Shown here: positions 1-64,000 of the stretch, in pieces
How positions within the stretch are numbered: the first letter of the stretch is position 1
How the letters are laid out: each line of letters starts with the position of its first letter
Origin: Patescibacteria group bacterium UBA4787
GTDB taxonomy: Bacteria > Patescibacteriota > Patescibacteriia > UBA2591 > UBA4787
Reading direction: 5' to 3'
Assembly (NCBI GenBank): GCA_002402995.1
Contig: DHGX01000004.1
Coordinates: 246,019-310,018 of the forward strand
Length of the DNA stretch: 64,000 nt
The notes under the pieces: model-generated
What the model was told of the DNA's origin: nothing
The model's input: only the letters and a program-made list of their open reading frames with translations
The model's database searches: none
Position numbers and translations under genes: made by a program

Positions 1-1352
1 CCTGTCTTTTGACCAAAACCGAAAAGCTTTAAGTAATAATCCAGCTTTTCTATTCCTAGTCCCTTAAAATTATTATAACCGCCGCCAATATAATAAAAAA
101 AACTATTAACCGATTCGGCTAGCGCTTTAGATACATCTGTTAAACCGTGTCCGCCGTTTTTCCAATCTCCATAGAAATAAGAACCGATGGATATTCCCCC
201 TGTACTTAAAACCGTAGTTTTTTCTGTAATCACTTTTTCCTGCAATGCAACAGCGGCTATGAGCGGCTTAATTATAGAGCCTGATGGATATTCACCGGAG
301 ATCGCCCTAAAAATAAACGGTTTTTGCGGATTATTAAATAAATTATTTAAATCTGTTTTTTTTATCCCTTTAATAAAAATATTGTTGTCGTAGCTGGGCG
401 TGGAAACAAGCGCTAAAATTTCTCCATCGTCAGGATCCATAATAACCGCTGAGGCTGGTCGACCCATTCTTGAAAGATTATCAAATAATTGTTTTTGTAA
501 ATCTGCGTCAATAGTCAAAAAAATATTTTGGCCGGCTCGCGGATTGCTGACACTTAATAAATTTTTCTCTTTGCCTAATAAATCTACCTCTATCTCTTTT
601 TGCCCATTAATACCACGCAAGATATTTTCATAAAAATTTTCGACCCCTGTTCTGCCAATAAGATCGTTTATATCATATAAATTCTTATTATTTTTTAATT
701 CTGACTGGGTAATTTTGCTTAGATATCCAACGAGATGCGATACGGATGGGCCCACGGGGTATTCTCTTTTGGCTTCTGGTTCGATACTAAGGCCGGCCCA
801 AGATGCTAATTTCAATTTTAAAGAAATAGCTTTTTCATAATCTATGTCTCTTATTAAAACAATTGATCGATAAGAGGGATTATATTTATCAAATAAATTA
901 ACGATTTCTTCTCTGTCGCCATCAGGAAATAATTCTAATAATTTATCTCTGGATTCTTGTCTTTTTGCGGTATCTCTGAATAAATCTCCTGGGGTTATTT
1001 TAAGCACAAACGATGGTTTGTTGACGGCAAGAACATTGCCGTTTCGGTCATAAATATTGCCTCGATCGGCCTTAATGGTTTCGACGCGAATGCGATTTCC
1101 TTCGGCCAATCCAAGATAATAATCCCCTTTAAATATTTGCAAAAAAACGACTCGGAGAAAAATGAACAAAATAAAAATAATTATCAACAAGTCGAACAGG
1201 TTGATTTTCCTATTTTCGAGACCCTTACTCATTGATTCGTTCACGTCTGTTTCTTCCGTCAACTCACCGTCATCCCATCGCGCCTTGGCATAACCTTTCA
1301 AAGAAACATCTTTCAGTCCGTGATCGCGGTCTTTAATTATAAATGGATCCAT
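1..1352 (-). CDS. mrdA: Penicillin-binding protein 2 (peptidoglycan D,D-transpeptidase MrdA); the C-terminus lies beyond the left edge of the window
   Basis: My own minus-strand translation from the ATG at 1352 gives MDPF...MSKGLENRKINLFDLLIIIFILFIF (TM anchor)...IKADRGNIYDRNGNVLAVN...GRTGVE...AVIMDPDDGEILALVSTPSYDNN. These are the PBP dimerisation and transpeptidase N-terminal motifs. The gene sits in an mreC-mreD-mrdA arrangement. An alternative start is the ATG at 1232 (MSKG...). Confidence 0.75.
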   Translation of the reverse strand, partial: MDPFIIKDRDHGLKDVSLKGYAKARWDDGELTEETDVNESMSKGLENRKINLFDLLIIIFILFIFLRVVFLQIFKGDYYLGLAEGNRIRVETIKADRGNIYDRNGNVLAVNKPSFVLKITPGDLFRDTAKRQESRDKLLELFPDGDREEIVNLFDKYNPSYRSIVLIRDIDYEKAISLKLKLASWAGLSIEPEAKREYPVGPSVSHLVGYLSKITQSELKNNKNLYDINDLIGRTGVENFYENILRGINGQKEIEVDLLGKEKNLLSVSNPRAGQNIFLTIDADLQKQLFDNLSRMGRPASAVIMDPDDGEILALVSTPSYDNNIFIKGIKKTDLNNLFNNPQKPFIFRAISGEYPSGSIIKPLIAAVALQEKVITEKTTVLSTGGISIGSYFYGDWKNGGHGLTDVSKALAESVNSFFYYIGGGYNNFKGLGIEKLDYYLKLFGFGQKT

Positions 1353-1387
1353 TCCTGATAATTATTAATTTTTCTTGATTTTATTTG

Positions 1388-1438
1388 TGAGCAAGCGAGT
1401 AAAATGAAAATTTTATTTTCATTTCCGAGCGAGCGAAA
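1388..1438. repeat. AGCGAGCG-type direct repeats flanking an AT palindrome (gcaagcgagtaaaatgaaaattttattttcatttccgagcgagcgaaac) in the mreD-mrdA spacer
   Basis: The same architecture recurs at 50676-50720 (caagcgagcgaaaaacaaatttgtttgttcttccgagcgagcg). The half-motif aaagcgagcgaaaatg also recurs at 49315-49330. Confidence 0.45.
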
Positions 1439-1450
1439 CAAACACAGGGC

Positions 1451-1945
1451 TTAATACCCTTTATTTATATGATTTTTGCCTAACCAATACAACAAAACAG
1501 AAATTCCTAAGTTGATAAATATATATCTAATAAACCCATTAATCAGAAAATGATCAAAAGTTAATGAGCCGGATGAAGATATGAATATTAATTCTAATAT
1601 TAATTTCACCAAAAAATAAAAAATCTGGCCGATTAACAAGAAAATGACGACTGATAAAAAGATATTAAAATCAAATTTTTTCAATAAAAAATATAAAACT
1701 AAAAATAAAAATAATATCAATAAAGCGTTAAAACCAAAAAAATAAGAAGAAAATAATTCTGCAAAAAAAATAGCGCAAGGGAGAATAATAAAAATATCAG
1801 CCGAAAAAAAGATTAAACAAATGAGCAATACAATTAAATTAAAATTAATAAATAAAAAAATGGGATAAATATGAATAATCGCGGCTTGTAAAATATTACC
1901 GATTAAAAATAATAGAAATATAATAAAAATTCTCTTTAATCTCAT
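1451..1945 (-). CDS. mreD: Rod shape-determining protein MreD (small polytopic membrane protein)
   Basis: 164 aa, entirely hydrophobic multi-TM protein. It lies between mreC and mrdA, and its start overlaps the mreC TGA stop (ATGA overlap at 1942-1945). The call rests mainly on position. Confidence 0.5.
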   Translation of the reverse strand: MRLKRIFIIFLLFLIGNILQAAIIHIYPIFLFINFNLIVLLICLIFFSADIFIILPCAIFFAELFSSYFFGFNALLILFLFLVLYFLLKKFDFNIFLSVVIFLLIGQIFYFLVKLILELIFISSSGSLTFDHFLINGFIRYIFINLGISVLLYWLGKNHINKGY

Positions 1946-2712
1946 GGTTTTATAACGGAGACGATTCGCAAAGAATTAAGAGATAAAGCCGGACTAATAG
2001 TTGCTTTCTGAAATAAACTATTGGAAATATAATTAATATCAATAACGTTTCCTATTAATAACCCTCTGGGTATATTTTCTTCTAAACCTGAAGTAATAAC
2101 CATATCGTCTATTTTAATATCTTTAGCGGTGGATATAAATTCTACCTCGCAAGCTAGGCCATGTTTACCGCGCAAAAGTCCGTTAGTGGTGGCGGCTAAA
2201 TTATTTCTTTTGAAGTCTTTTTCTCCTGATATGAAATCGATGGCCGTAGAAAAACGGCTATCTAAAATAGTTATAAAATAAGATTTAGACGGAGCAACCT
2301 TAATAATGCGTCCTACCAGACAACCATTACTTACGACTGGCATATCCGGACTTAAGCCGTCGTTTGAACCAGCGCTAATAACAAACCAATCATTATCAAC
2401 ATCGACCAAATGTCCGATTACCTCGGCGGTCAATAAATGATAATTATAATTCTTTTTAAAATCTAACTCTTGTGATAAAAATTGATTCTTCGAAGCTAGA
2501 TCTCTCAGATCATAATTCTCCTTCCTTAGTCTAATTATTTCGTCCTGCAGAGCCGAACTGTGGCTGAGAGATTTATTATAAAAATATTTATAAATCGAAC
2601 TGAAAATATTAATAAAAAAATTTAGGCTGATCAAGATTAAAAAAATTGCCAAAACAGCAAAAATTAATTTGTAAACCACTAATTTTTTTTTGTTATTATC
2701 TATTATTACCAT
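1942..2712 (-). CDS. mreC: Rod shape-determining protein MreC
   Basis: 256 aa with an N-terminal TM, then a coiled-coil segment (DEIIRLRKENYDLRDL), then a beta-rich domain (VVSNGCLVGRIIKV...ITSGLEENIPRGLLIGNV) typical of MreC. It is immediately upstream of mreD and mrdA. Confidence 0.75.
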   Translation of the reverse strand: MVIIDNNKKKLVVYKLIFAVLAIFLILISLNFFINIFSSIYKYFYNKSLSHSSALQDEIIRLRKENYDLRDLASKNQFLSQELDFKKNYNYHLLTAEVIGHLVDVDNDWFVISAGSNDGLSPDMPVVSNGCLVGRIIKVAPSKSYFITILDSRFSTAIDFISGEKDFKRNNLAATTNGLLRGKHGLACEVEFISTAKDIKIDDMVITSGLEENIPRGLLIGNVIDINYISNSLFQKATISPALSLNSLRIVSVIKP

Positions 2713-4088
2713 ATTTTCATTAAATCTCGTATATTCTTGAGTTCGACCAATTCTGTTTTAAATTTTTTCTTATCAATCTTAGAGGCCAGCCCGCCTTGAC
2801 TTGGCGAGGCAGGCAAAAATACTTTTTTTATGCCAATTTTTGTCGCTTCGTTTATTCTTTGTTCTAAACTATTAACGCTTCTAATCTCGCCGCCCAAGCC
2901 AACCTCGCCCACGAAAGCCATATCGCGAGAAAATGGCTTATTCTGATAAGCCGAAATAATAGCCGCGCAAACCGCTAAATCAATCGCCGGTTCTTCAACT
3001 TTGATACCACCCACAATATTCAAATGGATATCCATAGCGCCAAGATTAAGATTAGCGCGCCTATTCAATACGGCCGCAAGGAGCTGAAGACGATTAAGAT
3101 CAAAACCATTGGAGCGTCGTTGCGGATAGCCGAAACAAGTCTTATTCACTAAAGCCTGAACTTCCACTAAAAACGGCCTGGTTCCTTCTAAAATAATTGC
3201 TATAACGTTGCCAGGCAATAATTCATTATTATTATTCAAAAAAACTTGCGAAGGATTCAGAACCTCCTTTAAACCTGAATCTTGCATTTCAAAAACTCCT
3301 ACCTCGTTAGTAGCGCCAAAACGATTTTTAATAGCTCGCAAAAGCCTGAATTGATGATAGGGGTCGCCCTCTAAATACAAAACCGTATCAACTAAATGTT
3401 CTAAGGTTTTAGGCCCGGCCACCATGCCCTCTTTAGTAACATGACCGGTAATAAAAATCGGAATATTATTTCTTTTGGCCACTTCTAATATTTTTGAGGT
3501 GCAAGCGCGCACCTGATTAATACTGCCTGCTTCTGACGGCAAACCGCTGAAGAACATCGTTTGGATAGAATCAATAATGGCGATTTTTGGTTTGTTCTTT
3601 TCAATCGTGCCGCAAATAACCTCTATATTTGTTTCTCCCAGAAAAGAAAGATGTTCGTCGTTTAAACCTAAGCGGTCGATACGCATTTTAATTTGCTCGC
3701 AGGATTCCTCGCCAGAAACATACAAAGCCACATCATCGTTATCGTTGAAAGCCCGACCACAGACAATCTGTAAAACTAAAGTGCTTTTGCCAATGCCCGG
3801 CTCGCCACCTAATAAAATTAAAGAACCTGGAACAATGCCGCCGCCCAAAACACAATCTAATTCTTTAATTTGAGTTTGTATTCTAATAAAATTTTGCGCT
3901 TTAATACCGGAAAAACTGATCGCTTCGCTGGCCAAAGAAGATAATTTCTTTTTCTTGGTCTCGCTTGAATCCTCGGAAACCTGCATAACAGTTCCCCAGC
4001 TGCCACACTCGGAACACTGTCCGAGCCAGCGCGGAAATTGCGCCTCGCATTTAGAGCAGATAAAAATTAATTTATTTTTTAAAGCCAT
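2706..4088 (-). CDS. radA: DNA repair protein RadA/Sms
   Basis: 460 aa. N-terminal C4 zinc ribbon (CSKCEAQFPRWLGQCSECGSWGT), Walker A GEPGIGKST, the KNRFG motif, and a C-terminal Lon-protease-like domain. Confidence 0.9.
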   Translation of the reverse strand: MALKNKLIFICSKCEAQFPRWLGQCSECGSWGTVMQVSEDSSETKKKKLSSLASEAISFSGIKAQNFIRIQTQIKELDCVLGGGIVPGSLILLGGEPGIGKSTLVLQIVCGRAFNDNDDVALYVSGEESCEQIKMRIDRLGLNDEHLSFLGETNIEVICGTIEKNKPKIAIIDSIQTMFFSGLPSEAGSINQVRACTSKILEVAKRNNIPIFITGHVTKEGMVAGPKTLEHLVDTVLYLEGDPYHQFRLLRAIKNRFGATNEVGVFEMQDSGLKEVLNPSQVFLNNNNELLPGNVIAIILEGTRPFLVEVQALVNKTCFGYPQRRSNGFDLNRLQLLAAVLNRRANLNLGAMDIHLNIVGGIKVEEPAIDLAVCAAIISAYQNKPFSRDMAFVGEVGLGGEIRSVNSLEQRINEATKIGIKKVFLPASPSQGGLASKIDKKKFKTELVELKNIRDLMKIW

Positions 4089-4126
4089 AAATAATTAATA
4101 TTCGCTATATCAAAATCAATAAAATA

Positions 4127-5188
4127 TCAGAAAAAATTATAAAATTTAACACGACTTAAATGTTCTTTTAAAGAATCAATTGTTATCGAAGTTAATCCGA
4201 TTCTACTAGGATCAATAACATTGATATTATTACCGTTTTTCCCGGCTAAAACAACGTAATGCCCGCCGCAAAAACATATCCCTTCGCCACATTTACTGTT
4301 TTGGCAATGACCGGGCACTGGGAGCTTTCTTATGGAAACAACCAACCAGCTACCATTATCTAAACCTTGCATAGCTTTGGCAAAATCATTTACCGTTTGT
4401 TCTCTGACTCCCCATTTTTGAGCAGCTTTGGGAGCCAACAGTTCAACATTTGTTCCGCCGCTACAATCTTTTCTTGCTCCAACTTCAATGGCATATTCAC
4501 CAACATCGCGAGGCGTAACTGATATTTCCTTGCTAGCCAAGACTATAGCCAAAGCCGTGGCGCCGCAACCAGAACTGCATAAATTACATTCTCGATTATT
4601 CTCTTCGGTATAAGCCATACTGCCCCATCGCGCATCGCATTGTTTATAATATAAACCTGCGCTTGTTTGATCGGCGATGCCATCATCAGATAATTCGCCG
4701 TCAATCGGCTCGTATTTAACTGTATACAAAGCAAGCGGTCGTAAAATAGTTAAGTTGGGATTAATGAAACCCAAAAAAAGACTAATACTTAGAATAATTA
4801 TCAAGCCCATAAAAGCGCCGGAGATTCTGGCTTTAGCGTTACTGATAGCTGGCGCGTTTCCACGCGACAAAACCCATTGAAAACCGGCAAACATAATCAT
4901 CACCACGGCCAGAATGGCTATCACGGCAACCGACCATTTATAAACAGCGATAACATAATCTCCTATCCAAGAATAGGCTATGTTGCCTTCTGTTGTAACA
5001 GGTGATTTGAATCCGCCAAAGCCCGGTATTTCAATTTGGAGGCGAGGTGTTACGATTTTTTTCTGATTTTGCGGCTGAATATTTGAATCCGTATCAGCTT
5101 TAGCCGCCTGAAACAAACAGAAAAAAACAATTATTGATAAAACAACAATTAATAATATAAATAAAAGATTTATTCGTTTGAAAAGCAT
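4127..5188 (-). CDS. TrbC/VirB2-like pilin-fold membrane protein fused to a C-terminal C39-like (papain-fold) peptidase domain
   Basis: 353 aa. A signal/TM segment is followed by two long hydrophobic helices separated by a short basic loop (YKWSVAVIAILAVVMIMFAGFQWVLSRGN...ISGAFMGLIIILSISLFLGFINPNL), which is the VirB2/TrbC pilin hairpin architecture. The C-terminal domain has Q..W..CNLCSSGCGATALAIVLA (catalytic Cys context of Peptidase_C39_2) and a later GGHYVVLAG His motif. A paralogue lies at 6586-7815. Confidence 0.5.
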   Translation of the reverse strand: MLFKRINLLFILLIVVLSIIVFFCLFQAAKADTDSNIQPQNQKKIVTPRLQIEIPGFGGFKSPVTTEGNIAYSWIGDYVIAVYKWSVAVIAILAVVMIMFAGFQWVLSRGNAPAISNAKARISGAFMGLIIILSISLFLGFINPNLTILRPLALYTVKYEPIDGELSDDGIADQTSAGLYYKQCDARWGSMAYTEENNRECNLCSSGCGATALAIVLASKEISVTPRDVGEYAIEVGARKDCSGGTNVELLAPKAAQKWGVREQTVNDFAKAMQGLDNGSWLVVSIRKLPVPGHCQNSKCGEGICFCGGHYVVLAGKNGNNINVIDPSRIGLTSITIDSLKEHLSRVKFYNFF

Positions 5189-5193
5189 ATAAT

Positions 5194-6486
5194 CTATTTC
5201 AATTTGATTGATTTCAAGTATGATGTATCTTTATCAACAAAATATAACGTGCTTTCGTCTGACGAAAGATAAAGGTTAGTAGTATTATAACTGCCCAACG
5301 CCCCTTCGGCCAAAAATGAAACTACTCCTGTTTTAAGATCAACGCGATAAAAATCGTCTTTGGCGTCATCTGCCAATTCTCGAAAAAGACCGGATCCATC
5401 CGGCAAGTTTTTCGGCACCGCGCAATATAAAGAAGCGCCGCTCGCGTTAAAAACGCATTTATCGGCCCAAGTATTTAAATTAGTGGCGATTTTATTGGCT
5501 CCGGTATTGTCGCCGCCTGTCGCATCCACAACATATAAACTGGGCCTAAAACCATTAACACTGGTATAAACGCTGTAAGCGATCTTATCTCCCTGGGGCG
5601 CCCATTCTGGCAAAAATCCCCTGCCTTCAACAATAATTGATTTATAATTTTCTCTATTCTGACCAACCAATAGAATCTCTTGTTGCCAACCGTCTCGCGG
5701 TTCACCGGTTTTAGAAAAAGCCACTACTTGACCGGCTGGCGACCAATTAACGATCACCTTGTCAGCGTTATCGCCCATTGCTTCAATCGGCGTAACTCTT
5801 GTGCCGTCGGGATTAGATACGGCCAGCCAGCGATTTTCGGGAAACTGACTATCTAGCTTAAAAGCTAAACGCGAGCCGACAGAATTCCAAGAAAATTCCG
5901 ACCAATTTTGCGGCAAAGTATATTGCTTGTCTTTGGAAAAATCATACATAATTTTAAAACCATCCGGATATTCAATAACCGCGCGATCCTTGGTCGGCGC
6001 CCAGCTGACATTTTTAACGTCAAAAAATTGTTTTTGGGAAATTAAAGTTTTTTGACCGTTTTGGTCCAGCTTATAAAATCGACTGTCGCTGCTATTATAA
6101 TAAATATTACCCATACCATCTAAAGATGGAGACAAAAAACCAACGGGATCTGCGCCCACCGGATTAATCCACGTTCTTCCACCTTCGGCGATGTCGGAAA
6201 TTTGCGGCGTCACAGGCTCTTCTTCCGGTACTGCTGGCGTCACCAGTTCTTCTTCTCCGGGCCAAACATTAAGGGGTAATCCCCTTCTAGCTTTTTCAGA
6301 AATAGACATCTGTTCCCAAGCTTCTCGTGTTACCGGTAACTTAGTAACCTGGATCGGAGTTACGACTTCTGTCGGTTGAATCGATGGTTCAGCCGCCCGA
6401 AAGAAAAAATAATACAGCAAAAAACCTATAACTACTACAAGTAAAATAAAACCAATAACTATTAATATCTTTTTTTTAGGAAACAT
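5194..6486 (-). CDS. Membrane-anchored hypothetical protein with a Pro/Glu-rich linker and a probable TolB-like beta-propeller domain
   Basis: 430 aa. N-terminal TM (KKKILIVIGFILLVVVIGFLLYYFFF), a PEEEPVTP linker, then repetitive beta-strand-rich segments (YYNSSDSRFYKLDQNGQ; WAPQGDKIAYSVY; STLYFVDKDT) reminiscent of PD40/TolB repeats. There is no catalytic signature. Confidence 0.35.
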   Translation of the reverse strand: MFPKKKILIVIGFILLVVVIGFLLYYFFFRAAEPSIQPTEVVTPIQVTKLPVTREAWEQMSISEKARRGLPLNVWPGEEELVTPAVPEEEPVTPQISDIAEGGRTWINPVGADPVGFLSPSLDGMGNIYYNSSDSRFYKLDQNGQKTLISQKQFFDVKNVSWAPTKDRAVIEYPDGFKIMYDFSKDKQYTLPQNWSEFSWNSVGSRLAFKLDSQFPENRWLAVSNPDGTRVTPIEAMGDNADKVIVNWSPAGQVVAFSKTGEPRDGWQQEILLVGQNRENYKSIIVEGRGFLPEWAPQGDKIAYSVYTSVNGFRPSLYVVDATGGDNTGANKIATNLNTWADKCVFNASGASLYCAVPKNLPDGSGLFRELADDAKDDFYRVDLKTGVVSFLAEGALGSYNTTNLYLSSDESTLYFVDKDTSYLKSIKLK

Positions 6487-6585
6487 AATGAATTAGAATT
6501 TAGAAAGTAGAAAATAAAATTAAAATATAAAATAAAAACAAAAAATAGAAAGTATGAATTAGAATTTATAATTTAGATTATTAAA

Positions 6586-7815
6586 TTAACGTAGAGACCA
6601 ACCAGTTCCTGGCTTAAAACAACAAATTCTTTTAGTTGGATCAAACCCATCGCCACAATCGGCAATATTAAGCCCCCCCGAACTTTCACAGACACTACAT
6701 AATTCTCTTTTTTCGTCTAAGTTACAACTTTTATCAGGATAAGGAGTGCACTTATTTTTAGAAAAATATCTATCTCCTGTTTCTGTTCCTGTTAATTTAA
6801 CGGTTACATAAGTGCAACCTTTTCGGGAGTGAACGACATCAAAAACTGACCCACTGCAACGCGTTCCTATTTGATTAGGAACAAAAGCGCTGGACGCAAT
6901 CATTGCTACAGGACCCAAAGGAGCAGCCACAAAAAAAGTATCAGCGCTTTGGCCGCAACTAAACTCATTGAGATCAACCTCTGGACCGCCGATAAAATAG
7001 TTTTTTAGCCCAGTTCCGTCTTCCTTAGCTAATGAAATCGTACCCGCCAACCTACATTCTGCTTTTTTAACATTATATTTAGTAGTAATATCTGGAGTCT
7101 TAGGATCCTTGGCGACATCTTCTCGCCATTTTAAGATATCAGACTGGGACACTTCAAGGTTTAATTCGCAAATAGTTCCAGCGCCGCACTCTGTACCAAT
7201 TACTTTCTGTAGTTGTCCATCGGAGGTAGTGACCATAGTGGAAACGCCGCACATCCGAGCGCCGATACGCGCATAAGCGCCTGGCTCACCAGACGGAGGG
7301 GTTGTCGTGAGGTCAAGGGGTTTATACCAACTAAATTGGGTCAATCGAATCGGAATATCCGTTGAAGCAATCTCGCGGGCAACGGGTTTAATCGTCAAGT
7401 CTTTAAATATGACCAAATTAGGATTAATAAAACTCAAAAAAGCATAAGCAAAAATAATAATCACTAAGCCCACTAAGGCGCTGGTGATCTGCGACTTAGC
7501 GCTGGTGATCGCGCTCACATTACCTCGACTGGTGATCATTTTAAAACCGGCCACCATAATCATTACTACGGCTAAAATAGCTACGGCGCTGATACCCCAT
7601 TTATAAGCCGCGATAATATAATCTCCGATACTTCGGCCTGTAATAGCGAAAAACGAACCTCCTTGTATTTTTGTTCCCGGAATAGTAACCTGTGGTATAA
7701 AATTAACGCCGCCGCTAGTTGGATTAGTTTGGGCTAAAACCGGTAAACTTAAAACGAGAAATAACAAGAAAAACAGTGTTACTAAAAAATAAATTTTTCT
7801 GTTTCGTAGGTTCAT
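6586..7815 (-). CDS. TrbC/VirB2-like pilin-fold membrane protein with a Cys-rich C-terminal extracellular extension (paralogue of 4127-5188)
   Basis: 409 aa. It has the same N-terminal module as 4127-5188 (GDYIIAAYKWGISAVAILAVVMIMVAGFKMITSRGN...ITSALVGLVIIIFAYAFLSFINPNL). The C-terminal roughly 250 aa contain many Cys (CGVS, CGAG, CSGS, CSVCESS, CGDGFDPTKRICC) but lack the C39 signature. Confidence 0.45.
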   Translation of the reverse strand: MNLRNRKIYFLVTLFFLLFLVLSLPVLAQTNPTSGGVNFIPQVTIPGTKIQGGSFFAITGRSIGDYIIAAYKWGISAVAILAVVMIMVAGFKMITSRGNVSAITSAKSQITSALVGLVIIIFAYAFLSFINPNLVIFKDLTIKPVAREIASTDIPIRLTQFSWYKPLDLTTTPPSGEPGAYARIGARMCGVSTMVTTSDGQLQKVIGTECGAGTICELNLEVSQSDILKWREDVAKDPKTPDITTKYNVKKAECRLAGTISLAKEDGTGLKNYFIGGPEVDLNEFSCGQSADTFFVAAPLGPVAMIASSAFVPNQIGTRCSGSVFDVVHSRKGCTYVTVKLTGTETGDRYFSKNKCTPYPDKSCNLDEKRELCSVCESSGGLNIADCGDGFDPTKRICCFKPGTGWSLR

Positions 7816-7978
7816 GGCATTAAAATTATCAACTAATTTACGAATCCTTTATTTACCCCGTTAGAAGTCTGTCTTTATACGATTAAACACCGCCCTCGGA
7901 CAGACTTATGTTCTTTGGTTTACCCTCGTTAGTGTCCACAAAAAATTTTTTATCAAAAAAATTTTTTGTCAAGGACTT

Positions 7979-8836
7979 CTAACGGGGTTTAAATAAATCG
8001 CCTATCGCTTTTAACCCAATTTCTATTGCTTCTAACGGGTGTGTCATATAATAAATATAAACTAAACAAATAAAAATAGCGAACAAAACAATTAAATTAC
8101 ATAAGATTACAACCCAAATCTCTAAAAGTTCTAAGGCGCCACCAACTTGTTTCGTTAAACCGGCACTGGATGACCCTCCATCACCTGCCATATCCTTGCC
8201 CATGGTAGCGCCAGTCTTGCTTGCCGTAGCCGCTGCTGCGGACGTCCCAGTCTTCAACCCACCGCCGCCGCCTTGCCACTCTTCGCCATAACGGCAGAAA
8301 TACTCTGATTTAAAAACATAACGCATAATGCCGTGAAAGTTTATATAAATCAATGGCAGAACATAATAAACAACTTTCCAGCATGCGGCTAAAGCCTTGG
8401 CCGTGCCCATTTGAGCGCCTTGTTTTAATTTATTCGTTACCTGCCCCTCATCTTGAGACAATCTCTCTTCCTCTCCGCCAAGTTTTAACGAGTCTTTGGT
8501 TTTTTGTCTGGCTAAAACTTTGGCTGATGACTCGCCTTGTCGCTGAAGCTCTAGTCGCCATCGTAGCTCCGACGAAACGGGCTCACCTCTCTGGCTCGAT
8601 TCTTCTGTTCCGCCCTCTTCAATCGCGTCATCTTCGGATCCTTCCGCCTCGTTCTGTGGCTCTGATTCTTCGCGCCCCTCCTGCCTCCTACTTAAAAGAT
8701 CTGGCAAATTATCGGTTATACTATTGCGCAGAAATTTTGGCATTTGGCCAATATTGACTCCCGCGCCTTGAAGTCTAGCGGTTGTCTTTTGGCGTTCGAG
8801 ATCGCGGACAATTCTATTTTCATTAACAGGGTTCAT
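7979..8836 (-). CDS. Hypothetical protein with an acidic N-terminal region, a Gly/Ala/Thr-rich low-complexity segment and a C-terminal TM anchor
   Basis: 285 aa ORF in the same operon as the VirB4 homologue. C-terminal hydrophobic helix WVVILCNLIVLFAIFICLVYIYY. No recognisable domain. Confidence 0.3.
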   Translation of the reverse strand: MNPVNENRIVRDLERQKTTARLQGAGVNIGQMPKFLRNSITDNLPDLLSRRQEGREESEPQNEAEGSEDDAIEEGGTEESSQRGEPVSSELRWRLELQRQGESSAKVLARQKTKDSLKLGGEEERLSQDEGQVTNKLKQGAQMGTAKALAACWKVVYYVLPLIYINFHGIMRYVFKSEYFCRYGEEWQGGGGGLKTGTSAAAATASKTGATMGKDMAGDGGSSSAGLTKQVGGALELLEIWVVILCNLIVLFAIFICLVYIYYMTHPLEAIEIGLKAIGDLFKPR

Positions 8837-8869
8837 TCAAATCAAAATATATTAATTTTTAAAAAAGAA

Positions 8870-9433
8870 CTAATCTTTGTTAGAAAAAACAATATCGTCA
8901 ATCTTCCATCCTATAGATTCTTTAACGAAATACAAAACCGCGTTTTTATAAAAAATACTTACTTTGCCACCTATAGTCTCTGTCTGCTGACAAACGGCCT
9001 CGAAAACAGCGTTATTTCCTTCTATTTTTTGCCAATTATAAGAAATAACCTTGGTAATAATCTCTTGAAAATCGATTTTATTTTGATTAACAACTGCTTC
9101 GCTCTGTTTTATTAATTTCGACGTCATAGATTCAGACAACTCTTGAAGATTGATAATCGCGTTTTCTTTAGTATAACTTCCATAACGCTCAATAAACGAA
9201 CGAGCGATGGGCGTTAATTCGTTTTTGGTTATTTCTTCCGCGCTTAATAACGGCAGTTTATTCTCCGCTATTGATCCGTTGGTAGGAACATTCTGCTGAT
9301 TATTGGCTAAATTATCTTGCACGCGGATCTCTTTGGGCGCGGATTTTTCAGAATACCACAAACTGAGAAGATAAATTCCCAATCCTAAAACAGCGATAGC
9401 TAAAGCAATAATTAAAATTTTCTTTTTGGACAT
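8870..9433 (-). CDS. Hypothetical N-terminally anchored protein
   Basis: 187 aa. N-terminal TM (ILIIALAIAVLGLGIYLLSLWY). No recognisable catalytic motifs. Located in the T4SS-like locus. Confidence 0.3.
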   Translation of the reverse strand: MSKKKILIIALAIAVLGLGIYLLSLWYSEKSAPKEIRVQDNLANNQQNVPTNGSIAENKLPLLSAEEITKNELTPIARSFIERYGSYTKENAIINLQELSESMTSKLIKQSEAVVNQNKIDFQEIITKVISYNWQKIEGNNAVFEAVCQQTETIGGKVSIFYKNAVLYFVKESIGWKIDDIVFSNKD

Positions 9434-9473
9434 AGTTATATAAATTACGAATTACTAATTAATAATTACGAAT

Positions 9474-9625
9474 TATTAGAAAACGCAAAACTTAAAACGA
9501 AAAGCTCAAAAGAACAGTGTAAAATTCAAAACTTTAGCATATAAATACGCTCGTTTTTTTAATTCTATTTTAGGTTTTGAGCTATTGTTTTGCATTTTGC
9601 GCTTTTAGCTTTACGCTCACATCCT
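9474..9625 (-). repeat. Internally deleted copy of the roughly 460-bp four-helix-bundle gene cassette
   Basis: The sequence from 9541 to about 9625 is roughly 90% identical to 13318-13400. The sequence 9474-9535 matches 12944-12995. The roughly 305 bp of ORF body between them is absent. Confidence 0.6.
9506..9595 (-). pseudogene. Truncated remnant of a four-helix-bundle protein gene: the first 20 codons joined directly to the 3' flank
   Basis: Minus-strand translation from the ATG at 9595 gives MQNNSSKPKIELKKRAYLYA, near-identical to the N-terminus of the intact gene at 12995-13375 (MQNNNSKPKIELKKRVYLYA). It then runs into sequence matching the intact gene's 3' flank and stops after 29 codons. 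The flanks 9474-9535 and 9596-9625 match 12944-12995 and 13376-13402. Confidence 0.6.
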
Positions 9626-9629
9626 GTTA

Positions 9630-11645
9630 CTAAATATTCAAATCTTCTTTAGTTAAGTCTTCTGACATATCCCAGTCCACCTTTGTCGCTTCTGCTACAG
9701 GCTTCTCTGTGTTTTGTTTTTGCGATTGAGTAACGGCGGCTTTTTCTTCGGCCACCAATGATTCGGAAAACTCTTTTTTAGCTTTTTCTATTTCTAAAAT
9801 TTTTCTCGGATCGGTAGTGACTAACTGATCTTCCGAGTAAGAAGCTATTACTTTAATAGCGGCGTGCTTCGCGCCGGCGAAGAATATACCTTCGCCCACC
9901 CCGCACTCTAAAAGCAAATATTTTTCTCCTTCGGTCAACATAAATGTCGAGGCCACATTCTCAATGGCTGCTGGCGCTTGTTTTAATAAAAGCTGCAAGG
10001 CTGAATTGTTGATAATCGCCTTGCCATAAGAGGATGACAAGAAATCATTAACATCCTGCGTAATTGTAGTTATACCAAGATAATATTTACGGCAACGCTT
10101 AACCAAAGCAAAAATAAAACGGGCAGAATCTTCGTGCTGCATCAGCCACCATGCCTCGTCTATCACCAATATTCTTTTTTTCATCCGCGAACGAACAATA
10201 TTCCAAATATAATTTACGATGGTATAAATAGCGACTGGCCTCAATTCGTCTTCCAGATCGCGCACACTGAAAACGACCAATTGATTATCTATTTCCACGT
10301 TGGTCTGATGGTTTAACAAGCCGGAAAACGTTCCTTCTGTATATTTTTTTAAGCGCTCAGCTAAATCGCCGGCTCCTTCCATTCCCTCTAAAACTTGTTC
10401 TAAGTCGGAAAGCGTAGGCATAGTAACTTTAGATAAATCAACGCCCGGGACAATATCATTTTTAGCATAAGACTCCAAAAGCGCCCGATCCATAACAGAA
10501 TCTTCTCGAGGCGTAAATTGGCGGACTCCTCTCTCGTCGGGCGAGGCGATCATAATTTTTAACAAACCCTTTAGGATAATAACCGCGGAACGAATAAGAT
10601 TAGCCGTATCTACTTCACCCGTACTGGGCCGAGGAATATCAAATGGATTAATGCGGCTTTCTGAAGTTAAAGATATGTTAACAAAAGTGCCACCAACCGC
10701 GTCAGACAAATATTTATATTCTTTTTCCGGATCAATTATAATCACATCTGTACCGAGCATTAAGCTCCTCAAAATTTCCAACTTAATCGCATAGCTTTTC
10801 CCTGAGCCAGAAGTGGCAAAAACAACCATATTTCCATTTTGCAAACTAAAACGATCGAAAAGAATCAAACTATTATTGTGACGATTTATGCCGTATAAAA
10901 CCCCATCGTTTGATGTTAAATCAGACGAGATAAAGGGAAAAGAAGAAGCAATAGGCGAACTATTCATATTAAAATTGATCATTAACTCGTCGTTTCCCAA
11001 AGGAAGCGTCGAATTAAAGCCCTGTTCGGCTTGATATAAAACTCTCTTAGTATAAATCAGTTTTGAACCGAATAAAGTTTCTATTTTTTCAGAAGTATTA
11101 TCAAGATCTTTCGGATTATCGGCATAGATAGTAACATACAAAGCGAACTGGAAAAAATGTTCAACGCCAGTTGTTAAATCGTCTCTTAATTTTTCAATGT
11201 CTCTTAAAGCTGTTTCTTTTAAAGGATCTCGTGGCATGCCTTTCTCCTGTTCAGCGGCTATTTCTTGCTCTAAATTACCGGTTTTCTTCTGTAATTGTTT
11301 TAAAACTTCACCGGAAGGTACAGGATAAAAAAACATACCGATATCTAGAGGTCCATTAAAATTAATAACGGGCGCGAACCAACCAACGGCAATATAACGC
11401 GGATAAGTAATCACAAATATTGTTCTCACGTATTTATCTCCCAATTGAAGATAATTCGGCGTAATTCTCATAGAAGCCGGAGCAACAAGATCGCGCACCG
11501 AAACAACGCCGGCCAAATAAGCTTTTTCTTGTTCTAACGCCTCTTTGGTCTCTGTTGTTTTTATTTTTTCTGATATTTCTTTCTCTTGTTTTTTTATTTC
11601 TTCAGTCGGCGATTTAGTATTAATTGTCCTCGGATCAAAAACCAT
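9630..11645 (-). CDS. Type IV secretion system ATPase, VirB4/TrbE/TraC family
   Basis: 671 aa. Walker A VVFATSGSGKSY. Walker B and hydrophobic stretch RILVIDEAWWLM. The N-terminal domain is conserved with the CagE/TrbE/VirB4 family (DIGMFFYPV..., FQFALYVTIYADN). Confidence 0.8.
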   Translation of the reverse strand: MVFDPRTINTKSPTEEIKKQEKEISEKIKTTETKEALEQEKAYLAGVVSVRDLVAPASMRITPNYLQLGDKYVRTIFVITYPRYIAVGWFAPVINFNGPLDIGMFFYPVPSGEVLKQLQKKTGNLEQEIAAEQEKGMPRDPLKETALRDIEKLRDDLTTGVEHFFQFALYVTIYADNPKDLDNTSEKIETLFGSKLIYTKRVLYQAEQGFNSTLPLGNDELMINFNMNSSPIASSFPFISSDLTSNDGVLYGINRHNNSLILFDRFSLQNGNMVVFATSGSGKSYAIKLEILRSLMLGTDVIIIDPEKEYKYLSDAVGGTFVNISLTSESRINPFDIPRPSTGEVDTANLIRSAVIILKGLLKIMIASPDERGVRQFTPREDSVMDRALLESYAKNDIVPGVDLSKVTMPTLSDLEQVLEGMEGAGDLAERLKKYTEGTFSGLLNHQTNVEIDNQLVVFSVRDLEDELRPVAIYTIVNYIWNIVRSRMKKRILVIDEAWWLMQHEDSARFIFALVKRCRKYYLGITTITQDVNDFLSSSYGKAIINNSALQLLLKQAPAAIENVASTFMLTEGEKYLLLECGVGEGIFFAGAKHAAIKVIASYSEDQLVTTDPRKILEIEKAKKEFSESLVAEEKAAVTQSQKQNTEKPVAEATKVDWDMSEDLTKEDLNI

Positions 11646-11761
11646 AAAAATTAGAATTTAGAATAATGAATTAAAAAATCCTGAAGCTTGAAACTTGTTT
11701 TTAAAAATTTAAAATTTTGATTTGTCATTTTGCATTTTGATTTTTAAATTTTGAATTTCTA

Positions 11762-12442
11762 TTACTCCTCTATTCTTAATTCATTTATATCTGTTAATTT
11801 TTGAGTTTGCGCTTCGAGTGGATTATAAGTTTCGTATAATAATTCAATAACGCTTTGGGTATCTAACGGCACAGCCTTCAAACCCATGCTGGCAAGCGCG
11901 CTAATTACACCATCAACACGGCGAAAAAGCACCTCTCGATAATCTTCAAATTTTTCTCTTTTTAATTTGATAAATGTGCCGACGGAAAATACGTCTTGCA
12001 AGCGAGAAAAAAATCCTCTTTTTTTATCACCGGCCGGATTATAGGGAACCAATAAATAAAATCTTTTGCTCATAATTTCTCCTAATTCTACTAACTCGCC
12101 CACGAAATCAATATAATCGGAGATCTGGACACGCAATAAATCATTCTTTTGATTCTGGCGCAAAGTTTTCAATTTTTCCAAATATGGCTCAATGACAAAT
12201 TTTCTCGATTGAATAACTATTTGTATTGGAAATTCTAAAGTATTTAAAAATTGAACATAAGCTTGAACAAGCGCCTCTTGTTCTTCTTGCGATTTTAAAC
12301 CAAAATTAATAGAAGAAACCAATAAAATAGCTCTAAGTGTCCCGTCTTTCAAGACAACGATATCTTTTTTTACTTCGGAAATATCCAAATATTGCTGTGT
12401 CGAAGTTGATAATTTTTTTCCTGCTAATTTCTCGGATTTCAT
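11762..12442 (-). CDS. Hypothetical cytoplasmic protein, a possible T4SS accessory component
   Basis: 226 aa, directly upstream of the VirB4 homologue in the same orientation. The segment DISEVKKDIVVLKDGTLRAILLVSSINFGLKSQEEQEALVQAY loosely resembles VirB4 N-terminal-domain sequence. There is no ATPase motif. Confidence 0.25.
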   Translation of the reverse strand: MKSEKLAGKKLSTSTQQYLDISEVKKDIVVLKDGTLRAILLVSSINFGLKSQEEQEALVQAYVQFLNTLEFPIQIVIQSRKFVIEPYLEKLKTLRQNQKNDLLRVQISDYIDFVGELVELGEIMSKRFYLLVPYNPAGDKKRGFFSRLQDVFSVGTFIKLKREKFEDYREVLFRRVDGVISALASMGLKAVPLDTQSVIELLYETYNPLEAQTQKLTDINELRIEE

Positions 12443-12471
12443 AATAAATTAGAATAATTTAGAATAATAAA

Positions 12472-12978
12472 TCAATCTTCTTTGTAAGCGCCACCCGTAT
12501 CTATTAATAGAGACAAATGGGAAAGCTTAGCGGTACTTAACGGTTTACGCGGTATCTCAATGTCGATTTTAGTTTTTTTTGCCCAATCTTTTTCTTCAAT
12601 TTTCGCTACGATTGGCCGCCAAATTCTTAATCCGGGTTTTCTGGCAGTTTGGAGAACGTTTAAAAAAAAGAAATGAATCGGCTTGCCGTTAACTCGACCG
12701 AAAGCCAACAAGCCAAAAATGATCAAAATTATTATTCCCTCCACTAAAAATAAACTAAAATCAGATGATTTATAGGCGATAAGCTCCAAAGCAGCCCCAA
12801 TAATTAAAATAACAAATTGTCTTGGTGTTAAGGGACCTAAAATATGAGGCTCAATATCGATAAATTGTGGAACGATAAATTGCATAGAAAGATTAGAATT
12901 TAGTAAGTAGAAAGTAGAAAATAGAATCAACGAATAATGAATTATTAGAAAGCGCAAAACGTAAAGCGAAAAACTCAA
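12472..12978 (-). CDS. Small membrane protein, possibly a VirB3/PrgI-like T4SS component
   Basis: 168 aa with 2-3 predicted TM helices (PRQFVILIIGAALELIAY; GIIILIIFGLLAFG). It is positioned upstream of the VirB4 homologue, as VirB3 usually is. The call rests mainly on position. Confidence 0.3.
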   Translation of the reverse strand: MSFSLYVLRFLIIHYSLILFSTFYLLNSNLSMQFIVPQFIDIEPHILGPLTPRQFVILIIGAALELIAYKSSDFSLFLVEGIIILIIFGLLAFGRVNGKPIHFFFLNVLQTARKPGLRIWRPIVAKIEEKDWAKKTKIDIEIPRKPLSTAKLSHLSLLIDTGGAYKED

Positions 12979-12994
12979 AATAACAGCGTAAAAT

Positions 12995-13375
12995 TTAAAA
13001 CTTTTTTTTTCCCCTTAATGTTAAAATACTGGAGCCAAGAATATTAGCAAGCTCTGTTGTTTCTTGAAGCAAGATTTCAGTTTTACTTCTGTCGGCTTTA
13101 GCAGAATCTCTTAACAACCCCAGCCAGAATTTACTTTCATTGGCGGATTTTAACGCGTAATTAAAAAAATTGGTAAAATCTCTTTTCGTGCTTCCCGCTT
13201 GAGCTTCTATAATGTTCGCGCCAATACTTGTAGCGCTTCGTAAAAGCTGTTTAGCGATTATTTGCGCGGTAAAATCATTTTTGCTCAAACCGTCAATAAA
13301 TTTAATAATATCCAAAGCGTATAAATATACTCGTTTTTTTAATTCTATTTTAGGTTTTGAGTTGTTATTTTGCAT
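12995..13375 (-). CDS. Four-helix-bundle protein (TIGR02436 / 23S rRNA intervening-sequence protein family)
   Basis: 126 aa. The sequence LDIIKFIDGLSKNDFTAQIIAKQLLRSATSIGANIIEAQAGSTKRDFTNFFNYALKSANESKFWLGLL is characteristic of this family. The gene sits inside the T4SS-like operon and is flanked by sequences repeated at 9474-9625. Confidence 0.75.
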   Translation of the reverse strand: MQNNNSKPKIELKKRVYLYALDIIKFIDGLSKNDFTAQIIAKQLLRSATSIGANIIEAQAGSTKRDFTNFFNYALKSANESKFWLGLLRDSAKADRSKTEILLQETTELANILGSSILTLRGKKKF

Positions 13376-13413
13376 TTTTCGTTTTTAGCTTTACGCTTAC
13401 TTCTATTTTCTAA

Positions 13414-15087
13414 TCAAAACCGGAGTTTCTCGTTTAACTCAGAGATTATATTAAAATCTTCAAAGGTTAGAGCTTGTCGATTCTCCTTGAGACGATTACT
13501 GATTACTTCTTCGATTGTTTTTTCTTTTTCTAATGCCTCTAAACCAATTTCTATATATAATTTATTTACCTCTGATTCTTTCCACGCCTTAATTCCTTGC
13601 GAAGCCTTCAAAAGCGAATCTTCGGCCAATAAGTTGATTTTATCTTTAATACGATCAGCCGCCTCTCTGGAATTTCTCCAACGACGCCAATCAACCAAAC
13701 GAACAGTCCTTAGCTCGTCTATTGGCCCATAAATTTTGGGGGTGACTTTGACTTCTTCAACTATCCTTCTCTCTCTTTGCGCTTCATCTGACAACGACCG
13801 ATTTAAAATTAATGGTTCGGCAAATATATCACTTGATTTTTCTTGGGGCTGAAGTTCCGAAATCAATTCAGAAGATATTGATTTTGATTCTTGCATTTTT
13901 TGAGCAGAAAAAGCGACATCCGATATGGGTTCAAGTGGAATAATATTGGATGGAATAAGTGTTTCTTCTTTCGACGTGTTTAAGCTGGGCACAACTGGTT
14001 CAACATTGATTGGTTCTGGCGTTTTTTGAGTTATTTGTATAATCTGTGTCGGTTCGGGTTCTATATAAGGAATATCTTTTATTTTTAAAGACAAGGATTC
14101 ATTTTTTGTTTCTGCTTCGGTAGGCAAAAATTTAACAGCCGTTGGCCCGGCTATTTCTCTTTCGGGAAGCGGACATTGAAAAGTTTCTAAACCCGCCATA
14201 GCCCCCTCCTCAAATCGAATCCTTTTGCTTTCTTTTTCTGGTTCTTCGGCGCTTTCTCCTTCTGTTGATTTAACAACAAAGTCTGCGGCAGTTTTTAAGC
14301 CATGAGTCAATCCCCCATCTGCCAGAGGCAAAGGAGCGGGAATTTTCTGTGTCTCAGAATTAAATTGACGCAACAAATCTTTTTTATTTTTTAAGACGGA
14401 AATTAAAAAATCTGTTTGGCTGTTGTCAAATTCCATTCCACCGACCTTAAAAGGACGCGTCAAAACATCTTTTGTTCCAATTTCATCGCGAATATCTTTT
14501 AAATAATTTATAATAATATTTTTTAAACGGCCCGTGGCCACCGAATCAGGAAAAGTAAAGTGGCTCATAACATCCGAAATCATTTCGTCGGTTTTTGCCC
14601 GCCTAGACTCGGTGAGACTGGCCTGTCTATTCAAACCATTGCCGCTCACATCATGAGGCTGAGCCGCCAACTCATTAATTTCTTCTTTGGTTAAAATATT
14701 GTCCCGATTTTCCGACAATGTTGAAGTTGGTAGGACTTGGACATGAGCCCCTGTTTCCGGTTGCCTTGACTCGGCAAAGCGGACAGATTGCGCGAGAGGC
14801 TCTTTTGTTCTTGGAGTTAAATTTGATAAAATCGGCAATAAAATTTTATTTAAACTATCTTTGACAATTTGCGCTGAGGATTGGTTTAATTTGTAATTAT
14901 TTATTAAATCATTTGGTAAATCATCGAAAGATACATCATTAATCAACAAACGGGTAACGACTTCAGTAATGTCAAGCCGGTATTCTTTTTCCAGTTGACT
15001 AAAAATTTCAAGATTTTCCGAGGTTGGGATTTGCTCTTTAACCTCTGGCGGTAGCGATAAGTATTTTTGTAAGTATTCGCTGTTCAT
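13414..15087 (-). CDS. Hypothetical soluble protein (557 aa), acidic and Ser/Glu/Pro-rich, no TM
   Basis: Long ORF in the T4SS-like operon with no recognisable motifs. Confidence 0.3.
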   Translation of the reverse strand: MNSEYLQKYLSLPPEVKEQIPTSENLEIFSQLEKEYRLDITEVVTRLLINDVSFDDLPNDLINNYKLNQSSAQIVKDSLNKILLPILSNLTPRTKEPLAQSVRFAESRQPETGAHVQVLPTSTLSENRDNILTKEEINELAAQPHDVSGNGLNRQASLTESRRAKTDEMISDVMSHFTFPDSVATGRLKNIIINYLKDIRDEIGTKDVLTRPFKVGGMEFDNSQTDFLISVLKNKKDLLRQFNSETQKIPAPLPLADGGLTHGLKTAADFVVKSTEGESAEEPEKESKRIRFEEGAMAGLETFQCPLPEREIAGPTAVKFLPTEAETKNESLSLKIKDIPYIEPEPTQIIQITQKTPEPINVEPVVPSLNTSKEETLIPSNIIPLEPISDVAFSAQKMQESKSISSELISELQPQEKSSDIFAEPLILNRSLSDEAQRERRIVEEVKVTPKIYGPIDELRTVRLVDWRRWRNSREAADRIKDKINLLAEDSLLKASQGIKAWKESEVNKLYIEIGLEALEKEKTIEEVISNRLKENRQALTFEDFNIISELNEKLRF

Positions 15088-15115
15088 AGATAATAAATTT
15101 TAATTAGCCTCGCTT

Positions 15116-17839
15116 CTAAGTCTCTTCGCCCTTAAGTTCTTTTAATTTGTCGGCTAATTCTTTAATTTCTTTAGTCAGTCTTTCTTTCTCGGGTAGGTCA
15201 GCTGTCGGATCTAATTTTTTAAGCTGAGAGCTCAAATCATTAAATTTACTAGTCAAATTTCCGATTGCCTCAACATTCACGTCGCCTTCGTATCCGAATG
15301 TTTTAGTTTGCAATCTCATCAACCACGCTATATTATTTAATGCTTTTTCCATATTTTTAAAATCCTGTCTTAGAGATGCCTGACCAAGTTTGTCTAAATA
15401 TTTTTGCATATCTTTATCCCCAAAAATCTGATCAATAACCGGCTGAGGTGTTTCAGCCGCTTCTTTTTTCGCCATGGAAAATTTTATATCGTGGTTATCC
15501 AGCGCTTCTTGAGGAATATCGTTTCGTTCAACCCAACTCTTAACGGATTTACCGGTGTGTTTTTCTACATACTGATCAAATCCGAGATCGGTTTGGCGTT
15601 TGCTTACTTGATCTTTATGCAAGTCTTTTAATTTCAATAAGGCTGCCCCGCCCTGAGTTTGCGTTAAAGCGCTGCCCAGTAAGGCTGCTAATTTTTTCTC
15701 GTCACTAACCGTTTCTTTGGGTATTTTTTTTGCCGTATCCTCGTATCGCGCAACATTAGCTTTCTGGACCCATGTTAATTCTTCAGCGCCGAAGCGACTA
15801 ACGACTTCGCCCTGAGCAGTCGCCCGGCGAGCCGTTTCTAATCTACTAGTTAATTCATTAATGGACTTGCTTAATTTATCGGCATCTTTAATTAATATCA
15901 CAGCTTCGTCGTTCTTTCCTTCTTTGCGAAGCGTCGCGGCTTTAATCTCAATATCAGTTCTCTCAACTTGCAATTTATTAATTTCAGCATTAATTTCGTC
16001 TGGCATTAAATTATATTTAACAGCCTCTTGTCTTTTTTGATCCCTTGCTTGTTTAAGTTGGGTAATTTCTTTTTGGGCTTCAATATATTCTGGTTTTTCG
16101 CGCGTCTCTTTTTCTAATTGTCCTTTGGCCTTTACTTGATCCCATTTTTCCATATATTCATCTGCTTCGGGAGTCCCTGGTTCAACACCCTTGCTTCTCA
16201 ATTCAGTATCGATTTCTGCCCGGGTATAACCCGGCTCGGCGCCTACCATTCTCTTGTCTTTAATCTCGATTGCTCTTTCGTTAATTTGAGCGTCTGACAA
16301 CTTAAATGCTTGTTCTTTCTCTTGAATTTGTTTGTCAAGATCCTCAACAGACTCTTCTTTTTTGCCGAAAATCCCCTTGATACCCTTAACGGCCGCGGGC
16401 ACTGGAGCGCGGAGCGCTTGACCAGCCACGTCTCGCCTTTTGGCCATTCGTTCGTATCTCTGCGCGTCTTGCTCTTTCAATTTGGCTTGAGCTTCTAAGG
16501 CTCGTCCTTCAGTAGTATCAGAACCTCCTTTAATCTTGGCTCGTTCTCTTAATGCTTCTGCTTCACCGCGACTATCCTTTGACATATCATAATACTTTTT
16601 TCCTCCCCGAGCCTGCATTTCACCCAACACGCCAAGCGTCCCGGCTTTAAGTTCACCTTTCAATTGAGTAGGTAACTCGCCTACCCGTTGACCAAGTCGC
16701 GCGAAAGGCGCCATACGCGCTCTTTTACGAGCGCTGCGACTCTCTTGCCAACCGGCTTTAGCCGCCTGATATCTATCTTTGATTGGTTTAAATGGCATAT
16801 CCACGGCGCCTTGACCCCACTGCTTAAGCTTGCCAGACATTTTGCCGGCGAATCCTCCACCATAAGCGCTTAATTTTTGCGCCTCGGTTATGGAAGTAAA
16901 AAGCAAGAAAATACCAACGATATAAGCCAATAAATTCTCAGAACTGGCGATTGCGCTGGCTGTAGCTGAAATCTTGGTACCCGCGGTATCTACCGCGACA
17001 GGAAGGAGTTTACTGCCCTCCTGCACTACGCTTAAAGAAAGCCAGATAAAAAAAGCTAATAACGGGCCCACCACCACCTCTTTTCCAAATTCTTCCCACC
17101 AGTTGCTACCTATGCCGGGAATATTTATCGGCAAAGCGTTTTTGACAAAAGCCAAAGGCGACACCATCACTAAAAACCAAAGATGAATAATGCGATAAAG
17201 TAGAATCACCAACATCGTAAATAAAGCGAATAAAGCAACGACGGACAGAACAAGCGCTAAAATTAAAGCTCCTACTTTATTAACATTAGCGCCTGCTGCG
17301 GCTACACTGGTATCCATTGACATAAGCTGAGACAAGCCCAGCATATTAATAAAATTTCCTTCAGCCGCGTCTTTAAAAGCATTAACAAAAGTCAGCATTA
17401 TCACTTGAGAAAAATCAATAATAATGCCGCAAATCAATTTGCTGAAGTTAACCAAAATAGCCGCCATAAATACCGCGCCGAGCAGCTTAGTATAAGAATA
17501 TTTCTCAATCTTCAAAACCGTAGCGAAGGCGATAAAAATCATAATCAAAACAAACAACATATTACAGATGTCGCGAATAATCACCCAACCGATGCTAACC
17601 ACTCTTGAATTTATGAAATCATTATATTGCGCGACGTCAATCAAAAGCCTGACTACAACGGCTATTAGACCTCCGAGTAATTCAATTATGGGTATTGCTA
17701 TCCAAGCCAAAACATCGGCTACGGCGGTTCCGATGTTTGCTGCTGCCAGACGAGGAAATAAAACAAAGACAGCGGTTAATAAAACCGCGACAATCGTAGG
17801 AAAGATTAATTTAATTTTTCGTTGCTTGATATGATTCAT
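15116..17839 (-). CDS. VirB6/TrbL-like polytopic membrane protein with a roughly 550-aa Lys/Glu-rich coiled-coil C-terminal extension
   Basis: 907 aa. The N-terminal roughly 330 aa contain about 7 hydrophobic helices (IVAVLLTAVFVLFP; IAIPIIELLGGLIAVVVRLLI; MLFVLIMIFIAFATVL; LLGAVFMAAILVNFSKLICGIIIDF; ALILALVLSVVALFALFTMLVILLY; LLAFFIWLSLSVV; IVGIFLLFTSI), as in TrbL/VirB6. The remainder is charged and heptad-like (KEQAFKLSDAQINERAIEIKDKR...KELADKLKELKGEE). Confidence 0.4.
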   Translation of the reverse strand: MNHIKQRKIKLIFPTIVAVLLTAVFVLFPRLAAANIGTAVADVLAWIAIPIIELLGGLIAVVVRLLIDVAQYNDFINSRVVSIGWVIIRDICNMLFVLIMIFIAFATVLKIEKYSYTKLLGAVFMAAILVNFSKLICGIIIDFSQVIMLTFVNAFKDAAEGNFINMLGLSQLMSMDTSVAAAGANVNKVGALILALVLSVVALFALFTMLVILLYRIIHLWFLVMVSPLAFVKNALPINIPGIGSNWWEEFGKEVVVGPLLAFFIWLSLSVVQEGSKLLPVAVDTAGTKISATASAIASSENLLAYIVGIFLLFTSITEAQKLSAYGGGFAGKMSGKLKQWGQGAVDMPFKPIKDRYQAAKAGWQESRSARKRARMAPFARLGQRVGELPTQLKGELKAGTLGVLGEMQARGGKKYYDMSKDSRGEAEALRERAKIKGGSDTTEGRALEAQAKLKEQDAQRYERMAKRRDVAGQALRAPVPAAVKGIKGIFGKKEESVEDLDKQIQEKEQAFKLSDAQINERAIEIKDKRMVGAEPGYTRAEIDTELRSKGVEPGTPEADEYMEKWDQVKAKGQLEKETREKPEYIEAQKEITQLKQARDQKRQEAVKYNLMPDEINAEINKLQVERTDIEIKAATLRKEGKNDEAVILIKDADKLSKSINELTSRLETARRATAQGEVVSRFGAEELTWVQKANVARYEDTAKKIPKETVSDEKKLAALLGSALTQTQGGAALLKLKDLHKDQVSKRQTDLGFDQYVEKHTGKSVKSWVERNDIPQEALDNHDIKFSMAKKEAAETPQPVIDQIFGDKDMQKYLDKLGQASLRQDFKNMEKALNNIAWLMRLQTKTFGYEGDVNVEAIGNLTSKFNDLSSQLKKLDPTADLPEKERLTKEIKELADKLKELKGEET

Positions 17840-17852
17840 TATAGTATTTTAA

Positions 17853-17890
17853 CCCCAGTAGTAGAAACTTCGTTTCACTACGGGGCAGGC
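17853..17890. repeat. Short hairpin repeat CCCCAGTAGTAGAAA...TTCACTACGGGGCAGGC, related to the TIRs of the 139-bp element
   Basis: The sequence ccccagtagtagaaacttcgtttcactacggggcaggc forms an imperfect inverted repeat. A near-identical unit is at 49147-49192. The arms match the TIRs at 37765 and 46232 (ccaggtagtagaaa / ttcactacctgg). Confidence 0.5.
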
Positions 17891-17959
17891 ATTTTAATAT
17901 GATAACATTTTTACGCTTTGTGCTCTATGCTCCATGCTTTGCGCTTTACGCTTTTTGTA

Positions 17960-20900
17960 TTACGGCTTAAGTAAAATTGAACCGCTGAACGAAGTGCCAT
18001 TCGAACGAACATCGCATTTATTGTCGCTACTATTAGAATCTTCGCAACAATTATCATCGCCCACGTGATTTCCGCCATTGCACCAGCCCCAATTATCCTT
18101 AACATAAACTGTGGGCTTGAATGAACATTGAGCCGGGCCTTCGCAGTGATAAAGATGGTTAAATTGGAAATAAGTGGGCGTGCAAGCATTTGGCACATTG
18201 CCGAAATTCAAATAACTCGTTCCATCTCTCTGATAGACCTCGTCGTTTTGACTTATGCCTAAATTTAAACAATCGGCGTTGGACGAACAACACATTGGCT
18301 TATGATTCTTGGCTAACATAGTATTAGAACCAGAAGACAATGGCTTGCCATCATCCCAATCAACCATAACTTCGCGAATCGGCATATGATTTTTATCCGC
18401 CCAAGCGTAAAATTTAAGCACGGCCGGATAAATACTGCCGCTACCAGTAAGATTATTTGTATCTTCGTTGTTAATGGTTATTTTCCCTATGGCGCCCAGA
18501 GAACAGCTTCCTTCGCCACTTAATTCTCCGCCGGTGCATTTGACTGAAGCGACTTTGGGAGCGGAATGACCAGTGACAGACAAACTTAATTGACTATCGT
18601 CAGGACTCCAAAGCTGGGCACCGTTAGAATACTGTCTAGTGGTAGTATTAAAACTATAGGCCTCGTAACTTTTAGCAAATAAGTTTTTAAGGGAGTCTTT
18701 GCTTGTGTAAACGAAACCATGCCGATTATCGCAGATTGTTCCCGAGACTATTAATGTAGAAGGTTTGGGAGAGCCGCTCGAACCATACGGTAAACAAATA
18801 GTAGCATAGAAGGCGTCATCAATTATTGCCGTAGTTTCATAACCCTTAAGACGATTAGTCCATGCTTTAGTAAAATTATTCGCGTCAGCAATCTTAGCTA
18901 CATAGCTTGCACCATTTTTTATGGAAACAATTATTTGACTAATAGAGGTTGTGCCTGTATGTTCGCTATTATCACAAAGTTGTATTCCTATACGCAACCT
19001 ACCGCCTGAATCAGCTCCCGCAGAAACGCCTACAAAATTGTTACCATCACTACAATTACCGCTCGGCTGAGTAAGATCAAAATTATTTGAGATATTCAAA
19101 TTTACCCACCCACTACCAGTAATTTCATCATCTCCCCCTCCCGAATCGTCACCACAAACAGTCTTTCCATAATTACCGCCCCATTCTTGAAAATACAAAC
19201 TAACTTGATCAATCTGGTCAAAATAAATTGGGATATCATTGTTATTTACCCAACTCACTACACCATAATTATCGACTTCATAATAACCGAGTATATTAGC
19301 ATCTGGACGACCACATACGCCATAACTATTAGATCCATCAAGAGTAAATTGCAAGCCACTACTAATATTTTGAGCGGTGCTGGCACCAAAAGCGGAATAC
19401 CATACGCTTATATTAGTATAATATCCTGCGCTTTGATATTGATTATAAATATCCGGATCGCCGACTGCGGCGCTGCCTGGCCACCAAGTCAAACAAGAAT
19501 TGAGTTCGCCTGGTACGGATAAATCTCTTTCCAAACAATAACCGCGCTGACCGATAGCGGTTGTTTTTTTACTCAAACGCGTACAGCCACTATTATACGG
19601 ATCCTGACTTGGCGCACACTCTTCGCCGAGTTTCGCGTCGCCACACTGCCCTTCAGCTGAACAAATACCGAGCCACTGGTCTTCAATATAAGTAAGATAA
19701 TTAACCGTGCCAGAATACTCGCCTTTTTTATAAGCGCACTGGCAATCTCTGTATAAATAACTTTGTGTATTATTATCATCGATCGGTTGACAAATATTGA
19801 TACCTTTATATTTATCGCTTAAGCCCGGAGCAAACGGCGAATCAATTTCCGGGTACAAACGGCAAGTTTTATCAATTACTCGGCCTCTGCCATCAACACC
19901 CGCATCGTCAGAACATTCACCGGGAGTTCCATCATCTAAAAGACCGCACTGTAACGCATTAGAACCTTTGACATCACAAAATCCACCGAAATTATCAATC
20001 TTGCTATCAATATTACACTTGAATGCGCAAGCTGCATTTTCTACGCCACAGTCTGTGTTGCTAGCGCAAGGACTACCTTCATAACTATCTTTTTTATAAC
20101 TGTTGGCGCTACAAATTTTCGCTGTATTTGCCTGACAAACACCGTTGCCACATTGCAAAGAATCAGTACAACTATTCCCGCTTAAGTCTATATAACCATT
20201 GCCATCGCAAAGTTTGGCACAAGTACTAGTATCACAACTCATACCTTCGGGGCAAGTACTAGAACAACCATAACCGCACCAAAACAAGGCCATACGAAAA
20301 TCTTTAGTGGCAATAGAAAAATCATTATTATTTTTTAAACGCATACTAGTGTTTCCACTACTGCCGGCACCGCCTTCAACACAAAAGCCGCAACAAGCAG
20401 CAGGTGGTAGACAAATTCCGCCAGCGCCGCAATCGGCATTAATGCTGCAGCCAGTAGTATTGCTAACATATTGGCGACTGCCAGAAGAACAAGTCCAAGA
20501 AGTTCCGGCTGGATATTCACAATTGCCTTGCCCCAAACCGTTAGTGCCAATGCAATCTGCGTCAATATTACAAGTATTACCAGCAGTTGAAATCGGAGCG
20601 CTATTTCCAGCCGAACAAGTCGTGCCAACGCAAGAACCACTGCCGCAATCGGCATTAGTAGCGCAAGACTCGCCAATCAGCGAAGTCTTGCCACTAATAC
20701 AACGAAGTTCTCCGCGGAGACTGGAAGTTAATTTATATATATTCTCATTATGTTCCCGATAAAGCTTGGGCGCCAAATTTTCAACCGGATAATAGTTATA
20801 TAAAGAATAACCGCTATAATCCCTGCCTGCCCAAGAAACATCGCGCGCTTTATATTCAGCTTCGTTTAAAATATCAGGATTATTAGTAACCACCGGATGA

Positions 20901-23900
20901 GCGCAAGAAATAGCGGCATTGTCAGACAACTGATCGCAACGCAACACATAATCACAAACATTTTTAAAGATATTTTCTGTTTTTGACCACTGTGGAGTAG
21001 AACCAGCGCAAGTCAGCCATTCACCGCATTCACGATCGCGGACAACTTTAATAATGGCGTTAGCGTCATTACCGCTTTGAGAATATCGCGCGCAATATTT
21101 GCAATAATCCGCGTCTTGATTATTGGAAATCTCGCAATCCAAAGTCTTCTTACAATCAACCGGCATAACTAAATCATATTTTTTCTCCTCGCTCTTTTTA
21201 TAAGTCGCGACTGAATTATAAGTAAAAGGCGTGGTGCCGTTATGATAATCTTTCAAACTACTATCCGCGAAAAGAATACAACCGGCTTTCGGGCTAACCT
21301 GACCATTACATGAGGTACGATCTAATTTAGTATTATTTAGATAATAATAAGGTTCAAGGGACTTGATTTCAACATCATCAAGAGAAGCTATTCCTCTTCC
21401 CATAGTATCAGCCGCATAAGCTTGATCAATAATTCTAAAATTAACAACAGCTTCTTTAATTTTTAAACTGCGCGGATTAAGCGGACCCGCGGCGGCTATA
21501 ACTTGGGAAAAATCGTGCCATCTGCCATCTATCATTGTTGAGTCACCTTGATAAATGACGGATATTGACGCATTAGTCCAATAACCATGGGTTATAACCC
21601 ATGCCCATCCATTGGGTATATTTATTACATCAAAACCAGCGCTTAAAGAATCTAAACACTTTGCCAGCGGAACTTCGGAGTTAGTTAGCGTAGCTGGATC
21701 ATAAGAACAAGGGGGAATATCATTTGGCGCTGGCAATCTATCGATACAATCAAGAATCCCATTACTACCGCTACTACCGTCTCTGTTAATAATGTCTATA
21801 CCCTTCCATTTTCCGTTATCCCACTTGTAACAAGCAGCCCAATCCTGCCATTCTCCGGTAGTAAACGCGTCGGATACGGTTATTCCATCATCCTTATAAT
21901 ACGCGGGAACACCCGACATGCCTTCAAAATTTAAGTCCACTGAAAGGTGCGCTATACTCTTTCTGTTGGGTATTTCACTATTATTTAAACCAATGGGTGT
22001 CAATAAATTATCAACTTTTATTTTGGCTTTTATAACATAATTACTGCCGGGCAAAGATATGGATGGTTTTATTTGTTGAGTGACAGCAGCCGCAAACCAG
22101 GACACCCCTGATGGTGCGTTCGTTACAAAACTGGCGTTTCGACTATCAATGCTCAATAATTTATTCTCGCCTTCTTGGGTAATCCCCACTGTTATAGAAC
22201 CTTTATCTACAAAATCATAATTTGTTGCATCATACCATGGGGAGGTAAGAGTCAAGCTATCTTCAAAACTTCCATTCTTTACTAAATTAAGAACCGCGGT
22301 GGCTTGAGTGTCAACAAAACTAGCGCAAGAATTTTGGCTGGAAGGACAAACGCCCACCCAATTATCGTAATTGCTTTCACCGGCCCAACGAATACCATAA
22401 GTTAACCCATCAGGCTGATAAGGATTTCCTTTGTTCGGGCCTTCTTCAGTATTATAATAACAAGCCTGATTAGTTCCTTTCTTGAACCAACCGCTTTTGA
22501 CTTCACTTCCGATATTAACATTCTCGCGATATTCGCATAATTTATTTTTTGGGTCGCGGAAATAAGCTTTAGATTTACTGCTCGCGTCAAAAAATTCTTC
22601 GCAACCCTGTCCGTTTTGATCGCATAAAATTGGACGGCGATCATAGAGATCAGGATCGTTTTTCAAATATTGATCAGACCAACCGACCACCGCGCCGTTT
22701 ATATCTAAAGTAGGCAAACCAAAACGCTCACAACCCTTAAATTCCGCTTTACAAATTTTTCTCGAATCAATCACTAAATAATCAACGCTGTCTGCCGGAA
22801 CATTTACGTCGTCAGTCAAAACCGCTGTATCTTTGTTAAATTCTTGGCCGAAAGGCGAAGAAGAATTATGGGTATCAATTACCAAATCGCAACCAACTTT
22901 ATCGTCCGGACATAAGCTACTGAAAGATTTGAGATAAGAAAATTTTCCAGCTCTATCTTTATAGCTGTCGCAGCCAATCATAAAACCCGGCGCTGAATTA
23001 TTGTTGTAATCTCTATCACAGACCAGCGGCGTTTTCCAAGAATTTTTAACGAGATAGATATTGCTAGTTATTTCTTGAAGTTTAATATTATCTAAATAAA
23101 ATCCTGTTGATGGTCCGGCGATAAACAAGCTTTCGTTGATATCTACGTCGCGGCTAAAATTAACCGGTCCAAGTTTAACTTCCTGCCACTCATCGCTAGC
23201 GATATTCTTAGAACCAAAAGACAGATCACTGCCAAATTTTGCCGAATAAGTTCCGCTACCCTTAACCCAGAAAGTTATCAAATATGATTTATCTTTCTTA
23301 ACCGAATTTTTTACTACGCGACTCACCGAATTAGTGCTTAAGACTCGCATAGAATGACCGCCCAACTTTATAGACTCTGTGCTTTGCAAAACATCACCCG
23401 TCCATAGAGTTATACTATTGTCAGCAGTTTCAAACTGATCATTAAACAAAGTTTTCATATTATTGGCGTTGTTGCCCTTATACTCGCGGCAGCCAACATT
23501 CGCCTTACCGCAAGAAACTCCCTCGCTTGGTATGGCCATATAAACGCAAATTCCCGTAGCAGGGTCATAACTCGTTCCCGGCACATCATTGGTTGGACAA
23601 TAAGCATTATCAACCGAAGTAGTCTTCCTAAACGGATGGCAATCTTGTGAACAGCTTATCGTGTTCTCATAAATACGATAATAAACCTCACCCGTGGCAC
23701 TATAAAATTGTTTACAGTGCGGATTGACCAAGATATCGTCTGCTCCGGCGCAAGACCCCAAATCCAAACGTAGATTAGAAACAACCGCTGGACCAGCATC
23801 ATTACCCTGTTTTAAATAATATCTTTTCAGTTGATATCCCGTAGTGTCGGAACCGATCCAGGTATAATAAGGATTGCAAACAACTTGACCGATCGCGACA

Positions 23901-26900
23901 GGATTGTTGTTCTGATCGGTTCTTACGCACTGCCTAAGATAAGAATAATACTCTTTTCCTTCACCGCCTTTGGCAACTTCATCTAGATTAGTAAATTCTT
24001 CGCATCCCACATCCGAAGCTGGACAACTCTTGCCGGTTGCCGAAATAAAATTAGTGAACGGCACGGCTGATTCAAAATTAGTAGCCGACTGACGAAAAGT
24101 ATTATAACCCACGCAATCCGAAGGGCACGTGTCTTCATTTTTAACAATAGCCGGAAAAGCGCTACCAGAAGAAATATTAGTATAAAGTTCGCACCCAACC
24201 TCCGTGGCGCTGCATTTTTTCGTAAAATTAGCGCACTTAACCGGATCTTCGTTGATAGTTCCACATTTCAAATAATCCGGCGCAGTTTTTAAATAAATTT
24301 TATTAATAGACGCGTATTCTTTATAAGGAGTGGTGTTCGCGCCTGATTCTAATTGAAAATCGTCAAAATAAATATCGCCGTTGATGTCATCACCTGGTTC
24401 CCATCTCAAAGTACGAACATCTAATTCTGAACCGTTAATTATTAACGGATAATTAAATGTGTAAATCAAACGTTGCCAATTATTAGTGATTTTTTGTTGA
24501 GAAATTTCTACCACGTTACTGCTGTCCACCGGGTTCGCGAAAAGATGAAGATTGATAGACTTTTCCGGTCTAACCCAAATCGAGAAAGTATATTGTTTGC
24601 CGATCGCGAGTGGCAGAGAAACGTCCGGATTAATCCGCGGACTGCCCCAAGCAGAAATAACTTTCGCCACTGCCTTGCCAGAATAAGCAAGGTTTTGATC
24701 CGCCAAGAAAAATCCGCCCTCAATATCCCAACCGTTTACACTGGTGAGCTGGCCTTGATTGTCGACATTATAATTTTCAAAACTACCATTCGGAATTAAA
24801 TTAACACCGGAACCGACCGTTGCTTGAATATATTCATGGCAACCCTCGTTGTCATTGGAACAGGCGCTAATATTTTTATTAAAAAAAATGACATTGCTTT
24901 GGTTGCCAACGACTTCCGGTCCAGAGCAAGTCCATGTCAAAATTTCTTTATTGTCAACAACTTCCGGTCCATAATTTTTACAATACCACCCGCAACCTAC
25001 ATTATTTTGATCGCAACCGCTAAAATCAATTGTATTTTTAACGAATGATTTTTCTTCGCCGGTATTAACATTTTTATAAATAGAACATGATTCATATTGT
25101 TTGGAGCATTCATCTCCTCCGAAACGCCAGATATTTTTTTCACGAGTGCAATAACCCCAACCCAAACACTGTCCCTTCTCGTCTGTTTTAAGACAATCTT
25201 TCAAGTCAACGCAAACTTCCTGCCTTTGATTAGAGTCGCCCAGCGGAACCGCGCCATAACCCCTGGCTTCACAGAAAAATTGCGGGATACTCAAAATCCA
25301 ATTTGGATCAACGAGGCGGTGGAACGGACTGTTCTCTTGATTGAAGCCATCAACGACTTCTTTCAAAGTATAATTTTTATTTCCCAATTCTCCGTTGGAA
25401 ATTTTTGTCGCGGCAATTTCTAAACCAAGAGGCGTGATTCTGGCGCGACGTAATTTTTTAATATTTGTTAAACTGAATCTTTCGTTGCAATCATTAAATC
25501 TATCGGCTTTGCCAATTTCGCCGACGGTCCAATTTTTATTCAAGAGATTTTTCTCTATCGCTTCGCTAATAGACATTTTCTCTTCAATCGCGCGACGGAA
25601 ACCAGCATCAATAACATTGGTATCCGGCAACACATAATTAGCCCGATCTATATAACTGGAATAATTTTCCAATAAATCAACCTGTCCGCCACTTCTAATT
25701 GGGGCCGTGGCTAAATCAGCCATAGCAATTTTAGACTCTGTCGCGCCAGGATTAAAAACAACCTTTCCGGACGGATCAATACTCCAGCTCGTATCAGGAT
25801 CTTCTGAAGGATTTAAGCCTTTTTTAAGTCTATCTAAAAGCTTACTTATTAAAGTATTAGTAAAAATGCCAATGGCGTCAGCTGCGGCTACGCCAGTGTA
25901 TTGTTTAACGCTGGCCGTGCCCTCCTGAACTGCTTTACGCGCTTGTTCTCCGACCAAAGTAGATGGCGTTTTAATTTTTCCGGAAACTAAACTCTCAATG
26001 CCCTTCATTGGACCATTAATTAAACCCCATACTTTTTTCTCTTCCTCGCGGGCAGCTTTTTCTAATTGAGCCTGTTCAGAAAGAACCATTAAAGCTCCCA
26101 GGTCGCTACCCGAAGCTGACATATCCTTCTGAAGATCTTCTAATGTAGTATTAGGACCGCCACCCGCATAACTCGGGCTTTCTACGCCGGCAATAAACTT
26201 AGTCACTCGCCCGTTAATTTCGGTAATCTGGCTAAGTAATTGACTAAAATAGGTTTGAGCCCTATTAGTTTGCGCCTTACAACAATTCGCATATTTCAAA
26301 GTGCAATCGGTCCCGATAGTATCACAACCCGTCAATCCTTCATTACAATAACCGCGACACTTGGGATTGCCACAAAAGTCGTTAACCGAGGCAATCGAAC
26401 AACTGACCGGATCGTCCATATTATTATTGGTAAAACAAGTGGTTTTATTTGGCAGGTCTTGAAGTTTTTTATTTTCTACTTTCAACTTATTCAAAAGGCC
26501 TTCATTAGCTATTACCGAGATATCCGGCCACTTTTGGTTGATGTCGTCTAAATATCCGGTGATTCTATTAAAAGAATTATTAATATCTGTTTTAAAACAG
26601 TCTATGACATACCTGGTCGTTTGATTAATCGAGGTGTCAGCATTATAAAGCTGGTTCAATTGTTCTAATCTGGCGCCGAATTCATCGCCAGTTTCCGTAT
26701 CAGCGCTAAAACTAACCAAATTCTTTTTTAATAAATCGCCTTGCGCTTTTCTAATTTTACTTAATGAACACAGTTTATTTTGAGATATGGGCGGCATTTT
26801 TGAAGAAATATCCGGAAGACTAAGAATTAATTTAAATTTTAATTGCGGATCAAGCGGATCGCAGAGGCTTTGGTTAATGAAACCTGAAGCTTGAGCGGTT

Positions 26901-27271
26901 TTATCAATAAATTCACCCAGGGCTTCGTCGCCGGCTTTTTTCCAATATTGAGGGTCGGTTAAAAACAACGGCTTCTGTCCCTTGCCACCGCTGGCTACAT
27001 ATTCAGCAGACTGTTGAGCCATTTGCCCTAAATAAACATTAAGCGCGTTTTTATAAGCCACGGCTCCGCCAACTTTCCATGCATATTTTAATAAATCGTT
27101 CACGCGCTCCCATACCCATTTTCCGATTTGCATGGCGATATGGCCGACATCGGTGAACTGCGCCTGGGCCGGTTCGGGATAAAATAAAATTGGCGATAAT
27201 ATCGACAAAAACATCGTTAATAAAACGATGCCGCTTAATAACTTAAAACCTATTTTTTTATTTAGGGACAT
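17960..27271 (-). CDS. Giant secreted or surface protein (3103 aa), Cys-rich, with three CBM-like jelly-roll modules and repeated Cys-knot-like modules; a putative adhesin or host-interaction protein
   Basis: Single uninterrupted 9.3-kb ORF. N-terminal signal/TM (LLSGIVLLTMFLSILSPILFYPEPAQAQ). Three NGSFE/FxxW jelly-roll-like segments (LIPNGSFENYNVDNQGQLTSVNGWDIEGG...; LVKNGSFEDSLTLTSPWYDATNY...; LFNDQFETADNSITLWTGDV...). At least five copies of C-x(2-3)-[ND]-x-D-C-G-x-G-x-C modules (CNIDADCIGTNGLGQGNC, CSINADCGAGGIC, CATNADCGSGSC, CTDSLQCGNGVC, CASNTDCGVENAAC). No LPXTG or other recognisable anchor. Confidence 0.6.
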   Translation of the reverse strand: MSLNKKIGFKLLSGIVLLTMFLSILSPILFYPEPAQAQFTDVGHIAMQIGKWVWERVNDLLKYAWKVGGAVAYKNALNVYLGQMAQQSAEYVASGGKGQKPLFLTDPQYWKKAGDEALGEFIDKTAQASGFINQSLCDPLDPQLKFKLILSLPDISSKMPPISQNKLCSLSKIRKAQGDLLKKNLVSFSADTETGDEFGARLEQLNQLYNADTSINQTTRYVIDCFKTDINNSFNRITGYLDDINQKWPDISVIANEGLLNKLKVENKKLQDLPNKTTCFTNNNMDDPVSCSIASVNDFCGNPKCRGYCNEGLTGCDTIGTDCTLKYANCCKAQTNRAQTYFSQLLSQITEINGRVTKFIAGVESPSYAGGGPNTTLEDLQKDMSASGSDLGALMVLSEQAQLEKAAREEEKKVWGLINGPMKGIESLVSGKIKTPSTLVGEQARKAVQEGTASVKQYTGVAAADAIGIFTNTLISKLLDRLKKGLNPSEDPDTSWSIDPSGKVVFNPGATESKIAMADLATAPIRSGGQVDLLENYSSYIDRANYVLPDTNVIDAGFRRAIEEKMSISEAIEKNLLNKNWTVGEIGKADRFNDCNERFSLTNIKKLRRARITPLGLEIAATKISNGELGNKNYTLKEVVDGFNQENSPFHRLVDPNWILSIPQFFCEARGYGAVPLGDSNQRQEVCVDLKDCLKTDEKGQCLGWGYCTREKNIWRFGGDECSKQYESCSIYKNVNTGEEKSFVKNTIDFSGCDQNNVGCGWYCKNYGPEVVDNKEILTWTCSGPEVVGNQSNVIFFNKNISACSNDNEGCHEYIQATVGSGVNLIPNGSFENYNVDNQGQLTSVNGWDIEGGFFLADQNLAYSGKAVAKVISAWGSPRINPDVSLPLAIGKQYTFSIWVRPEKSINLHLFANPVDSSNVVEISQQKITNNWQRLIYTFNYPLIINGSELDVRTLRWEPGDDINGDIYFDDFQLESGANTTPYKEYASINKIYLKTAPDYLKCGTINEDPVKCANFTKKCSATEVGCELYTNISSGSAFPAIVKNEDTCPSDCVGYNTFRQSATNFESAVPFTNFISATGKSCPASDVGCEEFTNLDEVAKGGEGKEYYSYLRQCVRTDQNNNPVAIGQVVCNPYYTWIGSDTTGYQLKRYYLKQGNDAGPAVVSNLRLDLGSCAGADDILVNPHCKQFYSATGEVYYRIYENTISCSQDCHPFRKTTSVDNAYCPTNDVPGTSYDPATGICVYMAIPSEGVSCGKANVGCREYKGNNANNMKTLFNDQFETADNSITLWTGDVLQSTESIKLGGHSMRVLSTNSVSRVVKNSVKKDKSYLITFWVKGSGTYSAKFGSDLSFGSKNIASDEWQEVKLGPVNFSRDVDINESLFIAGPSTGFYLDNIKLQEITSNIYLVKNSWKTPLVCDRDYNNNSAPGFMIGCDSYKDRAGKFSYLKSFSSLCPDDKVGCDLVIDTHNSSSPFGQEFNKDTAVLTDDVNVPADSVDYLVIDSRKICKAEFKGCERFGLPTLDINGAVVGWSDQYLKNDPDLYDRRPILCDQNGQGCEEFFDASSKSKAYFRDPKNKLCEYRENVNIGSEVKSGWFKKGTNQACYYNTEEGPNKGNPYQPDGLTYGIRWAGESNYDNWVGVCPSSQNSCASFVDTQATAVLNLVKNGSFEDSLTLTSPWYDATNYDFVDKGSITVGITQEGENKLLSIDSRNASFVTNAPSGVSWFAAAVTQQIKPSISLPGSNYVIKAKIKVDNLLTPIGLNNSEIPNRKSIAHLSVDLNFEGMSGVPAYYKDDGITVSDAFTTGEWQDWAACYKWDNGKWKGIDIINRDGSSGSNGILDCIDRLPAPNDIPPCSYDPATLTNSEVPLAKCLDSLSAGFDVINIPNGWAWVITHGYWTNASISVIYQGDSTMIDGRWHDFSQVIAAAGPLNPRSLKIKEAVVNFRIIDQAYAADTMGRGIASLDDVEIKSLEPYYYLNNTKLDRTSCNGQVSPKAGCILFADSSLKDYHNGTTPFTYNSVATYKKSEEKKYDLVMPVDCKKTLDCEISNNQDADYCKYCARYSQSGNDANAIIKVVRDRECGEWLTCAGSTPQWSKTENIFKNVCDYVLRCDQLSDNAAISCAHPVVTNNPDILNEAEYKARDVSWAGRDYSGYSLYNYYPVENLAPKLYREHNENIYKLTSSLRGELRCISGKTSLIGESCATNADCGSGSCVGTTCSAGNSAPISTAGNTCNIDADCIGTNGLGQGNCEYPAGTSWTCSSGSRQYVSNTTGCSINADCGAGGICLPPAACCGFCVEGGAGSSGNTSMRLKNNNDFSIATKDFRMALFWCGYGCSSTCPEGMSCDTSTCAKLCDGNGYIDLSGNSCTDSLQCGNGVCQANTAKICSANSYKKDSYEGSPCASNTDCGVENAACAFKCNIDSKIDNFGGFCDVKGSNALQCGLLDDGTPGECSDDAGVDGRGRVIDKTCRLYPEIDSPFAPGLSDKYKGINICQPIDDNNTQSYLYRDCQCAYKKGEYSGTVNYLTYIEDQWLGICSAEGQCGDAKLGEECAPSQDPYNSGCTRLSKKTTAIGQRGYCLERDLSVPGELNSCLTWWPGSAAVGDPDIYNQYQSAGYYTNISVWYSAFGASTAQNISSGLQFTLDGSNSYGVCGRPDANILGYYEVDNYGVVSWVNNNDIPIYFDQIDQVSLYFQEWGGNYGKTVCGDDSGGGDDEITGSGWVNLNISNNFDLTQPSGNCSDGNNFVGVSAGADSGGRLRIGIQLCDNSEHTGTTSISQIIVSIKNGASYVAKIADANNFTKAWTNRLKGYETTAIIDDAFYATICLPYGSSGSPKPSTLIVSGTICDNRHGFVYTSKDSLKNLFAKSYEAYSFNTTTRQYSNGAQLWSPDDSQLSLSVTGHSAPKVASVKCTGGELSGEGSCSLGAIGKITINNEDTNNLTGSGSIYPAVLKFYAWADKNHMPIREVMVDWDDGKPLSSGSNTMLAKNHKPMCCSSNADCLNLGISQNDEVYQRDGTSYLNFGNVPNACTPTYFQFNHLYHCEGPAQCSFKPTVYVKDNWGWCNGGNHVGDDNCCEDSNSSDNKCDVRSNGTSFSGSILLKP

Positions 27272-27406
27272 ATTGTATATTAGAATTAAGAATTAAGAAT
27301 TAAGAATTACCTGCCCTGTTAAATACCGCCTTGTGGCAATCCCGACGCAGTCGGGATTATTTAACAATCGTGAAAATTACGAAATATGAATCAAAATGTT
27401 ATAATA

Positions 27407-28180
27407 TTAATTGGAATTTGAAATGCCTTGTAAGAACATATTTTTTAGGGTTTCGTCGTCTATCGCATCAAGCATATTTTTATCAACACCATTCTGCAAA
27501 AGTAACGCTCGGATTTCATTAACATTTAATAAAGAAGTGTCTTGATTTATGCCAGAATTGGCTTCAGATTGCCCGCTTAGATTCGGCGAGGATGTGCTAT
27601 TTTTTAAGACACTTTCGAGGTCTATGCCTGTTTCTTGTTTGGTTTCATTATACATATTTTTTAGGGTTTCGTCATCTATCTTATCCACCGCATCTTTAGA
27701 CATACCGCCCTGTGTAATTAAAATTTCTCTAATTTGGTCGGCGGTCAAATTATCCGCATTTTGCTCGCTTTTCGGAACACCAAAACTAATGGGCTGACCA
27801 GCCTTATTGTCTGGAAAATAACTGCCAACATTATTCGGCGTTGAAGCCGGATCAAGAGGGTTACTACCCGCTGAAACTTCTTCTTTGTCATTGAAACCGT
27901 CGCCATCAGAATCAGCTAAATATTTTGAGGTATGATAGTTGTTTTCTTCTTGCCAATCCGGAATTCCATCACCATCCGTATCCTTGTCTTGATTGTTTTT
28001 TAGAATATTTTTTAATTTTTCCGCCGAAGGATTAATTTTCGCCGCGAATGGCTGATAAATTGTGTTTTTAATTTTAAAATAACCGACGGTTAGAATAGAA
28101 ATAGAAAATATAACCAGACCGAATATTATAATTCCGTCTTTATAAGTATTAAAGAATAATTTTGAACCGATTTGTTTCAT
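27407..28180 (-). CDS. Secreted or N-anchored protein with thrombospondin-type-3-like Ca-binding Asp repeats and an internally duplicated helical module
   Basis: 257 aa. N-terminal TM. DTDGDGIPDWQEEN and DSDGDGFNDKEEV (DxDxDG). A duplicated module ...IREILITQGGMSKDAVDKIDDETLKNMYNE / ...IRALLLQNGVDKNMLDAIDDETLKNMFLQ. The DNA also shows the duplication (27420-27500 versus 27650-27730). Confidence 0.45.
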   Translation of the reverse strand: MKQIGSKLFFNTYKDGIIIFGLVIFSISILTVGYFKIKNTIYQPFAAKINPSAEKLKNILKNNQDKDTDGDGIPDWQEENNYHTSKYLADSDGDGFNDKEEVSAGSNPLDPASTPNNVGSYFPDNKAGQPISFGVPKSEQNADNLTADQIREILITQGGMSKDAVDKIDDETLKNMYNETKQETGIDLESVLKNSTSSPNLSGQSEANSGINQDTSLLNVNEIRALLLQNGVDKNMLDAIDDETLKNMFLQGISNSN

Positions 28181-28224
28181 AAATTAGAAAGTAGAAAATA
28201 GTAAACAGAAAGTAGAAAGTAGAA

Positions 28225-29079
28225 TTAAAAAATTATCATCGAATTGTAAATTTTTAACCAGTCAGCCAGCAATAAATCTTCCGCTCTAATCTGTTTATCA
28301 ATCTTAATTTCTTCAAAGACTTTTTCCCAAACGGCTCTTCTTTCGTCTTTATTCTCCACCTTTATTATATCATACGCAACCAAATTGTTAAGCAAAAATT
28401 TCCGGGGCGAAGAGAAACCATTTTTTATCAAATTGAATAATTCCTTTTCAATTATCTGTTCTGAAAAAATTCTCCTAGAAATAATTTTAACTATGGCAGA
28501 GTCTACCTTCGGGCTCGGAATAAAATTACCAGACGGAACCTTCAAAATAAATTTTGACTCTCCATAAAATTCGATAACATTAGATAAAATACTTCCCTTG
28601 TTATTTTTTCTGGTAATTCTTTCGGCCACTTCTTTTTGCATCATCAAAACAGCGAGACGCGGTAATAATTCTTTTGAAAAAAACCTTCTCAAAATTAATC
28701 CGGTGATTCGATAAGGAATGTTGGCAATTAATTTATAACTATAGATTGAATCGCCCAAAATTTTGTTTAAATCAACCTTAAGAATATCGCCTTGAATGAT
28801 TTTAATATTTTCGTAATCGCGGCATAATTTTTGGCAAATAGAAAATAGATCATTATCAAGCTCTACGGCGACAACCTGTTTAACCTTCTGCGCCAAAGCA
28901 CGAGTTAAAAAGCCAAAGCCCGGCCCAATTTCTAACACAACGTCGTTTGAATTTAAATCTGCTCCCTCGATAATTCTTTCTATAATATTCTCGTTAATCA
29001 AAAAATTCTGGCCGCGAAATTTATTCGGCTGAATTTTATACTTGGCAAGTATATTTTTAATTTCTATTGCCAAAGACAT
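28225..29079 (-). CDS. rsmA: 16S rRNA (adenine1518/1519-N6)-dimethyltransferase RsmA/KsgA
   Basis: 284 aa. RGQNFLINENIIERII; SAM-binding VLEIGPGFGFLTRAL; NIPY motif. Confidence 0.85.
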   Translation of the reverse strand: MSLAIEIKNILAKYKIQPNKFRGQNFLINENIIERIIEGADLNSNDVVLEIGPGFGFLTRALAQKVKQVVAVELDNDLFSICQKLCRDYENIKIIQGDILKVDLNKILGDSIYSYKLIANIPYRITGLILRRFFSKELLPRLAVLMMQKEVAERITRKNNKGSILSNVIEFYGESKFILKVPSGNFIPSPKVDSAIVKIISRRIFSEQIIEKELFNLIKNGFSSPRKFLLNNLVAYDIIKVENKDERRAVWEKVFEEIKIDKQIRAEDLLLADWLKIYNSMIIF

Positions 29080-29142
29080 AATTTAATTTTAAAACTTTGG
29101 GCTTATGGCTTAAAAATTAAAACGTAATTTTTTTCGAAATAT

Positions 29143-31611
29143 CTATAAAACAACGAAATTGATCAATCTTTTAGCTACAAAAACAACCTTAATTATCTTT
29201 TTGTTGTTAATAAAATTTTTAACCTTTTCGCTCTTTAAGGCCATTTCTTTTATTTCTTCCTCTGAAGCGCTGGTTGGCACTATAAAACGATCGCGCAATT
29301 TACCATTTATTTGCACAACATATTCAATCGTATCTAAATTAATAAAATTTTTGTCATAAGCCGGCCACGGCTGAACAAAGATTGATTCTTCGTCTTTTGC
29401 TCTCGGACGAATCAAATGCCAAATCTCTTCGGCGAGATGAGGCATAAAGGGCGCAACCAAAATAATAAAAGTCTTTGCGTTTTCCAAATCAAATTTTACT
29501 GCTTCGTCTTCAATAAAATTAAAATATTCCATAAAAGCGGCCACGGCGGTATTAAATTTAAAACCGCCTAAATCTTCGGTGATTTTCTTTATTAATTGAT
29601 GGGTTTTGGTTTCAACTTCTTTATCAACATCTAAATCATTGTTAATTTTATAATTTTTATAAAAATCATAAATTCTAATAATAAATCTGTTCATCCCTTC
29701 TATCGCCTTAGTGTTCCACGCCACGGGCTGATCGTAAGGACCCATAAACATTTCGTAAATCCTTAAAACATCCGCGCCGTATTTTTCTACAATCTCGTCC
29801 GGATTAACCACATTGCCAATTGACTTTGACATTTTCTCTCCGCCTTCACCCAGAACCATACCATGACTGCGACGCTTGGCATACGGTTCGTCGGAAGGAA
29901 CTAGCCCTTGGTCATATAAAAATTTATACCAAAAACGCGAATAAAGCAGATGTAGGGTGGTATGCTCCATGCCGCCGTTATAAATATCAACCGGCAGCCA
30001 ATATTTCATTTTTTCCGCGTCGGCGAAAGCTTGATTATTTTGGGGGTCGCAATACCTGATAAAATACCAAGAAGAACCAGCCCAATTAGGCATGGTATCT
30101 GTCTCACGCCGGCCAATACTTCCGCATTTCGGACATTTGACTTTTAGCCAGCGTTCACATTGGGCTAAGGGCGATTCGCCTGTTCCTGTTGGCTGATATT
30201 TTTTAACATAAGGAAGTTCTACTGGCAAATCTTTTTCCGGCACAGGCACTATTCCGCATTTCGGACAATGAATAATCGGAATAGGCTCTCCCCAATAATG
30301 CTGACGAGAAAAAATCCAATCTCGCAATTTATAATTTATTTGCAGACCGCCAATTTTTCTTTCAGTTAGCCAATATGTAATTTTTTTAATGGCTTCTTCC
30401 GAACTCAAGCCCGTAAAATCTCCAGAATTAATCAGAACTCCTTTTTCTTCAAACGCCTCCAATAATTCTCCGCTGGATCCGCGCTCAGCGCCTTGGTGAT
30501 CTGAAACAGGCTTAATGACTTCAACTATAGGCACGTCATATTCTTGGGCAAAATCAAAATCTCTTTGATCGTGAGCAGGCACTACCATAACCGAACCTCC
30601 ACCATAAGTAGCGACAACATAATCACCCATCCAAAGAGAAATCTCTTGGTTGTTAAAAGGATTAATAACTTTAACGCCTTTTAATTCCACCCCTGTTTTT
30701 CCTTTAGCTAAATCAGCGCGCTCCAAGTCTGATTTTCTTCGCGACTGTTCAATATAATTTTCTACCTCTTGCCAATTTTTAATTTGAGATTTCAATTTTT
30801 CAACTAACGAATGTTCTGGAGCCAAAACCACGGCAGTCACACCGAAAATTGTGTCCACTCGGGTAGTAAAAACTTCGATGCCTAAATCCGAATTTTTAAT
30901 TTTAAACTTTAGATTAGTGCCGTAACTTTTGCCGATCCAATTGATTTGTTGGATTTTAATTTTTTCTAAATAATCAACATGATTTAAATCTTCAATCAAG
31001 CGATCAGCGTATTTAGTAATTCTAAGCATCCATTGTTTGATTCTCCTTTTTTCGGTTTCTGCGCCACAGCGCTCGCATTTGCCTTGAATAACTTCTTCGT
31101 TAGCCAGGCCAATCTTACAACTCGGACACCAATTAATGGGCATCTCCGCCTGATACGCAAGACCGGCCTTAAAAAGTTGTAAAAATATCCACTGCGTCCA
31201 TTTATAATATTTAGGATCTGTGGTATTAATTTCTTTCGACCAATCGAAAGAAACACCGAGCGATTTTATTTGTCGTTTAAAAATCTTAATGTTTCGCTCG
31301 GTAATCTTGGCAGGATGAATCCCTTTTTTAATAGCATAATTTTCAGTCGGCAAACCAAAAGCGTCCCAACCAATAGGATATAAGACGTTATATCCCTCCA
31401 TTCTTTTTTTTCGCGAAATAATATCAATGGCCGTATAACTGCGCACATGGCCAACATGAAGGCCGTCGCCAGATGGATATGGAAATTCAATTAGAATATA
31501 TTGTTTCGGTTTCAATGAAAAATCTTCAGCCTCAAAAAGTCTGGTTTTTTCCCAAATTTTCTGCCACTTCTTTTCAATTCCCCGAAAAGGATATTTATAT
31601 TGTTTTGCCAT
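29143..31611 (-). CDS. leuS: Leucine--tRNA ligase
   Basis: 822 aa. Class I HIGH (GDGLHVGHVRSY) and KMSKS (KMSKSIGNVV). LeuRS-specific editing and zinc (CPKCG) regions. Confidence 0.95.
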   Translation of the reverse strand: MAKQYKYPFRGIEKKWQKIWEKTRLFEAEDFSLKPKQYILIEFPYPSGDGLHVGHVRSYTAIDIISRKKRMEGYNVLYPIGWDAFGLPTENYAIKKGIHPAKITERNIKIFKRQIKSLGVSFDWSKEINTTDPKYYKWTQWIFLQLFKAGLAYQAEMPINWCPSCKIGLANEEVIQGKCERCGAETEKRRIKQWMLRITKYADRLIEDLNHVDYLEKIKIQQINWIGKSYGTNLKFKIKNSDLGIEVFTTRVDTIFGVTAVVLAPEHSLVEKLKSQIKNWQEVENYIEQSRRKSDLERADLAKGKTGVELKGVKVINPFNNQEISLWMGDYVVATYGGGSVMVVPAHDQRDFDFAQEYDVPIVEVIKPVSDHQGAERGSSGELLEAFEEKGVLINSGDFTGLSSEEAIKKITYWLTERKIGGLQINYKLRDWIFSRQHYWGEPIPIIHCPKCGIVPVPEKDLPVELPYVKKYQPTGTGESPLAQCERWLKVKCPKCGSIGRRETDTMPNWAGSSWYFIRYCDPQNNQAFADAEKMKYWLPVDIYNGGMEHTTLHLLYSRFWYKFLYDQGLVPSDEPYAKRRSHGMVLGEGGEKMSKSIGNVVNPDEIVEKYGADVLRIYEMFMGPYDQPVAWNTKAIEGMNRFIIRIYDFYKNYKINNDLDVDKEVETKTHQLIKKITEDLGGFKFNTAVAAFMEYFNFIEDEAVKFDLENAKTFIILVAPFMPHLAEEIWHLIRPRAKDEESIFVQPWPAYDKNFINLDTIEYVVQINGKLRDRFIVPTSASEEEIKEMALKSEKVKNFINNKKIIKVVFVAKRLINFVVL

Positions 31612-31697
31612 ACCGGGTAGATTTTACCTACTTAATTTAACGCCTTTTTGACCAATTAAACCTGTCATTAAGATTAAGTATACCATATTCCTTGTGG

Positions 31698-31726
31698 TTG
31701 ACAAGCTTAAAAATATGTGCTAGTAT
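31698..31726 (+). promoter_or_regulatory. Candidate sigma70-type promoter (TTGACA, 17 nt spacer, TAGTAT) for the LysM/CHAP gene
   Basis: ttgaca at 31698-31703 and tagtat(aaa) at 31721-31726, about 65 nt upstream of the ATG at 31791 or 31824. Confidence 0.4.
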
Positions 31727-31790
31727 AAAAATATCAAAATTTATTGCGTTTTATTTAAGCTTTTTACTAATTTAGCGTTTTAAATTCTCT

Positions 31791-33092
31791 TTGTTCGATT
31801 ATCGACGTATAGCAATAAAGATTATGGATATTAATAACGCCCAAAAACAGTCTATTGACGGCATTAACTCGCCTATTCATAAAAAAAATAAAATCAGAAT
31901 TAATCTCCTCAAAATTTGGGGTGGTATTCGTTCGTTTTTAATATATTCATCAGGGCCTATTCTTGTCGCTGTATTTAAAACCGTCAAATATTTAAAAGCG
32001 CAGACTCGTTTAATAAACTTCCAAGAAATATTCGCTGTTTTAAATAAAAAACAATTAATTTGGGTGGTTGTTTTAGCTATTACGTTTATATCATTTAGCG
32101 AAAATATCAATTCAAGCTCATTCGAGCAGAATAAGAACATCTTCCCCATTTTAATGTTGATTAAAAGCAATAAAATAGAAAATAAAATTATAACCGTAGA
32201 AGAAAAGATCGCCTATGTCGACGAAAAAACCACGGACAACCTGTCATACTTCAAAATAGCCGCTGCCTTAGATACCAATATTCCTGTTGTAAAAACCCCT
32301 GATAATAATACTACGGCCATGGGCGGCAGCGCGCTTATTAATCCAGACGCCCAAGACTATGAAGATGGTTATTCGGCGATGCGCGCCAATATTGAAAATT
32401 ATACTGTTCAACCCGGTGATACAATAAGTTCAATCGCCGAAAAATTTGAAATCACTCCAAAAACAATTACTTGGGAAAATAAATTATCTCTTAACGCGCC
32501 GTTGAAAGTCGGGAAAGAGTTAATAATTCTACCTATTAGCGGCGTCACGCATAAAGTAAAAAGCGGAGACAATGTATCTAAGATCGCCAAACTTTATCGA
32601 GCTAATCCAGAAGATATTATGGATTTTAATGATTTGGGCGGCGAATCAGATATTTTTGCCGGAGATATTTTAATCATTCCCGAAGGAACGCCACCGCCAC
32701 CGCCAGCCCCAATACCGACAGTTAAAAAATATGCCGACAAAACAGAGACCTTAAATACCAAAGACCTATCCAAGCCAGAAGGAAACAACTGCCATATTTT
32801 CGTTCCCGGCCAATGCACTTGGTATGTTGCTAAAAAAAGATGTGTTCCGTGGACAGGTCACGCTAAGTCTTGGCTATCCAACGCAAAAGCGCTTGGGTTC
32901 TCAACCGGCAAAACGCCGGCCTTGGGCGCGATAATTAACCTAAAAGAATCCTGGTATGGTCACGTTGGTTATGTAGAAGCCTTTGATGATCAAACAGTCA
33001 CTTTCTCCGAGATGAATCATCTTGGCCCGTGGAAAGCTTCTCGCCGCACCATTTCTTTGACAGATAAAAGAATTACAGGATATATTTATTAA
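31791..33092 (+). CDS. Secreted peptidoglycan hydrolase with 2 LysM domains and a C-terminal CHAP (Cys/His amidohydrolase/peptidase) domain
   Basis: 433 aa (alternative start at 31824). LysM: YTVQPGDTISSIAEKFEITPKTI and HKVKSGDNVSKIAKLYRANPEDI. CHAP: CHIFVPGQCTWYVAKKR...WYGHVGYVE. TM near the N-terminus. Confidence 0.75.
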   Translation: MFDYRRIAIKIMDINNAQKQSIDGINSPIHKKNKIRINLLKIWGGIRSFLIYSSGPILVAVFKTVKYLKAQTRLINFQEIFAVLNKKQLIWVVVLAITFISFSENINSSSFEQNKNIFPILMLIKSNKIENKIITVEEKIAYVDEKTTDNLSYFKIAAALDTNIPVVKTPDNNTTAMGGSALINPDAQDYEDGYSAMRANIENYTVQPGDTISSIAEKFEITPKTITWENKLSLNAPLKVGKELIILPISGVTHKVKSGDNVSKIAKLYRANPEDIMDFNDLGGESDIFAGDILIIPEGTPPPPPAPIPTVKKYADKTETLNTKDLSKPEGNNCHIFVPGQCTWYVAKKRCVPWTGHAKSWLSNAKALGFSTGKTPALGAIINLKESWYGHVGYVEAFDDQTVTFSEMNHLGPWKASRRTISLTDKRITGYIY

Positions 33093-33458
33093 AAACAGAA
33101 AATAGTAAGTAGAAAGTAGTCCCGATTAGTACAAAAACTAAAAGTTTTTGTTTACTAATCGAGGATCCACGATTTTGGAGCCATCGCAAAGCGATGGACA
33201 AAATCGGGAAAAATAGAATTAAAACAAAAAACAAAAACAAGAAAGTAGAATTTAGAATAAGACAAAATAAAAAAAGCGCCTAAAAACGCTTTTTATTTAT
33301 TAAAAATTATTAGCCTAATTTAGTTTTATTTCAAATTATTAACTATTCTGATGTTCTTGAGAACTTGAGAATAACATTTCAAATTTATTAATAAATCCGA
33401 AAAAACAAAAAACGCCCACAGAAGAGCGCTTTTATTTTTTTATATTATTCTATTTTCT

Positions 33459-33503
33459 CCCGCCAGCTCGCCACGCTTACGCGTTGGCGTAGCGGGCCGG
33501 CGG
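33459..33503. repeat. GC-rich imperfect palindrome cccgccagctcgccacgcttacgcgttggcgtagcgggccggcgg (same family as 42561-42633 and 40307-40369)
   Basis: A roughly 45-nt island of about 75% GC in an AT-rich intergenic region downstream of rplU. The outer arms ccgccagc and gccggcgg and the inner arms cgccacgc and gcgtagcg are self-complementary around a central acgcgt. Confidence 0.5.
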
Positions 33504-33533
33504 ATAGGTTAATTGGGTCAATCCTGTTTATTA

Positions 33534-33842
33534 TTAACTTATTTTTATAATTTTAATTTTTGTGCAAGGTTGGCGATGGCCGGTTTTTTTATGATATCTT
33601 ATTTTCGGTTTATATTTAACGACGTAAATCTTTTTGCCCAAACCCTGTTCAACTATTTCCGCCTCAACTTTCGCGTTATCAACCAAGGGCGTACCGATTT
33701 TTACCTCTTTATCGTCGGCTAATAATAAAATGTTATCAAAAATAATTTTTTCGCCTTTTTCGCCGTCGATTTTTTCTGCGCGCAAAGTATCACCCTCTTT
33801 GACCTTGTACTGTTTTCCGCCTGTTTTTATAACTGCCAACAT
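33534..33842 (-). CDS. rplU: 50S ribosomal protein L21
   Basis: 102 aa. MLAVIKTGGKQYKVKEGD...KKTGHRQPCTKIKI. Confidence 0.9.
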   Translation of the reverse strand: MLAVIKTGGKQYKVKEGDTLRAEKIDGEKGEKIIFDNILLLADDKEVKIGTPLVDNAKVEAEIVEQGLGKKIYVVKYKPKIRYHKKTGHRQPCTKIKIIKIS

Positions 33843-33873
33843 ATGTTTAAAATTTAAAATTATGGATTAAATT

Positions 33874-33902
33874 ATATTACTAAAATCCCAAAAACTTGTC
33901 AA
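33874..33902 (-). promoter_or_regulatory. Candidate promoter for rplU (TTGACA, 17 nt spacer, TAATAT on the minus strand)
   Basis: The minus strand reads ttgacaagtttttgggattttagtaatataat, about 30 nt upstream of the rplU ATG at 33842. Confidence 0.45.
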
Positions 33903-34133
33903 TAAATATGTTAATAAATTCAAAAATTAAAAGGCAGAAATCAAAAGGATAATCTAAAATTATCAATTTGCTGAAATAATTTCCAAACGTCGAAACTTAA
34001 GATTCAAAAATTTTTCCTCCCTGCCCGCCCAAATTTTAAATAATATTTCTATTAAAATAAAAACAGATCTGGATATTTATATAAACATGCTATGAAGTTT
34101 ATTTAAAGACTGTCGTCTAAAATTTAGGCGGGG

Positions 34134-34162
34134 TTGACAAAATGCCACTTTAGAGCTAATCT
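34134..34162 (+). promoter_or_regulatory. Candidate promoter (TTGACA, 17 nt spacer, TAATCT) for the M16 peptidase gene, followed by an SD sequence AAAGGAAG
   Basis: ttgaca at 34134-34139. The -10-like element is at 34157-34162. The RBS aaaggaag precedes the ATG at 34243. Confidence 0.35.
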
Positions 34163-34242
34163 TAATATTAAGAAAATCAATTAGTACTTTAAAAACTTAA
34201 AAAATAAATCTGCCGATTGGCAGAGAAAGGAAGAGTCAGACA

Positions 34243-35484
34243 ATGATCGAAATCAAAAGGAGCGTTCTGACAAATGGCTTAACCGTACTCACACGCGAAA
34301 TGCCGTGGGTTCACAGTGTTTATTTACTGATCGGCGTTAGATACGGTTCAGCCCTGGATCCAATTGGGTTCGAAGGCATAGCTCATTTCATCGAACATAC
34401 ACTTTTCAAGGGAACAGCTAACCGATCATACGAACAAATCATGGCAACTATCGAAGACCGGGGCGGCATACTCAATGCATCTACTGATGAAGAATCAACC
34501 TGTTATGTGGTAAAGGTTATGGACTCCGACCTGTCGATAGCTTGGGATGTTCTTTCTGATATGGTTATACATCCGATATTTCCCGAAAACGAGATTGAGA
34601 AAGAAAAGGGCCCCATTATTGAAGAGATTAAATCTTACGCAGACGACGACAACGACATAATGGAATTAGGTCTCGATTCGATCATGTTTCCGGACGCCTC
34701 GTTCAGCCGAGAGATATGCGGATCCGAAGAAACCGTTTCTCGAATAAAACGCGAAGATCTGGCGCGAATTTGGCGAAAATTCTATCAACCCAATAATATG
34801 ATAGTGGTAGCCGTCGGCAACATCAGACACGAAACCAACCTGGAGTTTGCCAACGAGAAATTTGGGCAACTATCCAGCCAAGAAATCACTGGCGATGAAA
34901 TTGTATCAGCCGAAACCGACTCAAATAAAAAAGAAGTTATAGTTTTCAAACCGAAGATTCGTCAAGCTAAAATAATGATCGGTTTTAAAACTATGCCCTA
35001 CGGCACCAATCAGCGCGACGCTTTAGCTCTAGATCTTCTGGCTAATATTTTTGGGGGGGGTATGAGCTCGGTGTTTTTTACCGAGATCAGGAGTAAAAGG
35101 GGCTTGGTTTACGGAGTCGGAGCATCGCACGCCCAAAACAAATTCGCCGGACGGTTTCTAATCTTCAGCCAATTTGCGCCCAAGAAAAAAGAACAAATCA
35201 TCAAGCTCGTCAATGAAATCCTGACCGATATTGACGATTACATCACTGACGAGAGATTCAATAGGGCGATAGCAGTCGAACGAGCCATATATATATTCAA
35301 GCTAGAAAATAATAGCTCTATAGCTAACAATATTTTCAGCAACGAGATCTGCGACTCGCTTAACCAATTAAGTGATTTTTGCGAGGTCATCGGATCAATT
35401 ACGATAGATGACCTGCGCCGCGTGGCCAAGGAGTATCTAAACCCGTCGAAAGCATTCACCTCTTCAGTTGAACCGGAGAAATAA
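34243..35484 (+). CDS. M16 family zinc peptidase (insulinase/pitrilysin-like)
   Basis: 413 aa. Inverted zinc-binding motif HFIEHTLFKGT (HxxEH). A downstream E, and the characteristic YGxxxA region. Confidence 0.75.
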   Translation: MIEIKRSVLTNGLTVLTREMPWVHSVYLLIGVRYGSALDPIGFEGIAHFIEHTLFKGTANRSYEQIMATIEDRGGILNASTDEESTCYVVKVMDSDLSIAWDVLSDMVIHPIFPENEIEKEKGPIIEEIKSYADDDNDIMELGLDSIMFPDASFSREICGSEETVSRIKREDLARIWRKFYQPNNMIVVAVGNIRHETNLEFANEKFGQLSSQEITGDEIVSAETDSNKKEVIVFKPKIRQAKIMIGFKTMPYGTNQRDALALDLLANIFGGGMSSVFFTEIRSKRGLVYGVGASHAQNKFAGRFLIFSQFAPKKKEQIIKLVNEILTDIDDYITDERFNRAIAVERAIYIFKLENNSSIANNIFSNEICDSLNQLSDFCEVIGSITIDDLRRVAKEYLNPSKAFTSSVEPEK

Positions 35485-35504
35485 AGGGTATTAAACTTCA
35501 AAAA

Positions 35505-35536
35505 TAAACCCGTTGAAAAAATCAACGGGTTTTTAA
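35505..35536. terminator. Bidirectional rho-independent terminator between the M16 peptidase gene (+) and rnhA (-)
   Basis: aaacccgttgaaaaaatcaacgggttttt forms a 9-bp stem (acccgttga / tcaacgggt) flanked by A-run and T-run. Confidence 0.65.
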
Positions 35537-35553
35537 ATTAAAAAATCTTTATT

Positions 35554-35961
35554 CTATCCTTTTAAATTTTCGTCTATGATCTTGTTAACCAGCTCGTCTG
35601 CCAAAACATTTTTCTCGCGCGGGATATGCTGATAAGATATTTTTTTAAATTGGCTGGCTAAATTCCAAACTTTTAAAAATAATTTTGATAATTCTAAGTC
35701 TTTTACTTTATAATCCCTGTTCATCTGACAAACCACCAGCTCGCTGTCCATTAAAACTTGAATTTCTTTAATCCCCAATTCAAGCGCCTTTTTTAATCCC
35801 AAAATCAATGCTTCGTATTCGGCTTCGTTGTTCGTTCTTTCGCCCAAGTATTTTTTACCCATGGCGATAGTCTTTCCTTTTTCATCCTGAATAACAAAAC
35901 CCGCCCCAGCTGGTCCGGGATTGTTTCTTGCGCCACCATCTGTATATAAAATAAATTCCAT
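35554..35961 (-). CDS. rnhA: Ribonuclease HI
   Basis: 135 aa. YTDGGARNNPGPAGAGFV...NNEAEYEALILGL...D motifs of RNase H. Confidence 0.85.
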   Translation of the reverse strand: MEFILYTDGGARNNPGPAGAGFVIQDEKGKTIAMGKKYLGERTNNEAEYEALILGLKKALELGIKEIQVLMDSELVVCQMNRDYKVKDLELSKLFLKVWNLASQFKKISYQHIPREKNVLADELVNKIIDENLKG

Positions 35962-35987
35962 AAAATAATAGTTTCTAATGAAGTTTA

Positions 35988-37694
35988 TTATTCATTAAAA
36001 GAAAAATCTATAACCTTCATCTGCAGTTCTTGGTTGCCGTTCCATTGATTAACCATTAAATGGAAAGCTAGATCGATTTTATCGCCCACCCTCAAGTCTT
36101 TGCCACCGTTAGCCAAGCCGTTGAAGAAGATAAATTTTTTCCCTTCTTTACTCACAATTCTTAAATGATTATTCTGCTGACCGACCCATTGTAAATCTCC
36201 AACCTCTAAATTATTAACCAAAAATAAAGGGCGTTTATTGTCTCGGCCGAAAGGCGCAAATTTTTGTATATCTTCGTAAGTCTCCCATGTTATATCAGGC
36301 AAGGATAACTCTGTCTCAATAAATATTTTATTAGTAAAATCCGTTTCCGCGAGTTTTTGATTAGCCAACACACGAATTTGCGCGACAAAATCGTTCACAT
36401 CTTTTTTGTTCTTCGCTTCGAAACCACAAGCGCCGGCATGACCACCAAAACGAATAAAATAATGTTCTAAAATTTTCAAATTCTCCACCAAGTTAAAATT
36501 TTCATTGCTTCGACCGGAACCAGCTATATCTTTATTCCTAATGGTCATTACTAAAACGGGTCTTTGATAAGTTTCCTGTAATTTACCAGCGATAAGGCCA
36601 ATCAACCCGACCGGCCAATTTTCCCCCATAGCAACAATGATTTTTTCTTGTAATTGATCGGGTATTTGTTTTTGGATAATCTCTTTATATATTTCTTCCA
36701 CTAATTTTTGTCTTTTGCCGTTAATTTGGTTCAGTTCAACAGAGACTTCTTCTGCTTTATCCGCATCATCGGTTAGAATTAAATCTAAAGCTGTTTTGGC
36801 ATGATAAAGTCTGCCCACGGCATTAAGTCTCGGACTTAAACAAAATTCTATATCGCCTGCTTCAATATCGCCCAAATTTAAACCGGCGCTTTTAATTAAT
36901 GCTCGCAGTCCCATGCGGCTGGTTTTATTCAAAACAACTAAGCCATATTTGACTAAAGTGCGATTTTCTCCTTTTAAAACCATACTGTCGGCAACTGTGC
37001 CGATAGCCACTAAATCTAAAAGCCATTTTTCAAAAGACTCCCAATTGTCCTGAGTTTGATTCTTTAATTTTTTAGCAAAAGCCTGCGCAACCTTGAAGGC
37101 TACGCCCACACCGGCTAAATTTTTAAAGGGATAATTATTTTCGCAATGTGGATTAATAATCGCCAAGGCGTCAGGCAATTTATCTTGTGACAAATGATGA
37201 TCTGTAACAATAACATCTAACCCTAATTCTTTGGCCAAATCAATTTGCGAAAAATTAGTAACACCGCAATCGCAAGTTACAATTAAACCGGCTCCGTTTT
37301 CTTTGATAGAACGCACTGCTTTCTCGTTTAGACCATAGCCTTCTTTTTCTCTATCTGGAATATAAACCTCAACATTTTGCAATCCGATTTTCTTAAAAAG
37401 ATTCCACAAAACGGCGCTGGCGGTAATGCCGTCAGCGTCATAATCGCCGTAAATAAAAACCTTCTCCTGTTTTTCTTTGGCCAATAAAATCCTTTCTATC
37501 AACCTGTCCATATCTTTGAATAAGAATGGATCGTGAAGGTCTTGAGAATAATCGGGCAATAAAAACTCATCAACAGAACGCTGATCTGTTAAGCCACGAT
37601 TAAACAATAACTGCAAAATAAATGGATTTAATTCGGGAAAAAGAGAAATTAAAGATTTCTCGATTTTAGGCGCTAACTGCCAATTTTTTTTCAT
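35988..37694 (-). CDS. recJ: Single-stranded-DNA-specific exonuclease RecJ
   Basis: 568 aa. DHH phosphoesterase motifs (IYGDYDADGITASAVL; VTDHH). DHHA1 domain (GGHAGACG). C-terminal OB-like domain. Confidence 0.9.
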   Translation of the reverse strand: MKKNWQLAPKIEKSLISLFPELNPFILQLLFNRGLTDQRSVDEFLLPDYSQDLHDPFLFKDMDRLIERILLAKEKQEKVFIYGDYDADGITASAVLWNLFKKIGLQNVEVYIPDREKEGYGLNEKAVRSIKENGAGLIVTCDCGVTNFSQIDLAKELGLDVIVTDHHLSQDKLPDALAIINPHCENNYPFKNLAGVGVAFKVAQAFAKKLKNQTQDNWESFEKWLLDLVAIGTVADSMVLKGENRTLVKYGLVVLNKTSRMGLRALIKSAGLNLGDIEAGDIEFCLSPRLNAVGRLYHAKTALDLILTDDADKAEEVSVELNQINGKRQKLVEEIYKEIIQKQIPDQLQEKIIVAMGENWPVGLIGLIAGKLQETYQRPVLVMTIRNKDIAGSGRSNENFNLVENLKILEHYFIRFGGHAGACGFEAKNKKDVNDFVAQIRVLANQKLAETDFTNKIFIETELSLPDITWETYEDIQKFAPFGRDNKRPLFLVNNLEVGDLQWVGQQNNHLRIVSKEGKKFIFFNGLANGGKDLRVGDKIDLAFHLMVNQWNGNQELQMKVIDFSFNE

Positions 37695-37764
37695 TTATAT
37701 ATAAAAATGTTTAACAAGGAAGAAAATACTGAATTATTATATATCAATACGGCGTTTTTGGCAA

Positions 37765-37902
37765 ACCAGGTAGTAGAAATTCGATGCTTCTTAAGGTGCG
37801 ATTATTAAGAATGTACTGGAAGCAAAAAATTAGTTATTTTATTAATGACGAAACCAAGCAGTGGAATGAAGCGAAAAGCACTATCGAATTTTCACTACCT
37901 GG
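37765..37902. repeat. Copy 1 of a roughly 139-bp element with roughly 20-bp terminal inverted repeats (accaggtagtagaaattcgatgc ... gcactatcgaattttcactacctgg), about 70 nt upstream of the recJ start
   Basis: Roughly 85% identical to 46232-46370. The two ends are reverse complements of each other. In this copy the inverted symmetry extends into the flanks (tttggcaaa / tttgccaaa). Confidence 0.7.
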
Positions 37903-38001
37903 CAAATTTGCCAAAAGATATCAACTGGACAAAACGCTTAAAATGTGATAGATTTAATTATATAAAATATAAAGATCTTTAAAAACAAAAGGAGAATAAC
38001 A

Positions 38002-38889
38002 ATGAAACGCCTGATTCTATCGTTGGCTTTAGCGATATCGGCGTTATCATTGATAGCGCCGGTTAGTTTTGCCGAAGACTCCATCTACATCAGCATCAAG
38101 AAAGAGTGCGTTGACGCGGCCAAGAAAGACAGCGCCCTGATTACTAATGTGGGAATCGCCAAAATTGACAGCCTATCTGCCTTACTGGAAAAATTCGACT
38201 TTTCCGCAGTCAACAAGACTATCAGCAAGGAGTGCGCTATTCCCGAATCCCTACTGACCAAACATCCGTACCGAGTAAAATTTACGGCGGATAGTGGTTA
38301 TTGTGGATATGTTCCCTGGTTTGGGGACACCATTCTTTTAAGCGCCGAGGCTATTACTCGAGGGTCTTCTCCATTTGAAGGTCTTCTGATCCACGAGTAC
38401 ATTCACAGTCTAACTCTAATCGACTCCGTCTCTTATGTCTGGCGCAACTTCAAATGGGCCGGCACCATAACCCGTAAAGAGTGGGAAGAAAAAGGATGGT
38501 CATACAGCTTGCCTGGTATCCCGCATCTCTTGAATGAAGGCATCACCGAATGGATAACTGTGCGCGTTTACGAGAAATTATATCGCCAGAAGCTCGATAC
38601 ATGCTGGCTCTATAAAGAACCGGTAATTGCCGTCGAAAAAATCGCCAAAATTGTCGGACCAAAAGTGCTGATGCACACCTATCTTAATGGCGATGCTGAC
38701 TCTCTGCAGGCTGTCTTCAATAAAAAACTTGGTCAAGACGCTTGGCAAAAATACTTAAAACGCCTGGCTGCTTACCGCGGACAGCAGACAATAAAAGACG
38801 CTAAGGAAATCCTCTCCACCACCAAATCTTTTATTGATAAACGGCGCTTGACTCCAAAACCACCAATCAAACCTACTCTCTTTTTCTAA
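38002..38889 (+). CDS. Secreted hypothetical protein with an HExxH zinc-metallopeptidase-like motif
   Basis: 295 aa. Signal peptide MKRLILSLALAISALSLIAPVSFA. LIHEYIHSL (HExxH). SD sequence aaggag 8 nt upstream. No further family assignment is possible. Confidence 0.45.
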   Translation: MKRLILSLALAISALSLIAPVSFAEDSIYISIKKECVDAAKKDSALITNVGIAKIDSLSALLEKFDFSAVNKTISKECAIPESLLTKHPYRVKFTADSGYCGYVPWFGDTILLSAEAITRGSSPFEGLLIHEYIHSLTLIDSVSYVWRNFKWAGTITRKEWEEKGWSYSLPGIPHLLNEGITEWITVRVYEKLYRQKLDTCWLYKEPVIAVEKIAKIVGPKVLMHTYLNGDADSLQAVFNKKLGQDAWQKYLKRLAAYRGQQTIKDAKEILSTTKSFIDKRRLTPKPPIKPTLFF

Positions 38890-38892
38890 AAT

Positions 38893-38922
38893 AAAACCAC
38901 CCATATAACGTGGGTGGTTTTT
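38893..38922. terminator. Bidirectional rho-independent terminator (aaaaccacccatataacgtgggtggttttt), followed by two further small GC hairpins at 38931-38974
   Basis: Perfect 9-bp stem (ccacccacg-like) flanked by A-run and T-run. It lies between convergent genes 38002-38889 (+) and serS (-). Confidence 0.7.
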
Positions 38923-38977
38923 CGTATTCAACCCCGACGTTAAAGAGTCGGGGCTCCGACCAAAGCGTCGGAGAATT

Positions 38978-40291
38978 CTAATTATTATTTTTTGGTTTAA
39001 TTATATCAAAGCCGACATACTTATGCAGAACTTGGGGAATTTTAATCGAGCCGTCAGTCTGTTGATGATATTCCAAAAGTGGAATCAAAATTCTCGGAGA
39101 AGCTAAGGCCGTATTGTTTAAAGCATAAGCGTATTTAATTTCTCCGCGCAGATTGCGATATTTAATATTCAAGCGCCTGGTTTGCCAATCGGTCAAATTG
39201 GAATCTGAATGGGTTTCGCCATAAGCTTGGCGCGACGGCATCCATGTTTCAATGTCATACATTTTGCGCTTGCCCAAACCCATGTCGCCGGTGCAAACCG
39301 CCACAACTCGGTGCGGCAATTCAAGGTCTCTTAAAATTTCTTGGGCTATGCCACGCATTATTTCCAGCCATTGATCAGATTCTTCTACATCAGCTCGGCA
39401 AATAATCACTTGTTCAACTTTCATAAATTCATGCAAACGATAAAGTCCCTGGGTGTCTTTGCCATAACTGCCGATTTCAGAACGGTAACAAGGCGAAAAA
39501 CCGCATAGCTTAATTGGTAAATCTTTTTCGTCGTATATTTTATCGGCGTTATAAGCGAGTAGAGATGGTTCGGCCGTGCCGACCAAAAATAAAGATTCGG
39601 CCGTTGAACCGTCGGTTAATTTACCTGGGTTGCCAATTTGATAGATTTCCTCTTTGCCTAATGGAAAATGGCCGCTGCCGATTAAAGCAAACTCTTTAAC
39701 CAAAGTAGGGACAATCATCGGCGTGAATCCCTTATCAATCAGTTTTTGCAAAGCATAAAGCATCAAACCTAATTGTAAAATTGCGGCTTCATTTTTCAAA
39801 TAATAGCCGCGATATCCGGAAACATTGGCGCCCGTTTCTGTATCAACAAGATCCAGCGATTTGCCCAATTCAATATGGCTTTTAACGGGAAAATCGAATT
39901 TAACCGGCTCTCCCCATGTTTCAACCACTACATTATCTTCGGCAGTCTTTCCGCGCGGCGTGTCGTCAGAAGGAATATTTGGAGAAATCAAGATTAAATT
40001 TTCGTATCCTTCGTTGATGGGACGATATTTTTCTTCTAATTCGTTTGTTTTTTCTTTGAGCTTTTTTCCTTTTTCAATTAATTTTTCTCTTTCCGCAGAC
40101 GACAATTCTTTAGATTTCATTTTTTCCGCGGTTTCGTTTCTTTGATGCCTCAATTCTTCAATCTCTTGTAAAAGTTTTAAACGTTTTTCATCTAAACTCA
40201 ATAATTGATCAACGTCAAAATCAACGTCTTTTAATTTAGTCGATTCCCTCACTAATTCTTTATTTTCTCTGATAAATTTGATGTCTAACAT
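38978..40291 (-). CDS. serS: Serine--tRNA ligase
   Basis: 437 aa. N-terminal coiled-coil tRNA-binding arm (MLDIKFIRENKELV...). Class II motifs (FRSE-like CYRSE; GSG..LG..R). Confidence 0.9.
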   Translation of the reverse strand: MLDIKFIRENKELVRESTKLKDVDFDVDQLLSLDEKRLKLLQEIEELRHQRNETAEKMKSKELSSAEREKLIEKGKKLKEKTNELEEKYRPINEGYENLILISPNIPSDDTPRGKTAEDNVVVETWGEPVKFDFPVKSHIELGKSLDLVDTETGANVSGYRGYYLKNEAAILQLGLMLYALQKLIDKGFTPMIVPTLVKEFALIGSGHFPLGKEEIYQIGNPGKLTDGSTAESLFLVGTAEPSLLAYNADKIYDEKDLPIKLCGFSPCYRSEIGSYGKDTQGLYRLHEFMKVEQVIICRADVEESDQWLEIMRGIAQEILRDLELPHRVVAVCTGDMGLGKRKMYDIETWMPSRQAYGETHSDSNLTDWQTRRLNIKYRNLRGEIKYAYALNNTALASPRILIPLLEYHQQTDGSIKIPQVLHKYVGFDIIKPKNNN

Positions 40292-40306
40292 AAAATTAGA
40301 ATTTAG

Positions 40307-40369
40307 TCCGCCAGCTGGCGGATAGAATTTAGAATTTAGAAATTGACTTTTGTCCGCCAGATGGCGAAT
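40307..40369. repeat. Two copies of a GC-rich palindrome TCCGCCAG(C/A)TGGCGGA, 45 bp apart, in the serS-lysS intergenic region
   Basis: tccgccagctggcgga at 40308-40323 is a perfect 16-bp palindrome. gtccgccagatggcgaat at 40352-40369 is a near-copy. They sit within AT-rich sequence about 20-60 nt upstream of the serS start. Confidence 0.6.
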
Positions 40370-40412
40370 AGAATAATTAGGTTAATTTATTTTGACTTCT
40401 ACTTACTATTTT

Positions 40413-41918
40413 CTATTTACTATTTTCTGTTTTTGGTCTCATAGTCGGGAACAAAATGCCTTCTTTGATATTGTGAATATTGGTAAAAAGCATTAACAAG
40501 CGATCAATACCGATTCCTTCGCCGGCTGTTGGCGGCATGCCGTATTTTAAAGCTTCCACAAAATCATTATCAGCTGACTGGGCTTCTTCATCCCCTTTCG
40601 CCAATAACTCTTGCTGTTCTTTAAAGCGGTTTTCTTGGTCTAGCGGATCATTTAACTCCGAATAGGCGTTGCAAAATTCCGCGCCGGCTATCACCAACTG
40701 AAATCTTTCAACGTATTTAGGATTATTTTCTATTTTTTTAGCCAAAGGAGAAAGTTCTATGGGATGATTAATAATAAATACCGGATTAATTAATTTCGGC
40801 CTAACCAATTCTTTATATATCTCATCAATTAATTTTCCCTTGCCCCATTTTTTCTCTATTTTTAAACCCATATCTATTGCTTTCTCGGCCAAATCGGTTG
40901 CTTCGGGATAATCTACTATGTCAATGTTAGCGTGTTCAATTAAAGCTTGCCGATAATCTAATTTAGGAAACGGTGTTTTAAATGAAAGACGATGGTTGCC
41001 GTAGATCAGTTCCTCGCCGCCGGTTAATTCTTGAACCAAGAAAGACATTAATTCTTCGGTTAATCTCATTAAATCACGATAATCAGCATAGGCTTGATAA
41101 AATTCTATTTGGGTAAATTCCGGGTTATGCGCCCAGTCAATCCCTTCGTTGCGAAAACATTTTGCCACTTCGTAAACTTTTTCAAAACCTCCGACAATTA
41201 GTCTTTTTAAATACAATTCCGGCGCGATTCTTAAATACATATCAATATCCAAAGCATTGTGATGTGTGGTAAAAGGTTTGGCCGCGGCGCCACCGGCCAT
41301 AGGCTGTAAAATCGGCGTTTCCACTTCAAGATAATCGCGTTCATCAAAAAAACGCCTGATTAATTTGATCAAGCGGCTGCGGGTAATAAAAACATTTTTA
41401 ACTTCGGGATTGGCCAATAAATCCAAATATCTTTTCCTGGACTTAAGCTCCGGATCAGACAAGCCATGCCATTTTTCCGGCAAAGGCAACAACGTCTTGG
41501 ATAAAAGTTTTAATTTTTCAACAACCAAAGTTTTTTCATTGGTTTTTGTCAAAAACAAGGTGCCTTCAATTTCAATAAAATCTCCGACATCAATATTGTC
41601 AACAAAAAAAGTATAAGTTTCCGCGCCAATGATATCGTGTTTTAAATAAATTTGCATCCGTCCGGTGCCGTCTTCCAAATCGGCGAAGCTCGCCTTGCCA
41701 TGACCGCGCATCAATCTTAAGCGTCCGACCAAAGAAATTTTGTCTCCTTTTTTTAAAAGACTATCAAAATCTTCACACACCTCATTTATGGTATGTGTTC
41801 GACGGCAAGTTGAAATATAAGGATTGATTCCTTTTTCTTTGATATTATTTAATTTTTCTAAACGGCTTTGTTCTTCGGACATGGTTATCATTATATATCT
41901 TAACAATTCACAAGTCAA
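40413..41918 (-). CDS. lysS: Lysine--tRNA ligase (class II)
   Basis: 501 aa. N-terminal OB anticodon-binding domain. Class II motifs 1-3 (..FRNEG..; GGAAAKPF; GIGIDRLLML). The true start may be the internal Met (MSEEQSRL). Confidence 0.9.
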   Translation of the reverse strand: MTCELLRYIMITMSEEQSRLEKLNNIKEKGINPYISTCRRTHTINEVCEDFDSLLKKGDKISLVGRLRLMRGHGKASFADLEDGTGRMQIYLKHDIIGAETYTFFVDNIDVGDFIEIEGTLFLTKTNEKTLVVEKLKLLSKTLLPLPEKWHGLSDPELKSRKRYLDLLANPEVKNVFITRSRLIKLIRRFFDERDYLEVETPILQPMAGGAAAKPFTTHHNALDIDMYLRIAPELYLKRLIVGGFEKVYEVAKCFRNEGIDWAHNPEFTQIEFYQAYADYRDLMRLTEELMSFLVQELTGGEELIYGNHRLSFKTPFPKLDYRQALIEHANIDIVDYPEATDLAEKAIDMGLKIEKKWGKGKLIDEIYKELVRPKLINPVFIINHPIELSPLAKKIENNPKYVERFQLVIAGAEFCNAYSELNDPLDQENRFKEQQELLAKGDEEAQSADNDFVEALKYGMPPTAGEGIGIDRLLMLFTNIHNIKEGILFPTMRPKTENSK

Positions 41919-41983
41919 AATATTTAACTAAATCAGAAAAGGGACTAAATCCCTTTTCTTGTAGCCACGTCTCTATTCCAGGA

Positions 41984-42442
41984 CTATCCTATAGTTTCTA
42001 ACAGCTTGCAATTTATTTTCCCGCGGGGGCCGTCGTAAGAAAAACATTCTCCGGGAGCGCGATTAAGCAACGCTTGGCCCAGCGGCGACTCGCAAGAAAT
42101 CTTGCCGTTTAAGGGATCGGCTTCCGCTGAACCAATAATACTATATGTCTGTTCTCTGCCCTGAATATCTACTTTAACCCTTGAACCAATCATTACCTGA
42201 TTGGGCGAATCTTTTTTCTCAATTATTTTAACGTTTTTTAAAATTGTGTCTAAACGCCTAATTTCCGCTTCAAGCAATCCTTGGGCGTCTTTGGCTTCAT
42301 GATAAGCGGCGTTCTCGGAAAGATCGCCAAATTCTTTCGCTTCTTTGATTCTTAGGGCAATTTCTTTTCTTCGAATAGTCTTCATTTCGTCTAATTTTGT
42401 TTTTAACCTATTGTAACCTTCAATGGTTAGAAAGTGAGGCAT
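41984..42442 (-). CDS. greA: Transcription elongation factor GreA
   Basis: 152 aa. N-terminal coiled coil (TIEGYNRLKTKLDEM...GDLSENAAYHEAKD) and a C-terminal FKBP-like domain. Confidence 0.85.
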   Translation of the reverse strand: MPHFLTIEGYNRLKTKLDEMKTIRRKEIALRIKEAKEFGDLSENAAYHEAKDAQGLLEAEIRRLDTILKNVKIIEKKDSPNQVMIGSRVKVDIQGREQTYSIIGSAEADPLNGKISCESPLGQALLNRAPGECFSYDGPRGKINCKLLETIG

Positions 42443-42560
42443 AATGAGTTAGAATTTATCCCGATTTCTTTCAAATCTTCTGATTTGATAAAGAAATCGA
42501 GTATCTCGACCGAAACGTCGGGAGAGTTTAGAAAATATAAAGTAGAAAATAGAAGTTAAA

Positions 42561-42633
42561 TCCGCCAGATGACTCGCCTCGCTGACCCGCTACGCCAATG
42601 CGTTAGCGTGGCGAGAGCTCCGGCGAAGCGGGC
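42561..42633. repeat. GC-rich imperfect palindromic element (ccgccagatgactcgcctcgctgacccgctacgccaatgcgttagcgtggcgag...ccggcgaagcgggcg)
   Basis: Contains cccgctacgccaatgc, the reverse complement of gcgttggcgtagcggg at 33481-33496. It shares the CCGCCAG(A/C)TG core with 40307-40369 and 33459-33503. Confidence 0.5.
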
Positions 42634-42668
42634 GAACTAGATTCTATGTTCCAAATTCTATATTCTGT

Positions 42669-43181
42669 TTAGATTATATTTTGCAGTTGTTTGAAAGCGA
42701 TTGGCAGTAAGGGGGCTAAAATTTTAGCTACAGCGATAAAAAACTTTGCTACCGAAGAATTATTAATCATTTGCGCTAAAGCGCCAATAGGAAATTTCAA
42801 AATAAAAGTTAAAAGCATACCCAAAAGTAAAGAACCTTCTAAAAAACCTAGGACCGAGCCGACGATGCGATTAATTGTTTTTAAAAATGGAATAAAAGTC
42901 AAAATCTTGAAAACCTTATCCAGCATCATAAAAACCATATTGCTCAATTTCCAAACAATCGCTAAAATCACCAAAAATGAAACAATGCGACAGATATTCA
43001 GATTATTCCCAAAAAGAAATCCAATTCTTTCGGCCAGTATTTCGTACCACCGCGAAGCTAAAATTACCCCAGCGAAAACACCCACTAAACCACCGACCTT
43101 ATAAATCAGACCAAACCACCATCCTGTAAAAGTGAAGGCGAAAACCAATAAAATTAAAATTAAATCAATAAAAGACATCAT
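42669..43181 (-). CDS. cvpA: CvpA family membrane protein
   Basis: 170 aa. 4 TM helices, with N-terminal MMSFIDLILILLVFAFTFTGWWFGLIYKVGGLVGVFAGV typical of CvpA. Confidence 0.7.
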   Translation of the reverse strand: MMSFIDLILILLVFAFTFTGWWFGLIYKVGGLVGVFAGVILASRWYEILAERIGFLFGNNLNICRIVSFLVILAIVWKLSNMVFMMLDKVFKILTFIPFLKTINRIVGSVLGFLEGSLLLGMLLTFILKFPIGALAQMINNSSVAKFFIAVAKILAPLLPIAFKQLQNII

Positions 43182-43347
43182 AGAATTAGAAAATAGAAAT
43201 TAGAAATTAAAATTACGAATCACGAAACATATAGCGTAAAACATGAAGCGTGTAGCATGAAGCTCTGGGCTCTCCGCCCAAGGCGGATCCGCCTCTGGCG
43301 GACAAGTCCCTTCCAGTCTCCGAGATTCAAGATTATATTAACATTTT

Positions 43348-44904
43348 TTAAACTCGTGGGAAGAGCGCCGGCAAAGATTGCGGTTTTTTTATTTCTGAAG
43401 ACTCAAAAATACTTGCTTCGCTCCGTAAAATTGGGGCGCTCGGAGTCAAATCAAAAGAAGACTTTTGTTTGACATCCTCGCTACCAATTATAGCCATATT
43501 ATCCGCCTTTTCGCGCAGATTTAAACCTAAAGATTTTAAAATTGAGTCGCATTTTTCCGGCATAAAAGGATAAACCATTAAAGCCGCATTTTTAATAGCA
43601 AGAAGTAGTTGATAAATAGTGTAATTAAAACTTTCTCCTTTTAGCGCCCATGGCTTGGTAGTTTCTATATTTTTATTGATGTAATTTAATAAATTAACCC
43701 AGATATTTACCGCGTCTTCCAATGCTAGCGCTTTCATCGCCCTATGATAATCCTGCCACGATTTATCAATGAATTCTTTAAATATTTCCGCGGGCGTAAA
43801 ATCGAATTTTTCGACTCGCTCCGCCAAGCGAAAAACCCTTGATATAAGATTGCCGAAATTGTTAGCCAGATCGCTGTTATAGCGATCGTATAATTTATTT
43901 TTTGAGATATCCCCATCTTGGCCGAAAGGACAAGCGCTGACAATTAGATAGCGCGACGCGTCCGCGCCGAAAAGATTAATTAATTCTATTGGATCAATGA
44001 CATTGCCCAAAGATTTGCTCATCTTCTGCCCTTCAAAAGTAAAATAACCGTGGGCAAATATTTTTTTAGGAAGTGGCATATCTAAGGCCAAAAGCATAGC
44101 CGGCCAAATTGTCGCATGAACTCTTAATATGTCTTTAGCCATCAATTGAACATCGGCTGGCCAAAATTTGGATATTTCTTTATCGCCCTGCCAACCCAAA
44201 CCTGTCAAATAATTCAAGAAGGCGTCTATCCAGACATAGATTGTTTGTTCCTCGTCTAGTGGGAACTTAATCCCCCACTTTACTTTTTTGCGCGTAATAG
44301 AAATATCTTCCAACTTTTCTGTTTTTAGAAATCCTAATATCTCATTTCTCCTTTCCAACGGATCGATAATTAATTCATTACTGTCAATCAATTTTAGTAA
44401 AATATCCTGAAACGCCGACAACTTGAAAAAATAACAATCTTCTTGAAGCAAAATTGGTTCTTTTTGATGATCCGAGCACTTGCCATCCACCAATTCTTTG
44501 GTCGTTTTATATTGTTCGCAGCCTACGCAATAAAGGCCTTCGTATTTCCCGACGTAAATCAAATCTTTGGAATTCAAAGTTATCACGGCCTTTTTAACCG
44601 CTTCTTCATGAACCGGATCGGTGGTGCGAATAAAATTGTCGTAAGATATGTTCAATGATTCCCAAAGTTTAATAAAAGCATCGGCGTTTTCGTCGCAAAA
44701 AGCTTGCGGCGTTTGGCCGGCTTTTTCCGCGTTTTGGAGAATCTTTAAGCCGTGTTCATCGGTGCCGGTCAAAAAAAATACATCCTCGCCTTTTAAGCGA
44801 TGATAGCGCGCTAGAACATCAGCCGCGATCGTAGTATAAGCATGACCGACGTGCGGTTTGTCGTTAACGTAATAAATTGGAGTGGTGATACAAAATTTTG
44901 ACAT
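43348..44904 (-). CDS. metG: Methionine--tRNA ligase
   Basis: HIGH motif (PHVGHAYTTI), KMSKS (KMSKSLGNVIDP), zinc-knuckle CVGCEQ...C. The annotated ORF begins at a TTG at 44925. The ATG at 44904 (MSKFCITTPIYYVN) matches the canonical MetRS N-terminus. Confidence 0.9.
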   Translation of the reverse strand: MSKFCITTPIYYVNDKPHVGHAYTTIAADVLARYHRLKGEDVFFLTGTDEHGLKILQNAEKAGQTPQAFCDENADAFIKLWESLNISYDNFIRTTDPVHEEAVKKAVITLNSKDLIYVGKYEGLYCVGCEQYKTTKELVDGKCSDHQKEPILLQEDCYFFKLSAFQDILLKLIDSNELIIDPLERRNEILGFLKTEKLEDISITRKKVKWGIKFPLDEEQTIYVWIDAFLNYLTGLGWQGDKEISKFWPADVQLMAKDILRVHATIWPAMLLALDMPLPKKIFAHGYFTFEGQKMSKSLGNVIDPIELINLFGADASRYLIVSACPFGQDGDISKNKLYDRYNSDLANNFGNLISRVFRLAERVEKFDFTPAEIFKEFIDKSWQDYHRAMKALALEDAVNIWVNLLNYINKNIETTKPWALKGESFNYTIYQLLLAIKNAALMVYPFMPEKCDSILKSLGLNLREKADNMAIIGSEDVKQKSSFDLTPSAPILRSEASIFESSEIKKPQSLPALFPRV

Positions 44905-44905
44905 T

Positions 44906-46231
44906 TTATGAATTGAATTTATCAATGAAATATGATGTTAGTTCGCTGATGGTTATTCTTTCTTGTTTCATGCTGTCGCGTTCGCGAACCGTTACTTTTT
45001 TGTCATCAAGAGAGTCAAAATCAACAGTTGTGCAATAAGGTGTGCCGATTTCATCTTGGCGGCGATAACGTTTGCCGATAGATTGTGTTTCGTCGTAATT
45101 AACCGTGAAATGTTTTCTTAATTCATCGGCAATCGATTTGCTTATTCCTTCTAACTCAGGTTTTTTGGAAAGCGGCAAAACCGCAATTTTAATCGGCGCT
45201 AAATACTTAGGCAATCTTAAAACTACTCTCTTCTCTGTTTCGCCCTTCTCGGCGGTTGGCGCGTCTTCTTCGTCATAGTGTTCAACTAAAACCGCCAAAA
45301 CCGACCGGTCAACGCCGAAAGTCGGTTCAATCACGTGCGGAATAAATTTTTCGTTAGTTGTGGGATCGGTATAATTCATATCTTCTTTGGAAAATTCCTG
45401 ATGATTTTTCAAATCAAAATCAGCGCGGTAAGCAATGCCGTATAATTCTTTGGTGCCGAAAGGAAAATCATAATCAATATCAATGGTGCGTTTGGAATAA
45501 TGAGCGCGTTCTCCGTCGGGAATTTCGCGAAAATGAATATGCTCTGATTTTAAACCTAAAAATTTCATCCAGTTTTTCATTTGTTCCAACCAATAATCAA
45601 ATTGCTCTTCCCAACCGCCCTTAGCCGACGGACTAATAAAATATTCTATTTCCATTTGTTCAAATTCGCGGGTTCGAAAAATATAATTTCCCGGGGTAAT
45701 TTCGTTACGAAAAGCCTTGCCGATTTGAGCAATACCAACAGGGATTCTCTGGCGAGTGGCGTTTAAAACCGATTTAAAATCAACAAACATAGCTTGCGCG
45801 GTTTCCGGACGAAAATATACTACGCTCGCCTCGTCTTCCACCGGACCGAGGTGTGTTTTTAACATCATATTAAACATTTTGGCTTCGGTTAAAGTTCCAC
45901 CGCACTCTTTAGCGTGATTCTCGGAAATTTGATCAACGCGAAAACGGGTGTGGCATTTTTTACATTCCACTAACGGATCGGTAAAATTTTTCAAATGGCC
46001 GCTCGCCTCCCAAACTTTGGGGTTCATAATTAAGGCCGCGTCAATGCCAACCATGTCGCCGCGCTGTTGCACAAACATGCGCCACCAAGCCTGTTTAATG
46101 TTATTCTTGAGTTCCACGCCCAACGGCCCATAATCCCAGGAATTGGCTAAACCGCCATAAATTTCGCTGCCGGGGAAGATAAAACCTCGGCGTTTGGCTA
46201 AAGAAATTAATTGTTCTATATCTTTTAACAT
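44906..46231 (-). CDS. glyS: Glycine--tRNA ligase (dimeric alpha2, eukaryote/archaeal-like type)
   Basis: LISLAKRRGFIFPGSEIYGGLANSWDYGPLGVELKNNIK and class II motifs. The ORF track extends the N-terminus with a TTG at 46294 through the repeat element. The first ATG, at 46231, lies directly at the element boundary and is taken as the start. Confidence 0.85.
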   Translation of the reverse strand: MLKDIEQLISLAKRRGFIFPGSEIYGGLANSWDYGPLGVELKNNIKQAWWRMFVQQRGDMVGIDAALIMNPKVWEASGHLKNFTDPLVECKKCHTRFRVDQISENHAKECGGTLTEAKMFNMMLKTHLGPVEDEASVVYFRPETAQAMFVDFKSVLNATRQRIPVGIAQIGKAFRNEITPGNYIFRTREFEQMEIEYFISPSAKGGWEEQFDYWLEQMKNWMKFLGLKSEHIHFREIPDGERAHYSKRTIDIDYDFPFGTKELYGIAYRADFDLKNHQEFSKEDMNYTDPTTNEKFIPHVIEPTFGVDRSVLAVLVEHYDEEDAPTAEKGETEKRVVLRLPKYLAPIKIAVLPLSKKPELEGISKSIADELRKHFTVNYDETQSIGKRYRRQDEIGTPYCTTVDFDSLDDKKVTVRERDSMKQERITISELTSYFIDKFNS

Positions 46232-46370
46232 ACCAGGTAGTAGAAATTCGATGCTTCTTGGGGTGCGATTATTTAAAGAATGCACCAGAAACAAAAATTA
46301 GTTATTTTATTAATAATGAGACCAAATAGTAAATCGAAGCGGAAAGCACTATCGAATTTTCACTACCTGG
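46232..46370. repeat. Copy 2 of the roughly 139-bp terminal-inverted-repeat element, abutting the glyS start codon and downstream of the fpg stop
   Basis: accaggtagtagaaattcgatgcttcttgggg...gcactatcgaattttcactacctgg. It aligns end to end with 37765-37902. The differences are mostly transitions plus two small indels. Confidence 0.7.
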
Positions 46371-46407
46371 CATAATGAAAATATTTTAACAAAAGCCGAC
46401 AAAATGT

Positions 46408-47244
46408 CTATCGCTGACAAGACGGACAATAACTGGTGCCGCGCTCGGCCAATGTTATTTTCTTAACCATGCCGCCGCACCTAAAACACTTTTTGCCTTC
46501 TCGGCCATAGACTCTTAATCTTGGCACGTAATCACCCTCTTTCCCTTGGGCGTCTAAATATGTATCGGATGATGTGCCCCGATATTTAATTGAATTTTTT
46601 AAAATTTGTTTAAGACACTTATAAATATTTTTAATATCCCTATCTGCCAAAGTTTTAATCAAGCGGGTGGGCAATATCTTGGCGCAAAAACAAATCTCCT
46701 GGCTATAAATATTACCAATACCCGAAATAAAAGTCTGGTCTATTAAAAGGGGTTTTATCTTTTGATTCGGTTTATGTTTTAGTAATTCAATAAATTTTTT
46801 GAGAGTGAAGTCTTTTTCTAAAGGTTCCGGGCCAAAATTTTGGCCAGCAAAATATTCATCTAATTCGTTGGTTTTTATCGGCCTGACATAACCGAACTGG
46901 CGAATATCGTTATGAATAAGGCAGCTGTTATCATCAAAGTAATAAATCAGATGTGTATGTTTATCAATTTTCTGATTAATGTCGCGGGGCGGTATAAAAA
47001 TGATTTGGCCGGTTAACTTAAAATGGATTACTAAACTATAATTATTGTTTAAGCTAATAATTAAAACCTTGCCCCGCCGACTGACTTTTTTTATCGTAGT
47101 CCCTTGAAATAGGCTCTTAAATTTTATCGGAGCCATTAATTGGACAATTTTAGGCAATCTGATTTCAATCTTTTTTATTTTTTTGCCAACGATAAAATTG
47201 TTTAATTGTCTTTTTATTGTTTCTACTTCTGGTAATTCTGGCAT
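46408..47244 (-). CDS. mutM: Formamidopyrimidine-DNA glycosylase (Fpg/MutM)
   Basis: The N-terminal MPELPEVETI gives the catalytic Pro2 and Glu3. H2TH domain. C-terminal zinc finger CFRCGGMVKKITLAERGTSYCPSCQ. The ORF track extends 9 codons upstream to 47271. Confidence 0.85.
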   Translation of the reverse strand: MPELPEVETIKRQLNNFIVGKKIKKIEIRLPKIVQLMAPIKFKSLFQGTTIKKVSRRGKVLIISLNNNYSLVIHFKLTGQIIFIPPRDINQKIDKHTHLIYYFDDNSCLIHNDIRQFGYVRPIKTNELDEYFAGQNFGPEPLEKDFTLKKFIELLKHKPNQKIKPLLIDQTFISGIGNIYSQEICFCAKILPTRLIKTLADRDIKNIYKCLKQILKNSIKYRGTSSDTYLDAQGKEGDYVPRLRVYGREGKKCFRCGGMVKKITLAERGTSYCPSCQR

Positions 47245-47611
47245 ACCCCGTATATCATCTTCCGGAGCCAAACGCTTTTTAACAACATTTATACTCTTGA
47301 AGTTTTAAGCCAAGGAATCGACATCCTTAGTATTTTTAAATAATGCTTTTGGCGTTTGGCATTTTACTCGACGAAACAACCTTTAAAATAGATAAACTGG
47401 AATAGCGAATGAAATGTGGTGGGAGAAGATAACTCTCTAAAAAATGCGCTGGAAGTTGTATTACGGGGCATAAGAAATTATTTTAACATTTTAGCATTAT
47501 AACATTAAAAAAATTTGCCCGTCCTCGCCTTCCGCCGTCGCCGAATTTTTTACCCCGTAGAGTCGCGGAGCGACTCCTTCGGGGCGTGCCAGTGAAACTG
47601 GCGCGCCGAAA

Positions 47612-49021
47612 TTATTTCTTTTCAACTGACTTTTCTCCCGGTTTAGCTTGTGTGTTTAATAATCTCATTAAATATACTAATCGTAGATTATATAATTCGG
47701 CCGTCTTTTCATTGATTTCAATCCAGTTGTCAAACAAATCACCAATTGGTCTATTATCTTTTTCTGGATTATTTTCAAATTTTTTCGAATAATCAATTCT
47801 AATTTTCAAAGCTGGGTGAGAATCATAAACGTTGTGTGTTTGGCTTCTTGAAAGAATATTGTTTTGGAATTCTTCAATATCTTTTTTTTCTAAACCCTTG
47901 AAAACAATTTCCATGAATTTGGAAAAATTTGAAATTGTTTTTTCTTCTTTCAATAGCTCTGGTACATATTTTGATTGAATTATTTCGCTAAATATCGTAT
48001 CGTTCGTAGCTACCTTCAATAATCCACTTCCGAATGCCTTGCCACCATACATACGCATAGCCGTTATATCGGCCATAACTTCTCTGATTCTTGAGAAACC
48101 ATTTGTTATTTTAAAATAAAGCATTACATATAATAGTAAAAGCCAATAAGCAGGATTCAGGGTCATCATTAATCGAACCCAGCCACCCCTTTCTTTTTCG
48201 TCCTGCGAAGGACCGGGCATAGATCGCAAGGTGCTCGTCAAAGAGTTTCCCATGGAGTACGTATAAGAACTCCACGAAGTATCACGATTACTAAAATGTC
48301 CATATTCATGAGCGAGTATCGCCTTAAATTCATCAACTGTTAAATCGTGCAAAGATGATAGGCCAATTTCTAAAACTCTTTTTCCGCCACCAAAAATCGT
48401 CGAGAATAAATTTCCCTCTAAATAAACACCTACCCCAGGGTCAGGAGTAATAATTATTTTGTTAATCTGCTTTGCTTTAATTTCTGTAGCAATTTCTTTT
48501 GTTAGGTTCCAAAGTTTCTTTTGTTCGTTTTTAACAACCGTGATACCAAGAGTTTTTCGTTTTGGAGGAAAAAACAAATAATAGAAACCTATCAGTATCG
48601 CCATCCCAGTGCCAATTACTACAACTGCTAAACCAACTAAGATAGCAATTGGAATACGCGGCAGGTTAGAAACAAGCCATAAACCGTAGACCGCAAAATC
48701 AATGGCGGCAAAAAGAGCTAATGCTAAAAGGTAAAAAAGAAATGGTAATAAAGTAATAAGCAAAAGGCCAAAAGTTCTAAGCAACCCTTTGTCGTCAAAC
48801 AACTCCTTCTTTTTGCCTTCTAGAAAATTTTGAACAGAATTATTAAATTTTTTGTCTAAAGCGCCACCGACCGCCCTGACAACAAGATAGATAATTAAGG
48901 CAACAACAACATAAAGTAGAAGGTCCTGATAGTTAAAAGATATGGATGTAAAATTAGAAAGTATTAAAAATCCAAATATAACGGTTAGAAATAGTGAGAA
49001 TAATAAAGCGGTTGTTTTCAT
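47612..49021 (-). CDS. M48-family membrane zinc metalloprotease (HtpX/BlaR1-like)
   Basis: 469 aa. Multiple TM helices. HExxH in AILAHEYGHFSNRD, with a downstream E. Confidence 0.6.
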   Translation of the reverse strand: MKTTALLFSLFLTVIFGFLILSNFTSISFNYQDLLLYVVVALIIYLVVRAVGGALDKKFNNSVQNFLEGKKKELFDDKGLLRTFGLLLITLLPFLFYLLALALFAAIDFAVYGLWLVSNLPRIPIAILVGLAVVVIGTGMAILIGFYYLFFPPKRKTLGITVVKNEQKKLWNLTKEIATEIKAKQINKIIITPDPGVGVYLEGNLFSTIFGGGKRVLEIGLSSLHDLTVDEFKAILAHEYGHFSNRDTSWSSYTYSMGNSLTSTLRSMPGPSQDEKERGGWVRLMMTLNPAYWLLLLYVMLYFKITNGFSRIREVMADITAMRMYGGKAFGSGLLKVATNDTIFSEIIQSKYVPELLKEEKTISNFSKFMEIVFKGLEKKDIEEFQNNILSRSQTHNVYDSHPALKIRIDYSKKFENNPEKDNRPIGDLFDNWIEINEKTAELYNLRLVYLMRLLNTQAKPGEKSVEKK

Positions 49022-49123
49022 GGTTTTATTTTATTAACCCCTCAATTGAAACGCCGAGAGCTTTCGCAATTTTTTGAGTGCATCAAGTATTAGATTCTGG
49101 TTTTGCCAGTTTCATTTTAATAC

Positions 49124-49148
49124 TGGTGGGCAGTATAGGAATCGAACC
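49124..49148 (-). other. tRNA 3'-end-like fragment (T-loop, acceptor 3' strand and CCA: GGTTCGATTCCTATACTGCCCACCA) with no intact tRNA body
   Basis: The reverse complement of 49124-49148 is a canonical tRNA 3' terminus. Upstream sequence cannot be folded into D-arm, anticodon-arm or T-stem partners. The fragment is immediately followed by the hairpin repeat at 49147-49192. Confidence 0.45.
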
Positions 49149-49192
49149 CCAGTAGTAGAACCTCGACGAACTCGGTTCACTACGGGGCAGGC
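49147..49192. repeat. Hairpin repeat CCCCAGTAGTAGAAcc...TTCACTACGGGGCAGGC (same family as 17853-17890)
   Basis: ccccagtagtagaacctcgacgaactcggttcactacggggcaggc forms an imperfect inverted repeat. It is followed by a second GC hairpin ggggcagg...cttgcccc at 49184-49218. Confidence 0.5.
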
Positions 49193-49227
49193 TTATAGTC
49201 TCTGCAACTTGCCCCGTTAGATTTAAT

Positions 49228-49299
49228 GCGCGATGCTGGAATCGAACCAGCGACCTTTCCGATGTGAACGGAACGCTCTACCGCTGAGCTAATCGCGCC
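49228..49299 (-). tRNA. tRNA-Val (anticodon CAC)
   Basis: The minus strand reads GCGCGAT-TA-GCTC-AGCGGTA-GAGC-G-TTCCG-TTCACAT-CGGAA-AGGTC-GCTGG-TTCGATT-CCAGC-ATCGCGC-A. All four stems pair perfectly (7/4/5/5 bp), and U33 and A37 are in place. The 3' CCA is not encoded. Confidence 0.75.
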
Positions 49300-49422
49300 C
49301 GCTGAATTTTAACAAAGCGAGCGAAAATGTGATACCCTGCCTAATTTCCCTTTTCGCAGACAGGACAAATTGAACTAATAATATTTATTATTTTTATGGG
49401 TTTCGTCTTATCAAAAAATCTT

Positions 49423-50634
49423 CTATTCTAATTGCCTTAAGGCCAGACCAATGGCTACAGCAAAACGCGGCGCGATTTCTTCAAGCGCCGGCCTGAGTTC
49501 GGCCGGATAAGATATTTTTGCCCATGGATCACCGATCAAAACCTTAACTTTCAAAATATTTGACAAATAATTGTTTAAATTATTAAGATAAGCGCTCCCT
49601 CCGGATAAAACTATTTTTTCAATCAAACGACCTGTTTGATTCTGGTATAAATTTAAAGAATAATTTATTTCATCGATTACGGGCTTAAAGGCCTGTTCAA
49701 TGATGGCGGGCATTTTTGACTCACCGCTTAAACCAATGTCTCTTTTAAATTGTTCTGCGCACCGAAAATCAATTTTTAAAGCATTGGCGATAGCGCGAGT
49801 AAGAGTAAGGCCCCCCACATCAATACTGCGGCTTAAAATTGGCAGACCGTTCTCAATAACAATAATGTCAGTAGTCACGGCGCTTGTATCAATAATTATA
49901 GAGGCTGCTTCGTCTTTACCAACTAAAACGCGACTTAAAGCAAAAGCTTCTGTCTCTAAACTTAATAATTGCAAATCTGCAGCCTTAAAAATATCAACAT
50001 AACGTTGTACTAATTTTTTAGATGCCGCAGTCAATAAAATACGATAAATTTCTTTAGTTGATTTTTTGAAAATTTTATCGTTTTTAGTTCCTTCTGATTT
50101 TTTTTCTTTCGAGGGCAACGCCGAAGCTTTTCCCGCGACAGTCTCGTTAAAAGTCTTGTCTTTGCTTTGCGCATCTTCCGATTTAACTTCTTTTCTGTTT
50201 TCTTTTTCTTCCTCGGAAATATTATTTTTGCTATCAATCTTTTTTCCCATAATCTTCCAGTCCAAAACAACATCCTCAAGGGGTGTTGGTATAAATTTCT
50301 TGGCCTCCCAACGAATCGCTTCGGCCAATTCTTTTTGAGGCATAACAGACAAACTAATAACAGAAGTAAAAACCGAAAAATTAGGCAAAGCCGTGGTCGC
50401 CTTGGAACTAACTGCCCCTGAATTTTTATATATTTTAGTTAAAAGATTGATTGACTCTTGTTTAACCTTTTCCGGATCATTGCGAACGGCGTCATCCATG
50501 AGTCTTTCCGCATAACCATAAGTCAATAAAGTCGGTACGCCATTTTTTTTGGTTAGTTCTACTAATTTTATACTAGTAGTGCCCAAATCGACCCCTAAAT
50601 AGCTAGATTTTTTTCCAAAACCGAGAAAAGACAT
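49423..50634 (-). CDS. pilM: Type IV pilus assembly protein PilM (actin-like ATPase fold) carrying a roughly 60-aa Lys/Glu-rich insertion
   Basis: 403 aa. N-terminal LGVDLGTTSIKLVEL phosphate-1 motif. C-terminal LSGGSA. The central low-complexity segment SKNNISEEEKENRKEVKSEDAQSKDK...KKSEGTKNDK is atypical. Confidence 0.75.
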   Translation of the reverse strand: MSFLGFGKKSSYLGVDLGTTSIKLVELTKKNGVPTLLTYGYAERLMDDAVRNDPEKVKQESINLLTKIYKNSGAVSSKATTALPNFSVFTSVISLSVMPQKELAEAIRWEAKKFIPTPLEDVVLDWKIMGKKIDSKNNISEEEKENRKEVKSEDAQSKDKTFNETVAGKASALPSKEKKSEGTKNDKIFKKSTKEIYRILLTAASKKLVQRYVDIFKAADLQLLSLETEAFALSRVLVGKDEAASIIIDTSAVTTDIIVIENGLPILSRSIDVGGLTLTRAIANALKIDFRCAEQFKRDIGLSGESKMPAIIEQAFKPVIDEINYSLNLYQNQTGRLIEKIVLSGGSAYLNNLNNYLSNILKVKVLIGDPWAKISYPAELRPALEEIAPRFAVAIGLALRQLE

Positions 50635-50675
50635 AAAAAAGGTATTGCTTTTACTTTGATTAATAATATTATTAT

Positions 50676-50720
50676 CAAGCGAGCGAAAAACAAATTTGTT
50701 TGTTCTTCCGAGCGAGCGCA
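50676..50720. repeat. AGCGAGCG direct repeats flanking an AT palindrome, in the pilM-comFC divergent intergenic region
   Basis: caagcgagcgaaaaacaaatttgtttgttcttccgagcgagcgcag. Compare 1388-1438. Confidence 0.45.
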
Positions 50721-50791
50721 GACAACACAGAGTTTAACACCCTCTATTATACAACAATACTTAAGTGATAGCAAACATCAAATTACAATAG

Positions 50792-51544
50792 ATGTGTATA
50801 ATTAAAATGGCTAAAATAACAAACAAAATAAAGATTTTTTTAATAGAATTGCTTTGGCCGATCCATTGTCTGAATTGTGGCCAAGAGGGCTATGTTTTAT
50901 GTTCAAATTGTCAAAAGTATATAAAAAAACGACAACAATTAACTTGCCCGTCTTGCGGCAAACTGTCAATTTATGGAGCTGTTTGCCCGTCTTGTTATAA
51001 CAAAACCAATATCGATGGATTAATATTTTATGCCGACTACCGACAGGTTTTGATTAAAAAGCTTATCGGTCTTTGGAAATATAAATATGTCAAAACCGCA
51101 GGGGAATTGATTATCGACTTATTAACTAAAGATTTAGAATCTTTTGTTGAAGATAATAAATTCTTGCCCTTCGCCGATCAAAAAGAAATTCTAATCATTC
51201 CTGTCCCTATTCACAAGAATAAATATCTAAAACGCGGATTTAATCAATCGGAAATTATTGCCAACGCTGTCGCTAAAAAATTTAATTGGCGTGTGGAAAC
51301 ATCAATCATTGAACGCGTCAAAAATACTAATTCGCAAACCAAGCTCGATAAAGATGGACGGAAACAAAACGTTAAAAATGCCTTTATAGTAAAAGATTTT
51401 TCTGCGCTTAAAAATAAAAATGTCGTCTTGATTGACGATGTATATACAAGCGGATCAACTATCGATGAATTAGCTCGCGCTATAAAAAAATATACTGATG
51501 AGAAAGTTTGGGCTATCGTTTTTGCGAAACAAAATTTTTCTTAA
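50792..51544 (+). CDS. comFC: ComF family protein (ComFC-like phosphoribosyltransferase-domain competence protein)
   Basis: 250 aa. N-terminal double zinc-ribbon (CLNCGQEG...CSNC...CPSCG...CPSC). C-terminal PRTase-type motif VVLIDDVYTSGSTI. A possible start is the ATG at 50807. Confidence 0.75.
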   Translation: MCIIKMAKITNKIKIFLIELLWPIHCLNCGQEGYVLCSNCQKYIKKRQQLTCPSCGKLSIYGAVCPSCYNKTNIDGLIFYADYRQVLIKKLIGLWKYKYVKTAGELIIDLLTKDLESFVEDNKFLPFADQKEILIIPVPIHKNKYLKRGFNQSEIIANAVAKKFNWRVETSIIERVKNTNSQTKLDKDGRKQNVKNAFIVKDFSALKNKNVVLIDDVYTSGSTIDELARAIKKYTDEKVWAIVFAKQNFS

Positions 51545-52337
51545 TTTGCAAAAACAAAAAGATACCAGTACAGAACATTAAAATACAAAGCCATTGGCTC
51601 AAGCGCAAAAATCCGATAACTGGCTGGTAGTCTGTTCTTAAAAATTCGAATAAAAATCTACCCGCAGAATAAAAAATTAAGTAGAAAGATAAAATCGTTC
51701 CTGGCGTAATTTTTTTTATTATATTTAAAAAGATTAATGTCGCTAAAAAAAATACTAAACCATAAATAAATTGATACAAAAAGGTTGGATGAAAATAAGA
51801 ATACGAATAAAAAATATCCGGCCGATTCGATGGATTAATATAAATCCCCCACCATCTATTTGTTGGTGATCCAAAAATTTCTTGATTAAAATAATTTCCC
51901 CAACGGCCGATTGCTTCACCGACTAGAATAGCCAAAACATAGCCATCTAATAAGGTAAGTAAAGAAAAATGTTTTTTGCGCGCAAAAAAAACTATAAAAA
52001 TAGCGCCGGCGATTAATGCTCCAAAAATACTTAAACCGCCGCGCCAAATTAACAGAATTTCCAAGGGATTTCGCCAATAATAAAATAATTCGCAAAGAAC
52101 ATGATATACCCTTGCGCCGACTAATCCCCAGATAGCGCAACCGATAATAATATCTAAAAAATAATCATTATTAATAAATAATTCAACCTTTCTATTATAA
52201 TAACGCCAAGCGAAAATCCCAGCTAAAGCGCCTAGCACGACAAACAAGCCATACCAATAAAAAGAAATCAGCCCCAACTTATAAATTATAGGTTGAGGCT
52301 GATAATAATGAAGAAAATTTAAATTTCCCAAATACAT
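51513..52337 (-). CDS. lgt: Phosphatidylglycerol--prolipoprotein diacylglyceryl transferase
   Basis: 274 aa. Polytopic. Lgt signature GEAIGRWGNYFNQEIFG and conserved Y/H residues. Confidence 0.85.
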   Translation of the reverse strand: MYLGNLNFLHYYQPQPIIYKLGLISFYWYGLFVVLGALAGIFAWRYYNRKVELFINNDYFLDIIIGCAIWGLVGARVYHVLCELFYYWRNPLEILLIWRGGLSIFGALIAGAIFIVFFARKKHFSLLTLLDGYVLAILVGEAIGRWGNYFNQEIFGSPTNRWWGIYINPSNRPDIFYSYSYFHPTFLYQFIYGLVFFLATLIFLNIIKKITPGTILSFYLIFYSAGRFLFEFLRTDYQPVIGFLRLSQWLCILMFCTGIFLFLQIKKNFVSQKR

Positions 52338-52928
52338 CTATTTTGATTTCAAAAGATCATCTATAAGCTGCCTAAATTCTTTCTTCTCTGCTTCCAAGTC
52401 GTTAGTTTGTTCATTGCCTGTGCCAACACGGAAATATTTACAACCAAAGATAAAAGTTGGAATACTGCCATCTGGATTGTATTTAGCATAAACAGCGTTC
52501 TCTTCATCGGGGATCTTGGTTTCTTCTGTGGCAGTTAAAGTATCATCATTAGTGTCCAATTCCCAACTATAAGCAACGATTTTATCTTTATACTCCTTGA
52601 CCACTGCCTCAAAGGCTGGTTTCGCCCATTGGCAATGCGGACACCAACTGGTTGAAAACACTCTGATGATCGGCTTGTTGCCATCTTTGCAAATCGGTAA
52701 ATCAACTTCATAAAAAGTTCCGACCCGCCCCTTGAGTTTTGATTCTATCTCGGAAGTTTTCGGTTGGGCGTTATTCTGCTCTTGAGTCGTCGGCGCGGCG
52801 CTAGTTTTATTAAGTGTTAATTTATCTCCAGACAAAACGATGCAGAGAACAACGACCAATAATATTATGGCCATTAAAGCAATACCGGAAATAAAACCAA
52901 AGATAAAATTCTTTTTATTTTCTCCCAT
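52338..52928 (-). CDS. Membrane-anchored thioredoxin-fold thiol:disulfide oxidoreductase
   Basis: 196 aa. N-terminal TM. WCPHCQ (CxxC) active site in a thioredoxin-like context. Confidence 0.6.
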   Translation of the reverse strand: MGENKKNFIFGFISGIALMAIILLVVVLCIVLSGDKLTLNKTSAAPTTQEQNNAQPKTSEIESKLKGRVGTFYEVDLPICKDGNKPIIRVFSTSWCPHCQWAKPAFEAVVKEYKDKIVAYSWELDTNDDTLTATEETKIPDEENAVYAKYNPDGSIPTFIFGCKYFRVGTGNEQTNDLEAEKKEFRQLIDDLLKSK

Positions 52929-52967
52929 AAATTATATTTTATTTAATTAATCTATTAGTTAATTTAT

Positions 52968-53414
52968 TTAAATAATACCGAGTTCTTTTAAGGCATGATA
53001 AAAAATATTGATGGCGCGCTTGGCTGTTTTGGGATAAAGTTGATAATTTTCATGAGCGATTAGATTTCTAATTTTATGAGCTTCCCAAACATCTGTCAAG
53101 CTAGGATAACGATAACAAGCGGCTTTTAAGCGTTCACCCATCGTTGAACCACCGAAACCCATATTTTTAAAAATCTCGTCTAGTAGGTTATCCGCTTCTA
53201 AAATAGCTAATTTAGACGAAGTATCGTTCCCAAGGGATGATTCTTCAATTGCTTTCCATCTTTTAATAAATACGTCTTTGTCTAATTTTGCTGAGCGCCT
53301 CTGTCTAATTTTATTTTTAATAGATAACCATAATAATAATATTAAAAAAATAACCAGTAACAAGGCGATTAAGCCTATTTTAACGGATGTGGAATTAAGA
53401 TTAATTTCAATCAT
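52968..53414 (-). CDS. Hypothetical N-anchored protein (148 aa)
   Basis: ORF with one N-terminal TM and no recognisable motifs. Its start overlaps the gatA stop by 8 nt. Confidence 0.3.
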   Translation of the reverse strand: MIEINLNSTSVKIGLIALLLVIFLILLLWLSIKNKIRQRRSAKLDKDVFIKRWKAIEESSLGNDTSSKLAILEADNLLDEIFKNMGFGGSTMGERLKAACYRYPSLTDVWEAHKIRNLIAHENYQLYPKTAKRAINIFYHALKELGII

Positions 53415-54837
53415 TGTTTATTTCCTCAACGGCCTTGGCTAGGCTCAAAATTTTATTTTCTTCAAACAAATTCCCAATGATTTGGAAGCCAACCGGCAAA
53501 TTATCGACCTTGCCGCACGGAACAGAAATAGCAGGCAGGCCGGCTAAATTAACCGGCACCGTAAAAATATCGGCCAAATACATTTGTAGGGGGTCGTTGA
53601 TCTTTTCCCCTATTTTAAAGGCGGTGGTCGGTGAAGTTGCCGAGACCAAGCAATCCACTTCCTTAAAAGCTTCTTGGAAATCCTGCTTCAATAAAGATTG
53701 AACTTTTTGCGCCTGGCGATAATAAGCATCATAATAACCAGCCGATAAAATATAAGCGCCCAAGATAATTCTTCTTCTTACTTCGTCGCCAAAACCTCCT
53801 GTCCGATTTTTAAGATAAAGATCCAATAAATTCTCAGCTTTTGGATCGTTATAACCGTAACGGATTCCATCATAACGCGCGAGATTAGCCGACACTTCAG
53901 CCGGCATAATAATATAATAACACGCTAACGCCGCTTTTAAATGAGGAATGCTTATTTCTTTAAATTCGACGCCAAAAGATTCTAAATTTTTTATAGTTTT
54001 CTCGATTTGTTTTTTAACCGATTTTTCTATGCCATCCACAAAACATTCTTTAATTAAACCGACCTTCATCCTTTTAACATCTTTAGGGCTTGGTTTTTTA
54101 AGTTCGGATATTAATTCAAAGCTAGTAGAATCATTTTTGTCTTTGCCTTCAATAGCTTTTAGGAGCAGAGCCGCATCATCTACCGATTTAGTGAAACAAC
54201 CAATTTGATCTAAAGAAGAAGCCATAGCCATTAATCCATAACGCGAAACGCGACCATAGGTCGGCTTCAAGCCAACAATACCGCAGAGGCTGGCCGGCTG
54301 ACGGATCGATCCACCGGTGTCAGAGCCTAATGCCCCTAAACACATATTCGCGCTAACAGCCGCGGCCGATCCCCCGGAAGAACCGCCCGGCACATAATCT
54401 AAATTATGCGGATTACGCGTAGGTCCGAAATAAGACGTTTCCGTTGAACCACCCATAGCAAATTCATCCATATTGGTTTTACCAATAAAAATAGCAGCGG
54501 CATCTTTTAATTTGTTTATTACCGTAGCACTATAAGTAGCTTTATAAGACGAAAGCATTTTGGAACCGGCCGTGCAAAGAATCCCTTCAATTAAAATATT
54601 ATCTTTTATGGCTAAAGGAATTCCTGCCAGAGATTTATTTTGAAAAGACGAAAAATCATTTGCAATATTTTTTGCTTTTTCTTGAGCCTCTTCTTTTAAT
54701 AAAGTAATAAAGGCGTTAATTTTTTTATCTTGACTTTCAATCGCCTTAAAACAATCCCCCGCCAACTCTTCTGCGGAAAATTCTTTCTCTTTTAAGCCCT
54801 TAAGGGCTGCGTTAATTGTTAATTTGTTAAGATTCAT
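53407..54837 (-). CDS. gatA: Glutamyl-tRNA(Gln)/aspartyl-tRNA(Asn) amidotransferase subunit A
   Basis: 476 aa. Amidase signature GGSSGGSAAAVSA, with the catalytic Ser-cisSer-Lys context. Confidence 0.9.
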   Translation of the reverse strand: MNLNKLTINAALKGLKEKEFSAEELAGDCFKAIESQDKKINAFITLLKEEAQEKAKNIANDFSSFQNKSLAGIPLAIKDNILIEGILCTAGSKMLSSYKATYSATVINKLKDAAAIFIGKTNMDEFAMGGSTETSYFGPTRNPHNLDYVPGGSSGGSAAAVSANMCLGALGSDTGGSIRQPASLCGIVGLKPTYGRVSRYGLMAMASSLDQIGCFTKSVDDAALLLKAIEGKDKNDSTSFELISELKKPSPKDVKRMKVGLIKECFVDGIEKSVKKQIEKTIKNLESFGVEFKEISIPHLKAALACYYIIMPAEVSANLARYDGIRYGYNDPKAENLLDLYLKNRTGGFGDEVRRRIILGAYILSAGYYDAYYRQAQKVQSLLKQDFQEAFKEVDCLVSATSPTTAFKIGEKINDPLQMYLADIFTVPVNLAGLPAISVPCGKVDNLPVGFQIIGNLFEENKILSLAKAVEEINND

Positions 54838-55146
54838 TTATTCAAAAATTTTCTTAGTTTTTATAAAGTTATCCTTGGTGGCTCCCGAGGATTCTTTTAG
54901 AATACTTGGGCTGATTATTTCTATTTCGGCCCGTTCAACAGCTCCCCTAATTTCGTCCTCTCTTGATCGATTGATATTGCCAGAACCTGACAATTCTGTT
55001 TTTATCTTACTGGTATCAATTTTTTTTAAGATATCCATATAATCTAAAATCTCCGAAAGTTGTTTCTGATATTTTTCAGTCTCTTCTTCGGTAAGTTCGA
55101 GCCTGGCCAGTTCCGCCAAATGTTTTATTTCTTCTTTAGTAAGCAT
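54838..55146 (-). CDS. gatC: Glu/Asp-tRNA amidotransferase subunit C
   Basis: 102 aa. MLTKEEIKHLAELARLELTEEE... typical of GatC. Immediately upstream of gatA. Confidence 0.8.
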   Translation of the reverse strand: MLTKEEIKHLAELARLELTEEETEKYQKQLSEILDYMDILKKIDTSKIKTELSGSGNINRSREDEIRGAVERAEIEIISPSILKESSGATKDNFIKTKKIFE

Positions 55147-55167
55147 AATATAATATTGAAATAGATT

Positions 55168-57165
55168 TTAAGCCCCTTGGAGCATCTTTAAAAATTCTTC
55201 TTCCTTGATAACCCTGATTCCTAATTTAACGGCTTTTTCGTATTTTGAGCCAGGCTCTTCGCCCACAACAACCAAGTCTGTTTTTGAACTTACTGACTCA
55301 GAAATATCGGCTCCCAAATCTCTTAATTTTTCTTTTACTTCTTCTCGGCCCATACTTTTCAAGGCGCCAGTTAAAACAACATTTTTATTAGCTAATAAAG
55401 ACGATTCTCTGGTGATTCTGGAGCTGACGAGATGCACGCCGGCCTCCAAAAACTTCTTGATTAGGTCTAAATTAGTCGATTGCCGGAACCAATCATATAA
55501 ACTTTGCGCCATTTTCGGTCCAATGTCTTTAGTCTTTAAAAATTCATCCGGAGAGGCGCCTTGAAGCTTCTCTATTTTACCAAAATGATTCGCCAAATCA
55601 ATGGCGGTCTCTTCGCCGATATGGCGAATACCCAGCGCGTAAATAAATTTTGCCAATTCTATTTTTTTGCTTTTTTGGATGGCTTCCACTAAATTAGTAG
55701 CTGATTTTTCTGCAAAACGTTCTATGGGTTCCAGGTCGCCAATTGTTAAATTGAATAAATCAGCGGCATTTTTAATTAAACCCTCGTTAATCAGATGTTC
55801 AACAATTTTGTCGCCCAAACCGTCAATATTAAATCCCTTGCGTGAAACAAAATGGACAATTTCCGCGTGTTGGCGGGCGAAACATTTTTTGTTGCTGCAA
55901 TAATAAGCCACCTCGCCTTCGCGTCTTATAACATGTCCGAAACAAATCGGACACTTGTTCGGCATTTTAAAAATTTTCTCGCGACCAATTCTCAAATTTT
56001 TTAATACTTTAATAATGTCTGGAATAACATCGCCAGCTTTTTGGATAATAACCGTATCGCCGATTCTGACATCCAAGCGCTTCACTTCGTCGGCATTATG
56101 CAAAGTTGCCCGCGAGACGGTTGAACCCATTACTTTTGTCGGTTCCAAAATTGCCACGGGCGTTAAAGCGCCGGTTCTGCCGACTTGGACAATAATATCT
56201 TTGACTACGGTTGTTGCTTGTTCGGCCGGAAATTTATAAGCGCGCATCCAACGTGGAGATTTACCAACCGTACCCAATAATTTTTCAATTTTTATGTCGT
56301 TAATTACCGCCACAATTCCATCATAATCAAAAGGAACCTTCGGGCGACTTCTATACCATTGATTATGAAACTCTTCAACGCCGCTAACTCCTCCCGCATA
56401 CTTCGCGCGGTCGTCGGTTTTAAAGCCCAACGATTTCAAAGTTTGATGAACTTCTTGATGCGTTTTTTGCCCTAAGTCAGTTAAAATTTCAAAAACATAG
56501 CAATCTAACCGCCTTTTAGCGGTAATTTTTTGATCTAATTGCCTGATACTGCCGGCTGTTAAATTACGCGGGTTGGCAAAAATTGGAAAATTATTTTTTT
56601 TCTGCTCGTCGTTAATCTTAATAAAATCTTTTTTGTTAATAAAAATTTCCCCTCGCACGACAACATCTATCGGCTTTTCTAGCCATAGCGGTATTGCTTC
56701 AACGGTCTTTATGTTCTGCGTTACATCTTCGCCTATTTTCCCGTCGCCGCGCGTGGCCGCTGTTTTAAGCGCGCCTTTTTCATAAGTTAAAACTATATCA
56801 ATGCCATCAATTTTTAACTCACAAAAATAATCCAACTTCTTATTTTGAGGCAATAATTTTAAAACATAACTCTCCCATTCTTTGAGTTCATCAAAAGAAA
56901 AAATGTCTTCGATGGAAATAACGGGAAATTGATGGCGAATTTTTTTGAATTCTTTCAACGGTTCTCCGACAACCCTTTGGGTGGGAGAATCAGAAGTAAT
57001 AAATTCTGGAAATTGTTGTTCTAGTTTATATAATTCATGTTTCAAGCTGTCCAAAGCTTCATCGGAAATCAAAGATTTATCCAAAACATGATAAGCATAG
57101 CGATAATGATTTATCGCTTCTCGTAATTTTTTAACTCTTTGCTTGGCTTCTATCTTAGACAACAT
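55168..57165 (-). CDS. ligA: NAD-dependent DNA ligase LigA
   Basis: 665 aa. Adenylation motif around ELKIDG (KxDG). Four-Cys zinc finger (CPICFGHV...C..C). OB, HhH and BRCT regions. Confidence 0.9.
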   Translation of the reverse strand: MLSKIEAKQRVKKLREAINHYRYAYHVLDKSLISDEALDSLKHELYKLEQQFPEFITSDSPTQRVVGEPLKEFKKIRHQFPVISIEDIFSFDELKEWESYVLKLLPQNKKLDYFCELKIDGIDIVLTYEKGALKTAATRGDGKIGEDVTQNIKTVEAIPLWLEKPIDVVVRGEIFINKKDFIKINDEQKKNNFPIFANPRNLTAGSIRQLDQKITAKRRLDCYVFEILTDLGQKTHQEVHQTLKSLGFKTDDRAKYAGGVSGVEEFHNQWYRSRPKVPFDYDGIVAVINDIKIEKLLGTVGKSPRWMRAYKFPAEQATTVVKDIIVQVGRTGALTPVAILEPTKVMGSTVSRATLHNADEVKRLDVRIGDTVIIQKAGDVIPDIIKVLKNLRIGREKIFKMPNKCPICFGHVIRREGEVAYYCSNKKCFARQHAEIVHFVSRKGFNIDGLGDKIVEHLINEGLIKNAADLFNLTIGDLEPIERFAEKSATNLVEAIQKSKKIELAKFIYALGIRHIGEETAIDLANHFGKIEKLQGASPDEFLKTKDIGPKMAQSLYDWFRQSTNLDLIKKFLEAGVHLVSSRITRESSLLANKNVVLTGALKSMGREEVKEKLRDLGADISESVSSKTDLVVVGEEPGSKYEKAVKLGIRVIKEEEFLKMLQGA

Positions 57166-57285
57166 AGATCTTTCAAACCGCCGATAAAATTTCTTTGAAA
57201 TATCTCAAAAACATAAAAATAACAAAAAATAAAAATTATCTTATTTTTGGATTACAGAGATTATCGTTTAATATTATACCTCGTC

Positions 57286-57666
57286 TTATTTAACTTCTTT
57301 TGTCTGTTTTATAAATTTAATAATCTGGCTGTCGGAACTAAGGTCGGTCCACCAAAGAACCTGTTCTTTCAATAAATACAAAGTATTAGTTGGCTGAAAA
57401 GTCATATCGCTTAAGGGCAAGAGTTGATTTTCTGTCACACTCACTTTGTCTTGCTCTTTAACTAAAGCTGACGCATGCGGAAAATAATACACATCCGTCA
57501 TCTTCAGTCGGGGGAATAGATGGAGTTTACCAAAATAAATCTCACCACTGGTTAATTTAACCGCTTGATAATTTGAATTGTCGAAAGCTTTCTTGGTCAT
57601 AAAACCAAGGTAAATGATCAACAAAACTAAGACAATTAAAAATAAATAGCTCAAAATCTTTTTCAT
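57286..57666 (-). CDS. Hypothetical N-anchored protein (126 aa)
   Basis: ORF with N-terminal TM (ILSYLFLIVLVLLIIYLGF). No motifs. Confidence 0.3.
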   Translation of the reverse strand: MKKILSYLFLIVLVLLIIYLGFMTKKAFDNSNYQAVKLTSGEIYFGKLHLFPRLKMTDVYYFPHASALVKEQDKVSVTENQLLPLSDMTFQPTNTLYLLKEQVLWWTDLSSDSQIIKFIKQTKEVK

Positions 57667-57751
57667 ATGATTAATTAATTGTTATATAATTATTAGCAGA
57701 AAGAATGTTCGCAAGTTAGCTTATAACTAATCTTTATTATAACAAGGAAAT

Positions 57752-57790
57752 AACAAAAAATTAAGGGGGGATGTTGATAACCATCCCCAA
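57752..57790 (-). terminator. Candidate rho-independent terminator downstream of the prepilin peptidase gene
   Basis: On the minus strand, ccttggggatggttatcaacatcccccctt (7-bp GC stem ggggatg / catcccc) is followed by aattttttgttatttcc. Confidence 0.5.
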
Positions 57791-57934
57791 GGAAAAAATA
57801 AATAAGCCGATCCGACAATTAACTAAAGTAAAAAAACATTGCCCTGTCCTAAATCATTAGAGCAAGGCTGTGATAATTCAGTCTTATTAGAAAGAGCACG
57901 AGAATAGATTAATTTTTATCTACCCATGATTTGA

Positions 57935-58720
57935 TCATGACAATTTACAAATATTGAAATACCATTTTATTATTGAGTCGGCCCAGAATAAGGCAATAAA
58001 AGTTCCCATTGTTAAAAACGGTCCAAACGGCATCTGTGCCCCAACTTTTCTCTTTCGGGTTAATAACAAGAATAAACTTACGACCAATCCTATCGAATAA
58101 GCAAAGAAAATGGCAACAATAATATTGGGCCAACTTAACGCGAAGCCCATAAATAAACCAATGCGCGTATCACCCAAACCAATTCCTCTACCCTTGGTTA
58201 TTAAATATTGAAACAGAAAAAATAAAGCCGCGGCGGCGCCGGCCAATAGAAGCTTCCAAATTGTTCCGCCGATAATAATATTAACAATCAGAGATAAAAT
58301 CGCGACCGGAATAACCACTACGTCTTCAACTAAAAAATATTTTAGATCGTAAACAAAAATAAACAGCAAGGCGAATAAAATGACCCAGTAATTCAAAACT
58401 TTTAATAATTGATTTGTTGAATAACTGGAAAAGCCTAAATAACTAAAAGCAAAAACAAAAAGAACAGCGGTTGTTATCTCAACTAACGGATATTGCCAAG
58501 AAATCTTTTTTTTGCAGTAACGACAACGACCAATCAACATAATAAAACTTAAAATCGGGATTAAGTCACGCCAAGCCAAAACATGACCACAGTGCGGACA
58601 CTCTGAGCGTACATTTCCAACAATTGGCTTTTGATTATAAAGACGATATATCAGAGCATTCATAAAACTACCGATCGCCAGACCGAAGATGAATATTATA
58701 ACATAAACAAAATAAGACAT
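57935..58720 (-). CDS. pilD: Prepilin peptidase (A24 family, PilD/TadV-like)
   Basis: 261 aa. N-terminal zinc-binding CPHCGH...CRYCKK tetracysteine. Catalytic Asp-containing polytopic membrane domain (GLGDTRIGLFMGF). Confidence 0.85.
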   Translation of the reverse strand: MSYFVYVIIFIFGLAIGSFMNALIYRLYNQKPIVGNVRSECPHCGHVLAWRDLIPILSFIMLIGRCRYCKKKISWQYPLVEITTAVLFVFAFSYLGFSSYSTNQLLKVLNYWVILFALLFIFVYDLKYFLVEDVVVIPVAILSLIVNIIIGGTIWKLLLAGAAAALFFLFQYLITKGRGIGLGDTRIGLFMGFALSWPNIIVAIFFAYSIGLVVSLFLLLTRKRKVGAQMPFGPFLTMGTFIALFWADSIIKWYFNICKLS

Positions 58721-58914
58721 AGACTGTATTATATAGAAAAATCTTTAGTTAGCAACATTTTTTTATTAATGAAAAATTAATCTTAGAAAAATAAATAATT
58801 ACTAAATTAGCTCATTCGAAAATTAATGTCCGCCTTACTCCCTATGTCTCAAATAAAAGATGGCAATCTAACAGAAAATTTTGACTACTCAATATTAAAT
58901 ATAAGGCTAAAATA

Positions 58915-58950
58915 AAATACGGCGTTTTTGGCCGTATTTTATACAAAATT
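58915..58950 (-). terminator. Rho-independent terminator downstream of the pilin gene
   Basis: aaaatacggcgtttttggccgtatttt. 9-10-bp stem (aaaatacggc / gccgtatttt) with flanking T-run on the minus strand. The 17-mer aatacggcgtttttggc also occurs at 37746-37762. Confidence 0.55.
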
Positions 58951-58964
58951 TAATTCTTAGTTTA

Positions 58965-59471
58965 TTATAATCCTGTTGGCGTAGCGCTATGGAGACCCGC
59001 ACTCAATGAACCAGTTGCTGTGCCTATACAATATTGGATAGTGTAGGTCGTATTAGGGTCAGTAGAATTATAATAATACCCGGAGGCTGGACAATCACCG
59101 TCATTGGTTGGGGTAGGATTACTCGGTATTCTGGCTTCATAGATTATTCCAGAACAGTTTGTTGAAAAACCATTAGAGTCAAGGCAGTTACCTATTGTAC
59201 CCGGCGGTGTGCCAAGAAGGACATTATTACCAATCGGATAACTTCCAGCATCGATATAATACCTTTCTAAAGCAATTTGTATCTGGCGAATATCGTTCAC
59301 GCGCCTAGCGTCCCTTGCTTTAGCCCTGGCGCTATTTAAAGCTACGAGCGCAACAGCAATCATCAAACCGATAATGGCCACAACTACCAATAATTCAACT
59401 AACGTAAAGCCTCGTTTACTTTTTTTTATTTTCCTTATTGCTTTCTTTTTTGCCATAGATTTAGGTAACAT
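58965..59471 (-). CDS. Type IV pilin (class III signal peptide, PilA-like)
   Basis: 168 aa. A basic leader ends in KRG|FTLVELLVVVAIIGLMIAVAL (prepilin peptidase cleavage and N-methylation motif, Glu+5). C-terminal Cys pairs. An alternative start is the ATG at 59456. Confidence 0.8.
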   Translation of the reverse strand: MLPKSMAKKKAIRKIKKSKRGFTLVELLVVVAIIGLMIAVALVALNSARAKARDARRVNDIRQIQIALERYYIDAGSYPIGNNVLLGTPPGTIGNCLDSNGFSTNCSGIIYEARIPSNPTPTNDGDCPASGYYYNSTDPNTTYTIQYCIGTATGSLSAGLHSATPTGL

Positions 59472-59638
59472 TTACTTAATTTATTGTAGAATATAATTCT
59501 ACCATAAATACAAAATTTTTTATATATAAGGTTATCCACACCACGCCAAGCCATAGAAACATCATAACGTTGCAGTATTGTGGTATATATTTTTCTTGTT
59601 ATTTTTTTTGTTTTTTGTTAAAATATTATCATGTTAAA

Positions 59639-61156
59639 ATGTTAAACGATATTCTAATGAATAAATATCAACCGAATCTGATTGACGGAGTTAAAAAATT
59701 ACCGGAGATTTCTGATCAAGAATCCGTTAAAAGGAAAAATGTATTTCTAAGGCCTCTCAAAAATTTATTAAAAATTATCGCCGTTATTCTTGTGATCTGT
59801 GTATTTTTCTACACCAATACTATGTATTCTGGCAACGATCTTCTTCCCAATCTCGGTAAATTATCTTTTTGGGAAGGCATGGTAAGGCTGGCTATTAAAC
59901 ATGACAAATTATTAAAAGGCGAACTTTATAATCGCACTAATGTTTTAATTTTAGGAATGGGCGGCGTTGAACACGAAGGGCCCTATTTAACCGACACTAT
60001 TATTTTAGGTTCAATAAAGCCCCAAGAAAAACTTCTTAGTTTAATGTCCATACCCCGCGATCTTTATGTGCCTGTGCCTGATTATGGTTGGCAAAAAATT
60101 AACGCGGCCAATTCCCTCGGCGAAAATAACCATCAAGACGGAGGAAAACTAACCAGCCGGGTCGTAGAAAATATTTTAGACTTACCGGTCCACTATTGGA
60201 TCACTGTTGATTTTTCCGCTTTTAAAGATTTAATTGATATGTTAGGCGGCGTAGAAATTAATGTTGAACGCAGTTTCGTGGACACCCAGTTCCCCGGCCC
60301 TAATTATACCTATCGAGTAATTAGTTTCGAAAAAGGACTGCAACTGATGAGCGGTCAACGCGCCCTTCAATATGCTCGATCCAGACACGGTAATAATGAC
60401 GAGGGGTCTGATTTTGCCCGAGCTAAACGTCAACAAAAAATTATTTCTGCTATTTATAAAAAAATAGTGGAACAAAATATAGATTCTCGCCCACAAAAGA
60501 TTTTGCAACTTTATAATATTTTAAGTAATAAAATAACAACTAGTCTTGATTTCCCCGAGCTGATTAGATTGGCAAAAATTCTTAATGAAATAAATGAAGA
60601 AAAAATTATTAATTATGTTTATGGTGGTTCTCCGCACGGCCTTTTGTATGCCGATACTAATAACGTGGGCGCTTATGTTTTAAAAACCAAAAGCGGCAAT
60701 TTTAAAGAAATGGCCGAAATAGCCAAGAATATCTTTAACCAACAACCTTCGGCCACTACTGAACAAAAAGATAACAAAACAAGCTCAACTGATTCAAACA
60801 GTCAGCAGGGCGTGACTATTCCAGAAGTCGGCAATCTCCCCGTAATCGGCAGTAGCAATGACGATATTATCAATTATGATAACCGCATCGTAGTTCTTAA
60901 CGGTACGAACATTAATGGTTTGGCGGCCGCTACCAAGAAAAAACTGGAGACCGCGGGCTTAATTGTGCCAAAAATAGGTAATTCTCCCGTTAAAAGTTTT
61001 AGTGGCTCAATTATTTATACCAAAAACCCGTTATCTCCTTCTCTGGAAAAAATAAAACAAGTCATAAGTAATGTCTCGACTAAGACAGATATTCCCGATT
61101 ATTTAAATAATTATTTTCCAGATAAAGTAAATCACCTTCTGATTATAGTTAAATAG
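59639..61156 (+). CDS. LytR-CpsA-Psr (LCP) family cell-envelope phosphotransferase
   Basis: N-terminal TM, then LILGMGGVEHEGPYLTDTIILGSI...SIPRDLYV, the conserved LCP core. The ORF track start at 59570 is upstream of the first in-frame ATG, at 59639. Confidence 0.75.
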   Translation: MLNDILMNKYQPNLIDGVKKLPEISDQESVKRKNVFLRPLKNLLKIIAVILVICVFFYTNTMYSGNDLLPNLGKLSFWEGMVRLAIKHDKLLKGELYNRTNVLILGMGGVEHEGPYLTDTIILGSIKPQEKLLSLMSIPRDLYVPVPDYGWQKINAANSLGENNHQDGGKLTSRVVENILDLPVHYWITVDFSAFKDLIDMLGGVEINVERSFVDTQFPGPNYTYRVISFEKGLQLMSGQRALQYARSRHGNNDEGSDFARAKRQQKIISAIYKKIVEQNIDSRPQKILQLYNILSNKITTSLDFPELIRLAKILNEINEEKIINYVYGGSPHGLLYADTNNVGAYVLKTKSGNFKEMAEIAKNIFNQQPSATTEQKDNKTSSTDSNSQQGVTIPEVGNLPVIGSSNDDIINYDNRIVVLNGTNINGLAAATKKKLETAGLIVPKIGNSPVKSFSGSIIYTKNPLSPSLEKIKQVISNVSTKTDIPDYLNNYFPDKVNHLLIIVK

Positions 61157-61162
61157 TTATAC

Positions 61163-62590
61163 ATGCTCATAAATACAAACGAGAAAAAAAAGAAAATAAA
61201 TACAAAATCTGTCGTGATTAAAGTTTCGCTGATTGGCCGCGTTAATGTGGGAAAATCAACACTTTTCAATAAAATAATCGGCGAAGATCGCGCTTTAGTT
61301 TCTAAAATTGCCGGCACAACACGCGATCGCAATTACGCAGAAACCGAATGGAACAATAAAAGATTTACCCTAATCGACGCTGGGGGATTTTTTGACATCA
61401 AAATGCCTCATTTCGGCAAAAAAATACAACCACAAAGCCCTCAAGAAATTATTAACGAAGAAGTCAAAAAAAATATTATTAAAGCCACCGAAGAATCGAG
61501 CTTGGTTATTTTTATCACCGATATGCGAGGCGCGGCCAATCCAATAGATCGAGAGATTGCCAAATTTATTAAACAAAAAAAAATTCCTTATGTTTTTGTT
61601 TTGAGTAAGGTTGATTCTCCGCGCGATGTTAATATCGTTTTTAATCAAGAGTATTTAACATATGGACTGGGCGCTCCAGTGCCAATTTCAGCGGCAAGCG
61701 GTTTAGGAGTCGGTGATCTGCTCGATACTGTAACCAAGAAACTCGGACCGCAATCCGCCAGCCGACGGAATAAAGAAGAAAAAACGACAATCCGCCCATT
61801 CAAGTTAGCTGTTGTCGGTAAACCTAATGTCGGAAAATCCAGCTTAGTTAATTATTTATTAAAAGAAGAACGGGTGATTATTTCTCCGACTCCCCACACC
61901 ACGCGCGAGCCACAAGACAGCCTGCTCGCTGATCCACGCGGTCCGATTCTTTTGATTGATACGGTTGGCATCAGAAAAAAATCAAAAATAAAATTAGAGA
62001 TTGAAAGATTGGGAGTGAGAAGATCTTTAAAAATAATTGAACGAACCGATGTGGTTATACTTTTAGTAGATATTAATGAACCTATCGGACACCAAGAAAA
62101 AGCTTTAGCCAACTTTGCTGTTAGTAAGAACAAAGGGTTAATTATTGCGGTCAATAAAATTGATTTACTTAAAGAGGGCATAGAATCAATAATGAAACAA
62201 AAAATACTCTATTATCAAGTAATGCTACCGATGGCTTGGTGGGCGCCGATTATCTTTATTTCCATTAAAACCGGCAAGAATATAGATGTTCTAATAGATA
62301 TGGCGTGGCAAGTCAAAAAAAACCGTGAATATGAATTCGATGAAGAAATATTAGAAGAAGCTATCAATCAAATAGCCAGAAAAACCGACAATAAAAAATT
62401 AAGCAAATGTAAATTAACCCAAGTAGCCACGCATCCTCCAAAATTGATTATCCAAATTCATAAAAAAATGCTGGCTCGGAAATTAATCAACCCCGCCCAA
62501 TTTAATATGATTGAGAAATACTTACGCGAGAAAGCCCAACTTTGGGGAACGCCGATTAATATTTATAAGCAAGACATAAGTAACTACTAA
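61163..62590 (+). CDS. der: GTPase Der (EngA)
   Basis: 475 aa. Two tandem G domains (GRVNVGKSTLFN...DAGG; GKPNVGKSSLVN...DTVG) and a C-terminal KH-like domain. Confidence 0.9.
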   Translation: MLINTNEKKKKINTKSVVIKVSLIGRVNVGKSTLFNKIIGEDRALVSKIAGTTRDRNYAETEWNNKRFTLIDAGGFFDIKMPHFGKKIQPQSPQEIINEEVKKNIIKATEESSLVIFITDMRGAANPIDREIAKFIKQKKIPYVFVLSKVDSPRDVNIVFNQEYLTYGLGAPVPISAASGLGVGDLLDTVTKKLGPQSASRRNKEEKTTIRPFKLAVVGKPNVGKSSLVNYLLKEERVIISPTPHTTREPQDSLLADPRGPILLIDTVGIRKKSKIKLEIERLGVRRSLKIIERTDVVILLVDINEPIGHQEKALANFAVSKNKGLIIAVNKIDLLKEGIESIMKQKILYYQVMLPMAWWAPIIFISIKTGKNIDVLIDMAWQVKKNREYEFDEEILEEAINQIARKTDNKKLSKCKLTQVATHPPKLIIQIHKKMLARKLINPAQFNMIEKYLREKAQLWGTPINIYKQDISNY

Positions 62591-62594
62591 TTGT

Positions 62595-63137
62595 ATGCAA
62601 TCTATATTAATCGTTGGACTAGGAAACCCGGGAGAAAAATACGAATATAATCGCCACAACATCGGGCAGAGAATCGTTCAAGAATATGGCGAAAAATTCG
62701 GCCAGGGAAAATTTAAAATTAATCCAAAGTTATCGGCTTCACTAAAAACAATTGACCAACCTATTCAAAAAGTTTTTTTGGCTATGCCCACAACTTTTAT
62801 GAATGATTCCGGCGAAGCAGTTAAAAAAATGAAAAACTTTTTTAAGATAAAAACTGAAAACATCATTATCGTCCGCGATGACATAGACTTGGAATTCGGC
62901 AAAATTAAAATAAAAAAAGATAGCTCTTCCGGCGGACACCATGGCATTGATTCAATAATTGAAAATCTTAAAACAAAAAATTTTACCCAGATAAAAATCG
63001 GCATTAAATCTGAATATAAGATTCCTAAAGAAAAAATCCCCGACTTCGTAACAAGCGACTTTAACCGAAAAGAAAAAAAAGAATTGACGCAAACTATTGA
63101 ATCTGTAGTTAAAATGTTTGATTTAATCGCCCATTAA
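62595..63137 (+). CDS. pth: Peptidyl-tRNA hydrolase
   Basis: 180 aa. LIVGLGNPGEKYEYNRHNIG with catalytic His. Conserved D and N later in the sequence. Confidence 0.9.
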   Translation: MQSILIVGLGNPGEKYEYNRHNIGQRIVQEYGEKFGQGKFKINPKLSASLKTIDQPIQKVFLAMPTTFMNDSGEAVKKMKNFFKIKTENIIIVRDDIDLEFGKIKIKKDSSSGGHHGIDSIIENLKTKNFTQIKIGIKSEYKIPKEKIPDFVTSDFNRKEKKELTQTIESVVKMFDLIAH

Positions 63138-63190
63138 AGTAAAGCCATGGATAAACAATTTCGCCAATAAAAAAATATAAAATCACATTA

Positions 63191-63220
63191 AAAAAGAGCT
63201 TATGGACCAAGCTCTTTTTT
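63191..63220. terminator. Bidirectional rho-independent terminator between pth (+) and the Asp/Asn-tRNA ligase gene (-)
   Basis: aaaaagagcttatggaccaagctctttttt. 7-bp stem agagctt / aagctct flanked by A-run and T-run. Confidence 0.65.
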
Positions 63221-63256
63221 AATGTTGTCTATAAATAATTAATAACGAGAAGATAA

Positions 63257-64000
63257 TTATGGAGTTAAGCGATTTATTAGCCTAGGAAAAGGAATGGTTT
63301 CGCGAATATGATGAATGCCACAGATCCAGGCAGTTAATCTCTCTAAACCATAACCAAAACCCGCGTGCGTCACGCTGCCATAACGGCGCAAATCTAAGTA
63401 CCACTGATAGGGCTCAATCGGCACATTGTATTCTTTGAAACGTTTTATTAATGTTTCGTAATCGTCTTCTCTTTGCGAACCGCCGATAATTTCACCATAT
63501 CCCTCGGGCGCTAAAAGATCGCTATTCATTGCAACTTTATCGTTTAGAGGATCTCGCTTCATATAAAATGGCTTGATAGTAACCGGATATTTTTCCACGA
63601 ATATCGGTTTTTCGTGCTGACGCGAGATAATCGTCTCTTCGTCGACGCCGAAATCATCGCCCCACTTCATTCCACGTCCCTGCTTCTGCAAAATATCAAC
63701 TGCCTCGGTATAAGTTATTTTATCAAATGGAGTTTCAATTTTTTCTAAAGGTTTGATGTCTCGTTCTAAAACTTTTAATTCTTCTTGATTGTCTTTGAGG
63801 ACGCGCTTAACAATGCTCGTGATTAAATTTTCCTGAATTGTCATATTGTCTCTGTGATTGGAAAAAGCCATTTCCGCATCCATCATCCAAAATTCGGTTA
63901 AATGACGCCTAGTTTTTGATTTTTCGGCGCGAAACACCGGACCAAAATCAAAAACACGGTTATGAGACATAATCGCCGCCTCAATATAAAGTTGCCCTGA
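63257..64000 (-). CDS. Class IIb aspartate/asparagine--tRNA ligase, C-terminal catalytic part (N-terminus beyond the window edge); probably AspRS
   Basis: [28 protein letters not shown] (motif 2), [15 protein letters not shown] (motif 3). The C-terminal ...[10 protein letters not shown] resembles the archaeal/eukaryotic-type AspRS terminus. GatCA in the same window would allow a non-discriminating AspRS. Confidence 0.7.

Follow-up and report, generated by a model that had tools for sequence, protein, structure and literature searches.

The giant gene and its neighbours

The window, by which we mean the whole 64,000-nt stretch of DNA that was analysed, holds a giant gene at 17960..27271 on the minus strand, where all the features given with coordinates below are also located. 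The gene is one ATG-to-stop open reading frame (ORF) encoding a protein of 3103 aa with 131 Cys. It occupies 14.6% of the window, in agreement with the original prediction of a single ORF of about 9.3 kb and about 15% of the window. A heptamer repeat lies 5' of its start codon. An assembly chimera or a frameshift artefact is excluded, since the ORF is identical across three independent assemblies and its layout is shared by 120 near-full-length relatives. The product, of about 330 kDa, is predicted to be extracellular and stabilised by disulfides, and is called the giant in the following.

Directly 5' of the giant gene, in all loci that extend as far as its start, lies the gene of a 257-aa protein (27407..28180) with a transmembrane (TM) segment at aa 17-35 and two TSP3-type Ca-binding repeats (Pfam TSP3_bac, E 2.5e-13). 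On the downstream side is an extended VirB6-like protein of 907 aa (15116..17839), which has about 7-8 TM helices in its first 320 aa followed by a large hydrophilic C-terminal domain; it was recognised from the TM scan and from sub-threshold TrbL/VirB6 matches, which 3 of 8 orthologues gave in this TM part (E 1.5e-4 to 6e-3). The rest of the T4SS core (9630..15087) consists of a 557-aa protein, an inserted gene for a 23S-IVS protein, PrgI/VirB3, TrsD and VirB4, as assigned with Pfam (PrgI, TraG P-loop) and NCBIfam (TrsD; CD1110-type VirB4, 362 bits vs 325). The distal T4SS genes (4127..9433) encode TM proteins of 187 aa and 285 aa, a VirB2-like pilin of 409 aa, a 430-aa TM protein and a pilin-Peptidase_C39 fusion, on the basis of Pfam (T4SS_pilin, E 1.5e-6 and 1e-4; Peptidase_C39_2, E 7e-7) and the TM scan. 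The scanned genes of the locus yielded neither a relaxase nor a VirD4-type coupling protein. Judged by these matches, the locus is a Patescibacteria MPF_FATA-like T4SS with a monoderm-type VirB4, TrsD, PrgI/VirB3, a VirB6-like protein and VirB2-like pilins, a composition which agrees with the published survey of Patescibacteria T4SS (PMC12102498).

The conserved gene order is TSP3 membrane protein, giant, VirB6-like protein, PrgI, TrsD, VirB4 and VirB2-like pilins. The VirB6-like gene comes directly after the giant gene in 16 of the 22 informative loci and within 10 kb in 19 of them, and PrgI-TrsD-VirB4 come next in all loci of sufficient length. In most loci the giant and VirB6-like genes either overlap or are separated by up to about 160 nt, with a 1-nt overlap in locus L004. 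A physical link of the giant to a T4SS locus was thus correctly anticipated. The description of the giant as heading a T4SS-like operon is right in that T4SS genes follow, but the conserved TSP3 gene comes first. In a scan for promoters and terminators, sites were no commoner than in shuffled sequences, and no terminator-like site was found in the gap between the giant and VirB6-like genes, which is evidence in neither direction. There is no T4SS gene within 10 kb downstream in 3 of the 22 loci, and 6-9 kb of other genes intervene in 3 more. What associates the giant with the T4SS is gene order only, and part of its conservation may be inherited gene order, because leuS and ksgA are syntenic with the giant locus too.

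Export signal and modular architecture of the giant

The signal peptide (aa 1-37; 27161..27271) begins MSLNKK, continues with an h-region and ends in PAQA|QF. It contains the sole hydrophobic segment of the giant, followed by AQA|Q, and so has the appearance of a cleavable Sec signal. Such an N-terminal segment is present in 95% of the 120 relatives, with a conserved AxA-like site. No further TM segment was detected in the TM scan of the giant, and neither a C-terminal TM segment nor an LPXTG motif was found in the giant or in any of the 120 relatives. We conclude that the giant is a predicted Sec-exported protein with neither a covalent nor a membrane anchor; the signal/TM N-terminus, the status as an exported protein and the lack of a recognisable C-terminal anchor had all been predicted as such. 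The window also encodes a thioredoxin-fold protein that is anchored in the membrane and has CPHC as its active site, and extracytoplasmic disulfide formation is therefore plausible.

The N-terminal domain (aa 38-665; 25277..27160) defines the family. It is predicted to be all-helical and carries a variable, Cys-containing insert at aa 150-400. Its profile matched 1,578 clusters (1,107 at E<=1e-30), with the domain at the N-terminus in every case, and profile searches with it gave no PDB or Pfam match. The AF2 model of the domain is helical and of low confidence (pLDDT 58, pTM 0.30), and a Foldseek search of the PDB with this model returned generic long-helix matches only (E>0.4, TM<0.2). From these profile matches, the giant is assigned to a large family of at least 1,100 clusters, mostly 2,500-3,500 aa long with a median of 2,918 aa, in Uhr-, Falkow-, Magasanik- and Kerfeldbacteria-type Patescibacteria. 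The family was found nowhere described in our literature searches.

Behind the N-terminal domain, the giant is built of conserved Cys-rich beta connectors with repeated C-x6-C hairpins, between which CBM-type jelly rolls are placed. Jelly roll 1 (aa 824-985; 24317..24802) contains no Cys and is matched by Pfam CBM_4_9 (PF02018, E 1e-9; 39.4 bits over aa 824-951 against a cut-off of 25.9), the only Pfam family matched on the whole giant. Modules 2 and 3 are below Pfam detection and are tied to module 1 by hhalign and a family HMM. Jelly roll 2 (aa 1268-1405; 23057..23470) is present in 18 of 18 aligned relatives and is matched to module 1 by hhalign at 97%. Jelly roll 3 (aa 1653-1975; 21347..22315), which includes a large internal insert, is variable or absent among the aligned relatives; it is matched to module 1 over the first 80 columns (probability 92%, E 8e-7), and the module 1 HMM hits aa 1653-1836. 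The beta-sandwich jelly-roll fold was found for the CBM-like modules, and the model of module 2 superposes on CBM22. Three jelly rolls with an NGSFE pattern had been placed at about aa 830, 1250 and 1530. The modules themselves are supported, but they start at aa 824, 1268 and 1653, and the middle motif is FNDQFE (aa 1276) rather than NGSFE (aa 828 and 1666). From sequence and models we therefore count up to three CBM4/9/22-type jelly rolls in the giant, with putative carbohydrate binding; 1 to 5 CBM-like modules are found per relative.

Connector 1 (aa 666-823; 24803..25276) has 13 Cys, among them the C-x6-C hairpins 753/760 and 804/811, and most of the 13 recur in at least 14 of 18 relatives. 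Connector 2 (aa 986-1267; 23471..24316) has 18 Cys and hairpins at 1020/1027, 1083/1090 and 1254/1261; its AF2 model is all-beta with pLDDT 70-90, and a fold search with it gave no match outside CBM. Connector 3 (aa 1406-1652; 22316..23056) has 12 Cys and hairpins at 1454/1461, 1507/1514, 1550/1557 and 1642/1649, and the second half of its AF2 model is poor. All three are conserved, as is Cys-rich region 4 (aa 1976-2194; 20690..21346), with 12 Cys and the motifs CGEWLxC and RDxSWxGxDYSGYS. Altogether 54 Cys are kept in at least 14 of 18 relatives, and there are 9-10 C-x6-C hairpins. In the alignment, this conserved hairpin is the family-wide Cys element, and it is distinct from the five Cys-knot motifs quoted in the original prediction.

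These five motifs, located at aa 2203, 2234, 2275, 2368 and 2402, are all present, although they do not characterise the C-terminal third as a whole, where they had been placed. They are confined to a lineage-specific insertion of 260 aa (aa 2195-2455; 19907..20689) with 31 Cys and an alignment occupancy of 0.07-0.3, which is unique to the giant among 18 aligned relatives and absent even from P0002, the 73%-identical relative. There are 5 copies of the pattern C-x-x-[ND]-x-[DNQ]-C in the giant, where shuffles would lead one to expect 0.15. It had been called more typical of eukaryotic extracellular proteins. This does not hold: the motif is found in 83% of the 120 bacterial relatives at varying positions, and because it is scattered through a bacterial family it is not a eukaryotic signature. 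Moreover, a Pfam search of the whole giant at E<=1 gave no curated Cys-rich domain family of the eukaryotic Cys-knot or EGF-like type.

The insertion is followed by a conserved region (aa 2456-2610; 19442..19906; CRLYPExDSPF ... GYCLExD ... CLTWWPG), for which the family alignment has an occupancy of up to 0.95 and an identity of about 0.43. Next comes a hypervariable region (aa 2611-2900; 18572..19441), with 37-65% identity to P0002 compared to 84-89% for the housekeeping neighbours. The conserved C-terminal domain (aa 2901-3103; 17960..18571) carries LKFYAWADxNxMPIRxVxVDW ... DNWGWC and a hydrophobic last strand. Its motifs, among them VDWxDG and DNWG in the alignment, are conserved enough to retrieve 26 genomic loci. 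The domain is possibly PKD-like, as suggested by a Pfam PKD (PF00801) match in 1 of 10 members (E 0.002); its profile gave only spurious fibrinogen matches against the PDB (E about 1e-3). A polymorphic-toxin or CDI reading was also considered and rejected, because the giant shows conservation at its extreme C-terminus and no toxin domain was detected in it, and because it is followed downstream by the VirB6-like gene and not by a small immunity-type one.

The comparison with P0002 illustrates how unevenly the locus evolves. Identity is 96% for VirB4, 93% for TrsD and PrgI, and in the giant 73% over aa 1-2194 and only 42% over aa 2466-3103, while the C-terminal domain of the VirB6-like protein is not alignable with its counterpart at all. 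By these identities, the C-terminal third of the giant diverges far faster than its neighbours. Some relatives have gained other adhesion-type modules, namely PA14 and dockerin-type repeats (from precomputed Pfam annotations) and extra CBM-like modules.

Proposed role and competing readings

In Patescibacteria, the T4SS lacks a relaxase and a coupling protein and may build a pilus, and the Saccharibacterial system is essential for epibiotic growth in the only genetically tractable species (PMC10633639, PMC12857230, PMC11665869). The survey of these systems found VirB2-like pilins and no adhesin (PMC12102498). The giant is a concrete candidate for the host-touching part of the Patescibacteria T4SS because it belongs to a large length-conserved family, contains sugar-binding-type modules, diverges rapidly at its distal end and lies at the front of the T4SS genes in one of the major Patescibacteria classes. 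Our preferred reading, to which we give about an even chance, is that the giant is a lineage-specific T4SS accessory, a stalk or adhesin which binds glycans on the host surface. The helical N-terminal domain would be the cell-proximal end, attached by non-covalent contacts to the TSP3 protein, to the VirB6-like protein through the latter's large extracellular domain, or to both; the Cys-rich connectors would form a rigid rod; and the CBM modules with the fast-evolving distal third would bind host-cell polysaccharide and so hold the T4SS channel or pilus against the host cell. The adhesin role suggested in the original prediction is plausible; the tip location also suggested there would be more conjectural. 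Although the organisms are uncultured, the CBMs, the N-terminal domain and the TSP3 partner are defined modules which one can express and test.

Several other readings have to be weighed against this. The giant could be a general surface fibre for host or substrate binding that works independently of the T4SS, with the adjacency being inherited gene order, a possible reading though in our judgement a doubtful one. It draws on the equal synteny of leuS and ksgA, on the three loci of 22 in which the TSP3-giant pair has no T4SS genes within 10 kb and the three more in which they are 6-9 kb apart, and on other Patescibacteria classes which run a T4SS with no reported homologue of the giant (PMC12102498). 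Against an independent fibre, order and tight spacing are kept among proteins only 26-37% identical, including the 1-nt overlap in L004, and fast evolution is seen both in the giant and in the VirB6-like protein's extracellular part. A structural, S-layer-like envelope protein would also be very large, exported and unanchored, and would fit a widespread family of conserved length. S-layer proteins are usually Cys-poor, however, and the giant is rich in Cys; it has no SLH or other S-layer family match, the CBM content of its relatives varies from 1 to 5 modules, and a hypervariable distal third fits recognition better than a lattice, so that we regard such a role as very improbable. The suggestion that the giant is exported cargo, i.e. 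a secreted effector of the T4SS, agrees with its place in the T4SS locus, with the absence of relaxases from Patescibacteria T4SS loci and with the protein export discussed for them (PMC12102498; PMC10633639). This part of the original prediction is not supported, in view of the Sec signal with an AxA site conserved across the family, of the disulfide-rich nature of the giant (131 Cys), with which it would be expected to fold outside the membrane, and of the lack of a VirD4-type coupling protein among the locus genes scanned. Since Sec export in a monoderm already puts the giant outside the membrane, a cargo role is hardly credible.

A more specific alternative, which we consider unlikely, is that the giant is the VirB5 equivalent of a monoderm T4SS: a "mega-VirB5" at the tip of a VirB2-like pilus, with a VirB5/TrbJ-like N-terminal domain on VirB6 and an adhesin of about 2,500 aa. 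The giant gene is in the VirB5 position directly upstream of the VirB6-like gene (for comparison, the order in R46 is VirB4, TraC, Eex, VirB6), VirB2-like pilins are present in the locus, and the protein has a Sec signal followed by a predicted all-helical domain. The mature chain starts with [QG]-hydrophobic-[PVI]-V-x-D in 36-43 of 158 members, about 6-fold over background, and real VirB5/TraC proteins start likewise, but the window's own giant has a degenerate form of this motif (AQA|QFTDVG). The VirB5, TrbJ and DUF4141 profiles gave no significant match to the giant N-terminus, only sub-threshold ones: in 5 of 10 N-termini for DUF4141 (26.8 bits at best, below the cut-off of 30), which in Pfam is a Bacteroides protein encoded beside traJ in the traG-traJ region, and in one member for NCBIfam TrbJ (E 0.007) and VirB5 (E 0.27). 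All of them span only the signal peptide and about 15 residues. In addition, hhalign of the N-terminal domain profile gave 0.9% against TraC and a probability of 3% (P 0.014) against six VirB5 sequences, the domain is 2-3 times the size of VirB5, and the fold search with its low-confidence model gave no VirB5 match. If this reading were true, the pilus of a monoderm would be tipped by a 330-kDa disulfide-braced rod with multiple CBMs, whose fast-evolving distal third would set host specificity, and for which there is no known precedent.

Comparison with known systems

PrgB, the aggregation substance, and related adhesins of Gram-positive conjugative T4SS operons (pCF10 type) are, like the giant, large Sec-exported surface proteins with genes beside those of a monoderm MPF_FATA-type T4SS, and their presumed task, as that of the giant, is to place the apparatus in touch with the target cell. 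Unlike PrgB, the giant is Cys-rich, made of CBM-like jelly rolls and larger by a factor of 2-3; it carries no LPXTG anchor, and Pfam gave no PrgB-type domains in it. No PrgB homologues were detected in the Patescibacteria T4SS survey (PMC12102498). The minor pilins VirB5, TraC and TrbJ, which act as T4SS stalk and pilus-tip adhesins, resemble the giant in their Sec signal, VirB6-adjacent gene and helical N-terminal region, which for the giant is a prediction, and part of the giant family has their hydrophobic-[PVI]-V-x-D mature start. VirB5 has only about 220-260 aa, whereas the giant is far larger and without a significant profile match. CagY, which is homologous to VirB10 and belongs to the cag T4SS of Helicobacter pylori, is another very large protein of a T4SS locus, with Cys-containing repeated modules and strain-to-strain rearrangement. 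It carries a VirB10 domain and extends across the envelope of a diderm; in the giant, which belongs to a monoderm organism, there is a signal peptide only and no VirB10 domain was detected.

The jelly rolls of the giant share their beta-jelly-roll fold and N-G-x-F-E start motif with CBM4, CBM9 and CBM22 of glycoside hydrolases and with the CBM-like receptor-binding domains of the Vip3, iota/CDT and Cry toxins. Their identity to solved CBMs is only 13-19%, and in contrast to those enzymes and toxins the giant has no catalytic or toxin domain. Huge exported proteins of ultra-small or predatory, host-dependent bacteria, presumed to be adhesins as in our case, have also been described in Patescibacterium danicum, as FhaB-domain proteins of more than 5,000 aa without full-length homologues (PMC11809585), and in the giant genes of Omnitrophota (bioRxiv 10.1101/2023.11.21.568195). 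The giant differs from these in having no FhaB or DUF2341 match and, compared with P. danicum, in belonging to a family of fixed architecture that comprises more than 1,100 clusters.

Architecture of the giant protein

The giant ORF (17960..27271, minus strand) runs uninterrupted from an ATG start, occupies 14.6% of the window and encodes 3103 aa, including 131 Cys (4.2%), with S, G, N and D also abundant; this bears out the single large Cys-rich ORF of the original prediction. An assembly chimera or hidden frameshift was considered and is ruled out, since the same protein was found on contigs of three sequencing runs, each assembled independently, and its layout is shared by 120 relatives with 2,300 aa or more that were found by a profile search. 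Hydrophobic sequence is limited to one segment, aa 11-29, after which comes PAQA/QF. An N-terminal hydrophobic segment is found in 95% of the 120 long relatives and a C-terminal TM helix or LPXTG in none of them, so that the expected signal-type N-terminus without a C-terminal anchor holds.

The layout was derived by aligning the 18 homologues (2,600-3,250 aa each) recovered in the first protein search, of which the named ones are labelled Patescibacteria and one Magasanikbacteria. The signal peptide (aa 1-37) is followed by a conserved N-domain (aa 38-665), whose stretch 150-400 is a variable insert with Cys, missing from shorter relatives. Cys-rich connectors 1 (aa 666-823), 2 (aa 986-1267) and 3 (aa 1406-1652) then alternate with jelly rolls 1 (aa 824-985), 2 (aa 1268-1405) and 3, the last with a large insert (aa 1653-1975). 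Beyond them lie the conserved Cys-rich region 4 (aa 1976-2194), an insertion (aa 2195-2455), a conserved region (aa 2456-2610), a variable region (aa 2611-2900) and a conserved C-terminal domain (aa 2901-3103).

The profile of the N-domain matched 1,578 clusters, formed at 50% identity, with E<=1e-3, of which 1,107 reached E<=1e-30. The match always starts between residues 30 and 80, in proteins mostly of 2,500-3,500 aa; nothing in PDB or Pfam was matched by the profile. The AF2 model of the N-domain is all-helical and of low confidence (pLDDT 58), and the fold search made with it was uninformative. At the other end, the C-terminal 200 aa carry the PKD-like motifs VDWxDG and DNWG, but the PKD model touched only one of 10 members (E 0.002).

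The three CBM-like modules of the original prediction hold, because several lines of evidence agree on them, while their positions had to be corrected to aa 828, 1276 and 1666. Jelly roll 1 passes Pfam CBM_4_9 (39.4 bits, threshold 25.9), and profile-profile comparison matched it to jelly roll 2 across the whole domain (97%, E 4e-11) and to the first half of jelly roll 3 (92%, E 8e-7). An HMM built on module 1 of the family also matched aa 1653-1836, and the AF2 model of aa 978-1660 (12-sequence alignment) is all-beta, with a mean pLDDT of 69.5 and residues 990-1477 mostly at 70-90. The Cys-rich connectors are predicted to be beta, and nothing beyond CBM was matched in the fold search of the model. 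Family members have 1 to 5 CBM-like modules, and jelly roll 2 was found in all 18 aligned relatives. Relatives have acquired further modules at differing places: P0012 (from locus L005), P0013 and P0014 have dockerin/EF-hand-like DxNGDG repeats within connector 3, a C-terminal extension of P0018 carries a PA14 domain, and P0010 has an extra CBM within the N-domain and a 500-aa Cys-rich block.

In the giant, 54 Cys are kept in at least 14 of the 18 aligned sequences, and 9-10 of the conserved Cys pairs belong to a recurring C-x6-C element (x-C-x5-G-C-[ER]-[EL]-[YF]), with a median of 7 per protein across the 120 long relatives. This element, rather than the motif quoted originally, is the repeated Cys module of the family. 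The five quoted Cys strings are all there (aa 2203, 2234, 2275, 2368 and 2402; C-x-x-[ND]-x-[DNQ]-C was seen 5 times against 0.15 expected). They sit in a 260-aa stretch with 31 Cys and an alignment occupancy of 0.07-0.3, which is essentially confined to the giant among the aligned relatives and is wholly missing from P0002, its closest relative, which is 73% identical over aa 1-2194. The short motif itself recurs in 83% of the 120 relatives; copies number 0-11, sit at differing places and fall mostly in the second half. Within this bacterial family it amounts to a mobile mini-module. As no curated Cys-rich domain family matches the giant either, the proposal that these knots are a eukaryote-like trait is not sustained. 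Elsewhere in the window, a 196-aa thioredoxin-fold protein (52338-52928, minus strand) combines an N-terminal TM helix with the active site WCPHC, a CPHC of DsbA type. As an extracytoplasmic disulfide oxidoreductase, it could plausibly serve the numerous exported Cys-rich proteins that the locus encodes.

The T4SS neighbourhood

The genes on the strand of the giant are, from upstream to downstream, leuS, ksgA, the TSP3 protein, the giant, the VirB6-like protein, a 557-aa protein, an inserted 23S-IVS gene, PrgI/VirB3, TrsD, a CD1110-type VirB4, a pair of small TM proteins, a 409-aa VirB2-like pilin, a 430-aa TM protein, a pilin-Peptidase_C39 fusion and radA. By its gene content, the locus is the relaxase-less, MPF_FATA-like, pilin-bearing T4SS known from Patescibacteria, and radA beside the T4SS is typical of class ABY1 (PMC12102498). 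The function of VirB4 is split between a TrsD-like protein of 226 aa (11762-12442, minus strand), which matches the N-terminal portion of VirB4, and an ATPase of 671 aa (9630-11645, minus strand), in agreement with the TrsD+VirB4 pattern reported for Patescibacteria. Both pilins are VirB2-like (T4SS_pilin) with long extensions; one (4127-5188, minus strand) has 353 aa and 10 Cys and is fused to Peptidase_C39_2, and the other (6586-7815, minus strand) has 409 aa and 14 Cys. The 23S-IVS gene (12995-13375, minus strand) encodes a 126-aa four-helix bundle of the 23S-rRNA-intervening-sequence type (Pfam E 1.6e-18) between the 557-aa gene and PrgI, and is missing at the corresponding spot of L033, the locus of the closest relative.

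The 257-aa TSP3 protein (27407-28180, minus strand) has a TM helix at its N-terminus and a pair of TSP3 Ca-binding repeats, followed at aa 145-250 by an internal duplication of a ~30-aa unit ending DDETLKNM[YF]. The 907-aa protein downstream of the giant has 7-8 TM helices in residues 1-320 and then a large hydrophilic tail; we read it as a putative extended VirB6 because 3 of 8 orthologues gave sub-threshold TrbL/VirB6 matches on the TM region. No intrinsic-terminator-like site was found in the 120-nt gap after the giant, and the whole scan was not enriched over shuffles. In the leader between the TSP3 gene and the giant (27272-27406, minus strand), a hairpin with a 9-bp stem, AATCCCGAC-TGC-GTCGGGATT, follows the TSP3 stop codon, and four tandem copies of TAATTCT end 12 nt ahead of the ATG, with no obvious Shine-Dalgarno. 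The copy number is unchanged in two other assemblies; the L033 leader carries 3-4 copies of GTAATTT along with two hairpin units, and farther loci have other 7-9-nt tandem words. Such a leader could be regulatory or phase-variable.

Divergent from leuS is a LysM-LysM-CHAP peptidoglycan hydrolase (31791-33092, plus strand), syntenic in the window, L001, L004 and L033, with LysM+Peptidase_M23 instead in L005. As a candidate wall hydrolase of VirB1 type, it would place leuS and ksgA inside an extended T4SS locus. PilM (49423-50634, minus strand), a prepilin peptidase (A24; 57935-58720, minus strand) and a ComF-like phosphoribosyltransferase (50792-51544, plus strand) elsewhere in the window indicate that type IV pilus and competence genes are present in the organism as well.

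Conservation and rates of change

Synteny was evaluated in 4 loci obtained by exact protein look-up and 26 loci from one-genome-per-species contigs, found by a C-terminal motif, with Uhrbacteria, Falkowbacteria, Magasanikbacteria, Kerfeldbacteria, Parcubacteria and Patescibacteria among their titles. The TSP3 gene adjoins the giant upstream in every locus reaching its start. Where there was sufficient downstream sequence (22 loci), the VirB6-like gene directly follows the giant in 16, mostly with a gap from overlap to ~160 nt, and lies 6-9 kb farther on in 3; no T4SS genes were found within 10 kb of the giant in the other 3. In the Uhrbacteria-type loci L018, L023 and L025, 6-9 kb of other genes intervene, including a ~670-700-aa ORF directly upstream of the VirB6-like gene. 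PrgI, TrsD and VirB4 follow in each locus of adequate length. The linkage between the giant and the T4SS is thus strong, though not absolute, and since the synteny extends to leuS and ksgA, inherited gene order may account for some of it.

When the window is compared with L033, at a divergence that would saturate synonymous sites, the housekeeping neighbours are 84-89% identical, VirB4 96%, TrsD and PrgI 93%, and the TSP3 protein 76%. The giant is 73% identical over aa 1-2194 and 42% over aa 2466-3103 (37-65% in 150-aa windows), and the VirB6-like protein is 61% identical over its first 480 aa only, its C-terminal domain being unalignable. From these lowest identities and the unalignable domain, the exposed parts of the locus change fastest, the distal third of the giant above all, as would be expected for surfaces meeting a host or host defences.

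Possible role of the giant protein

The giant carries a Sec-type export signal and lacks an anchor; it also has numerous conserved Cys, CBM-type modules, a T4SS neighbourhood and a fast-evolving distal third. We give roughly even chances to an extracellular rod. In this reading the conserved N-domain would attach to the TSP3 membrane protein, to the extracellular domain of the VirB6-like protein or to both, and the CBM modules and the distal third would bind polysaccharide on the host surface and so position the T4SS. The T4SS link in this proposal comes from gene order in uncultured organisms, and the main rival, a surface fibre independent of the T4SS, is a real if lesser possibility. That the giant is itself T4SS cargo, as was also suggested originally, is very unlikely because of its Sec signal, its richness in disulfides and the lack of a coupling protein among the locus genes scanned.

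A lesser possibility, with low odds, is that the giant is a VirB5-like protein, a 'mega-VirB5'. After AxA, the mature chain starts [QG]-hydrophobic-[PVI]-V-x-D in 36-43 of 158 family representatives, ~6x background, a start shared by real VirB5 proteins (TraC of R46; VirB5 of R7K, Xylella, Hydrogenophaga and others), although the giant in the window carries a degenerate motif, QFTDVG. Of 10 N-termini, 5 gave a sub-threshold match to Pfam DUF4141 (26.8 bits at best, where 30 is required), and NCBIfam TrbJ and VirB5 match one member weakly. The giant gene also adjoins VirB6; in Bacteroides conjugative transposons the DUF4141 protein gene adjoins traJ within the traG-traJ region, in which traG is homologous to VirB4 and traJ to VirB6. 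However, hhalign was not significant (0.9% and 3%), and the likeness is limited to the signal peptide and ~15 residues.

Full-text literature searches found the family of the giant described nowhere. The dedicated survey of Patescibacteria T4SS reports that it detected no adhesins, PrgB included, and neither its text nor its available supplements mention CBM_4_9 or TSP3 near virB4 (PMC12102498). Reviews regard the role of the Patescibacteria T4SS as unknown, and this large, conserved and unannotated family bears on that open question. Among known systems, the rod with CBM modules would be a T4SS-linked surface adhesin and multi-CBM exoprotein.

Follow-up and report, generated by a model that had tools for sequence, protein, structure and literature searches.

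The Correia elements (CREE) of Neisseria and other bacterial MITEs are multicopy repeats of ~70–160 bp which are bounded by terminal inverted repeats (TIRs), are accompanied by a short duplication, contain no ORF, and are often cotranscribed with neighboring genes as a long hairpin. To our knowledge, all known prokaryotic MITEs are mobilized by DDE or HUH transposases. The IS200/IS605 and REP/RAYT systems, which have HUH Y1 transposases, are also very small and possess hairpin-forming ends and abundant nonautonomous palindromic derivatives; they insert next to a tetranucleotide and generate no target-site duplication. Free-standing GIY-YIG homing endonuclease genes (T4 Seg proteins and I-TevI relatives) are tiny selfish units built around such a nuclease; as with these, the element described below shows signs of having entered one site in diverged genomes laterally, with recombination of its flanks.

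GIY-YIG nucleases are also found outside such units. UPF0213 proteins (B. halodurans BH0048, E. faecalis EF2693, and E. coli YhbQ) and eukaryotic SLX1 are the closest relatives, in sequence and fold, of the nuclease described below. SLX1, which has a RING domain and requires SLX4, cuts branched and hairpin DNA. As far as we know, UPF0213 and SLX1 proteins are encoded by single-copy cellular genes which lack TIRs. We know of no GIY-YIG nuclease that performs cut-and-paste transposition alone, of no GIY-YIG enzyme that makes 4-nt staggers, and of no insertion-sequence family that encodes a GIY-YIG nuclease and nothing else. In the same host group as that studied here, GIY-YIG ORFs which apparently do not spread by homing have been found in non-intron insertions of CPR rRNA genes; the paper describes neither TIRs and target duplications nor short derivatives and start-codon insertions (PMC11270868). 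This report was the nearest result of our full-text literature searches, which retrieved neither a TIR-bounded GIY-YIG element nor start-codon MITEs in CPR.

Here, we analyzed a 64,000-nt stretch of DNA from Patescibacteria group bacterium UBA4787 (hereafter, the window), in which two related repeats are located upstream of the recJ and glyS genes (table 1). Based on comparison with related sequences, we consider it probable (about 0.8) that these repeats are nonautonomous, MITE-like members of a TIR family of Patescibacteria, whose full form of ~306–327 bp consists of the TIRs and a single GIY-YIG gene. By the structural definition, the window feature is a MITE, although one with an unusual partner and an unusual target. 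Unlike CREE and other bacterial MITEs, the family has a different TIR sequence, a 4-bp TATG duplication instead of TA, and ~70% of its members at start codons, and its longer partner, which shares these TIRs, codes for a GIY-YIG nuclease and not for a DDE transposase. It differs from IS200/IS605 and REP/RAYT in its 4-bp duplication and in its only ORF, which is of the GIY-YIG type, no HUH protein being present. In contrast to the T4 Seg proteins and I-TevI relatives, the nuclease belongs to the UPF0213/SLX1 branch and has only 86–91 amino acids without a separate DNA-binding domain, and the element has TIRs, duplications, MITE derivatives, and many unrelated target genes.

Table 1. Location of repeat-related features in the window (strand as annotated).
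Feature	Coordinates	Strand	Remarks
Short hairpin, sister TIR type	17853..17890	-	GCCTG CCCCGTAGTGAAAC..GTTTCTACTACTGGGG; shortly upstream of the start of a minus-strand ORF
recJ promoter-like site	37736..37764	-	TTGCCA-17-TATAAT, 11/12; best recJ candidate
Copy 1 target-site duplication, recJ-proximal	37762..37765	.	CAAA (TTTG on the minus strand)
MITE copy 1 (137 bp)	37766..37902	-	Same subfamily and orientation as copy 2; in the divergent intergenic region between recJ and a 295-aa ORF
Copy 1 target-site duplication, distal	37903..37906	.	CAAA
Copy 2 target-site duplication, gene-proximal	46229..46232	-	TATG; includes the glyS start codon (ATG, 46231-46229)
Copy 2 TIR arm, GTAGAAA type	46233..46254	.	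Adjoins the glyS ATG
MITE copy 2 (138 bp)	46233..46370	-	Noncoding; GTGAAAA-type TIR first on the glyS strand; TIR family CCAGGTAGT(GA/AG)AAATTCGA
Promoter-like site within copy 2	46304..46333	-	TTTACT-18-TAAAAT, 9/12
Copy 2 TIR arm, GTGAAAA type on the minus strand	46346..46370	.	
Copy 2 target-site duplication, distal	46371..46374	-	TATG; the captured ATG opens a 23-codon uORF, MPGSENSIVLSASIYYLVSLLIK, reading into the element
Promoter-like site upstream of copy 2	46383..46410	-	TAGACA-16-TG-TAAAAT, 10/12
Second short hairpin, sister type	49147..49192	-	Embedded in a tRNA-like 3′ fragment beside tRNA-Val

A preliminary description of this DNA, made from the sequence alone, had reported two TIR-bounded repeats of roughly 85% identity with the same orientation relative to the downstream minus-strand gene. 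Both the repeats and their orientation were confirmed, with an identity of ~88% over the copies and 84% over the interior alone. The 22-mer CCAGGTAGTAGAAATTCGATGC, which forms the left end of both copies, occurs exactly twice in the window versus 0 expected (100 shuffles). Each copy is bounded by inverted repeats of ~20 bp, CCAGGTAGTAGAAATTCGA... / ...TCGAATTTTCACTACCTGG, whose pairing extends over ~19–22 nt and includes one conserved G.U and one A.C position. Around each copy lies a 4-bp direct repeat, CAAA/CAAA for copy 1 and CATA/CATA (TATG on the gene strand) for copy 2, which answers the search for target-site duplications suggested earlier. It also corrects the limits of the elements, as the leading "a" originally assigned to them is the last base of this flanking repeat. 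The window copies have TIRs at their ends, a site-dependent target-site duplication, and multiple relatives at unrelated loci. They are also noncoding and in the size range of MITEs (under about 500 bp), the sole ORF being the short uORF from the captured ATG, for which no conservation was seen across the family. RNA folding on the gene-sense (minus) strand predicted a long hairpin for copy 2 (−39.2 kcal/mol, z −6.2) and a free energy of −31.5 kcal/mol (z −4.4) for copy 1.

Two possible coding roles of the repeats were rejected. The uORF is probably not a coding gene, because the peptides past MPGSENS(T/I) are unrelated among copies and an indel changes the frame in one of the closest relatives (L043). 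In-frame read-through into the host protein is contradicted by element lengths that are not multiples of three and by stop codons in every copy. No GIY-YIG gene was detected within the 64-kb window by tblastn or by a six-frame search with the family profile; a candidate decayed GIY-YIG element at 47334-47438 (tblastn E-value 0.15) was unsupported by the profile search.

The sequence identifies copy 2 as an insertion at the glyS start codon. The N-terminus of glycyl-tRNA synthetase (GlyRS) read from this ATG, MLKDIEQLISLAKRRGF, agrees with that of its homologs, and the glyS ORF prediction, which runs through copy 2 up to a TTG at 46294, is artificially extended as had been suspected. Copy 2 indeed adjoins the glyS ATG, but it does not end exactly there, as a single T lies between them. 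The earlier statement that any glyS transcript must start inside the element could not be maintained. A good promoter-like site is present just upstream of copy 2, with a -10 ending 9 nt before the captured ATG and no Shine-Dalgarno sequence, which leaves glyS transcripts free to begin outside the element. The weaker promoter-like match within copy 2 is based on a TTAATAAAATAAC block which is invariant across the six copies of the window subfamily. A groundwater contig (L121), whose GlyRS is 76% identical, has a member of the same MITE subfamily at the same glyS ATG, which shows this insertion to be old and inherited; in this contig, the left end of the copy is a variant, and another MITE, unrelated to it, is nested within the copy. 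No element was found at GlyRS loci of ≤72% identity, where the upstream DNA is too diverged to align, and in look-ups for filled and empty alleles GlyRS was not on record under either start.

Copy 1 is, as judged from its flanks, an atypical insertion (CAAA/TTTG) located between the divergent promoters of recJ and the 295-aa ORF. These flanks rebuild a 20-bp palindrome, TTTTGGCAAA|TTTGCCAAAA, with the insertion at its center. The recJ promoter-like site begins within the duplicated TTTG, downstream of copy 1, which makes it unlikely that copy 1 belongs to the recJ leader. The upstream position of copy 1 next to recJ was correctly described, but its distance to the recJ ATG (37694) is 71 nt and not 70. 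In addition, the TTG extension proposed for glyS does not apply to recJ, where an in-frame TAA immediately precedes the ATG. Look-ups of RecJ for empty alleles retrieved only filled contigs or contigs ending at the element.

The two shorter TIR-like units noted earlier at 17853-17890 and 49147-49192 do exist. Both share a GTAGTGAAA/TTTCTACTAC core with the window TIRs, and related TIRs of the CCCCGTAGT type were found at two other loci (L049 and L098). The idea that the second unit is an insert in a tRNA (49125-49215) was discarded, as ARAGORN found no tRNA there even when the hairpin was deleted.

To examine the distribution of the family, one genome per species (596 Gb) was scanned with the pattern CAGGTAGTRRAAATTCGA, which matched at least 117 stretches. 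Almost all paired inverted matches listed belong to Patescibacteria (CPR) MAGs, including Parcubacteria, Portnoy-, Yanofsky-, Lipton-, Nealson-, and Paceibacteria. Single-arm matches in other phyla were about as many as chance predicts (~70 expected in 596 Gb). Carriage by phages was considered and rejected, as the four matches in viral contigs are single arms without a partner and represent chance matches. The ≥117 loci contained at least 107 TIR-bounded elements (allowing up to three TIR mismatches), which fall into three size classes: 20 of the 107 listed have ~60–80 nt (about 67 nt), 79 have ~110–160 nt (about 130 nt), and five have 306–327 nt, the longest having 327 bp. One GTGAAAA and one GTAGAAA arm are present in 102 of these 107 elements; hence, a single G.U pair and a single A.C mismatch always occupy fixed positions in the stem.

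Among the elements listed, those closest to the window copies are found at three unrelated loci (L043, L114, and L009) of MAG H41-bin211_1, with 78–88% identity over the element only; this MAG also holds a full-length element (L042). MAG GW2011_GWB1_40_14 has at least 20 copies, and Portnoybacteria CG08 has at least 14. Different subfamilies have interiors that are not related to each other. About 40 of the 76 mid-size copies have a 6–8-bp GC hairpin beside the left TIR, with many different stem sequences and compensatory changes, together with an internal tCACTATCTGG motif which repeats the TIR tip. One MAG has ≥20 copies at different genes which share this hairpin/motif architecture. In the window subfamily, the internal motif is kept but the GC hairpin is missing.

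We then compared the flanks of all elements listed, each turned so that its GTGAAAA arm came first. In 65 of 101 elements, the four bases to the left match the four to the right, and the most common flank is TATG (55 on the right and 47 on the left). Flanks other than TATG, such as CAAA, CGTA, TAAG, CCTG, CTGG, AAAA, and TATA, covary between the two sides, indicating that these bases represent a target-site duplication and are not a part of the element. At the level of sequence, insertion is thus shown to make a 4-bp duplication with a strong preference for TATG containing the ATG of a start codon. Sixty elements listed lie exactly at an ATG that opens a long ORF, ten more do so in the opposite orientation, and about five others are boundary-shifted start-codon cases; most of the remaining elements listed lie within ~30 nt upstream of an ORF start. 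About 70% of the elements listed are exactly at authentic start codons of housekeeping genes. Canonical N-termini were observed at the insertions in SecA, RecA, FtsA, MurG, MurC, enolase, Ndk, S20, L31, SecE, AlaRS, and ArgRS, as well as GlyRS in the window. Among TATG-type insertions, 70 of 76 are at start codons, versus ~19% expected for random choice among nondisruptive TATG sites. This location could owe something to selection rather than to targeting (e.g., of melted promoter DNA).

The sequence upstream of the insertions was also examined. A Shine-Dalgarno sequence precedes the captured ATG in 2 of 50 sites, versus 14% of ordinary ORF starts and 9% of random positions, whereas a -10-like TAnnnT ending 6–9 nt before the ATG is common (e.g., TATAATttggatATG, TAAAATaaagatATG, and TAAAATattttcattATG at the window glyS). 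The peak of this -10-like signal at -7 is found in 22% of insertion sites and 10% of ordinary gene starts. Even elements inserted just after an upstream gene (L201 and L211) have TAAAAT six bases before the ATG. Based on these signals, leaderless or near-leaderless mRNAs appear to be widely used in these genomes. Enrichment of leaderless-type promoters at insertion sites is weak (P-value = 0.04, or 0.11 with matched controls), and insertion sites may at most be modestly enriched for such starts. With these weak statistics, specific targeting of leaderless promoters was not accepted as a result and was kept as a hypothesis only. The suggestion that the element supplies a promoter is not a property of the family, since an outward promoter-like site was found in 23 of 76 mid-size copies versus 18.9 ± 3.4 in shuffles, with no enrichment.

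Elements of the largest size class shed light on the nature of the family. Four of them (L042, L053, L057, and L105) and two retrieved by their protein (L201 and L211) contain one GIY-YIG ORF of 86–91 amino acids each. This ORF fills the space between the TIRs, with its stop codon directly adjoining the distal TIR and located 19–21 nt upstream of the regenerated ATG of the host gene. In the fifth element of 306–327 nt (L108), the ORF is absent from the oriented strand and seems to lie on the opposite one. The encoded protein matches the Pfam GIY-YIG family (PF01541, E-value about 1e-17), and its nearest solved structures by sequence are UPF0213 proteins BH0048 and EF2693, followed by SLX1. An AlphaFold model (pLDDT 86) had 1zg2 and Slx1 as the best PDB matches, I-TevI being remote; the nuclease is a member of the UPF0213/SLX1 branch of the GIY-YIG superfamily. 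Multiple alignment of 42 sequences revealed invariant residues including Y4, R27, H31, N32, and E51.

A total of 1,264 protein clusters (90% identity) match the nuclease at E < 1e-5, the best 120 of which are 74–100% identical to it and come from Patescibacteria where the organism is named. Among these best 120, ~68 gene calls start with a sequence similar to MPGSENS(T/I)xIMFYY. The MPGSENS N-terminus is the flanking ATG and the left TIR translated in the nuclease frame, and most full-length elements have the distal captured ATG and the nuclease in one reading frame (MPGSENSTAI-MFYY...). These calls do not depend on the DNA pattern by which the elements were ascertained, and they show that the nuclease gene regularly comes with the TIR and the flanking ATG. 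A pN of 0.11–0.19 versus a pS of 0.66–0.92 (saturated) indicates that the nuclease is under strong purifying selection.

Several observations concern the age and movement of the elements. Two loci (L201 and L205) have an element which is 100% identical over 300 nt, whereas their flanking genes are only ~78% identical; two further loci (L207 and L209) are recombinants, in which an upstream flank from one of this pair and a downstream flank from the other meet at the element. These cases indicate that the element has recently spread laterally and that recombination has occurred at its position. Within a genome, MITE copies are old, with a median identity of 54–67% between their interiors, and their TIRs are intact. 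Changes at the same position in both TIR arms were observed 16 times versus ~0.4 expected, and this covariation would fit either a selected hairpin or two ends which bind one protein. As elements were found via one intact TIR, the apparent TIR conservation is inflated; this bias does not affect the MPGSENS N-termini or the protein-retrieved L201 and L211.

The MITE-like half of the preliminary interpretation is supported by the TIRs, the covarying 4-bp duplications, the many copies in Patescibacteria, and the longer protein-coding elements that share these TIRs. The chance that the family represents a new class of mobile element is substantial. The specific form we propose is a minimal autonomous element of ~0.32 kb, which would be smaller than any insertion sequence known and whose only protein is an SLX1-like, structure-specific GIY-YIG nuclease. 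It would target start points (TATG, often at leaderless promoters) and capture the start codon in order to be expressed without a leader; the duplicated AUGs would be held by the TIR hairpin, so that the host gene remains expressed through reinitiation, loop-out, or initiation bypass, and the window repeats would be its nonautonomous offspring. In this detailed form, the proposal is tentative, and we rate its chances at slightly short of even.

The following steps could account for such a cycle. The nuclease would recognize the TIR hairpin or cruciform and cut at its base, i.e., at the junction of element and duplication; the activity of SLX1 on branched and hairpin DNA fits an enzyme acting on a TIR cruciform. 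It would also make the 4-nt staggered cut of the target, and host repair and ligation would finish the move. Upon insertion, the host ORF regains one ATG, and the other is captured at the upstream end of the element. The nuclease gene, which seems to have no promoter or ribosome-binding site of its own, may be expressed from the host promoter and the captured ATG, and a captured 5′-terminal AUG start would fit leaderless expression. The host ORF may be translated from the regenerated ATG by reinitiation or by Shine-Dalgarno-independent initiation, and the TIR stem may keep the two AUGs adjacent in the RNA. The window copies would need the nuclease in trans.

Alternatively, the long form might be a free-standing homing endonuclease gene which spreads by homing only, the short forms being relics of in situ deletion. 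The identical element at the same site in diverged backgrounds, the recombination junctions at the element, the vertically inherited glyS copy, and the presence of each of two nuclease alleles at a single locus across many samples are all consistent with homing. The window copies themselves have no nuclease ORF, which only their 306–327-bp relatives carry. However, the noncoding subfamily shares its interior at different loci (the two window copies at ~88%, and L043, L114, and L009), the ≥20 copies in one MAG are located at different genes with a common hairpin/motif architecture, and the variable, covarying 4-bp duplications at dozens of genes do not suit a long homing site. No single long homing site was detected among the insertions, TATG being the sole commonality of dozens of unrelated target genes. 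As an exclusive explanation homing is unlikely, and homing and transposition may both occur.

A second alternative is that the repeat is a domesticated start-site cassette, in which the host keeps the hairpin to tune translation or stability of housekeeping mRNAs and mobility was lost long ago. Old copies keep intact, covarying TIR arms while their interiors drift, copies are found at essential genes, and ~40 of 76 maintain the GC hairpin through compensatory changes. Such features would be expected of a cassette, but conservation of the TIRs is partly due to ascertainment, the identical element in diverged genomes implies recent movement, and the nuclease is under purifying selection. We thus regard this explanation as quite improbable.

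Still less probable is that the repeats are ordinary MITEs of an unseen insertion sequence with a conventional transposase, the GIY-YIG gene being a frequent passenger. Judging from known prokaryotic MITEs, a DDE or HUH partner would be expected, and longer partners could lie beyond the ≥117 stretches matched. In contrast, none of the 107 elements listed exceeds 327 bp, the nuclease ORF fills the element completely, the nuclease is under strong purifying selection while the TIRs stay invariant, and it forms more than 1,260 clusters, with a TIR-derived N-terminus in most (~68 of the best 120) gene calls.

Finally, a dedicated structured 5′-leader RNA (riboswitch- or attenuator-like) common to recJ and glyS, with the TIRs as its P1 helix, is very hard to sustain: the stable glyS-sense hairpin of copy 2, the necessary presence of copy 2 in any glyS mRNA starting upstream, be it internally or at the 5′ end, and some blocks invariant in the six-copy subfamily speak for it, but these TIRs also enclose unrelated interiors, as well as a nuclease gene, where dozens of genes with nothing in common begin, the target is duplicated over 4 bp, the recJ promoter-like site is downstream of copy 1, no covariation was found past the TIR stem in the six-copy subfamily, and Rfam gave nothing over the element even at E ≤ 10 except microRNA-precursor noise (E-value 2–8). 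A scan of the window at the gathering threshold and permissive scans of copy 2 and of 49.0–49.3 kb detected tRNA-Val only. The TIR stem, which is the only family-wide pairing, is equally explained by transposon ends.

Our favored reading, in which the window repeats are MITE-like relatives of a nuclease-encoding element, has practical consequences. The elements mislead gene callers, as is seen in the extension of glyS to a TTG and in the nuclease calls that begin with MPGSENS, and they break assemblies, with two contigs (L119 and L120) ending at the element. A nuclease this compact could also interest biotechnology, given a defined hairpin substrate. For the biology of these bacteria, the precise position of the elements at start codons of essential genes raises the question of how a start codon or leaderless transcription start might be recognized at the DNA level, and of how, in the streamlined genomes of CPR, a gene is translated when it is parted from its promoter by a hairpin of 130–320 nt. 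If the nuclease mobilizes these elements, they would represent a new route of prokaryotic transposition, in which a structure-specific GIY-YIG enzyme replaces the transposase, and the full form would be the smallest self-contained mobile element known to us.

Among the public loci that match the TIR pattern (L001-L117), about 40 of the 76 mid-size copies carry a GC hairpin of 6-8 bp immediately after the left TIR (e.g., L018, L022, L027, L068, and L105). After the hairpin, the TIR tip (tCACTATCTGG) is repeated internally. Compensatory changes preserve the stem of this hairpin. The long, nuclease-bearing elements have neither the GC hairpin nor the internal tip copy.

Within the window subfamily, a variant left end, GGATAGGCGTAGGCAGGCGGGGAAAATTCGATAG, was found to replace the usual CCAGGTAGTG tip in two copies, one in L009 (~2600-2650) and the other in L121 (1240-1275), a contig from a related groundwater bacterium. 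The variant shared by these two copies points to replacement of the end or to hybrid formation with another TIR type. The glyS-associated copy in L121 also contains a second, unrelated MITE-like element of ~105 bp nested within it (1290-1394), with the TIR CCCCCACACC/GGTGTGGGGG and a TTTAC duplication.

When the two sides of the copy 1 insertion site were rejoined, a perfect 20-bp palindrome, TTTTGGCAAATTTGCCAAAA, was obtained, which is flanked by two divergent genes and could represent an operator or paired -35 elements. In two Logan contigs encoding the identical RecJ (L119 and L120), the sequence stops where the element has its far end, ~200 nt upstream of recJ; the repeat evidently disrupts short-read assemblies.

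A short sister hairpin is embedded in a tRNA-like 3' fragment directly downstream of tRNA-Val. Neither ARAGORN nor Rfam recognized a tRNA or tmRNA in this fragment, whether or not the hairpin was deleted.

The window repeat search also revealed that many intergenic regions harbor TAGAAAGTAGAAAATAG-type, AT-rich repeats (D1, D2, D4, I3, I12, and I16), which are a repeat family separate from the MITE-like elements. Two pairs of ~100-nt segments, 78-86% identical (D6 and D9), suggest that an intergenic module or the end region of a gene has been duplicated. In addition, a GC-rich 36-nt sequence, CTCGCCACGCTTACGCGTTGGCGTAGCGGGCCGGCG, occurs twice in inverted orientation with 89% complementarity (I6), which is out of the ordinary for a genome of 33-44% GC.

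Coordinates of features in the window
Feature	Position	Strand or orientation	Remark
tRNA-like 3' fragment (…GGTTCGATTCCTATACTGCCCACCA)	49125-49215	minus	contains short sister hairpin
tRNA-Val	49227-49298
AT-rich TAGAAAGTAGAAAATAG-type repeats	6487-6590, 12894-12938, 28178-28236, 33073-33258, 40390-40434, 42522-42566, 43164-43231	both
~100-nt segment pairs	9439-9633, 12908-13413
GC-rich CTCGCCACGCTTACGCGTTGGCGTAGCGGGCCGGCG	33467-33502, 42580-42615	inverted
Copy 1 insertion site	37755-37765, 37903-37916		palindrome when rejoined

We found no paper on widespread leaderless mRNAs in these Patescibacteria in the literature searched. In L001-L117 and the window, a Shine-Dalgarno-like motif accompanies only ~14% of long-ORF starts, position -1 is most often T (45%), and the frequency of a -10-like box is highest 6 nt upstream of the ATG. 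These sequence features suggest that leaderless mRNAs are widespread in these organisms.
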